NCBI GenBank assembly: GCA_008632985.1
Contig: QPGO01000358.1
Coordinates: 1 to 41,461 of the forward strand
Reading direction: 5' to 3'
DNA from: Psammoneis japonica
Lineage: Eukaryota
DNA: 41,461 nt
The notes below the pieces were generated by a model. The model worked only from the letters and a program-made list of their open reading frames with translations. It was not told the DNA's origin and made no database searches. Shown here one piece after another: positions 1 through 41,461 of this stretch (the stretch's first letter is position 1; every line of letters begins with the position of its first letter). The position numbers and the translations under genes are program-made.

Positions 1-343
1 AAACATTGTGACGCTGACCACCGCTGGATCATTTGCTTCTGCCCACATTTCCTGCTGATTGCCTGGTGCGTTCTTTGACAAGCGCTCATGTCTCTCTTGA
101 GTCTCTCCACTTCTGCTCCACTTTCTGCCACTGCTCTACTCTAGCTGGCTAGTGGCAGCCTGCCACAAGAGAGAGAGAGAGAGATGGGATGTGGGGCCTG
201 CCTGCTGCAGGAGACATGACGGATTGCTTCGTAGAATTCTACGGCGCTGGTACAAAATGCGTGAATCAATCGCGCTTGTTTCACGTGTAACGCAATGGCG
301 CGATGGCCTATGGCCTCATTTTTTCACACAAAACGCATCGACC

Positions 344-2040
344 ATGAGGTTTGTTGCGAATCTCGCGTTGTTGGCATCGGCATGTAATAATGCATATGCT
401 TTTCTAAGTCCGGCACATACGACTTTCAACAGGGCAAAGACTTGTTTCTTGACGACGGGTCCTGATGGTCAACCGGCTTCGTCGTCGGAAGAGGATCTCG
501 AGTTGACGCGACAAATCATCCTGGATCACGTGGCTAGAACATCCATGACGGAAGAGCAACAAGATGAAGAGCAAAAAGAAGTCGTGCAAGCATCATCACA
601 TACTTCTGATCGACCGAAAAATGACCTCATGATTCGCGCAGCACTGGGAGAGCCAGTTGAAAAAACACCCTTGTGGCTGTTTCGTCAAGCTGGGAGACAC
701 TTGCCAGAATACAGAGAGTACAAGGAAAAGACCGGACGCAATTTCTTGGAAATGCTAGCAAATCCCGAGGCACGTGTGCTGTCAATGTGTTTTATATTTT
801 GCGTTGTGAATACAATATTTCTAAATCAATCATTTCACTTTTGATGTCTTTTATCAATCACGAACGCAGGACGTTGCCGAGTGTACCATGCAGCCGCTTC
901 GTCGCTATGATCTTGATGCGGCGATTTTGTTTTCAGACATCTTGGTGATTGCGGAAGCTCTTGGCATTGAAGTTACAATGCCTGGAGGGGTCGGCATTCA
1001 AGTGCCCAATCCATTGGCGTCCCCGGACGAAGTGGAAAGTCGTATTGCACCATCGTCCGAGATGACACCCGAGTTTGTCAAAGAGAAACTGGGACACGTG
1101 ATTACCAGTGTCAAATTGATTCGTGAGCAAATGGACAAAGAAAACAGGTCGATTCCGTTGATTGGCTTTTCCGCTGCCCCTTGGACACTCTTGTTCTATA
1201 TGGTTGGCGGATCGTCCAAGAAGAACAATGACATTGGAATGAAGTGGCTTAACGAGCATCCAAAGGAATCGACTCGGTTGTTGGATACGCTTACCAAAAT
1301 TGTCATTGAATACATGTCGGCGCAGGTGGAGGCGGGGGCGCACATGCTTCAAGTCTTTGAGGCCATGGGCATGATGATTGACGAGGAGAACTTTTTCAAG
1401 TTTGCAATGCCTTGCCTAGAAAAAATCGCCATTGAGCTGAAAGAGAGGCATCCCGACGTACCCCTCATGGTGTTTAGCCGCGGAGCAAGGTGAGGCCAGT
1501 AGTGTGGTATCGTCTTGTTGTTTTTTGTATCGTGGTGGTGCCGTTTCGGCCCATGCTATTGGGGTGTGTTGTCTTGTTTGTATTGCTTTTACTGTTTAAC
1601 GTCCGGTCGAACGATGCTGATTATGTGGTAATGACTGTAGTGATCTTTACTTCTTGCTTTGCTTGTTTGTCACGTCTAACTCACATCAATCACTCTTTTA
1701 ACCTTCCAGCTTTGCAAACGAGGCATTGTCAAAGGTTGCATATGACGTAATAACGATTGATGGCTCCGTACCTCGCGAGACCGCCAGGGAAGTGGTCGGG
1801 GGACGAGCCACGTTGCAGGGAAACTATGATCCTCGAGAGCTGATTGAGGACGGAACCAAAACACCCGAAACTGTTCGACAAACAGCTAAAGACTTGCTGG
1901 AAGCTCTTGGTCCGCAGCAACTCATTGCCAATTTGGGAGAGGGACTGGGAGGAAAAGAGAGTCCCGAGCTGGTGAATGTCTTTGTCAATGCAATTCATGA
2001 AGAGAGCGAAGCCATGATAAAGAAAGCAGCGTCATCCTAA
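344..2040 (+). CDS. hemE: Uroporphyrinogen decarboxylase, plastid-targeted; exons 344-769, 870-1489, 1710-2040
   Basis: Motifs [60 protein letters not shown]. Spliced joins give [12 protein letters not shown] and RGAS|FANEAL. N-terminus [23 protein letters not shown] is a signal peptide followed by Phe and a transit-like segment. Confidence 0.95.
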
Positions 2041-3096
2041 TTAAGCTAGAGCTACGACTTTTAATACCAATCGGATTGTCAAATAAATAGTGAGAATGCT
2101 TTGCCCAGAGGCTGGTCTTGGGTCTTGTGATCCTTGTGATACATTCTACACTCTCTAGAGAGCGCGTGCCGGGTGAAACTCTCTATGATGAGAAGCGACA
2201 AATTATCCAACTTCTTGGGGGGAGCTCCAAAGTGTAAAAGTGAAGGTTTAATGCTGCTGGCTACTTCTAGCTAGAAAGAGAGAAGCTTCGGCACTGTGTG
2301 TCAAAATTTTAAAATAATGCTGTCCAATGATGCTCGACACGATGGCTACTACGGTCCATAAGACACTTCCTGCTCTTTCCGTTGCAAAGTAGGTCCTCTA
2401 GCAATCTGTGTACATCGAAGAAAATGCGGAATAAAAAGCTAGTACCGTGTTTGCAAATCGGCACAAATGCAAGAAAAGTGATGGTGTCATCTCTTCGCTT
2501 CAATATCAAAATTTGCTCAGTCATTCTTGTCCCTTCACGTTTTCTGCTCTAGACATTGATTTCTATTGGGCGTTTTTAAATAACGATTTAGGGGTCATCA
2601 GTCTAATACTTAAATGTTTATGAATACCTTATGTGATGACCGTAACAACCGTTATTTACCAGATTTTTGGCCATGACCTTTTCTGCCAATTTCCCAGTAC
2701 ATATCCACTAAAAATGTCTGTACAACGGACGAAATTTTCGCCAACGCTTTTTCATTTTTTCAGGGGTTATCGTTGCCAAAATCACGCCCAAGAAATCAGC
2801 AAAAAAGCAGTTCAGCGACAACAACATGCCATTTTCATAAGAACGTTCAGGAGCTACGAGTTGGGTATCTCGTGTCCGACTCCATATCCCTCTCAGACAA
2901 GACACATCGCGCGTTTACCTTGGGTGTAATCAAAGTCTAACTGGCTTCGCCCCTTGAAGAAACGGTATCGCCTACAAATCGCAGAAACACGCGACGCGAC
3001 CTCTACTTCATTCACATTGGTGATCGCGAGTATTTCGCAAGAGCACTGCAATCGCCAACGTTGTTGTCAAACAACAAGTTCACACATTATAATATT

Positions 3097-4404
3097 ATGG
3101 TCATGGAGGCACATAACTTTCGAAGCAATCAAAGCAGAATGCCTCTCAGAATTCCAGATGCAATCATGACGGAGGAGGACTCCTCCATGGCTGGTGGGTC
3201 GCACTTCTCCACCGTTTCAGCCTTATCCGCAGGGTCACATACTGCTCGTTCGGCGTACTATGCCGGGACGATTCCTCCATCCCCAAGCCAGTATCGGTCT
3301 GCTCCATTTTTCTCTTCCAGCGCGTCTGTGACGTCCATGGATAGCGCAGACATCTCCCTGAAGCGAGATCGTGAGCGCGAAGGGAGATGCTCTGAATGTG
3401 GAATGCAGACACATGACATTCAAGTTGACCCAAGAACAAATCGTACAAGGAAAGTTGCGCTTACAGTGGAGAACGAAGTTCATCGCGGGCGGTGTTTGCT
3501 TTGTCACCCTATTAATACATCGCCTTCAGACAATTCCTCTGTAAATTCGGTGTCGACGCATGGCACTGGGAGAAGCCAGCACCACTACCACCAAAGTCTT
3601 CCGATTGTGCCGGACATTGTTGACAGCTCATCGTGTAACAACAGCAACATGAGTACCAGCAGTCACAATCCCAGCCTTAATCACCACCCCAATCAAGAGA
3701 TTCAACAGGCATTGAATCTGTTTCGATCTGAGTCCGCAGACTTGTGTGACGTCTTGGCCGCCATGCGGAGGTATCCCAATGAAGCCTGTATCCAAGCCCG
3801 GGGCTGTGAAAAACTGTGGGTTCAGAGCTACGATGAAGACACTTCGGCAGCGATTGGTCGAGTGGGCGGGATTGGTACCATCCTTGAAGCCATGACAAAG
3901 TTCGTACAAGTGGATCAAGTGCAACAATCAGGTTGTGAAGTCCTTCAGAATCTGGCCGACAGCGACGAGTACAATCGCGATGTGATCTGCGAGAACGGTG
4001 GCATCCTGGCGATTGTGCGCGCCATGGAAAACCACGGCACGAATCGAAAAATTCAAGAGAGTGCATGCACAGCCCTGTCCAACTTGGCTCTAAACCATGA
4101 CGTACACACCGAAATCATCAATACTGGAGGTTATCAAGCCATTATGAAGGCAGCACAAGGTCATTGTCACGACGAGAACGTCATGAGAGCCGCTTACCAG
4201 GCGTTACGTGCCCTTGGATATAACTCATCCTCCCCTGGTTCCCTCGAGCCCCCGACGGTGCCTCCACCACAACAACAGCGTCAAGACTCTTCGTCACACA
4301 CAAGTCGTCGATCACGAAGAAGCAGAGCATCCCACCAACACCAAGGGGGAGATGTTGTACAATTGGATGAGCACGGATTTCCGATTTCAGGAGTAAGACG
4401 TTAG
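3097..4404 (+). CDS. Armadillo-repeat protein with Ser-rich N-terminus and CxxC...CxxC segment
   Basis: Single ORF with ARM-like repeats (GGIGTILEAMTKF...VQQSGCEVLQNLA; GGILAIVRAMENH...IQESACTALSNLA). First ATG at 3097. Confidence 0.85.
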   Translation: MVMEAHNFRSNQSRMPLRIPDAIMTEEDSSMAGGSHFSTVSALSAGSHTARSAYYAGTIPPSPSQYRSAPFFSSSASVTSMDSADISLKRDREREGRCSECGMQTHDIQVDPRTNRTRKVALTVENEVHRGRCLLCHPINTSPSDNSSVNSVSTHGTGRSQHHYHQSLPIVPDIVDSSSCNNSNMSTSSHNPSLNHHPNQEIQQALNLFRSESADLCDVLAAMRRYPNEACIQARGCEKLWVQSYDEDTSAAIGRVGGIGTILEAMTKFVQVDQVQQSGCEVLQNLADSDEYNRDVICENGGILAIVRAMENHGTNRKIQESACTALSNLALNHDVHTEIINTGGYQAIMKAAQGHCHDENVMRAAYQALRALGYNSSSPGSLEPPTVPPPQQQRQDSSSHTSRRSRRSRASHQHQGGDVVQLDEHGFPISGVRR

Positions 4405-4695
4405 GATCGGGAAAGATACTTCTTAAACTTACTTGCATAAACTAATAATAAAGGAATGGGGAGACTTAAGGTTTGATGCTATGTATGAGTATTAGAACAT
4501 TTCAATATCCGTGTAATACAGAGACTCCCTGGTCACTTCGTGAAGCCAGGCGCACCCAATGACCGCAAAACTACTACTCGTGCTACTCTAGGTTCAGAGT
4601 CGCTCGGGCTTTGACCGATCGATCTAGGGCCTTAAGAGAACAGACCAAGATGATGAGTACGGTACGGTCGTGAGTCGTCGTGAATGGTGAGTTTG

Positions 4696-4950
4696 AGTCC
4701 GTTTTCTCCACGCACAAACTGCCGTGTGGATTTTTGTTGCATCCGTTTTCTACGTAAAACTGCCGTGTAGCTTTTGTTTTATAGTTAGACTCTACTACTA
4801 GCTAGAGCTAGAGTAGTAGTTCGTAGAGTAGAGAGTTGTTGCGATCGAGTAAAAATCGAGGATAGTCTGTCTGTATATCCGTTAGTTCACGCGAGTAAAA
4901 ATAGAGGATCGTCTGTCTTTGTCTCCGTTTTGCACGCAAAACTGCCGTGA
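4696..4950. repeat. Cluster of degenerate direct repeats: 3x TCCGTTTT..ACG.A.AACTGCCGTG and 2x ~46-bp GAGTAAAAAT.GAGGAT.GTCTGTCT...TCCGTT
   Basis: AAACTGCCGTG at ~4716, ~4757 and ~4939; tandem ~46-bp units starting at ~4847 and ~4893. Confidence 0.7.
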
Positions 4951-5101
4951 GCTAAAAAATTGCGCGGGTTTTTGTATCTTCGCGCCAACTGGAGAACTCC
5001 ATTTTCAATAATTGTTATGCCAATGGCCACCGGCACCGGCCAATCTATTATACTTGTCACTGCGATTGTTAAACCACCTCTTTGCGTATTTCCCGTTAAT
5101 C

Positions 5102-5398
5102 ATGTCTTCATCCGCGGAAAAATCTTCTGAAGAGCAGCAAGAAATGATGCTTTATGGGGATTTGGACGACACATCTGTTGCTGTTCCGACTTTTCGTCCG
5201 CTCAAGAAGCAACGCAATATCGCAGAATCAAACGATTTGCAGTCCCAAAACCAAGAGATTGAACGGCTCAAGTCCGAAAATGAAATACTCAAAAGAAATA
5301 TGGGGATCCTGTATCGGACGGCCAAGATGGAGATCAAGCGGAAAGATGCGGAAATCCAGTCCTTGCAGGAACAGTTGGAGGCGAGGGGCAACTCATAG
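5102..5398 (+). CDS. Small coiled-coil protein resembling the FLASH/CASP8AP2 N-terminal domain
   Basis: ENEILKRNMGILYRTAKMEIKRKDAEIQSL resembles the recalled human FLASH segment [30 protein letters not shown]; upstream MLYGDLD motif. Confidence 0.7.
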   Translation: MSSSAEKSSEEQQEMMLYGDLDDTSVAVPTFRPLKKQRNIAESNDLQSQNQEIERLKSENEILKRNMGILYRTAKMEIKRKDAEIQSLQEQLEARGNS

Positions 5399-6212
5399 TT
5401 CATCAGACGGAGTGGTTGATGCTGTCGTGTGGGCAGTCGCGACATTGGTTATTTCAGCTTAAAGAGACTGATTATTGTGGTCACGTCAACAATAACATTC
5501 GATTACTTACTGCTCTCTGGTGGAGAATTTGTGAGGCAAACTTAGAAAAGGATCTGGCCGACGAATTTGGATGGAGATCATGCTTCTCTAGGGCGCTGCG
5601 ATGCTGTGTCTCACTAGATGACGCAGTGTTCGTGTTCAGTTGGAGCGCTGGGGATCTTGCTCAAGAGGGCATTTGAAGAACGATTCTGTTATTCTGTTTT
5701 TGTCTTGCTTTCTGTCCCGAATATTGCGTCTGTAGACAATGACAGGAGGAAACATGCCGACAGATATTCTAGTTACAGTACTAACATCGTAGATAACTAT
5801 CGTACCATACTGTATGCTTGAAACCTAACAGCTGTTTTCCACCTACTGTGGTCTTGGGTCAGGGTCAGAATACCGGCACCGATTCTTTCGCTGTTCCGCG
5901 TTTTACATTCTAGAACATGTTCCGGTTACTCATACCCTCTAGAGGCTTGAGCCTTGTTTGATTTTCATCCAGAGTCGAGGGTGTTAGACTAGCATCGGCT
6001 ACTTCTACATACTACATCGATGCGGTGCGGTAGGTCACCTCTGCTTGTGCGCCATTTTCGTTTGCGGAAGGCCACGGCTTCTTGTATGAGATCTTTCTGT
6101 ATGTAGAACGTCCTTAAAATTGTACCGCGCCTGATGAGAACTCTCGATCGATCGATAGCTATGAATACGGTACTACTACTACGGTACTTCTAGCTACAGT
6201 ACGATACAACAA

Positions 6213-7115
6213 ATGGTCAAATTTTTCAGCAGATCGACAAAACACTCCTGTTGTATGGATACAATGGCGTCGTCGCGTGATGACTTCGAACGAGTTTGGG
6301 AGGAAATGATTGCGTTCATTCGTCCACCACATAATCGAACTGTCGAGGGGTTTCAAGCACTGCGTGATGATGGGAGGTCGGCAGCTGCTGCGTTCGGAGT
6401 CATTGCGTTTGGAACGGAGGAAGAAATCCAAACTCTTACAGACGCTGGAGCAGACATCTTAGCAGCTTTCGCACGCCACCCTCGGGGACAGACACCGCTG
6501 ATGATTGGCTGCCGCTTTGGCAATGAGTCGTCTGTTCGCTGGCTGTTGTCGCTGGTGGGCACCGCCAGTCGCGTGAACGCCATCAACGAACGTGGGGAAA
6601 CGCCGTTGCAGGCTTCCGTGCGGGGTGGGAACGAAAAAGTGACTCGACTGTTGCTGGAGCACGGAGCTGATGTTGGGATCGGAAGATTCACAGCTCTCCA
6701 CCATGCAGCTTTTTTCGAAGACCGGGTGCAAGTTTTGGATGAGCTTCTAAAATTCACTCCTGAGGCGGTCGATCTGGCAGCAACGAATGGCATCACTCCT
6801 TTGTTTTGTGCCATTGAATTTGAAAATGTGGAGGGGGCACGAATGCTCTTGCAGTACGGTGCGAACTTCAATTGGACTGATGCGGACGGCCGCACGGCCC
6901 TTGACTACGCTGTGATGAGCGGCAATGAAGCAATGGTTCTTCTACTTCTAGAATGCCATGCTAAGGAACTACGTCAAAAGAACAATGTGCATCCCCATGT
7001 GTGGGCCCATGCACTTGGAAGCATCAGCCAGAACACAGACGCTTCAAGCCGTGACGTTCTTTACTCTGTGCTCCACGAACTGCCAGATCTATTCAAAAAG
7101 CAAGACGCAGCGTAA
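6213..7115 (+). CDS. Ankyrin-repeat protein (about 5 repeats)
   Basis: GQTPLMIGC, GETPLQASV, FTALHHAA, GITPLFCAI, GRTALDYAV. Confidence 0.9.
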   Translation: MVKFFSRSTKHSCCMDTMASSRDDFERVWEEMIAFIRPPHNRTVEGFQALRDDGRSAAAAFGVIAFGTEEEIQTLTDAGADILAAFARHPRGQTPLMIGCRFGNESSVRWLLSLVGTASRVNAINERGETPLQASVRGGNEKVTRLLLEHGADVGIGRFTALHHAAFFEDRVQVLDELLKFTPEAVDLAATNGITPLFCAIEFENVEGARMLLQYGANFNWTDADGRTALDYAVMSGNEAMVLLLLECHAKELRQKNNVHPHVWAHALGSISQNTDASSRDVLYSVLHELPDLFKKQDAA

Positions 7116-7819
7116 AAATTCATTTTGAGGACACTTCAATGGTATAATAGTTTATCTAAACTAATGTCTAGTTTGTATCAACTTGTACATTGAGATGTAG
7201 GGCCTAGAACAATGGGCGGCAGCTCCTGCTATCTTTCAATATCGTTATATTCTATCTCCGGCGACTTCTTGGTCGACTCACAAACGACGTGTGTATTTAT
7301 CGGTGTGCAAATCGAAAACCTGAAGTGCAACACCAAACGAAATGGTATTGAGCCAAGAACTACCTCCTCAAGCTCAGACAATGATAACACCATCGTCCTG
7401 GATTGTACCAAACAAGCCGTTTGCCGTCTTTCCGGGTGTTTAAGGAAGACGTCGGATGCCTCATGTCGAAGTTGCCGAATAACAACCAAGGAGTCTTCAC
7501 CAGGTAGCGAGAGATTCCTCCGTTAAGCTGCAACGTTCGAGAGAGCGGATATCTACCCATTCAAATGTTTAACTTCTAGCTCAAATCCTGCTAATGCAGA
7601 ACTCTTTCTCTTCACTTACAACTCTGTATCCAGCGGGGTACTCTGCAACGACAGAGTTAGAGATGCATGCGACACGACAACAGTCTGCTGATGTTGCGCG
7701 CAGACGTACCTCTTACTTGGCTAGTTTATCCATGAACTCTTTATTCAGTAGGGTATTCTGCAAAGTCACATTAAAGGAATAGAGACGCACGCGATATGAC
7801 AACGGTCTGTTGATAGCGA

Positions 7820-9260
7820 TCAGGAGCAAGTAGTGGGTATTTGGACAAAGAAAGCGCCATGAAAGTTAGGAGCACAAGTAAGAAGAAGCAGTTTGAAACC
7901 GCAGATGAAATTCGAGACGTTTTTCTTACCAAGTTTCGTCACGGAAAAGAGAGACACGGATACTGGAATAATGCACATGCAGTGGTCTAGACAGAGGACG
8001 TTGTAGACTGCCTTCGTGGCTTCTATCCTGGATTTGATTTTGCGTTTCTGTACGATCAAAGTTCGGGACACGCCAAGAAACGACCAGAGTCCTTGAATGT
8101 TAGTGTCGTGAATGGCGGTTTCGGAGGGAGTCAGCCACCAATGCGAGACACGCTACTTACCGAAGAGATGTTTGGACCTTTAATTGACAAGATCGAGGTC
8201 CCTTCCGACGGTGGCTTGAAGGTTGGCGACTATCAAACCTTCACTTTTCCAAAGAATTCGACCGACCCAAGTTTGGACGGTCCAAAGGCTCTCAGCAAGG
8301 AAGAGCGAATTGAAAAGAAGCATCCAAAGCCTTTGCCTCTAAAGCAGGGAAAGAGGCGAAAGAAAGAAGATCTCAAACGAGATTTTGTTGCACGGAAGGT
8401 CATCAGCGACGACAGCAAAATGAAACTAGGCGAGCTCCAGCAACTCGCTCACGAATGTGAACCTCCAATCCCAACACACGAGCCTGCCACCCCAAGAGCA
8501 ACTAAACGACCGCGTACCAAGCCAGAACTCTTCAGTGAATTGCTTGAGAAGGGGTTAATCCGGCCGAATCGCACGCGTAACCTTGAAGAACTGCAGGATG
8601 TTGCTCGGCAAGCAAACATTCCAATCGAGAAAGACTTCGTTCCTATGACTAATAACTGGGATGGCGCCCCAAACAGCATTTTTCAGATATTGTACGAGAC
8701 TGATTGGATAGATCCTGCGAAGAAAGATCAGTATCGGGTCACCGCACCAAAGGAATGGTTAGATGTTGAGGGAAATGTCAAGCCAGAGTACCGAGACTAC
8801 GTACTTACCGATTTACTTGCGCGGCGCCGAGACTTTGCAGATGAGCTAACAGCACTCGAGACACTTGTAAGCAAGATATCAAATGAAGAATGTGCTATCT
8901 CTATCATTTTCTCTCCCAAATATCATTGTGAGATCGCAGGAGAAGGCATTGAACTGTGTTGGGGATTCCTGAAGAAATATTACCGACGAAAGTTCACGGC
9001 TGCGGAGAAGCATCGCAACTTTACCAAGTGTGTTGATGCAGCATTAGCTGCTACAGCTGCTCGAAATGACACTATAAGGTAGTATGCTGGTCATGTTTAT
9101 GGATACATGATGGCTTTTATCGGGCGATTGCGGAGGAACAAGGCGATGACGCGTCGGTGTCCTTCCAGCTTGTGGAGCAATTTCTCCGCCAGCATCAGTG
9201 CCACCGCATTTCTGTCGATCAGGAAGGATCCCTGATCGAAGAGGGCGTGTCTGTAGCATT
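7820..9260 (+). mobile_element. Degenerate IS630/Tc1/mariner-like DDE transposase (pseudogene)
   Basis: One frame reads GYWNNAHAVV*TEDVVDCL...FDFAFLYDQSSGHAKKRPESLN...GGSQPPMRDT...FSPKYHCEIAGEGIELCWGFLKKYYR. Premature stops at 7988-7990 and 9080-9082; frameshifted C-terminus (..QHQCHRISVDQEG). No TIRs found. Confidence 0.75.
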
Positions 9261-11528
9261 GAATAACGAGTAAAACATATTTATGCAAAAATGCATTGTT
9301 AGATAAATGATAGTACACAACAATCGTACATAGTGTCAGTCTCGCGTCAGCTCAACTCACCATCAGGAAACAGGCCCGATACATAGTTGCTTGTATGATT
9401 TTTTGGATGCTTGTTTTGATTCATAATCTGCTTGACCAAAATAGATCAACAATTTCGCTATGAACAACGCAAGTTCTTAGGGTGTATCTTGTGCTTCGTC
9501 TTGGAGCTTGGGGGGGGGGACACAAAAAATGGCAGTCGCGTGTGGAGCGTAGAGCTGCGTCTTCAGTTTGTAGGAGTACTCGTTGACACCCCGTCACCAC
9601 AAATTATGGACTGACGACAACCCTCGGTTGATAAGTTACAAGTCGTTCGCGTCTTTCTCTGTAGATCCGAAGGCCACCAGAAACAAAATTAAGACGCCGC
9701 CTAGATGGGGAAAGATGGAGCCGGAGAATTGAAATTGTTAGTTTGTTTGTCATGCCGATACTGTAAATGCATGATGCATCAATACTGCTTCAAATGTAAA
9801 CATACCTTTCTTTGGCACACAGCCTTAAGAGTTATCTGCACAACATTCTAGCCTCCTCGCTCACATTCCAATCGCATACTCTCCACGTCACCAAGATTTA
9901 CCCCAGTTTTCGGTCCCCGAACGAGGGAGTCCTACTAACCGGCACTCGGCAAGGTCATGGACGTCAATAGCCAACCCAATGCGCATTATGATTGTCATTA
10001 TTCGTGTTATTATCAACTGTAGCTTGCTTGGTTTGGTCCGAAAGGGAGCGTAGGACACGCCACAGCCCCATTCCGACATAAGGAAGAATGTTAATTGAAA
10101 CGAAATGGTGTCGATACCGACACGAAAGTATCACCCATTGTTCGTCCTTGGGGGTGATACATTGCTGAATATCCTCTCTATATGAGTGATGAAGACGACC
10201 ATGTCAAAGAAAATAAGTGAGATACCGAAACAAAAGCGCAATACAATTCGATAGCAACAGAGAGCGATAATGAGTATCGAATCGTGGTGTAAATACAAAA
10301 TCCATTTTTTCATCTTACAATTGGTCGATTACCTTCAAATAAGCAGCATAAGTTGTTTCTATATAATGAAAAAGACTAGTAGATAGCGTTGGTATTGTTG
10401 AAAGGGTCGGCAATAGCCTAACAAGCCGCTCCGATTCTCATGGTGTGTGCTGTTTTGAGTAATGATGCGCACACGTGACTGAATCAGTCCCGACCAACGT
10501 TATCTATGAGAGATAGTGCAGTGGACTCTCATCGTGTTGAACTTTCACCGTAGATTTCTACCGGTACAGTAGGTACTGTAGGCCTGCTGTATGTACTGTA
10601 CGTACGTACCGTGCGTACCGGTACGTCTTTCTTAGGGCTTCGAAGTTCTTTTTGATTCAGCCGACTAAACACTTTCTACGTAGATTTTGTACTGGCGCGA
10701 CGTCGTCAGAGGCCATCAGGAGTCGAACGCAACGCCGCAATGCAATTCCTACAACAGCCTGCTGCTGTGCGTCGTCGTCTTCACGTTGCTTGTCCCAAGA
10801 GGACCCGCCCATCATTAATCTTTCGGGAACAGTTAGTTCAGAAGCCTTGTGAGTGTATCGTTGGTGGCATCGTTATGTACTGATGCAATGGGTCGAAGCC
10901 GCGGCATGTATGCTGCACTTCGCGATTTTTCGCGAGGACGCGCAGAGTCATTTCGCCGCAATTCGTTCTGAAGTCTATCAACCGTAATTTCCTTTCAAGC
11001 GTGGAGAGAAAGGATACCCCGACAGCTCTGCTGTGTGTATGTGTGGGGAGGGGGTTGCGCTCTTGCGTTCGTGCTCTTGTCGTCATGGCCATCCTCGATA
11101 CGTCGCCTCTCTTGAGCGGAAGGTTCCTGCATCGCTGGTACACGTCGCCGTAGAATCTACGCAGATAGCATCTTTTTTGTTGCATTCAGATTTTCAAAGC
11201 TGTACACGCAAGGAATTGATGACGACTGCATTTCCGCTCCGAGCAGACAGCTCGTTATGAATTTTTTTTATTGTGACCTATTGTGTCTTTTTGCATAAGT
11301 ATTTGCTTCCTGCATATGCCCCTTCACTGGTCACAATTCCAAGGGTGTCATTCTTTTGGGCTATTCCCGTTTTTCGCCATCAATTCTGTTGGGCACGATG
11401 TGCTTTTTGTCAGGTCTTCTCACCGTCGTCCTGTGTCTTTCTGTCTCACCGAATATGAATGTTCTGGCATGATGCAAAGTGCAGACGTCTTCGATTTTTA
11501 ATCCATCCGCGCGGCGCTCCCAGTGGAA

Positions 11529-12737
11529 ATGGAATCGCCCCAGTCGGTTGCTCCCGCCGGTGCTGCTGTCGCTTCTCTGCCAGATCCGAGTTCAGCTTTT
11601 TCACACCAACACTCCATCGCTACCAGAAGCCGCACTTCGTCATCCAGAAGCGCAAGAGCTCGAGGATCGAGAACGAGTCCGGTTGAACTAGTTTCGCCGA
11701 CTAGAACACAAGCGACAATGTCCATCTCCCTTGCTGGTACACCCCCCGTACCACCATCGTCGGACACTCTCGCCCCGCGTCGCTTTACGCGTGCATTTCT
11801 AAGAGCTGGACACGAGGCTGCCGCAGCAGCGGCGAGCTCAGAAACAGACAGGTCTCGCCTAACGAGGAGGACGCAACCTGCCAGAAAGCGTAAGGTGTCT
11901 CAGATGAGCCCTCCGCCTAATGCAAAGGATCCGCCGAAACTGAAATCCGCACCTGGCGTAGCCAAGAAACCGGAATCGGAAGACGAAAGCGATGGCGATG
12001 GCAACTGCTGTATATGCATGTGCGAGTCCGAGCCAGCTGAGAAAGCTGGTATCAATGGCTGTCATCACATATTCTGCTTTGCTTGTATCGAAAAGTGGGC
12101 AGACCGCGAGAATAAGTGTCCTCTTTGTAAAGCGAGGTTCTCGAAGATCGATCGTGTCAACAAACCGGCACGAAGGAAAGGCACAAAAGGGCCCAAGAAC
12201 ACAAAGAGGGTGAAGGACCGTGACCAACGCGCAGACTTGGGACCTGGGCAAGCTTTGCAAGGCTTGTTTGCTTCCCTCGAAGATGGACATGGTGGACTAC
12301 CGCGATCCATTGCTCGGCTTATGTTAGGCATCCCGAGTGGGCGAGCGTCCGCGAGGTTTACCGAGTCGCCCTTTGCTCCGCCTCCTCCTCATGCAGCCGC
12401 CGCCCGCCATACTCGGTCGATTGTTGCCGGTCGCTTTGACGGCCCCCCTTCGGATGACGAAGATGAAGGGTCCTTTGAGAGCTTTGTGCACCGCGTCCGC
12501 GCTCTCAACAGGCAAGCAAACAACCTTGACGACCGCATTGACAGTATTGGGCGAGGAGTGTTCTCTGCGGGCATTCCCGTGGCTTTGCTTCCACCCCCGT
12601 CGAGATCTTATGCTTCGAATGACAATGACGTTGATGCTGGTGAATCAGCCGAGAACGCATTAGAGATTTGTTCCGATAGTGACGACGATGATGAGGTAGA
12701 GGTTGTCCGCGTCGTCGCTCACGCAGCTTCCCTGTGA
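11529..12737 (+). CDS. C3HC4 RING-finger protein (putative E3 ubiquitin ligase)
   Basis: CCICMC...GCHHIFCFACIEKWADRENKCPLCKARF, flanked by low-complexity regions. Confidence 0.9.
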   Translation: MESPQSVAPAGAAVASLPDPSSAFSHQHSIATRSRTSSSRSARARGSRTSPVELVSPTRTQATMSISLAGTPPVPPSSDTLAPRRFTRAFLRAGHEAAAAAASSETDRSRLTRRTQPARKRKVSQMSPPPNAKDPPKLKSAPGVAKKPESEDESDGDGNCCICMCESEPAEKAGINGCHHIFCFACIEKWADRENKCPLCKARFSKIDRVNKPARRKGTKGPKNTKRVKDRDQRADLGPGQALQGLFASLEDGHGGLPRSIARLMLGIPSGRASARFTESPFAPPPPHAAAARHTRSIVAGRFDGPPSDDEDEGSFESFVHRVRALNRQANNLDDRIDSIGRGVFSAGIPVALLPPPSRSYASNDNDVDAGESAENALEICSDSDDDDEVEVVRVVAHAASL

Positions 12738-13187
12738 AAACTTTTGATGTGAATGTTGACGACTGTCGTCGACCAGAAAGTGACTTATCGATGCTTTTGG
12801 CCGCATCCTGTGTCGCTCTGATGTGTACTGTAGTAAAGACAAACGAGTAATAAAGACGTTTTATTTGTAATCTCTGTCGCATCCTGCTGCTACAAGTACG
12901 GTACAGTAATGGAAGCTGCTTTTTCTGACTTGCTAAAGAGGTGAAGGCTACGTGTACCAAGAAAGTTTTTCTCGTCTACTCTCGTTCCCTTTGGGCAAGC
13001 TGCTTGCTAAGTAAAGGCTACGAAACTATGTTGTCGTTGTTTCCCGTCTCTCTTGTTCGTGTTCTGGCGCAAAATCAGCTGTTGTTCGTGTAGTCTAGCT
13101 TTCTAGAGCTACTACACCGCCTACTAGCTAGCCTACTCTCTACTGGTATGCGTCTCGATTCGTTTCGACTGTCGATATGAGGGATTT

Positions 13188-14144
13188 CTAATCCTTTGCG
13201 ACTCTCTTTTTTTCCTCTTGTGTATACGCTACGCCAGATCGATTTGAGTCGGTACCACCTGATCGCCATTGAATATATTCGGCTACGCTCATGCGTTCCT
13301 CCTTTTGGTCGCTTTTCGATTGAAATAGTAGAGTCGCAACGTGTGGATCCGGATCAGCAAAAAATGCAATTGAAATCCGTGCTTTCTGGACCGCCTTTAG
13401 CAACTCTATTGATTGATTTGTGTCTTTCGAAGCTGGTCCGGCTACTCGATGAAGGGTTGCCAGCAAGGAACCACGGGTCCAATCACTTAGCAAGGAACCT
13501 ACATTGACCACCAGGGCGCCGGCAACAAAGGGTACGGGTTTCCATTCATGTTCATGCCACAATTCCAGTCCTGATACGCCGTCCGTAGAAAGCAAGGTGA
13601 CGGTGCCATAATCCGAGTGCGCTTTACAACGATTACCAGTTTCTGCTGTACCAGGTGGATCTAGAATAGCGGTAGGAAGCATTAGACGTAAACGTCCAAG
13701 CACAGCGTGCGAATCAATGTGTGTTCACGACTTACATTGCAGTAATCTCATGCAACTGTTGTTCTCGCTGTGTAGCTTTGAAAAGTAATCTGGAGCTTCC
13801 ATGTCCAATCCAACTGCGATGCATTCTAATATCGACATTTTCGCCTTTTCCAATGCTTGGTAATACTCGCCCAGATCCTGCGACAAACTCAGCGACACTT
13901 CATGAGATTCCAACATGCAGTATCTCTTGGGATCCACGGGATGATGCTCAATGATTTTGTTCTCGGAGGCAAAGAACTCTTCTGCGGCCTTTAGGGCCTT
14001 TGTTTGCAATTCAGACGAAACCAATGGCGTGGTGACGAGAGCAAAACCGCTAGTCTGGAATGCCGCAACGAGAGACTCGGATACTTCCTTGGACGGCGGT
14101 GATTCGGGGAGATGGATCAAGGGGACAAAGGCCGATCCTGACAT
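13188..14144 (-). CDS. 2-oxoglutarate/Fe(II) dioxygenase (IPNS/DIOX-like); exons 14144-13736 and 13660-13188
   Basis: A 75-bp GTAAG..TTCTAG intron restores MRLLQYPPG. HSDYG (HxD), GLE, VVNVGSLLSDWT, ATLHRV and RISIAFF (RxS) motifs present. Confidence 0.92.
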
Positions 14145-14524
14145 GCTTACACGTTCAAATTCCCTTTCTTCTCTCCTAAAGTTCTGATTAGAATACCCTG
14201 TGTGTCTTAAAAATCCCCCAAGCCCTGAAAAGGATGCAGCAGTAGCACCTTTTTGCCGTTGCCTTGCCACAACAGAAGATCGCTCCTAGTCACTTGTCGT
14301 GCCTGCCTGCGAGCCGAAGCCACCAAACCAAAACGCAGGCAAGACGACATTTGGCGCACGGTTTTTTTTTTTTGCGCGCCAAATTTTACCAATCCGAAGG
14401 CACGGAATCCGGACAGCTGTTTTCCGCCACGTCAAAGCAACTTTCGAAAAATCTCCTTCCGACATTCTCCTGCTGTCGTTGCAACACATGGGATCGACAG
14501 TACGAGTAAAAGTTGCATCTGTAC

Positions 14525-17500
14525 ATGTGTCAGCAATGAGGAGGGGATTCAGCCAACACAGTGCTTGCACTGAGAGTGCCTTGTGGGAATGCACTTGGCG
14601 GGCTGCAACTGGCTTTGTTGCTCCAACCAGCCCAGTCAACAAGATCACATCACAGCATGCAACTGGATTTTGCTGTGAAATTTCCACATACCACCACAGC
14701 AGGAAGAAGCCTCGTCATCTCTGCTGCTGTGCCCCCTGAGAACAAAGTGTGTGTGGCCTTTTGAGTCAAAAGCAGAGCAGAGAGTGGGTGGCGCCAGAGT
14801 CAGAAAATGAGACACCATTGTGATCCAAGTGGTGGTGGCAGCCCCAAGACAGCATTTTGGTCCAGGTGAGTGAGAGGGCCAAATGGAATGATGGTTGGGC
14901 CAGAATTCGGTGGTGACGCTGGCCTTCTTGCGCCATTGAGTCGCTCAGATGCTTGCCACAAGCCAACCCAAGAAGCCTGATCTCAAGAATGCTTTGAACT
15001 GGAGCACCACACAACTCTGTGGAAGCCAAAATCAAGCTGCAGTGAGGACCAAATTCACTCATCAATGCAGTGTCTTGGTGTTGGATGGTGTCATGATGGG
15101 CTGCTCAAGTTGTGCCAAGCATGGCCCAGCATTGGGTGATGATGTCGTGGCTGTTCAATTGTGCCAAGCATGATGATTTTGCCTGTCAAGCAACAGCTGT
15201 GCACACCCCACTCAGCCACACATGAATGCCAGTCCCAAACCAGTCTTGGTCATTGGCAGTGGTGACAATGGCCTCCCATGAGAGATTGTCAAATGAAAAA
15301 TGTGACTCTGTGTCTGCCACCCTTTGAGAGCCAAAGCTCCATTGGTGTCCTTGCAATGGACTCATCTGACCCCATTTGACCTGCACTTGTCTTGTTTGAA
15401 AGTCTCTTGCACAAGGCCACATGCATCAGTCTCAAAAAGGGTTGCGCTGTCTGCGCACACTGGGTGAGTGCATGTGGCTTCACGTGAGAATCTATTTTGT
15501 TCTGCCCCTCTTCATTCAGCCCATGTTCTGCACCTGCACCAATGCCAGGTGTGCTTTTGCAGCCATTCCAACTTGTCTGTCAGGTTAAATTGGCTTCATT
15601 CTCACTGCAAAGAGACATTTGAGAGGCTTCACTTGCATGAGGCAGCCTTTGTCTTGCCCACCTTTGCTCAGCATGAAATTTTTCTTGATGAGTGGGTCAC
15701 CAAGGAATTAGGCTGGATGCACAAAGTGTTTGTGCTGGCTCATTTTGCATTTAATTAAGAAGAGCTCATGGTGTGTGTGGCACCTGAGCCAGAACATTGC
15801 CATGCAAGCAACATCTTCAGCGACCCTTGATGCTGACATGTTTGCTGCTTGGCACAAAGGTCATTTTGAATTGCTGAAAATGCTCGCCATTTTGATGACA
15901 CAAAAAGGTGTCATGCTTGGGGTGTGTCAAAACCAGCTCCATTGCTCATTGCTGTCTTTTGTTGCCAGTGTCATTTTGCCAAGAAGAGCAGGGTGGTGCA
16001 AGAACACAAATTTGGGCAGGCAGAATTGAGAGCTGCAGGTTGTCACTGCACTGTTTTGCTGCAAGCACCAAAGTCAGGACAGCACCATTTATGAAGACAT
16101 CTGTCTGTTCCCCAGGTCTGGTGCTTTCTGCACCAGAAAGACACAGCAGCATCAGCAACCTTTCCAATGAGTGAAATGCTTGTCCAAATTCTGGGCCACC
16201 CAGCTGGTGCCTGGAGAGCAGAAACCTGGCTGTGGCATTGTGATGAAGTCAGCCAAAAAAATTCAGAGAGGCAATGGTGCAAGTGTGCAGGTGCTGGTGC
16301 TGAAAATCAGCTCTGAGTTTGTGTGCAAGTGAAAAAATGCTGGTGCACAGCAATGACAAACTCATCTAAAGGCATTTTACAAAACTCTGATCATTGTGAA
16401 CCTCAACAAATGAAACAAAATGAAAGTCCCACCTGGTTTCAGTTCTCTCCACCAACTGATTCAAACTGTTGCACATCTCAACTTTTTCTTTCAGAAATGA
16501 CTCAAAACAAAACTCCATGACATGAGCCTGAGTTCAAGCATCAATTTCATCTGAGTTCTCCTTCATGAACAGTTTTGAAAATGAGGGCATCAGAAATCAA
16601 CTTGGTTCATTGTGTGATGCCAACGCCACCTTGAATTTGATCATGTGACATGGTCTTGGAAACTGTCACTCACAGAGTGCTGCCATTTGTGCCCCAATTT
16701 TGCTGAAACAGAGCTGTTTCACAACACACATCAAACAAAGAATGAACCAAAGCATCTTGCACCTGGCCAGTTGCATCTGCAACAATGGACTCATCAGTGA
16801 TCCTCCCCAGTCTGGCACTTTGGCAGCCTCCAAGTTGTCACAAGACTCCATCATCCAAGTCACACCCAGATCATTGTAAAAAAAACTTGAAGTGACCTGA
16901 GCTCATTTGAAAGGTGGTCATTGCTCTCATCAGCTCACATGTGTTGTCCAACCTCACATGACAGAATGAGCTGGGGCATGGTTGTGTCATCAAAGTGAAC
17001 CCTTGACCATTTTTCCCTGAATGTCCCATTCAATGTGCTGCCTTTTCTTGAACCTGGGCATTTTTGGCTCTTTCATTGAAGTCTTCTTTGCATGGTCCTC
17101 ATTGCAACAGCAAGACAGGAGAGCATCCTGGGGAGTTGCTGGCAAATGTGAACCCCATCACATGCACACAAATGCAAAAGGCCAGCGCTGCTCTCAACAT
17201 GAGATGCAAGAGAGGCCCCGCAAGGTTGCTGACATTGCAACTCTTTGAAGCCAGGCAAACACTGAACAAGACAACAGCACTTGTCCTGTCAACATGCTTG
17301 AACAATGAAACAACATGCACGTTGAGCTCACATGCTTGGTGTGGTTGCTTGGATGTAAAAATGGCAAGCTTTATGCACTTCAACAATGAGGACTTGAACT
17401 TGACAAGAAACATGGACTTTGCTCCAGATGAGAGACCCAGTGATGGACAATCAGATTGAGCTCAAAACAGGGGTTGAAAAGCTTTGCTGCTTGACTGACA

Positions 17501-18400
17501 AACAGACATCCGCCAGTTTTGTGTGTGCTCCTCTTGAGCCAAACAGAAAGCCACTGGGAATGTGTGATGGCAGCCATGTGGAGATCTTGTGGCAACTGCA
17601 TGTGCTCTTGCAGTGGATCATGACTCCAGTCAAGTCACAGTGGCCAACATGATGATCATGATGTTCGCAAAGTAAGATGATGAGAGAAGAGGCAGCATGG
17701 TGATGAGAGCAATGGATGACTGTGTGTTGCTTGCATCACCAAAAGCAAAATTGTGACAGCTTCAGTTGATGCCATTTGAAGGGTGCTTGGACACAGTCAT
17801 CATCAGTGCAAAAACATGCTGAGTGCATGACACCAGCCCCAGCTCTGCTCACATTTTTCAAGAGCAAAAAGATCGCATCAGCTCCACTTCACCACACTTG
17901 CATTGGGGTGGACTGAGGACATGTGTCAGCCAAAACCTTTCAGAAACATCATGGTTGCCTTTGTCATTTTTGTGCTTTTACCAATGCTGGCCAATGCTGG
18001 CCAATGTTTGTGTGGGATGTGGAGCAGAGGTTGTAAAAGCAAGCATCCTCTGTTCTCAGAGGTTCGTTTCTTCTGCCATGCACTCTCTCTTGTCATTGGG
18101 ACAGTTGCCTCACAATTCTGTCACAGGAGCTGCACTGTTCTGTGGTTGAATTGTGTCAATGTGTTGAAACCAGTTGGCTGCCACTGTTGCCATGGCTGGG
18201 GCAGTTGGAGCTGCGTTTGGAGTTTGAAGCTGGTGCAGCCAGAGAAGGCAGGGTGCTCACTTACCCCCAGCTCCTGAGCCCACCCCTCACTGAAGCCCCA
18301 ATGTTGGGACCTGAGCCCAGAGCCAGAAGCAAAGAAGTGGCTGAGATGGGACAGTTGAGACCAACTTGAAACTGTGGTGGTCGAGGCCAGAGAGCGCTCG
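14525..18400. other. CpG- and TpA-depleted, TpG/CpA-rich domain (hypermutated relic; underlying element not identified)
   Basis: No TA dinucleotide seen from ~14691 to 15492; neither CG nor TA from 15148 to 15444. ORF translations are rich in C/H/W/M/Q and nearly lack Y. Confidence 0.9.
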
Positions 18401-18512
18401 CTCCCAGCATGCTGCTCCACTTCTTCGCGCGTGTTCTTGCGCGAATTGCCCCCAAAATCAGAGCCATGATGGATGATGGCCATGAGCATGATGACGAAGA
18501 AGGAACTAGACT

Positions 18513-19679
18513 ATGGCACCAACACGACGATCCAATTCACCCTTCACTCAGTTGAATGTCCATGAACATGAGTCTCTGACGAGGAGTGGAACAAGACAAA
18601 ACAGCGACAATGAAGAACGACAGGAAATTTCAGACTGGAGACCAATGGCATGCTGCTTGGGAATTGCTGCGTTCTCCATGGCAATGATGGCGTTTCTGGT
18701 TGGTTTTTACGCTCTCATCAGACATTCACGTGGTCCTATGTATTCAACCACTCGTGAACAGAAACATCATGGAATGAAATGGTTTCGACATAGCAGCCTG
18801 ACCACCGGTGGCCATCAGACCCACGGGAACGCTCGTCCGATTTCAGTTCACAACATGCATCATGTACCCGAGAGTGAAGAGATGAATGCGAATGCAGAAC
18901 TGAGCAAGGACGGCGAGAATTAATTACTGGGATACTCAACAACTCAATATAATGAAGAGAGAAAGAAACGTGCATACCTTAACTTAGCACGAGATGATGT
19001 ATCGAATGTTTCCGAAAAGAACGAGGCGAATGTTGAGAATTCTGGCGGTCCAGACCGATCTGTAACCTGTAACGAGATAATGAAAAGAACAGCCCACATC
19101 AAAAAGAAACTTGCACAACTTCTCCTTATTCTATAAACCACTGATGCATACAGATGTGAAAGCCTCGCTTCTTCACCGAAGCGTGAACAACTTGCTAGGG
19201 AAGGCGTGGAGTAGCTATCCGACATCATAAAAAAAACTTGGGCAGACAGCCAAACGATTAACGGGCACATCTCGTTGAATGTAACTTTTGCGCGAAACAC
19301 AGCTACCTTACAGGCCTGCGCCGATGAAACAGACTGACCGAAAAGAAAAAAGGCTCGTATACTCTTGTCTGTGCTGTGCATTGAAAAAACAGGCGCTTTT
19401 GTAACTCTCAGGAAACACGAACAGAGGGGCAGAAGTCACATCTTGTCTCTTCAAAAGAAGAGAAATGGTAGGAAACTTGCGTCGGAAAAAGGTGTGTACG
19501 GAAAAGCTAACGTCTGTCCCGAGAGAAGCAATCGAAAACTGAAAGCAATTCTGGCAACACGAAGCGCAGCGTACGCGCCTCTACTCGAGTCGCAGCTGCC
19601 ACAACAATCCATACATACAAAGAGAGGAAGCCTCCAACACCCCAATGAAAAATGGGCATTTCTGAAAGTTGAAAAATGA
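18513..19679 (+). pseudogene. Possible decayed ORF (one predicted TM helix, basic C-terminal part)
   Basis: ORFs 18513-18923 and 19365-19679 share a frame that has only four internal stops (18921, ~19134, ~19212, ~19335). Confidence 0.35.
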
Positions 19680-19772
19680 AAACAGGATGCGCCGTTCCAC
19701 TGCAAAACCTTCTTCAGCAGAAAAGAGCAAGGAACGGGTGAAAACTACAAGCACACAGACCAAAACGAAACA

Positions 19773-21107
19773 TCAGTATGGTCGATTCATTCGCGTATCG
19801 CGACCACGCCCCCCGCTGGGCGTTTTTCCACCCCGTACATGAGAAGAGCTTCGAGGATCACTAGCAGAACGGCGGGGATCTTTGGCGTGGATGTGTCTCG
19901 ACGATACAGGCCGAGGACCGCGCGCTTTCCCACGGAAAGAACCTTGTGAACGACGCGATGGTGGTGCAGCAACACTGCTCCTACTTTGAAACGTTCTCGG
20001 CGTGTCCACCGAGGCTTGCAAAATCCGACCTTTGAATTGCAATGTTGATTTTGCGGCCATGTCCAAAATGCGAGAAGCCTCGGCTGGAGTTGACAAATCA
20101 ATGTGAGCATAGCACCATGTCGCATTTGGATCCTTGTCATACTCAATTGTGCAAATCTTGACTGTGACATGGTGTTCAGACAGGCTTGAAACAATGTCTT
20201 GCGGCTTTGTATTTGTGGGTAGATTCTCCAAGAAAACCTTGGTACCTGCACGTGGAGGTGGCGGTGGAGGTTGGTTCGCCGGTTGCTGAAAATGCTGAGA
20301 CCCATGTGGGGCGGCTGGAATCAGAGAAGGCTGGAGTACCGGCTGATAGGAGTTACTCACGTGCACCGGTTGTTGTGGTGGACCAGGTAGCACCGCCGCC
20401 TGTGTTTGCGCTGTTAGGACAGGGAAAGAAGAAGCAGGATGCATCGTTACTGGAGTATTCATAGGCTGACCAGGGATACTAGGCAGGCCAAAGGACGAGT
20501 TGGTTGCATTATTGGCCTGATACGCCACAGGAGCATAATTTGGACCAACGTAGCTTGTCGTAGGCTGTTGAGCGGAATAAGGAAAAGGTGTGTATGTAGT
20601 TTGTGAGGAGACATGCGTTTGACGTGCGTATGCCACGGGCTGCGGAGCATTGGCAACATAACCACCAGTCGGAGCATGTTGCTGTGTGGGGGGCTGAGCT
20701 GCCATGTAAGTTGTCTGTCGGGGGGCTGAATCATACGCCTTTGGCTGAGCCGATGACGATTTAGCTCGGAGAGGATTACGGGTGGGCATTTTTCGATTCT
20801 CGTCGTCTCGAGCCAAAAACACGTCGGGTTTGTTCATGAAAAGAATCCTGTTATTGTTGGATGTTGCATAACTTTCAACTGCAGTATTACCATCCGCAGT
20901 AAGCATATAGAGGAACCCATAGCCACGGGATTTCTTCTTTTCTTTGTCGTAGATGATTTTGACAAAGTTCACCTCCCCAAACTGTCGAAAGTGCTCTTTC
21001 AGTGCTTCTTCTGTGACGTTGAAAGGCATGTGCGCAATAAAGAATTTAAACGCATCATTCAAAGGCCCCATTGCATCTTTCGGCGTCGAGAACAATTGCT
21101 CGTCCAT
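19773..21107 (-). CDS. RNA-binding protein with two RRM domains and a P/Q-rich linker
   Basis: RRM1 FFIAHMP...SRGYGFLYM; RRM2 KVFLENLP...YAHIDL; R/G/S-rich tail ending NRPY. Confidence 0.88.
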   Translation of the reverse strand: MDEQLFSTPKDAMGPLNDAFKFFIAHMPFNVTEEALKEHFRQFGEVNFVKIIYDKEKKKSRGYGFLYMLTADGNTAVESYATSNNNRILFMNKPDVFLARDDENRKMPTRNPLRAKSSSAQPKAYDSAPRQTTYMAAQPPTQQHAPTGGYVANAPQPVAYARQTHVSSQTTYTPFPYSAQQPTTSYVGPNYAPVAYQANNATNSSFGLPSIPGQPMNTPVTMHPASSFPVLTAQTQAAVLPGPPQQPVHVSNSYQPVLQPSLIPAAPHGSQHFQQPANQPPPPPPRAGTKVFLENLPTNTKPQDIVSSLSEHHVTVKICTIEYDKDPNATWCYAHIDLSTPAEASRILDMAAKSTLQFKGRILQASVDTPRTFQSRSSVAAPPSRRSQGSFRGKARGPRPVSSRHIHAKDPRRSASDPRSSSHVRGGKTPSGGRGRDTRMNRPY

Positions 21108-21787
21108 CAAAATTACCGTCGTAATATGTAGCCACCAAGCTCAGGCAACAACAACCTTGGTTCTGGGTGTAGAAGTGTGCGTTTCCTACGATAACACTTT
21201 CAGAGTGCAAGGCACAAAATGTTTGCTCAAAAATTGAAAATAGGACTGACGGAACCAACACGGAAGTTATAGATTCGGTTGCATCGACCGCGTAACCATA
21301 ATTGGCGATATAGGCCCTAGAGTAGAGAGCCTAGAGAACTAGAGAGTAGCCTAACCTCAAACAACTCATTTTATAACTCACTGCCTCACGACGTCTCATC
21401 GTCCGCACATTGGCGATGTATCTTGACTTCTTCGACTCAGATTAGATAGATAATGACTTTCATAAATACGTGGAACTATAATACTACTATTTACATATGA
21501 ATACTGTATTCACTCTTATCTTACTCAAAATTTAGGAGGGGCATAAATCTCGGGTCATCACGATCAACTCATAAAGACCAACACTCACATTTTTCTCGTG
21601 AACGGCACAAATAAAGAGATCGGCCTTTGCGACCTCTTTCTACAACACCGCCTCGCCCGCCATCAGCTGGGACTCTCTCAGTCGATACGTCCCTATCCTG
21701 GCGTAATTAACAGACGCAACCAAGCAAGGTGTTCTGTGCAATCAAGCTTGGGGGTCCTGTCCTTATTCATTTGAGTGAGAGAAAAAC

Positions 21788-23456
21788 ATGCCGCACCATG
21801 CAATGACGCTCAATGTCGTTTTCTTCTTGGTTCTGGCATCAATATTTATGCTAACCGAATCTGGCCCGGCTAGTTCGAGCTTGCCGTCAAGCGATAGTGA
21901 GGTGGAGCTTTTTACGCTGCCACCTCTCGCGCTCCCTGATTCCAGACAGTTCTCTAGTGATCCACCCAAAGATGAACCTTTAGTTCTCGCGCTTCCAAAC
22001 GTGGTTTCCATCACGCCTGATTCACACGGAAATTGGGATGTAGCTGCGGACGGAACACGAGTATGGCGACTTCATATTGTTGCTCCTCGTGCCACGGGAG
22101 CCGTTGTTGGAATCACCAGATATTACATGCCCGAGGGGGGCAGCCTTTACCTTTATTCCAGTGATCGGGCCGTCATGTTGCCACCATTTACTAGTGAGCA
22201 CAACAATCCCACTGGCGAGCTCTGGCTGCCGCTGGTACCAACAAATGATCTGGTTCTTGAAGTGAATCTCTCCCAGAACAACACAGTGGAACCGTTCGAA
22301 TTAGAGATTGGAGCAATCAATAGTGGCTTTCGTTCACTTTCTGATGCATCCAATCGTAGAAACCTGCGTTCTGGTAGCTGCAACGTTGACGTTTCTTGTT
22401 CAGTGGCGGAAGAATGGAGACGAGAGGTCAGGTCCGTCGCAGTCTATGCGTACGGCGGGCGCGGTAAAAACTACCTTGCTTGTACTGGAACATTGGTCAA
22501 CAATGTGCGACAAGACCAGAAGAACTTCTTTCTCACTGCCAACCACTGCATAGACAGCCAAAGAGATGCAAACTCTTTAACAGTCTACTGGAATTATCAA
22601 ACAAGCACCTGTAGACGATCGACGCCCGATGGCTCGTTGAATCAGTTTACCACTGGTGGTGCAAAATTGAGGGCGACAAGCGGAGCGTCAGATTTCACTC
22701 TGCTAGAACTAAACTCGAAGCCCAATCCATCTTTTGGTGTAACCTACGCTGGATGGGACAGGTCGGGAAAGGAGGCAACTTCGGCTGTATGCATTCACCA
22801 TCCTCGGACCAGCGAGAAGCGCATCAGCTTTGAGAACAACCCAACCAGTACCACCGACTCTTATGATAACCGGGTGAACTCAAATCGCAATTTCTACCGT
22901 GTTCGGGACTGGGACAGTGGCACAACTGAGCCAGGGTAAGTTGTTTGTAAGAGCGGATGGTATGAAGTACAATTGCCGCTTGTGAATCTCAAGGTGCTTT
23001 TCCTCTTTGTTTAGCTCGTCAGGGGCACCGCTTTTTAACCAGAACCACCACATCATTGGTCAGCTGCTTGGTGGCCAAGCAGCTTGTGGAAATAACCAAC
23101 CGGATTGGTATGGCAAGTTCTCAAAATCTTGGAGTTTAGGAATGAAGACCTGGTTGGACCCCGATGACGAAAGACCCATGACTCTTGACTTGCTCGACAC
23201 ACGTGTCACAATCCCCGTCCCGAGTTCTCCAACTCCTTCGCCGATTCCTCCTCTGTCTGAAGCCTTGAACTGCACTAGTGATTCAAGCTGGTTCTGGATC
23301 AACAGAAGGGGTCTGAGGAGAGATTGTGCTTGGGCGGGAGAAAAGAGGAACAACCGAAAAAGGTGTCGCAGAAACGGATTTAGCCGAGACGGCCGTGCTC
23401 GAGCATCAGTTGCTTGTCCCGCGGAGTGCAAGTCTCAATGCCGTACTTATTATTAG
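21788..23456 (+). CDS. Secreted trypsin-like serine protease of lysyl endopeptidase (Achromobacter protease I) type with C-terminal Cys-rich domain; exons 21788-22935, 23015-23456
   Basis: Signal peptide, propeptide, SGSCNVDVSC, CTGTLVNN, LTANHC (His), SDFTLLEL (Asp), CIHHP, spliced GTTEPG|SSGAPLF (Ser), DWYGKF. 79-bp GTAAG..TTTAG intron. Confidence 0.92.
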
Positions 23457-23734
23457 AGACCAGATCGGCTGAGAAGGAATCGTTGCCTTTAAAGATGCTA
23501 CCGTATCAAAATCATGTTAGACTTTCCACAGTAGACATTTTAGATATTATGAACGGAAACCACCGTCTCTCCTTCCGTTTGTTAGGACGGAAGAATCCCT
23601 TATCAAAACGAAGCATACTCATTTTTTGATAACCAATTTACTCAATAGTGAGCCTTTCATCCCACAAGAGGTACGAATGTCCCTCAATCCTACTGTTTCA
23701 AGTAACCCCGTTAGTCACCCCGGAAAGCACATAA

Positions 23735-24427
23735 TCACGACGGAATCAACTCTTCGAAGACGATCTCTCTCAACTCGTCCATTTCATCCGTCTGTTCTCC
23801 CGATATGACGACATGCCATACTCTTCGAAAGCCCTCTTGTTGCTGCTCCGGAAGCTTCCAATCGTGCTTCATGAATCCCATCACCTTGGATGCTTCGTGA
23901 GGCTGAATCGTTGGATGATCTCGTCGAGACTTGCATCGATTCAGACAAATATGCTGTGGCACGTCCAAAATTAGCAAGTCCACGGGGCACTTCAGTTCGC
24001 TGCCGAGTTTCAGAAATGGTTTGCGATGGTCGGGTCCAGCGTGGCACCGATCCACAATGGGGCATCTGCCTCCTTGAATTTCTCGAGTTGCGGCTTTGAT
24101 ACAAGCTTTGCGACTACCGAGATCATCTTGGTTGACCCGTACAAACTTGTGAGGCAACGTCTTTGCTAGTTGGGTAGCCAAGGTAGATTTACCAGAGCCC
24201 GGCAAGCCCATGAGTAACAAGAGAAAAGGAGTCTCGGTCGTTCCATCCATTCCTTTTGGCAGTTGCAAGTTGATTAGCCAGTCGGGTGGAGGAGAGACCT
24301 GATTCTGATTATTCTTCTTCTTTTTCTCGGGACGACGCCGTGTTTGCACATTAGTCCATTCGGAGTCTTGATCATCTTTGGGGTTGCTTTCCGCCATCTC
24401 CGATCCTTCTCTGCCCGACGCTGTCAT
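23735..24427 (-). CDS. P-loop kinase (AAA_33 / polynucleotide-kinase-like)
   Basis: LLLMGLPGSGKST, RVNQDDLGSRKAC, IVDRCH, RCKSRRDHPTI, EGF. Confidence 0.88.
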   Translation of the reverse strand: MTASGREGSEMAESNPKDDQDSEWTNVQTRRRPEKKKKNNQNQVSPPPDWLINLQLPKGMDGTTETPFLLLLMGLPGSGKSTLATQLAKTLPHKFVRVNQDDLGSRKACIKAATREIQGGRCPIVDRCHAGPDHRKPFLKLGSELKCPVDLLILDVPQHICLNRCKSRRDHPTIQPHEASKVMGFMKHDWKLPEQQQEGFRRVWHVVISGEQTDEMDELREIVFEELIPS

Positions 24428-26881
24428 TGTGGGCTTACCTTTTGCCTTCTGTGTTCTGAATTACAGACCTCCCAAGCCGGGAGTGTGTTCTGTGCTCTGG
24501 CGCGGTCAGTGCTCATTGTTCGCGACGCAGCGCAGTGATCAGGAATAATCGGACAAACTCACAGCTATCGCAAAGAGCGAAAGATTGCCAGGGGTGAGAA
24601 AGGTTTACTGTATGTAGGGGTGAGCGTTGGGATGCTTGCAAAGTTTGCTGGAGTCCAGTGGAGTCGTCGTCAAAGCTATCAGTACGGGGTGTGCTACTGG
24701 ACTTCAAAAAGACTGTGAGCAACTATTCGTTTGCACGAGGGACGATGGATAAGCCATTTCGAGCTACAGTGCTACCAGCTACTACCACCACCTTTAAGCA
24801 GCTGTTAACGAATCGTTCGAAAACGGTGGAGACAGGGTAACTCAGTCTCTACTTACTGTGGATAACAAATCAATCGATTGCTTGAAATGAAATGAAATGA
24901 AATGAAATGAATAGAAGTAGGGCCCTGCTAGTTGCTGCAAAGCGGGACTCAAGTTTTAAATCGCGGACTCCCATTCGTGCATCGAGTTCAGTCGTGTGTT
25001 AGCTAGGGCCCTATGACATTGGTCAGTAATAGCTGAGGGAGAGAATCATCGTGCATATTCCATCAATGACACTTCTCCGTTGGTCATGACGTGTTCCGGC
25101 TGGAATCGTCATCACCTCTAAAGAGTTGTTTTTTTTTATGAAGCGGTCAGCCGAGTTGGAAGGTCAATGCACATGCCAAGCCATACCCTAGCTGCCATTG
25201 CCTCGGATGTTCGCGTTCACCTTCTCAAGAAACGATGAACCAGCGGCTTTCGGTTCGTAGCTTCCACTGTGGCTTCTATTTTTTTATGACAGGGAAAGAA
25301 CACGGGATGCAAATCAGGACTTGCGTCTTCCGAGAAAAGGCATTGAATCACATCTCCATCAGGAGTCAGCTGCATGTAAATACGGTCCTCTTCCTCCGCA
25401 TACGAATCGTCTTCGTCAGAATCACCGTCGTCTTCTTCTCCTTCGTCGTCGGCGTAAAAATACGAACTATCCATTTCTTGGTCCATGCTGCTCTGTAATT
25501 CAAAGTCCAAACTGCTTTCTTCCACGCTTGTGGGCGTCCCGTTGAGCTTCTGTATTGGAGATATTGGGCTTGAAGTGACACTGCTATTCAACTCTCTAGA
25601 CGACGACAATTTCGTTGGCGTGGTAGCTTCATTGCGAAGTTTGTCGTTCATTCTCGCCTTTTCCTGTCGAGTCAAAAAGGGGCTGGTAGACACGAGACAA
25701 CGCGCCTTGAGAAGGTTTCTTATGGGAGAAGAACTGCCATCGTTATCGCCATCGCCTTCGTGATGTGGTGAGGGTGTGACAATAAGTGGCGGGGGGTGTA
25801 CCCGACGCTGCTGCGTATGGCGAGGTGTCGTGGGTGAAGCCGTCGCTTGACGAGTTTCCTCGTCCAATGCGATTTCCGTAATCACCGTTGTCCCATAATC
25901 ATTGTGATCGTCTTCCTCTGAAAACACAGGACTAGCCGGCTTGCTAGACCCGCGCTCGACAACCTTGTCGCGAGGTGTCGATGGGAGAGAGCTAGCAGAG
26001 TCGTTGGCTTGCTTTGGGCTCGAGCTCAATGGTCTGCCAGTCAAAACAACACCTTTGTTCTTTGACTGCTTGAGGCTGCTGACGGGACTACACGCTTTAC
26101 TGTTGTTTTCATCCATGAACAGTTCAGAACTCTCTTCACCATGAATGACGAGACTCGTATCCGTGTCGGGTCGACAAAGGGTAACTTCGCCTGTAGCAGA
26201 ATAACAGTGAAGGAAAAGAAGAAGAATGGTGAGCAGTTGGATTCCGATGAAAGACACGACACATTCCTTAGAGAATTCATGCCTCTACCTTCTTCCGTCA
26301 ACTGCAAGCAAAAGCTCGGTTTCGACTCTTCTCGCGACTGCTTTGAGCCTCCCTTTTCTTTTCGCTTTTTCTTCTTCTTTTTTGACTTCTTCTTTGGTCG
26401 CTTCTTCAACGCACCAGCCACGGAGGAACCGATAAACGGCAGCATCTTTTCAATCCCCTTCTTTTCTTTCAATAGTTCGTCATCATGGAAACCCGCTTGC
26501 TGAACAGGACACTTGACGACACTTCCAGCTACAAGTAGAATAAGAAGAAAGACGACTTTTATAAATGTGTTCGCGTTCACAAAACGTCATGTTTGAACAA
26601 AACGATATGTTTTCGAAGAGCTAGTCGTCAAAGTGTGTGTTGTCGTTTTTCTTACCTGGTGTCAATTGTAAGCAGTACTTTTGTGGAAGACTCATTTCTT
26701 CATACGCTCGATCTTCGTCGGGGCTTTCTTCTGCCGAAGTATCAATGGCTAATGGCTGGCTCGAAATGATTTGGGGCGATGATGGTGGCGACATTGTTGA
26801 CACCCGGGTTTGACGTCGAACCGGAGAAGGAGACTGCTCCTCCATACTCGTCTCAAACTCTACAAAGCTGCTATTCTTCAT
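24166..26881 (+). repeat. Copy 1 of ~2.7-kb direct duplication
   Basis: Near-identical to 33963-36608, from CTAGTTGGGTAGCC to GCTATTCTTCAT, with scattered SNPs and small indels. Confidence 0.95.
25217..26881 (-). CDS. Hypothetical 3-exon protein, copy 1 (exons 26881-26656, 26528-26289, 26190-25217); lacks native upstream region and first 5 codons
   Basis: Two phase-1 GT-AG introns keep the frame open. The repeat boundary falls exactly at the second ATG (MKNSSF). Confidence 0.7.
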
Positions 26882-27944
26882 TCGTGTTGGTTGTGATTGG
26901 ATTTGCTCTGCTTGACGACCTTCCAGCCATTGAATCATCGGAGCGCGAAGAAATGAGTATTCCTGTAGCCGATCCAAACATGGAGTTGACTTTGGATCTT
27001 GTATCTGCAGGTTCCCTTGCTCTCGCGGCAGGTGGAGCCTTTTGGGCTGTGAACGACATTGGTGTGGCTTGTCGAGACACGCTACCTATTGCACCGCTCG
27101 TCTATGGCCTTGTGGCGCTCGGTTTCGTGGTTGCCCTCGTCTCCCCCATAATGTCTTCAACAATGTCCATCAATGCGAGTAGCACCAACGACAAAATCAA
27201 GATGGCATTCAATGTGGCTGTATCATTATCGATTCTCGCAGGTAGTGCCTCCGTCATGGCAAATGGACTTGGTATCTATAGTTTCGCATCGGTTGATTGG
27301 CTTAATTTTGGTGCCATTCCTTACGGTCTGTTTGCCACCATCACCGGCGTCAATGGAAGACCCGTGGCTGCGTTTCTAGAGTCTGCATCCAGCAATGGAC
27401 CATGGAGTTACGTTCCAATGTTGTATCAAGTCAATGATCCAGAAACATCCTTGCCCATTATCTTTCCGCACTTTCCTCGGCTCGACTGGACCGTGTGGTT
27501 CGTGCCACTGGGAGGCCGTGAAGTCAATAGTTTGTGGATGGCACGTCTGCTGCATGGGATTTCCATCAAGGACGCTGCTGTTCTACATCTACTGCAAGGC
27601 GGAAATGCAGATTCGACCATGTCTAATAGTGCCGAACCCCACTCGATTGTCCGGCTTGTTTCGCCAGAAACCTACGAAATGTTGGATCCAATGAGTTCTC
27701 ATGGTATTGAAAGCGGAGTTAGAACATGGATGACCAGAACAACGAAAACATGGATTCTGTAGTAGTACTTCAAAGTAGCAATGACGAAGAAGGCCTAAAA
27801 CTAGTTGAGGACCCAGCTCCATGGCCATCGACTCCGATATTACGGACCTTGTCAGACGACGCCGACCGCCCCGAGTATTTTATCTGGGAGTGCCTCTTCG
27901 GTACAGCAATTGCTCGACAAGCCATACGAACGAAGAAAAGATAA
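26882..27944 (+). pseudogene. Lipase maturation factor (LMF) family, 5'-truncated, probable frameshift near 27720
   Basis: ALLDD, PYGLFATITGVNGRP, PHFPRLDWTVWF, W...LL. The N-terminal half is missing; the fragment begins at the repeat boundary. Confidence 0.75.
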
Positions 27945-28052
27945 TCCATAGTAACAAATTGCTTTTGCAGTTCTAGATTCGCTTTGCTTGACGATCCAAT
28001 GAGCAATATGAGTACGCACACCCTGCTTTGCCCTCACCATGGAGCTCCAAAC

Positions 28053-28554
28053 GACTACCCACCCCGCTCCATTCATGACAACTCAGCACTTGTTCAAATG
28101 TCTGGGAGTTACATGTACTTTGGATGCATTCAATACATCAAGGAGCTGAAGAAGGGGGTTCCTTTTTTCGAGTCTTCTCCAATTCTTAATGATATAAGCC
28201 AGCTGCCGACTTGGCATAAAGTTAGCACCGGTCTTCTGAGACTGTATGAAGGAGAAGTTCTGGACAAACGACAGGTGGTGCAGCATTTTGTTTTTGGGCA
28301 AATCTTCAAAGGTGAGTATAATTATTGTCTATATTATGCGTTTGCAAAGTTCCAGAGATCCGCAACCCTGACGTCCGTGGACCTCCTCGCTTTGATACAC
28401 AGCAACTTGGACTCCCTCGGAGCAACCACGATCAGCGCCTTTGCATACATTTAGTGTCGTGCCCGGGGGAGATGAATGTATGGCGCCGTGGGCTACAGAA
28501 GAGTCAAGCGACACTGCACCGCCGACACCGACAAAAGCTCCGTGGGCAAAGTAG
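28053..28554 (+). pseudogene. 3' fragment of PP2A phosphatase activator (PTPA/RRD family), intron 28312-28402
   Basis: PRSIHD...YMYFGCIQYIKELKKGVPFFESSPILNDIS...WHKVSTGLLRLYEGEVLDKRQVVQHFVFG; spliced tail ending TKAPWAK*. No 5' part upstream. Confidence 0.85.
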
Positions 28555-28604
28555 ACACGGAATTACGTACTACAGTAAATAGTACTCTCTATAGTTTCAT
28601 TCTG

Positions 28605-30836
28605 TTACCCGTCGTTGTTATTTTGGATGCAAACTCCTTCCAGTCGCGGCAAGGACGCTGGGTACGACTCACACAACTTTGTGCACACAGCTACCCGACT
28701 ACAGATCTGATTTTCCATCTTGTGAAGGCGACAGCACGCTGGGACTTCCACCAGCTCTCGCGATGGGATAAGAATGGCATTGTAAATACGAATCTGAGTC
28801 CACTGCTGAATCTGCCTTTCGCGAGCAGTATCAAACGTGAAACATACCCATGCATAAAATGGCCGGCCACCGTTGGCACTATTGGTTGTTTGTTGGTCGT
28901 CGTTGCCAATAGAAGAGGTGGTGTCGGGACGATTAGCATCCTCCTTGACGACATGGGTGTGGACAAATGCAAGCACCGTCAACATTTGATACTTGCTGTC
29001 CCACGACACAGGCTTCCCAACAATTGTCACGTCCATGAAAGATCCGGCGCGGTTCCTTGGATCATTCATGTCAAAACGCCGCGACTCATCAAATGGATAG
29101 GTACCACTTCGAAAGCGAATACAGTCACCCTCCACATTTCCACGAATGGAACGCAACAGCGACATCAAGGGACCAGCCTTGATTTTTCTCCTTCGGACAC
29201 TGCGCTTCCTTCTCGGAGTTTCTGAATTAGATATCCCCCCACTGCTACCACCCGAAAAGACTGCGCTGCCTTCACTGTAGCCTTGATTAAGCGGAGTATG
29301 TATCTGGTCACGATCGCTGGGCATTGGCATTTCTACATCATCATGATCCGGGCCAAGAGAGTCGTTGGATGATTTGGAAGCGGAGAGAAAAACGGGTGTG
29401 AAGGATATATCCGCACCTTTTGCCATCGGCTGCCACGCTGTATGCTGCGGTCGCGGACTCTGACTACTTTGAGGTTCAGCGTGTCCGATGATCGACCGAC
29501 CAGTCCGTGGTGTGTGGGAAACCGCATTTCTCGGCGTGTTTGTATGTCTTGCACGAGGTCGGGTGGCTTGCGCAAGTTGTTGAGCACGTAAAAGCTTCGT
29601 TGCACCATTCCGACGACCCTGACGGTTTTCCCCGCTTCGGTCAGCACGAGATGACGACGACTCCCAATACTGTGGTCTACATATCTCCGTGGCAAAGACA
29701 GCACGCCGAGATTTAGTTTCAACTGCACACCATCAGCGCAACAATTCAAAGCGTACGAGTCCTAAACTAACCGTAGTTCATTGATCGATCCCGCACCCAT
29801 TTCTCTATGCTCCTTTCCATCCTTGGACTTGCTTGTTTGAATTGAACTCATTCGTTGTCCTCTGACTGAGCTTCTTTGTTCTTTGGAATGCACTACTGGT
29901 TTCCATCTGTCTTTGTTTCCATGAAAGCGCTCCCTGGTTCTTTCAAGCTCCGCCGTAATGGATCGGCTTTGTTGGTGCTCCTTGGCGTAAAGCAGGCTAG
30001 GCTCCTGAGACCGTGCTGTTTCTTTCCTACTCTCCAGTTTTGATTGAATGAGGCGCTGACGATCAAATTGCTGTTCGATGCGTGCACCCATGGACGATGT
30101 CTCGAACAAAGAAAACGGTGAATAAGATTTGTTGGCGGTTGCTTGATGTTCTGGATTAAAGCCATGCATTTTCCTCGCGTAAAGTGGATTCGTATCAGGT
30201 TCTTTCACCTTTTCTTCGTCGACAGGATCCTGTTCTTTCTTGTTGAGCGACGACTTCTGTCATGGTGTCCGCGTTTGCCACTTGAGAGTCCGGGACTGAG
30301 GAGGAAGCATCGTTAGTTGCATTTACTTCTGGTGTTGGAATTGCTCCCTTAGCGACACACGGTATGTCTGGAGCTTGTTGGTTTTTCAGAAACGACCTCA
30401 CTGAAGCAAAAATATCTTCTTCCTCGTTACCAGAATAATCTTGGGCCTGCGAGTCGTCGTATTGGTTGTGACTCTGACGCGGTATGGGCTGCGCACGTTG
30501 CCGTTTTCTAGCCCGTCGCGGTTGCAATGAAGAAGCAGGCAGATGCTGCTGGGATGCTTGAAAGTTACTGTGGTTGACGTCTTGACTGAGGTTCAATGAC
30601 AACTTTTGTTCGTAGACACTCGTTTCGTTGTTTGTTGAACCGAGTTCCTCCGGATAAACTTGGAAGTTACTGTGGTTGACGTCTTGACTGAGGTTCAATG
30701 ACAACTTACGTTCGTAGACATTCGTTTCGATCTTTGTCGCACCGAGTTCCTCCGGATAAACAACTTCTTCCGCTTCTTCATCAGCCCCATACACGTAGTT
30801 GCGAGGATCAAAGTCATCATAGGGATCGTCCATCAT
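28605..30836 (-). pseudogene. Hypothetical protein gene (intron 29677-29771; frameshift within ~30200-30262), possible C-terminal OB-fold
   Basis: GTTAGT..TGTAG intron joins ELR|PQYWES in frame with the 28605-29426 ORF. The 5' ORF overlaps the next in a different frame. Confidence 0.6.
30562..30760. repeat. In-frame 102-bp (34-aa) tandem duplication
   Basis: YPEELGATKIETNVYERKLSLNLSQDVNHSNFQ / YPEELGSTNNETSVYEQKLSLNLSQDVNHSNFQ. Confidence 0.92.
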
Positions 30837-31065
30837 CTTGCTTGTAGCAATGACAACCGAGATAACACTCTACAGGTGCCATTTGTCGATGTGGGGGTGG
30901 GGGGTGATTTCAGATTGATTACTACTGTAATTATCGATGATCGATCACGATCATGATCGAGACGATTTCAGGTCAGACGGCCGGTCAGTGATGATGTGAT
31001 GTATGTGCGTCAGGGCGGGTAGCGTACTCGTACGTATATTATTGTAGGGGACTAGCAAGCGCGCC

Positions 31066-31448
31066 GGCCGGGTTCGGACAAATTGACCAGGAGTTTATGG
31101 TGGGGGTCGATTTGTCCACTATCGATTTTAAGAACACATAAACATGGGGTGGACAAATCTACGAGGAGTTTATGGTGGGGGTCGATTTGTCCACTATCGA
31201 TTTTAAGAACACATAAACATGGGGTGGACAAATTGACCAGGAGTTTATGGTGGGGGTCGATTTGTCCACTATCGATTTTAAGAACACATAAACATGGGGT
31301 GGACAAATCGACCAGGAGTTTATGGTGGGGGTCGATTTGTCCACTATCGATTTTAAGAACACATAAACATGGGGTCGATTTGTCCACTGTGGAATTTTCT
31401 TAAGTACGAATACACACAAATTCCTGGTCGATTTGTCCGAACCCGGCC
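31066..31448. mobile_element. MITE/foldback-like element with 27-bp TIRs and four internal 75-bp tandem units
   Basis: Left GGCCGGGTTCGGACAAATTGACCAGGA versus right TCCTGGTCGATTTGTCCGAACCCGGCC (1 mismatch). Units start at 31076, 31151, 31226 and 31301. No clean TSD. Confidence 0.8.
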
Positions 31449-31560
31449 AGCCACGCACGTACTTGTACAGTACATAACATTTCGCGCCTTCCATCCAAGC
31501 CAACAGCAATCTTTCGTGCGCTGCGCGAGCGTACCCGGTACAGTAGTTTGCGCTCTCACC

Positions 31561-33129
31561 ATGACGTCGGCTCCCAAGGTTTTCCTGGTTATCGACATGG
31601 CTGGAGGAAGAAGACCTCATCGCCACGGCACATACTATTTTTTGTACCGAGTTGGCGTCGAAATTTGGCCTGTTTGATTCGAGCGTTCGATCTGCGAGTA
31701 TTCCTTTCGAGCGTTTGGCTAAAACTCAAGAACCAGCAGTGTTGTTGTGTGTACCTTGGCACTGCTTCGGAACAAGGTTCACGATTAATATCGGCGTTGG
31801 AGAATGAAACTCCTGTACCTGTGTTGAAAATCAAAGAACCTTCTCACGACGCAGCGTTGGAAATCGCCAAATGGTGTGGGCTTGCGGATGAGCAGGTTCC
31901 ACGGTGTCTACGCGAGTCTCTTGCAAAACGCAAGCAGAGCCGTCTGGTCGATGATGCTCAGCTGCAGACGAAATCTCCTAAGTACGCTCAAGCCATTGCA
32001 AAGGCATACGATAGAAATGATCAAATCACCGGCGACAACATTGCTGGAGCCGGGTTGCCAGAGCGGATGAGGGGAAAGGTTCGTGATCGGTATGCTGGTG
32101 CGGGTGCAATGGCATTGGTGACGACGGACCGCCAATCAGGGTTCGATCGACACTTGGCATCCGTGCCTTACAAGGGAGCAGTGTTGAACTTGACTAGCGC
32201 CTTTTGGTTTGAAAAGACGAAGCACATTATTCCGAACCATCTCGTGGCGGTACCTCATTCCAACGTGAGCATTGTGAAACGGTGCAAGTAAGTTATTTCT
32301 TATTGGCTGGAAACAGTTTTTCATTGCCTACCACTCATTTCTTATCTCTCTTTTCGCATGGCATCAGTCCCTTTCCGATTGAATTTATAGTCCGGTAGGT
32401 TTCCTCATTGCTCGGCTCATCTCGCTTAGGAGTAAAAATCATTGTTGTTCGATTGCAACTCATACTAATGTTCTTACCTCTCTGTAGTTCTTACGTGACG
32501 GGATCCACTTCGACCTCCATCTGGAAGAATTATCAGAATGGAGTGCGGAACTACTGCGGTCATGAGTTGCCAGAGGGTTTGGCGAAGAACGAAAAGCTGT
32601 GGGCGAACCTCCTGACACCCACAACAGAAGAGGAAGACCACGACCGCCCTATTTCTCCAGATGATGTCGTCGCAGAGGGATGGATGACACAAGAAGATTG
32701 GGATGTTTGCGCGTCAGCCGCTCTAGAGGTATTCACTCTCGGACAAGAAGTAGCTTCAGACCACGGTTTGATTCTCGTCGACACCAATACGAGTTTGGGA
32801 AAGACGAAAGTACTGGTGAGATCTTACTGATTGATGAGGTACACACACCGGATTCATCGCGGTATTGGCTAGCCAGTACATACGAACAACGTATGAGCGA
32901 GGGAAAGGAGCCGGATAATATCGACAAGGAATTTTTGCGGTTGTGGTTTCGAGACCATTGCAACCCATATGAGGACGAGACTCTGCCTGAAGCACCGCGT
33001 GAATTAGTTCTCGAGTTGTCAAGAAGATACATTTTACTGTATCAGTTGATAACATGGGAAGATTTTGATTTCGATGGTGTAACTGGGGAAGAGGATATCG
33101 CGAAAGCCAATCAAGATTATATTATGTGA
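31561..33129 (+). pseudogene. purC: SAICAR synthetase with N-terminal extension, frameshifted; introns 32288-32367 and 32395-32487
   Basis: RGKVRDRY, TTDRQSGFDR, spliced KRCN|PFPIEFIVR|SYVTGSTSTS, LLIDEVHTPDSSRYW, DKEFLRLW. 1-bp deletion in DTKYEFG at ~32787, conserved TPTTK reads TPTTE, two apparent frame changes near 31600 and 31745. Confidence 0.88.
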
Positions 33130-33295
33130 TTTGCTTGGTTTTCTGCCGCAAATCCAACTTTCATATTAAATTTGATTATGCGTCGACCTTTCCATGTCTC
33201 TGCATCCACAACTTCTTAATTATCCATTTCTCTAGACATACGAACTGCGCCTTCTGGTGACGCTGTTGAGCTTAGGGCAAAACAAATTGCAGATA

Positions 33296-33962
33296 TCAAA
33301 TACCCTCCCACAACTCCTGTAGAGAGAAGATCTGACAAAGCGGCAGAAGAATCAGTATCAGATCATGTTGCCTGGCCGTAAAGAAATCCAAGTAAACTTG
33401 GGTGCTAAATTTCCAATCGCTCCAGCAAGAGTAAAAAGACCTTGTGCAGTCCCACCGATGGTGTCGATTGCAGGACATTGATGGTAGGACCAAACCATAC
33501 CTCCGCGACGAGGTACTCTGCTGCTAACCAGATCATAGCGGTTTGAAACGATTCTACCGAATGAATTGACATGTACCAAGCTGGAGCGGCCAAGATGGAC
33601 CCAACGACTGGGATCCACAACTTCTTTCCGGTGGGATCATTGCTATCGTCCGTAGCAGATGACACCCAGTCAGCCGCGACTCCTCCCGGCAAACCGCTAG
33701 TTATCCCGAAAGCAAGAGTGATGAAAGCTTGGGCAAATGCATAGTCGGACTCGTTGTCTGGAAACATCATTCGATAACTACCAAACCCCGATACAAAGAC
33801 CGGAGCAAAAGCAAAAAAACTTGGTAGAAACAGCCACTTGACCCTCGGCGATTCCATGACAGCCAGTACCTCATCAATAACAGATGACGAGGCCTTTTCT
33901 TGTTGAACCGTTTTCTCGTCGTTCTCTTCCGTGACCTTTGGGTCATTCGGCAGTCGCGGACA
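33296..33962 (-). pseudogene. C-terminal half of an MFS (spinster-like) transporter, 5'-truncated and frameshifted
   Basis: TM segments GLPGGVAADW, EYLVAEVWFGPTINVLQST, then GGTAQGLFTLAGAIGNLAP in another frame. Cut at the repeat boundary 33962. Confidence 0.75.
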
Positions 33963-34215
33963 CTAGTTGGGTAGCCAAGGTAGATTTACCAGAGCCCGGC
34001 AAGCCCATGAGTAACAAGAGAAAAGGAGCCTCGGTCGTTCCATCTGTTCCTTTTGGCAGTTGCAAGTTGATTAGCCAGCCGGGTGGAGGAGAGTCCTGAT
34101 TCTTCTTCTTTTTCTCGGGACGACGCCGTGTTTGCACATTAGTCCATTCGGAGTCTTGATCATCTTTGGGGTTGCTTTCCGCCATCTCCGATCCTTCTCT
34201 GCCCGACGCTGTCAT
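33943..34215 (-). pseudogene. Truncated duplicate of the P-loop kinase (ends just after Walker A)
   Basis: MTASGREG...GLPGSGKSTLATQL, then foreign VSATAE*. Confidence 0.85.
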
Positions 34216-36608
34216 AGTGGGCTTACATTTTGCCTTCTGTGCTCTGGCGCGGTCAGTGCTCATCTGTTCGCGACGCAGTCGATCAGGAATCGGACAAACT
34301 CACAGCTATCTGTATCGCAAAGAGCGAAAGATTGCCAGGGGTGAGTAAGGTTTACTGTATGTAGGGGTGAGCGTTGGGATGCTTGCAAAGTTTGCTGGAG
34401 TCCAGTGGAGTCGTCGTCAAAGCTATCAGTACGGGGTGTGCTACTGGACTTCAAAAAGACTGTGAGCAACTATTCGTTTGCACGAGGGACGATGGATAAG
34501 CCATTTCGAGCTACAGTACTACGGTACCAGCTACTACCACCACCTTCAAGCAGCTGTTAACGAATCGTTCGAAAACGGTGGAGACAGGGTAACTCAGTCT
34601 CTACTTACTGTGGATAACAAATCAATCGATTGCTTGAAATGAAATGAAATGAAATGAATAGAAGTAGGGCCCTATTTACTGTACAAAGCGGGACTCAAGT
34701 TTTAAATCGCGGACTCCCATTCGTGCATCGAGTTCAGTCGTGTATTAGCTATTGGTCAGCAATAGCTGAGGGAGAGAATCATCGTGCATATTCCAATGAC
34801 ACTTCTCCGTTGGTCATGACGTGTTCCGGTTGGAATCGTCATCACCTCTAAAGAGTTGTTTTCTGATGAAGCGGTCAGCCGAGTTGGAAGGTCAATGCAC
34901 ATGCCAAGCCATACCCTAGCTGCCATTGCCTCGGATGTTCGCGTTCACCTTCTCAAGAAACGATGAACCAGCGGCTTTCGGTTCGTAGCTTCCACTGTGG
35001 CTTCTATTTTTTTATGACAGGGAAAGAACACGGGATGCAAATCAGGACTTGCGTCTTCCGAGAAAAGGCATTGAATCACATCTCCATCAGGAGTCAGCTG
35101 CATGTAAATACGGTCCTCTTCCTCCGCATACGAATCGTCTTCGTCAAAATCACCGTCGTCTTCTTCTCCTTCGTCGTCGGCGTAAAAATACGAACTATCC
35201 ATTTCTTGGTCCATGCTGCTCTGTAATTCAAAGTCCAAACTGCTTTCTTCCACGCTTGTGGGCGTCCCGTTGAGCTTCTGTATTGGAGATATTGGGCTTG
35301 AAGTGACACTGCTATTCAACTCTCTAGACGACGACAATTTGGTTGGCGTCATAGCTTCATTGCGAAGTTTGTCGTTCATTCTCGCCTTTTCCTGTCGAGT
35401 CAAAAAGGGGCTGGTAGACACGAGACAACGCGCCTTGAGAAGGTTTCTTATGGGAGAAGAACTGCCATCGCTATCGCCATCGCCTTCGTGATGTGGTGAG
35501 GGTGTGACAATAAGTGGCGGGGGGTGTACCCGACGCTGCTGCGTATGGCGAGGTGTCGTGGGTGAAGCCGTCGCTTGACGAGTTTCCTCGTCCAATGCGA
35601 TTTCCGTAATCACCGTTGTCCCATAATCATTGTGATCGTCTTCCTCTGAAAACACAGGACTAGCCGGCTTGCTAGACCCGTGCTCGACAACCTTGTCGCG
35701 AGGTGTCGATGGGAGAGAGCTAGCAGAGTCGTTGGCTTGCTTTGGGCTCGAGCTCAATGGTCTACCAGTCAAAACAACACCTTTGTTCTTTGACTGCTTG
35801 AGGCTACTGACGGGACTACACGCTTTACTGTTGGTTTCATCCATAAACAGTTCAGAACTCTCTTCACCATGAATGACGAGACTCGTATCCGTGTCGGGTC
35901 GACAAAGGGCAACTTCGCCTGTAGTAGAATAACATTGAAGGAAAAGAAGAAGAATGGTGAGCAGTTGGATTCCGATGAAAGACACGACACATTCCTTAGA
36001 GAATTCATGCTCCTACCTTCTTCCGTCAACTGCAAGCAAAAGCTCGGTTTCGACTCTTCTCGCGACTGCTTTGAGCCTCCCTTTTCTTTTCGCTTTTTCT
36101 TCTTCTTTTTTGACTTCTTCTTTGGTCGCTTCTTCAACGCACCAGCCACGGAGGAACCGATAAACGGCAGCATCTTTTCAATTCCCTTCTTTTCTTTCAA
36201 TAGTTCGTCATCATGGAAACCCGCTTGCTGAACAGGACACTTGACGACACTTCCAGCTACAAGTAGAATAAGAAGAAAGACGACTTTTATAAATGTGTTC
36301 GCGTTCACAAAACGGCATGTTTGAACAAAACGGCATGTTTCGAAGAGCTAGTCGTAAAAGTGTGTGTTGTCGTTTTTCTTACCTGGTGTCAATTGTAAGC
36401 AGTACTTTTGTGGAAGACTCATTTCTTCATACGCTCGACCTTCGTCGGGGCTTTCTTCTGCCGAAGTATCAATGGCTAATGGCTGGCTCGAAATGATTTG
36501 GGGCGATGATGGTGGCGACATTGTTGACACCCGGGTTTGACGTCGAACCGGAGAAGGAGACTGCTCCTCCATACTCGTCTCAAACTCTACAAAGCTGCTA
36601 TTCTTCAT
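33963..36608 (+). repeat. Copy 2 of ~2.7-kb direct duplication
   Basis: Near-identical to 24166-26881. Confidence 0.95.
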
Positions 36609-36623
36609 GGTTGTGGCTGTCAT
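34945..36623 (-). CDS. Hypothetical 484-aa protein, copy 2 (exons 36623-36383, 36256-36017, 35918-34945) with 3x QLTxxGxVxxC motif
   Basis: Exon lengths 241+240+974=1455 nt, open frame, canonical GT-AG sites; Lys-rich NLS-like tract and acidic tract. Confidence 0.78.
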
Positions 36624-37029
36624 GATTGTAAAGACAAGGGAAGGTGCGAATCGCTCAAGAATACACCATGTACAACTTAGGGCTACATGTGCCAAGCGTT
36701 GACCCCGGAATGGTAAATAATGGCATCATCAACGAAACAGTGGGCGGGAAGAGGGGGGGCGCGCGGGAGGCGGAAGCGAGACACATGAAGAGTTTTTGTC
36801 GATAATGCTCTACTTATGAATATTATCGCCTATGTCAATGATTAACTCTAAAGTATATATACTTTTGAATCGATCTGGAGTTCGGCAAGACATGGATGCC
36901 TTATAAATATAAGCATGACTGTCACTAACGGTTTCAACGGCTCAACGGCTACATCTCACACCATAATACAGAACAGAAAGGCACACACATCACACAAAAA
37001 AACGAGGACCAACAAGCAGCGGAAGTGCT

Positions 37030-38880
37030 CTGTCTGCATTGACAATTAATCTTTCTTTCTGTTGCACGAACACCGCCCCGTGCAGCCAACCCTGCCAGCA
37101 AATTCCCGTGAGTTTTCTTGCTGGGAAAGTGACAACATTTCCACAGATGAGGCACACATGCTGGAGTGCAGTTGTTTTGAGATGACCCAGTGCAGAATTC
37201 CACAAGATGTGCAATTGTTTTCTGCAGTTTCAATGGATCAACAGCTGCATTGTGCACACAAAGGCATGCACAACACAGACAGAAAGCAAGGGCCAATCAG
37301 CAGAAGTGCTCTGTCTGCGTGCTGGCAAGAAGAGAGGAAGAGTCTTTCTTTCTGCTGTTCCATGCCCGCCGCTGGCTGGCCAACCCTGTCAGAGCAAATT
37401 TCCACAAGGTTTGGTGCTGTGGAAAGTGACAACATGTCCACAGAGGCACACCTGCTTGGGCCCAGCCCTGTGCACCCCCTCTCAAAGAGCAAGACCTGGC
37501 CACAATGAAATGGAGGAAAGTGCCCAGGGGTCTGATGGTGCAGGCTCGAAGGTGAGTTGTCAAATGCAGCAAATCACATCAACATGTGGTGACCAAACAC
37601 AAGGTGCAAGGCACTCTCCACCCACCTCTCAGCTCAAGGTGCTTGGTTGTGTTCCTTGGGTGCACAGATCCAAACAAGGACAACCTGCTTGGGCTTTTCT
37701 GCTGCAGACCTTCCAGTGGGTGTGCAACGGAGCAGAGAGGGAGCTCTTTTCTTGTGCAGTTGTTGTTGTTGTTGTCATTGTTGTTGTTTTGACATGTTGT
37801 TGTTGCCGTGGCATTCTTTGCATGTCCCCGCATCATGGCAGAAGCAGGTGACTGAATGACATCATTTCCAGTTGGCTGTGCCACCCCAGAGAGAAACAAA
37901 AAAAATGGTCAACTGCCAGCACTTTTGCACTGACATGGTGCACAAATGAGCTGCAGCACACCTCCCACATGCTCTGAGTGTGAAACATGTCAGAAGCAAG
38001 ACAAAGAAAGACCAAATTTGAGCTGTGAGCCAGAAAGCTACGTTGAAAATGGATGAAATTGCCCCCTGCCCCATGCACAGACATGACAGGGGAGTGCACC
38101 ACAAAGTGATGTGGAGAGAAACCACAGCACCCTGCAACAGGCTGGACCAGGCCAACATTGTTGAAGCACCTGTGCCAGAAGCGCTGAAATGTTGGGGCCA
38201 ATGTTGTCAAGCAAGCATGGTGGCTGTGTGGAGGTTGTGCTGAATTCATTGCCCAGTTTTTGTCAAGTGATGTAGGATGACTGTGACCTTAAAATAAAAC
38301 ACTTTTGATTGCAGTCCATCACATGGGAAATTTTCATGGTGGGACACAAGCATCAGACAGCTGGAAACATGATGCACTCATTTTCAGCACAGGACGTGGG
38401 ACAAGGATGATTTGTGAAGTGACACACTCACAGAGACTAAACTTGCTGCACACAAGCTGTTGCAACCACTGCTGGTGTACAAGCAAGCCTGGTGCAACTG
38501 CCACTTCGAACACAGCAGTGCCACATCAGGTGCAGCACATCAAGCCAAGTGGAAAAATGTTTTCAGGAGACAGAACGCAGAAGCTCATCCAGGAAAACAA
38601 CAAGGAAGAAAACATTGAGAGCAAGGAGTGCCAACACAATATTTTGGACAGCTGGTGCTTTTAAAGAAGAACAAAGATGTGTGCAACCCTGAAGTGCTCT
38701 TCACTTTGCTGAGCTGGGTGATGTGTTGACATGGCTGTGTGTCAGCTGCAAGTGACCCACACCACAAGGACTGCATGTTCAAACAACTGCCCCCCAAAGT
38801 CATGCCTTTGGCCAGCAGCTCCACCGGTGGTAAAGAGTGCCAGCAGCTTGGCAGCTGGCTGAAGACGTCCTCCCCCAGTG
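37030..38880. other. Second CpG- and TpA-depleted domain with internal diverged ~280-bp repeat
   Basis: Very few CG/TA. GAAGTGCTCTGTCTGC at ~37022 and ~37303; GGAAAGTGACAACAT at ~37124 and ~37421. Confidence 0.85.
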
Positions 38881-39094
38881 CAGTTTCGCGAGCAGTAAAA
38901 AAATGTAAAAGTGAAAGAGCTCGTCACGAACCCCGTGCGCGCACTCACGCATCATCTCGCACCACGACCCAGTTTTGGTCCACGACTCAGATTTGGACCA
39001 TGCACGACAACGCGAACGGCGCACGTCTGGAGATCGCGGGGACGTGTCTTCTACAATTCTAATACAACTCAAAACAAAAGGCTAAGACCACAAG

Positions 39095-41461
39095 ATGGCC
39101 GACGAAGAGAAAAAAGAAGAATCTAGCTCCTCCCTCGGCGAGGACTATTTGATAATCGGGGCCTCCCGACTTCCGTGCGACATCCTACCACGAAGCGTCT
39201 CCAAGTTTTTCAAACGAGATGCTGAATCGGAGCTTTTCGAGTCAGACAACGACTACTTCTCTGCTATTGTTGCTTGCGAGAGTGCTCGTCTCGTCGCGCG
39301 CCGCCTACAAAGCACGATTCGCTCTCAGGTGTATTCAACCAAGATCGACAGCTTCGCTCTCCCTTCGTCCCCATTCTTCGGCAATGGACGAAATTTGAAC
39401 AGAACATTGGAGGAGTTGTCGAGAGAGCTCGACAAGAAACGAGAAACCATGGTAGCCGCAATGCAAGACCCTCCCCTGATCGAGAAATTCTTGGACAATA
39501 TGGACGCAAGCGATCCGGAACGAAACATCTTTCGATACGTTCTTGTGGCTGCCGCTCGTATTCAGTCGACTTCCATCGAGCAATATCAAACTTTTGAATA
39601 CTCATTCGCGCTGGATCCTTGCGGCTCTGCAAGACAAAAGTACTCGGCACCAATACTAGATATCCAAGAGATCTGTGCGCAAGATCAATCGCTCGCAGAG
39701 CTTCTTTCTCTAACGACAGTTCAGTCTCCGTGGGTAAAAGAGCAGATCTATGATCTCTGTCTAAGGCCCAATCAGCACATGTCGGGAATGAGTGATGCCA
39801 CAATCCGGGCTCTGTTGGGTTTGGAAATCACAGTTGAGCAGTACAACAGCATTGAGAGCCCAACCCTTACTGATACGCTTGTTGAGCATGGGCCCTTCAA
39901 GTCAACCGAGACAGGAAAGAAAATTACAGAGCACAAGGGACTTGTCACTGAATTTGACGAAGGTAACGCAGGAACTGAATCTGGTGGTGCGCAAGTAGCA
40001 TTCCAATATAATGACCTGGCAGATGCCCTGGCTGATTCTGAGAAAGAGGGCAAGCTCTTTGATATCATCGGAACTATACAGCAGGAGGAAGCCATGAAAG
40101 CGGACGTGTACTCTGACCCCAATTGCACCCCTGAAACTGAAGAGAGCGAACAAAGCCAGACCAAGGAGACAGATACTGCACCCTACAAGTCGGAGATGGA
40201 GTATCTGGAAGACCAAATCAGATTCATGGATTTGCAAACCAAGTTGAAAGCCGCGAAAACTGGCCTCGATGATGACGGCGAACACGAAGACAGCCCTCTC
40301 CACTTCTCGCCATCTAGGTATAAGTACGGCTCAGGCCCTACAAGAGATGACATAAAACTTGAGATGACACGCAATGCCAACAGACTTGAAAGCAAGCTGA
40401 AAAAGCTCACAGAGAAGATTGACGTGCGTTTGAGTGCAACCAATAAGGAGAGATCGAAAACGCCCCGTCTCGAGCAGCTCTGCGACGCGTTGAATCTTGA
40501 TCAGTTCGAAAAGTTCGTCATTCTCGACTTGCTTCGCAACATTGTGAACCCCTTTCACTACGATCGGGACAGAGACGACGGTCAACCAGCTGGCTGTGTC
40601 GCGACATACATCGAGCGCTTCACGCAGTCTCTCGAGGAGAAGATGGACTGTCGAAAGTACTTTTACAAAAGTAGCACGATTGTAAAAGAAGGAATCGTTA
40701 CGGTTTCCGCACAAGATTTCAAGACCGACCTCAACCAGGCTTATGTCCAACTCGACCGAAGAATGTTCGATTACATTATCGGCCTCGATACAGAGTTCTC
40801 AGAGCTCGTTGAAGGTTCACACTTGTATACCCCCGACGTGGAGCTGGATGATGTCATTCTTCCAAAGGAGATGAAAGATCGCATCTGCGAGGCAGTGCTC
40901 GGATTCGGTAATGTGAAAGATGCCTACCATTCGCTCGAGATTGACAAAAAGATCACGTATGGCCTTGGCCAGGTGATTCTTTTCTACGGGTCATCAGGTA
41001 CAGGAAAGACAATGATGGCAAATGCTTTGGCCGCCAAGCTGAAGAGAAAGATTCTCCTCGTCAACTTTCCCACACTCGGGGAGAATTCGTCCGGCGAGCT
41101 CATCAAGTTCTTGTTCCGCGAGGCTCGAATCAAAAAGGCCTTGCTTTTCTTTGATGAGTGCGAGTCACTCCTTCGATCTCGCGAGCATGGGAACTATGCT
41201 ATCAATACGATTCTCAGCGAGCTTGAGCGATTCGACGACTTGTGTATCATGGCCACGAACAGGCCATGTGACTTGGATGAGGCAATGTATCGACGCGTGA
41301 GCTTGGCGATTCAATTCATGAGGCCTGACCACATGCTGCGTGAAAAGATCTGGAAGACGTTGTGCCCACCAAATCTCGAGCTAGAGGACGACGTCGACTA
41401 CCGCGAGCTTGCGCGGAAATACGAGCTTACTGGTGGCCTGATTAAGAAGCATCGGCTTGGT
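39095..41461 (+). CDS. Large AAA+ ATPase, 3' end outside the window (not in the ORF track)
   Basis: Open frame from ATG 39095 (MADEEKKE). Walker A FYGSSGTGKT (~40982), Walker B LLFFDECE, sensor-1 ATNRP, LDEAMYRR, YELTGGLIK. Confidence 0.9.
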   Translation, partial: MADEEKKEESSSSLGEDYLIIGASRLPCDILPRSVSKFFKRDAESELFESDNDYFSAIVACESARLVARRLQSTIRSQVYSTKIDSFALPSSPFFGNGRNLNRTLEELSRELDKKRETMVAAMQDPPLIEKFLDNMDASDPERNIFRYVLVAAARIQSTSIEQYQTFEYSFALDPCGSARQKYSAPILDIQEICAQDQSLAELLSLTTVQSPWVKEQIYDLCLRPNQHMSGMSDATIRALLGLEITVEQYNSIESPTLTDTLVEHGPFKSTETGKKITEHKGLVTEFDEGNAGTESGGAQVAFQYNDLADALADSEKEGKLFDIIGTIQQEEAMKADVYSDPNCTPETEESEQSQTKETDTAPYKSEMEYLEDQIRFMDLQTKLKAAKTGLDDDGEHEDSPLHFSPSRYKYGSGPTRDDIKLEMTRNANRLESKLKKLTEKIDVRLSATNKERSKTPRLEQLCDALNLDQFEKFVILDLLRNIVNPFHYDRDRDDGQPAGCVATYIERFTQSLEEKMDCRKYFYKSSTIVKEGIVTVSAQDFKTDLNQAYVQLDRRMFDYIIGLDTEFSELVEGSHLYTPDVELDDVILPKEMKDRICEAVLGFGNVKDAYHSLEIDKKITYGLGQVILFYGSSGTGKTMMANALAAKLKRKILLVNFPTLGENSSGELIKFLFREARIKKALLFFDECESLLRSREHGNYAINTILSELERFDDLCIMATNRPCDLDEAMYRRVSLAIQFMRPDHMLREKIWKTLCPPNLELEDDVDYRELARKYELTGGLIKKHRLG

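Follow-up and report, generated by a model that had tools for sequence, protein, structure and literature searches.

Contig QPGO01000358.1 of Psammoneis japonica (assembly GCA_008632985.1) raises the question of how a non-coding stretch between two genes came to be almost free of both CpG and TpA steps. The whole 41,461 nt analysed are referred to below as the window. A sequence-only reading had presumed a diatom host, which a URO-D exon bears out, a search with the AAA protein having given only a 48% match, and had proposed an unrecognised, repeat-directed hypermutation system. In the interval 14525-18400, CG occurs 25 times (observed/expected, o/e, 0.11), TA 16 times (0.06), TG 470 times (1.93) and CA 433 times (1.80), against window-wide o/e values of 0.88, 0.52, 1.25 and 1.22, respectively. 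Likelihood segmentation delimits the affected stretch; its left margin is listed separately:

14526..18380, no strand: domain A, a CpG- and TpA-purged non-coding stretch of 3.86 kb.
14526..14950, no strand: left margin of domain A, with shallower CpG loss, complete TpA loss and dense haplotype differences.

Domain A contains 22 CG, 16 TA, 470 TG and 432 CA steps. Its 38 CG and TA steps compare with 342-445 (mean 383) in all 511 other 3855-bp slices, a deficit with a binomial P of ~1e-118. Over 1-kb windows of the domain, rho ranges from 0.03 to 0.09 for TA, from 0.04 to 0.17 for CG and from 1.86 to 1.90 for TG+CA. The purge of CpG and TpA is real and extreme. The stretches of ~800 bp without TA and of ~300 bp without CG or TA that had been described earlier are present as gaps of 804 bp (14689-15493) and 299 bp (15146-15445). 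The borders, said to be abrupt, are sharp for CG at 14505 and 18380; on the left, 14 CGs lie within 14355-14503 and the next ones only at 14599 and 14713. In the left margin, CG o/e is 0.24 (7 CG) as compared with 0.08 in the domain core, and one TA is found.

A stretch of the same kind, absent from the earlier reading, lies near the other end of the window and has an old repeat across its left border:

37081..38820, no strand: domain B, a 1.74-kb stretch of domain A's kind, delimited by segmentation.
37013..37456, plus strand: old tandem duplication with a period of ~281-297 bp, spanning the left border of domain B (blastn and alignment).

Domain B has 13 CG, 8 TA, 204 TG and 211 CA steps (CG+TA = 21, P ~1e-50), and nowhere else in the window does a run without TA reach the 992 bp seen at this domain (37047-38039). 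Its two 1-kb windows show rho TA of 0.02 and 0.14 and rho TG+CA of 1.88 and 1.97. The tandem copies share an 81-base blastn match (37085-37162 and 37379-37456) that is 80% identical; when they are aligned, CG/CA exchanges are seen to go either way, and one CGTG/CACA column block appears.

The total of pyrimidine-purine (YpR) steps is nearly constant, at 0.244 in domain A, 0.251 in domain B and 0.240 elsewhere, so that removal of CG and TA forces TG+CA upward. The strong TG/CA excess reported earlier is therefore correct without being an independent observation. Loss of CG lowers the GC content and loss of TA raises it; the two roughly cancel, and GC remains unchanged (0.479 in domain A, 0.493 in domain B and 0.481 in the rest of the window). 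More than 90% of the CG steps and of the TA steps count as converted in both domains. The remaining TAs prefer the TTA/TAA context, as had been noticed before (18 of 24 versus 562 of 1431 elsewhere; Fisher p 5e-4). TG and CA occur in equal numbers and in random order, which indicates that both DNA strands were hit at palindromic sites: the ratio is 470/432 in domain A with a runs z of -0.68 and 204/211 in domain B with z -2.2, and values of -2.3 and -2.4 are obtained for the ordinary flanks. By these counts and the runs test, the proposed funnelling of both palindromic YpR steps into TG/CA is supported on both strands.

Each of the two domains occupies the gap between two divergent genes. The following flanks adjoin them:

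14305..14505, no strand: flank rich in CpG and poor in TpA that separates domain A from the 2OG-Fe(II) oxygenase gene on its left (minus strand).
18381..18580, no strand: right flank of domain A, running into a 136-aa ORF (18513-18923, plus strand).
38825..39025, no strand: CpG-rich flank between domain B and an AAA/winged-helix ATPase gene (39095-41461, plus strand; Pfam).

The left gene was assigned to the 2OG-Fe(II) oxygenases by Pfam, and a spliced contig extends in it to 14186. CG and TA numbers are 18 (o/e 1.43) and 2 (0.16) in the first of these flanks, 11 (0.81) and 2 (0.18) in the second, and 19 (1.18) and 3 (0.33) in the third. Three of the four 200-bp domain flanks thus combine a TA o/e of 0.16-0.33 with a CG o/e of 0.81-1.43. 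Segmentation ends domain A at 18380 on CG alone and at 18707 on TA alone; the first CG appears at 18382, and TA stays scarce until ~18707. It appears that the TpA process extends past the CpG process by a few hundred bases. A metagenome scan with the left-flank gene gave two loci at 37% identity, and no 500-bp window of these two loci has a CG or TA o/e below 0.25.

Coding, repeat, RNA and mobile-element identities were sought in both domains. Read-through six-frame translations of domains A and B matched no Pfam family in any of the 12 frames (E<=0.1). Periodicity and similarity were tested in the purine/pyrimidine (R/Y) alphabet, which transitions preserve. In this and in the four-letter alphabet, codon periodicity stayed at noise level in all 15 domain windows except for one value of 3.2. 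The suggested recovery of reading frames by reverting TG/CA in silico is not supported, given the absent R/Y period-3 and the 12 frames free of Pfam matches. No LTR or TIR signal was found in domain A or B, and the window contains neither Rfam matches nor tRNAs. When A and B were compared with the window by blastn, only self matches and the 81-bp repeat inside B came up. The longest R/Y words that A and B share with the window measure 21-26, as compared with 21-28 in 10 shuffles. Repeat search and TRF yielded in the domains no more than short pairs that look like chance, a repeat of 10 bp x2.6 and a run of (GTT)n, and the longest inverted repeats are 16-33 nt with 72-94% complementarity. It is possible that the domains are of foreign (viral or transposon) origin and have degraded past recognition. 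The contigs of run X2 look RNA-like, one of them leaving out 75 bases (CT..AC) of the left gene. They extend over the two flanking genes and match the domain only in short mismatched pieces, an observation that is neutral as to silence.

Contigs of a public DNA run, which may be the source of the assembly itself, allow the haplotypes to be compared. One contig of 2993 bases is identical to 14962-17954 (0 differences); the contigs that flank it, 3827 and 4331 bases long, have full depth and are unbranched. Half-depth contigs cover 14792-14950 (~160 bp) with 14 listed differences, 13 of them transitions; four are CG<->TG/CA changes and none is a clean TA change, TA being nearly exhausted there. 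Inside domain A, another contig leaves out a long interval:

15016..17924, no strand: probable presence/absence polymorphism inside domain A, 2909 bases skipped by one DNA contig.

The skipping contig joins 15015 to 17925 via a single other letter at a depth of 36.4; the contig carrying the stretch has a depth of 35.6 and the flanks ~54. Absence of the interval from the other haplotype is probable but short of proven, since the shorter side of the joint measures only 30 letters. In a partly matching contig at 17169-17194, two CA<->TG double swaps, each of two adjacent letters, occur among the 8 listed differences. Double swaps of this kind between related copies, to which the CGTG/CACA block of the domain B tandem copies is added, are predicted by independent resolution of an ancestral TA or CG. 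Among the loose 30-letter ends of partly matching DNA contigs, four of five lack CG and TA, which points to further domains of the A and B kind elsewhere in the genome.

An internal control is provided by a segmental duplication within the window:

24166..26881, no strand: copy 1 of the segmental duplication, 2.7 kb, unpurged, with ordinary CG and TA o/e.
33963..36608, no strand: second copy of this duplication, its end lying ~470 bp short of domain B.

The copies lie 9.8 kb apart and are 96.7% identical over 2408 bases (copy 1 versus 34235-36608); the proteins encoded there are low-complexity and contain no Pfam family. At 24248-24249, one CA<->TG double swap is present. Isolated transitions number 16, of which eight are TA<->TG/CA (null 0.20, p 0.008) and one is CG<->TG/CA (null 0.25). 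A TA<->TG/CA bias is accordingly present even in ordinary duplicated DNA of this genome, and CG<->TG/CA is not over-represented. Seven sites have TG in copy 1 and TA in copy 2, four have TA in copy 1 and CA in copy 2, and one has the reverse; among the isolated sites these numbers fall to 4/3/1, so strand coordination in the duplication is only hinted at.

The observations are best explained, and this we consider probable, by two context-specific transition processes that acted on both strands, nearly to saturation, in silenced non-coding intergenic DNA of the diatom nucleus. The composition, the borders, the strand symmetry, the lack of coding or repeat hallmarks, the mostly transitional haplotype divergence and the CA<->TG double swaps are observed; the direction of change, the methylated and silenced state of the DNA and the enzymes are inferred. 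CpG would be converted to TpG/CpA through deamination of 5-methylcytosine in methylated silent DNA. In diatoms, the consulted part of PMC12344493 describes 5-methylcytosine as limited to transposable elements and silent DNA and as set by DNMT5. TpA would be converted to TpG/CpA by a TpA-targeted A:T>G:C hypermutation, most plausibly carried out by an adenine deaminase acting on DNA. Both processes would be restricted to the space that the CpG-rich promoter regions of the flanking genes, which are transcribed divergently, leave between them. The ancestor of the domains may itself have had few CG and TA steps, since the observed changes are unpolarised. Some results count against two processes of this kind. 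Simulated CG and TA conversion of the flanks reproduces the secondary dinucleotide shifts of the domains with r 0.12 (7 classes), the flanks being mostly coding and hence a poor reference. The haplotype sites lack an enrichment in CG changes and any clean TA change, and viral or transposon identity is missing. In the NTGN contexts, conversion of TA only fits best and added CG conversion brings no gain, again relative to a coding-flank reference.

The closest known parallel is the chlorarachniophyte Bigelowiella natans, a rhizarian. According to the text of a preprint, two integrated viral regions gained 231 de novo mutations; 230 of these are A>G/T>C, and all those are at TpA (bioRxiv 10.64898/2026.01.13.699255). 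The B. natans genome is described there as having 124 clusters poor in TpA and rich in CpA+TpG (Mettrop et al., bioRxiv 10.64898/2026.01.13.699255, April 2026). The TpA-specific A:T>G:C process proposed earlier for the present DNA thus has a natural precedent in the B. natans mutation-accumulation lines. Clusters are defined in the preprint as three or more consecutive 1-kb windows in which rho TA is <=0.43 and rho CA+TG is >=1.52; domain A has four such windows, and domain B comprises two windows only. As in the B. natans text, TpA is changed to TpG/CpA on either strand, on a kilobase scale and within sharp bounds, giving low rho TpA and high rho CpA+TpG. The target is silent in both cases, though here presumably so, and in B. 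natans the NCLDV region is single-copy. Unlike B. natans, the host here is a diatom, i.e., a stramenopile, and rho TA falls to 0.02-0.14 as compared with 0.45 stated for the NCLDV region. CpG is also lost here, while the text of the preprint mentions neither CpG nor diatoms (figures S8-S11 may plot CpG). The B. natans targets are described as foreign DNA (integrated virus, virophage, transposon), and viral or transposon coding remnants are missing here; de novo mutations were seen there and none here. The consulted passages of the Phaeodactylum tricornutum mutation-accumulation paper report no hotspot of this kind, which also speaks against the preferred reading.

The CG half resembles 5-methyl-CpG decay of the vertebrate type and of diatom transposable elements methylated by DNMT5, since CG becomes TG/CA, and the CpG-rich promoter flanks adjoin a CpG-poor block in the manner of CpG islands (0.08 in the core of A versus 0.81-1.43 in the flanks). 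The loss is at least as deep as in bulk vertebrate DNA. Unlike vertebrate-type depletion, it affects only two short blocks without recognisable transposable-element identity, and the surroundings are CpG-normal (o/e ~1.0). Hyper-editing of double-stranded RNA by ADAR likewise changes A to G after a preceding U/T (5' U preference). Fixed by retro-copying, it would mark one strand and does not fit here, TG and CA being equal and mixed and long inverted repeats missing. Joint under-representation of CpG and UpA is known from RNA viruses and cytoplasmic mRNA (e.g., PMC3829696), where it is modest and attributed to selection on expressed RNA; the DNA studied here, in contrast, is non-coding, has no RNA contig match and shows o/e values below 0.15.

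The two losses could belong to one coupled system, in which a single enzyme attacks both YpR steps or cytosine methylation or heterochromatin brings in a TpA mutator. The single enzyme might be a DNA deaminase of the ADAT2 type, active on both A and C, or an oxidase of the TET/JBP type that acts on 5-methylpyrimidines (T in TpA, 5-methylcytosine in CpG), the latter suggested by general knowledge. The CG and TA footprints agree within ~20-330 bp at all four borders and the losses are about equally deep; ADAT2 enzymes editing both A and C in DNA are cited in the text of bioRxiv 10.64898/2026.01.13.699255. However, TA is still depleted in CpG-rich flanks with normal CG, the left 425 bp of domain A are fully stripped of TA with only partial CG loss, and the unpurged duplication is enriched in the TA class and not in the CG class. 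These three facts suggest separable processes, and a coupled system is regarded as unlikely. Of a broader version, a chromatin-targeted hypermutation defence of diatoms that erases CpG and TpA in silenced DNA as part of a widespread SAR-algal system mechanistically coupled to cytosine methylation, by one enzyme for both steps, whether an A/C deaminase or a 5-methylpyrimidine oxidase, or by a deaminase recruited by 5-methylcytosine or heterochromatin, we would say that it is conceivable but doubtful. Alternatively, the composition was not made in place: the DNA was inserted already poor in CG and TA or is kept so by selection, for example as a spacer or insulator between divergent promoters that is free of TATA-like and CG-core binding sites. 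The position of both domains between divergent genes, ending near promoters, would suit this, as would the unpolarised changes and the poor fit of the conversion simulations. The GC content of the domains nevertheless equals that of the host, ~2.9 kb of domain A appear dispensable in the other haplotype, haplotype divergence is fast and almost entirely transitional, and the CA<->TG double swaps imply CG or TA ancestors. We know of no source genome with a CG o/e of 0.1 and a TA o/e of 0.06. An origin of this sort is considered improbable.

Old unconstrained DNA might also reach such a composition without any targeting, once a context bias acting throughout the genome has come to its neutral equilibrium there, selection holding back the remainder of the window. 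The whole window is indeed TA-poor (o/e 0.52) and TG/CA-rich (1.22-1.25), and TA<->TG/CA changes dominate the transitions of the ordinary duplication. Yet other stretches without long ORFs (e.g., 4501-5000 and 9001-11000) have TA o/e of 0.7-1.0 and CG o/e of 0.9-1.3, the borders are sharp to tens of bases, and the single CG<->TG/CA change among 16 in the duplication indicates that CpG is not generally hypermutable; we find this explanation quite unlikely. A defence that mutates duplicated DNA, as in the repeat-induced point mutation (RIP) of ascomycetes, was the mechanism preferred by the sequence-only reading. Like the present case, RIP hypermutates silenced DNA locally and by transitions only, within sharp borders, and has a proposed role in genome defence. 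Short pieces of domain A match other DNA contigs at 85-95%, with unmatched ends that are also free of CG and TA, so that the domains may derive from an old dispersed repeat family; domain B also contains its old tandem duplication. The repeat-directed part of the claim is nevertheless not supported: RIP needs duplicated DNA, and the 2.7-kb, 96.7%-identical duplication is unpurged; A and B resemble neither each other nor anything else in the window, even when written as R/Y. In B. natans, by the text of the preprint, the hypermutated NCLDV region is single-copy. Classical RIP, moreover, turns CpA into TpA and raises TpA instead of destroying it, whereas TpA o/e is 0.06 here. A RIP-like origin is very unlikely. 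An artefact of sequencing, base calling or assembly in modified DNA is hardly credible. Heavy base modification is generally known to cause systematic miscalls on some platforms; against this, De Bruijn contigs, built on data that may be the assembly's own, return 14962-17954 with 0 differences, join both flanks and show haplotype bubbles of half depth.

Two transition processes in silenced DNA therefore stay the preferred reading, and the word "unrecognised" applies to it in part. The TpA half is known from the 2026 preprint; the lineage and the accompanying loss of CpG are new. No report of joint CpG and TpA loss in a diatom was found in the literature covered, which includes a minority of the subscription journals. 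Targeted TpA hypermutation is so far known directly only from B. natans. If the process is the same in P. japonica, targeted A:T>G:C hypermutation of silent DNA would occur in two very distant algal lineages. One of these being the ecologically dominant diatoms, this would favour an ancient defence of eukaryotes by genome editing over a peculiarity confined to a single lineage. That CpG is lost together with TpA would connect the process with DNA methylation or heterochromatin; the preprint leaves this connection unexamined, and it offers a direct handle for experiments. Near-full conversion can also serve as a simple compositional marker, since regions of this type would show up in any algal genome searched for values below 0.2 of both rho CG and rho TA. 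Transgenes that insert into such domains or next to them are predicted to become mutated at TA and CG.

A recount of positions 14525-18400 gave 25 CG (observed/expected ratio, o/e, 0.11), 16 TA (0.06), 470 TG (1.93) and 433 CA (1.80) dinucleotides, the window-wide ratios being 0.88, 0.52, 1.25 and 1.22, respectively. One gap of 804 bp (14689-15493) is free of TA and another of 299 bp (15146-15445) contains neither CG nor TA, so that the composition described in the sequence-only reading was reproduced together with both gaps. Likelihood segmentation places the limits of this region, domain A, at 14526-18380, with 38 CG+TA steps inside versus a range of 342-445 (mean 383) across the window's 511 remaining slices of that length (3855 bp; binomial P ~1e-118). 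A second region of this kind, domain B, had been missed in the sequence-only reading; at 992 bp, its longest stretch lacking TA exceeds any other in the window. Each domain occupies the whole gap between two divergent genes.

Main features of the window
14526-18380: domain A, limits from likelihood segmentation, 38 CG+TA steps; 2OG-Fe(II) oxygenase gene (minus strand) at left, 136-aa ORF (plus strand) at right
37081-38820: domain B, 21 CG+TA steps, P ~1e-50; duplicated acidic-protein gene (minus strand) at left, AAA gene (plus strand) at right
13661-13735, minus strand: intron in the 2OG-Fe(II) oxygenase gene, 75 bases skipped by a contig of run X2; its CT..AC ends are GT..AG on the minus strand
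24166-26881 / 33963-36608: segmental duplication of 2.7 kb, 96.7% identity over 2408 bases, copies 9.8 kb apart

In 1-kb windows of both domains, the o/e ratios are 0.02-0.14 for TA, 0.04-0.17 for CG and 1.86-1.97 for TG+CA. The pyrimidine-purine step total is 0.244 in A and 0.251 in B versus 0.240 elsewhere; since it is nearly constant, the TG/CA excess is arithmetically forced and provides no separate evidence. Mononucleotide GC is likewise unaltered (0.479 and 0.493 versus 0.481 elsewhere). The footprints of the two losses differ slightly. Segmentation by CG only gives 14505-18380, and the left border is marked by 14 CGs within 14355-14503, the next ones occurring only at 14599 and 14713. 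Over the left 425 bp of domain A the loss of TA is full (one left) and that of CG is partial (o/e 0.24 versus 0.08 in the core). In the 200-bp flanks of both domains CpG is normal or high (o/e 0.81-1.43), TA is poor in three of the four (0.16-0.33), and TA-only segmentation overshoots the right-hand CG borders by 327 bp (A) and 225 bp (B). The sharpest TA contrast of the window lies between domain B and the segment 36780-36960 directly to its left. This segment is strongly TA-rich; it contains TATA-like words and, at 36856, the palindrome TATATA, and presumably serves the minus-strand gene as promoter. Ordinary sequence outside the domains has an o/e of about 0.5-0.6 for TA, 1.2 for TG/CA and 1.0 for CpG; TA is near normal (0.97-0.98) in some places lacking long ORFs (4501-5000, 10501-11000).

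Eukaryotic genes with introns are present in the window (URO-D, SAICAR synthetase, PTPA, LMF1, RRM, RING, ankyrin, ARM, trypsin-like, 2OG-Fe(II) oxygenase, AAA/winged-helix). At 70-83% identity, the URO-D exon matches the 120 proteins listed, and the organism-named ones among these are all from diatoms (Cylindrotheca, Craspedostauros, Fragilariopsis, Nitzschia, Amphora, Helicotheca, Chaetoceros). On protein similarity the host is a diatom, and the exon search found no very close sequenced relative of it in the database used. The spliced contig of the oxygenase gene extends to 14186; the intron skip suggests that X2, a run labelled 'DNA?', is in truth RNA-derived. Just left of domain A, a haplotype bubble at 14228-14390 shows exactly half depth (28.2 and 28.0) and 18 gapped positions, the gaps surrounding a T-run and a GC-rich stretch. 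It marks the oxygenase promoter region as heterozygous and rich in indels.

In the public DNA run X1, 95% of the sampled window words are present, and heterozygous bubbles have about half the depth of the flanks (54). Over 14962-17954 (2993 bases) the X1 contigs are identical to the window, and they overlap contigs of both flanks, which argues against a base-calling artefact, X1 being possibly the assembly's own source, with its platform not on record, and hence not an independent confirmation. One X1 contig (depth 36.4) links 15015 directly to 17925 with one letter between, and the contig carrying 15016-17924 has a depth of 35.6. About 2.9 kb of domain A are therefore probably missing from the other haplotype, the short side of the joint being 30 letters only.

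TG and CA number 470 and 432 in domain A, where they are randomly interspersed (runs z -0.68), and 204 and 211 in domain B (runs z -2.2; ordinary flanks -2.3 and -2.4). Equal and randomly mixed counts imply that both DNA strands were affected site by site, and they oppose an origin by one-strand RNA editing followed by retro-copying. The residual TAs are mostly in TTA/TAA (18/24 versus 562/1431 elsewhere, p 5e-4) and the residual CGs in GCG/CGC (22/35 versus 824/2086, p 0.008); these contexts may be protected or may be places where new TA and CG arise. Transitions account for 13 of the 14 listed haplotype differences within about 160 bp in the left part of A, four of the 14 being CG<->TG/CA and none a clean TA change. 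The flanking contigs of 3.8 and 4.3 kb show no branching, a contrast that suggests an excess of change which is local and specific to transitions. Copies of common ancestry are separated by CA<->TG double transitions at neighbouring bases, as expected where an ancestral TA or CG turned into TG on one side and CA on the other: two are found among eight listed differences between 17169-17194 and a partly matching contig, one in the segmental duplication (24248-24249), and a CGTG/CACA block in the old tandem pair at B's left margin. Of five 30-letter loose ends on DNA contigs that match in part, four lack CG and TA, with about 5% expected for ordinary sequence, which implies more such domains in the genome, some with short homologous pieces of A.

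Transitions leave the purine/pyrimidine (R/Y) pattern intact, and a recently coding ancestor should keep its codon periodicity in this alphabet. No such periodicity was found in 14 of 15 domain windows (period-3 signal-to-noise 0.0-1.3; one window at 3.2), with values up to 14.3 in flanking exons, and the 12 read-through frames of both domains gave no Pfam family at E<=0.1. The idea that ORFs could be recovered by reverting TG/CA thus finds no support. Searches of the domains for LTRs, TIRs, meaningful tandem arrays, Rfam families and tRNAs were negative. By blastn, A and B have no similarity to each other or to the remaining window, and in the R/Y-collapsed comparison the longest shared words were 21-26 versus 21-28 in 10 shuffles. 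A degenerate (GTT)n microsatellite (37759-37805, 15 copies, 74% matches) lies in domain B; domain A contains, at 17981-18006, a 2.6-copy repeat of CCAATGCTGG.

The copies of the segmental duplication have ordinary CG and TA levels, so a duplicate of such size and similarity is insufficient to trigger the purge. Sixteen of its 25 isolated mismatches are transitions, including eight TA<->TG/CA (null 0.20, p 0.008) and one CG<->TG/CA (null 0.25); the ordinary DNA of this genome therefore also favours TA-centred exchange, and outside the domains CpG shows no hypermutability. The TA<->TG/CA changes appear strand-coordinated per copy (7/4/1 at all sites, 4/3/1 at isolated sites), which could reflect a mild form of TpA editing or change in the opposite sense. 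Both copies carry an acidic low-complexity 346-aa ORF with eight amino-acid differences. A stretch between ORFs, ordinary in composition, contains two tandem repeats, one with four copies of 75 bp (31076-31375, 96% matches) and one with two copies of 102 bp (30557-30761, 92%).

A parallel has been described in the chlorarachniophyte Bigelowiella natans: according to the main text, two integrated viral regions received 231 of the 302 nuclear point mutations of mutation-accumulation lines, of which 230 were A>G or T>C, each of the 230 at TpA, at a rate of about 6e-7 per site per generation (bioRxiv 10.64898/2026.01.13.699255, April 2026). The same text reports 124 clusters of TpA-poor, CpA+TpG-rich 1-kb windows in that genome and proposes an ADAT2-like deaminase; it does not contain 'CpG', 'diatom' or 'stramenopile'. 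The diatom domains share the depletion of TpA, putatively by the same A:T>G:C-type change, but belong to a new major lineage, are depleted much more deeply and have lost CpG alongside. In diatoms, 5mC is described as limited to TEs and silent DNA via DNMT5 (PMC12344493, in part). In the passages searched, a P. tricornutum mutation-accumulation paper describes dinucleotide context effects without a comparable hotspot. The full-text literature covered, mostly outside subscription journals, holds no joint purging of CpG and TpA and no diatom TpA hypermutation.

The composition and borders of the domains, their strand symmetry, the lack of any coding or repeat signature and the predominance of transitions among the differences are, on balance, most economically read as those of silenced non-coding blocks, which would be limited by the active promoters of the adjoining genes. 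Within them, CpG would have been lost by deamination of 5mC and TpA by a B. natans-type A:T>G:C change, both to near-saturation. Simulated CG and TA conversion of the flanking sequence, which is mostly coding and so a poor reference, did not reproduce the secondary dinucleotide shifts of the domains (r 0.12), and for NTGN contexts TA-only conversion fitted best, with no gain from CG conversion. The mechanism proposed in the sequence-only reading is supported in part: its second, TpA-directed transition process holds up well, a parallel having since appeared for another alga. Its repeat-directed character is not supported: the 2.7-kb, 96.7% identical duplication is unpurged, and A and B are unique in the window, also in R/Y.

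A single enzyme acting on both steps is unlikely: the CG and TA footprints do not quite coincide, which, like the pattern in the unpurged duplication, speaks for two processes that can be separated. It is similarly doubtful that already purged sequence was imported or the purged state selected. An untargeted neutral equilibrium appears improbable, and triggering by repeats, opposed by the ordinary CG and TA of the duplication, is more improbable still. An artefact, at odds with the exact X1 match even if X1 is the assembly's own source, is hardly credible. The observation itself is confirmed and now covers two domains; with silenced blocks as the preferred reading, the finding would represent a variant of a very recently described hypermutation in a major lineage new to it.
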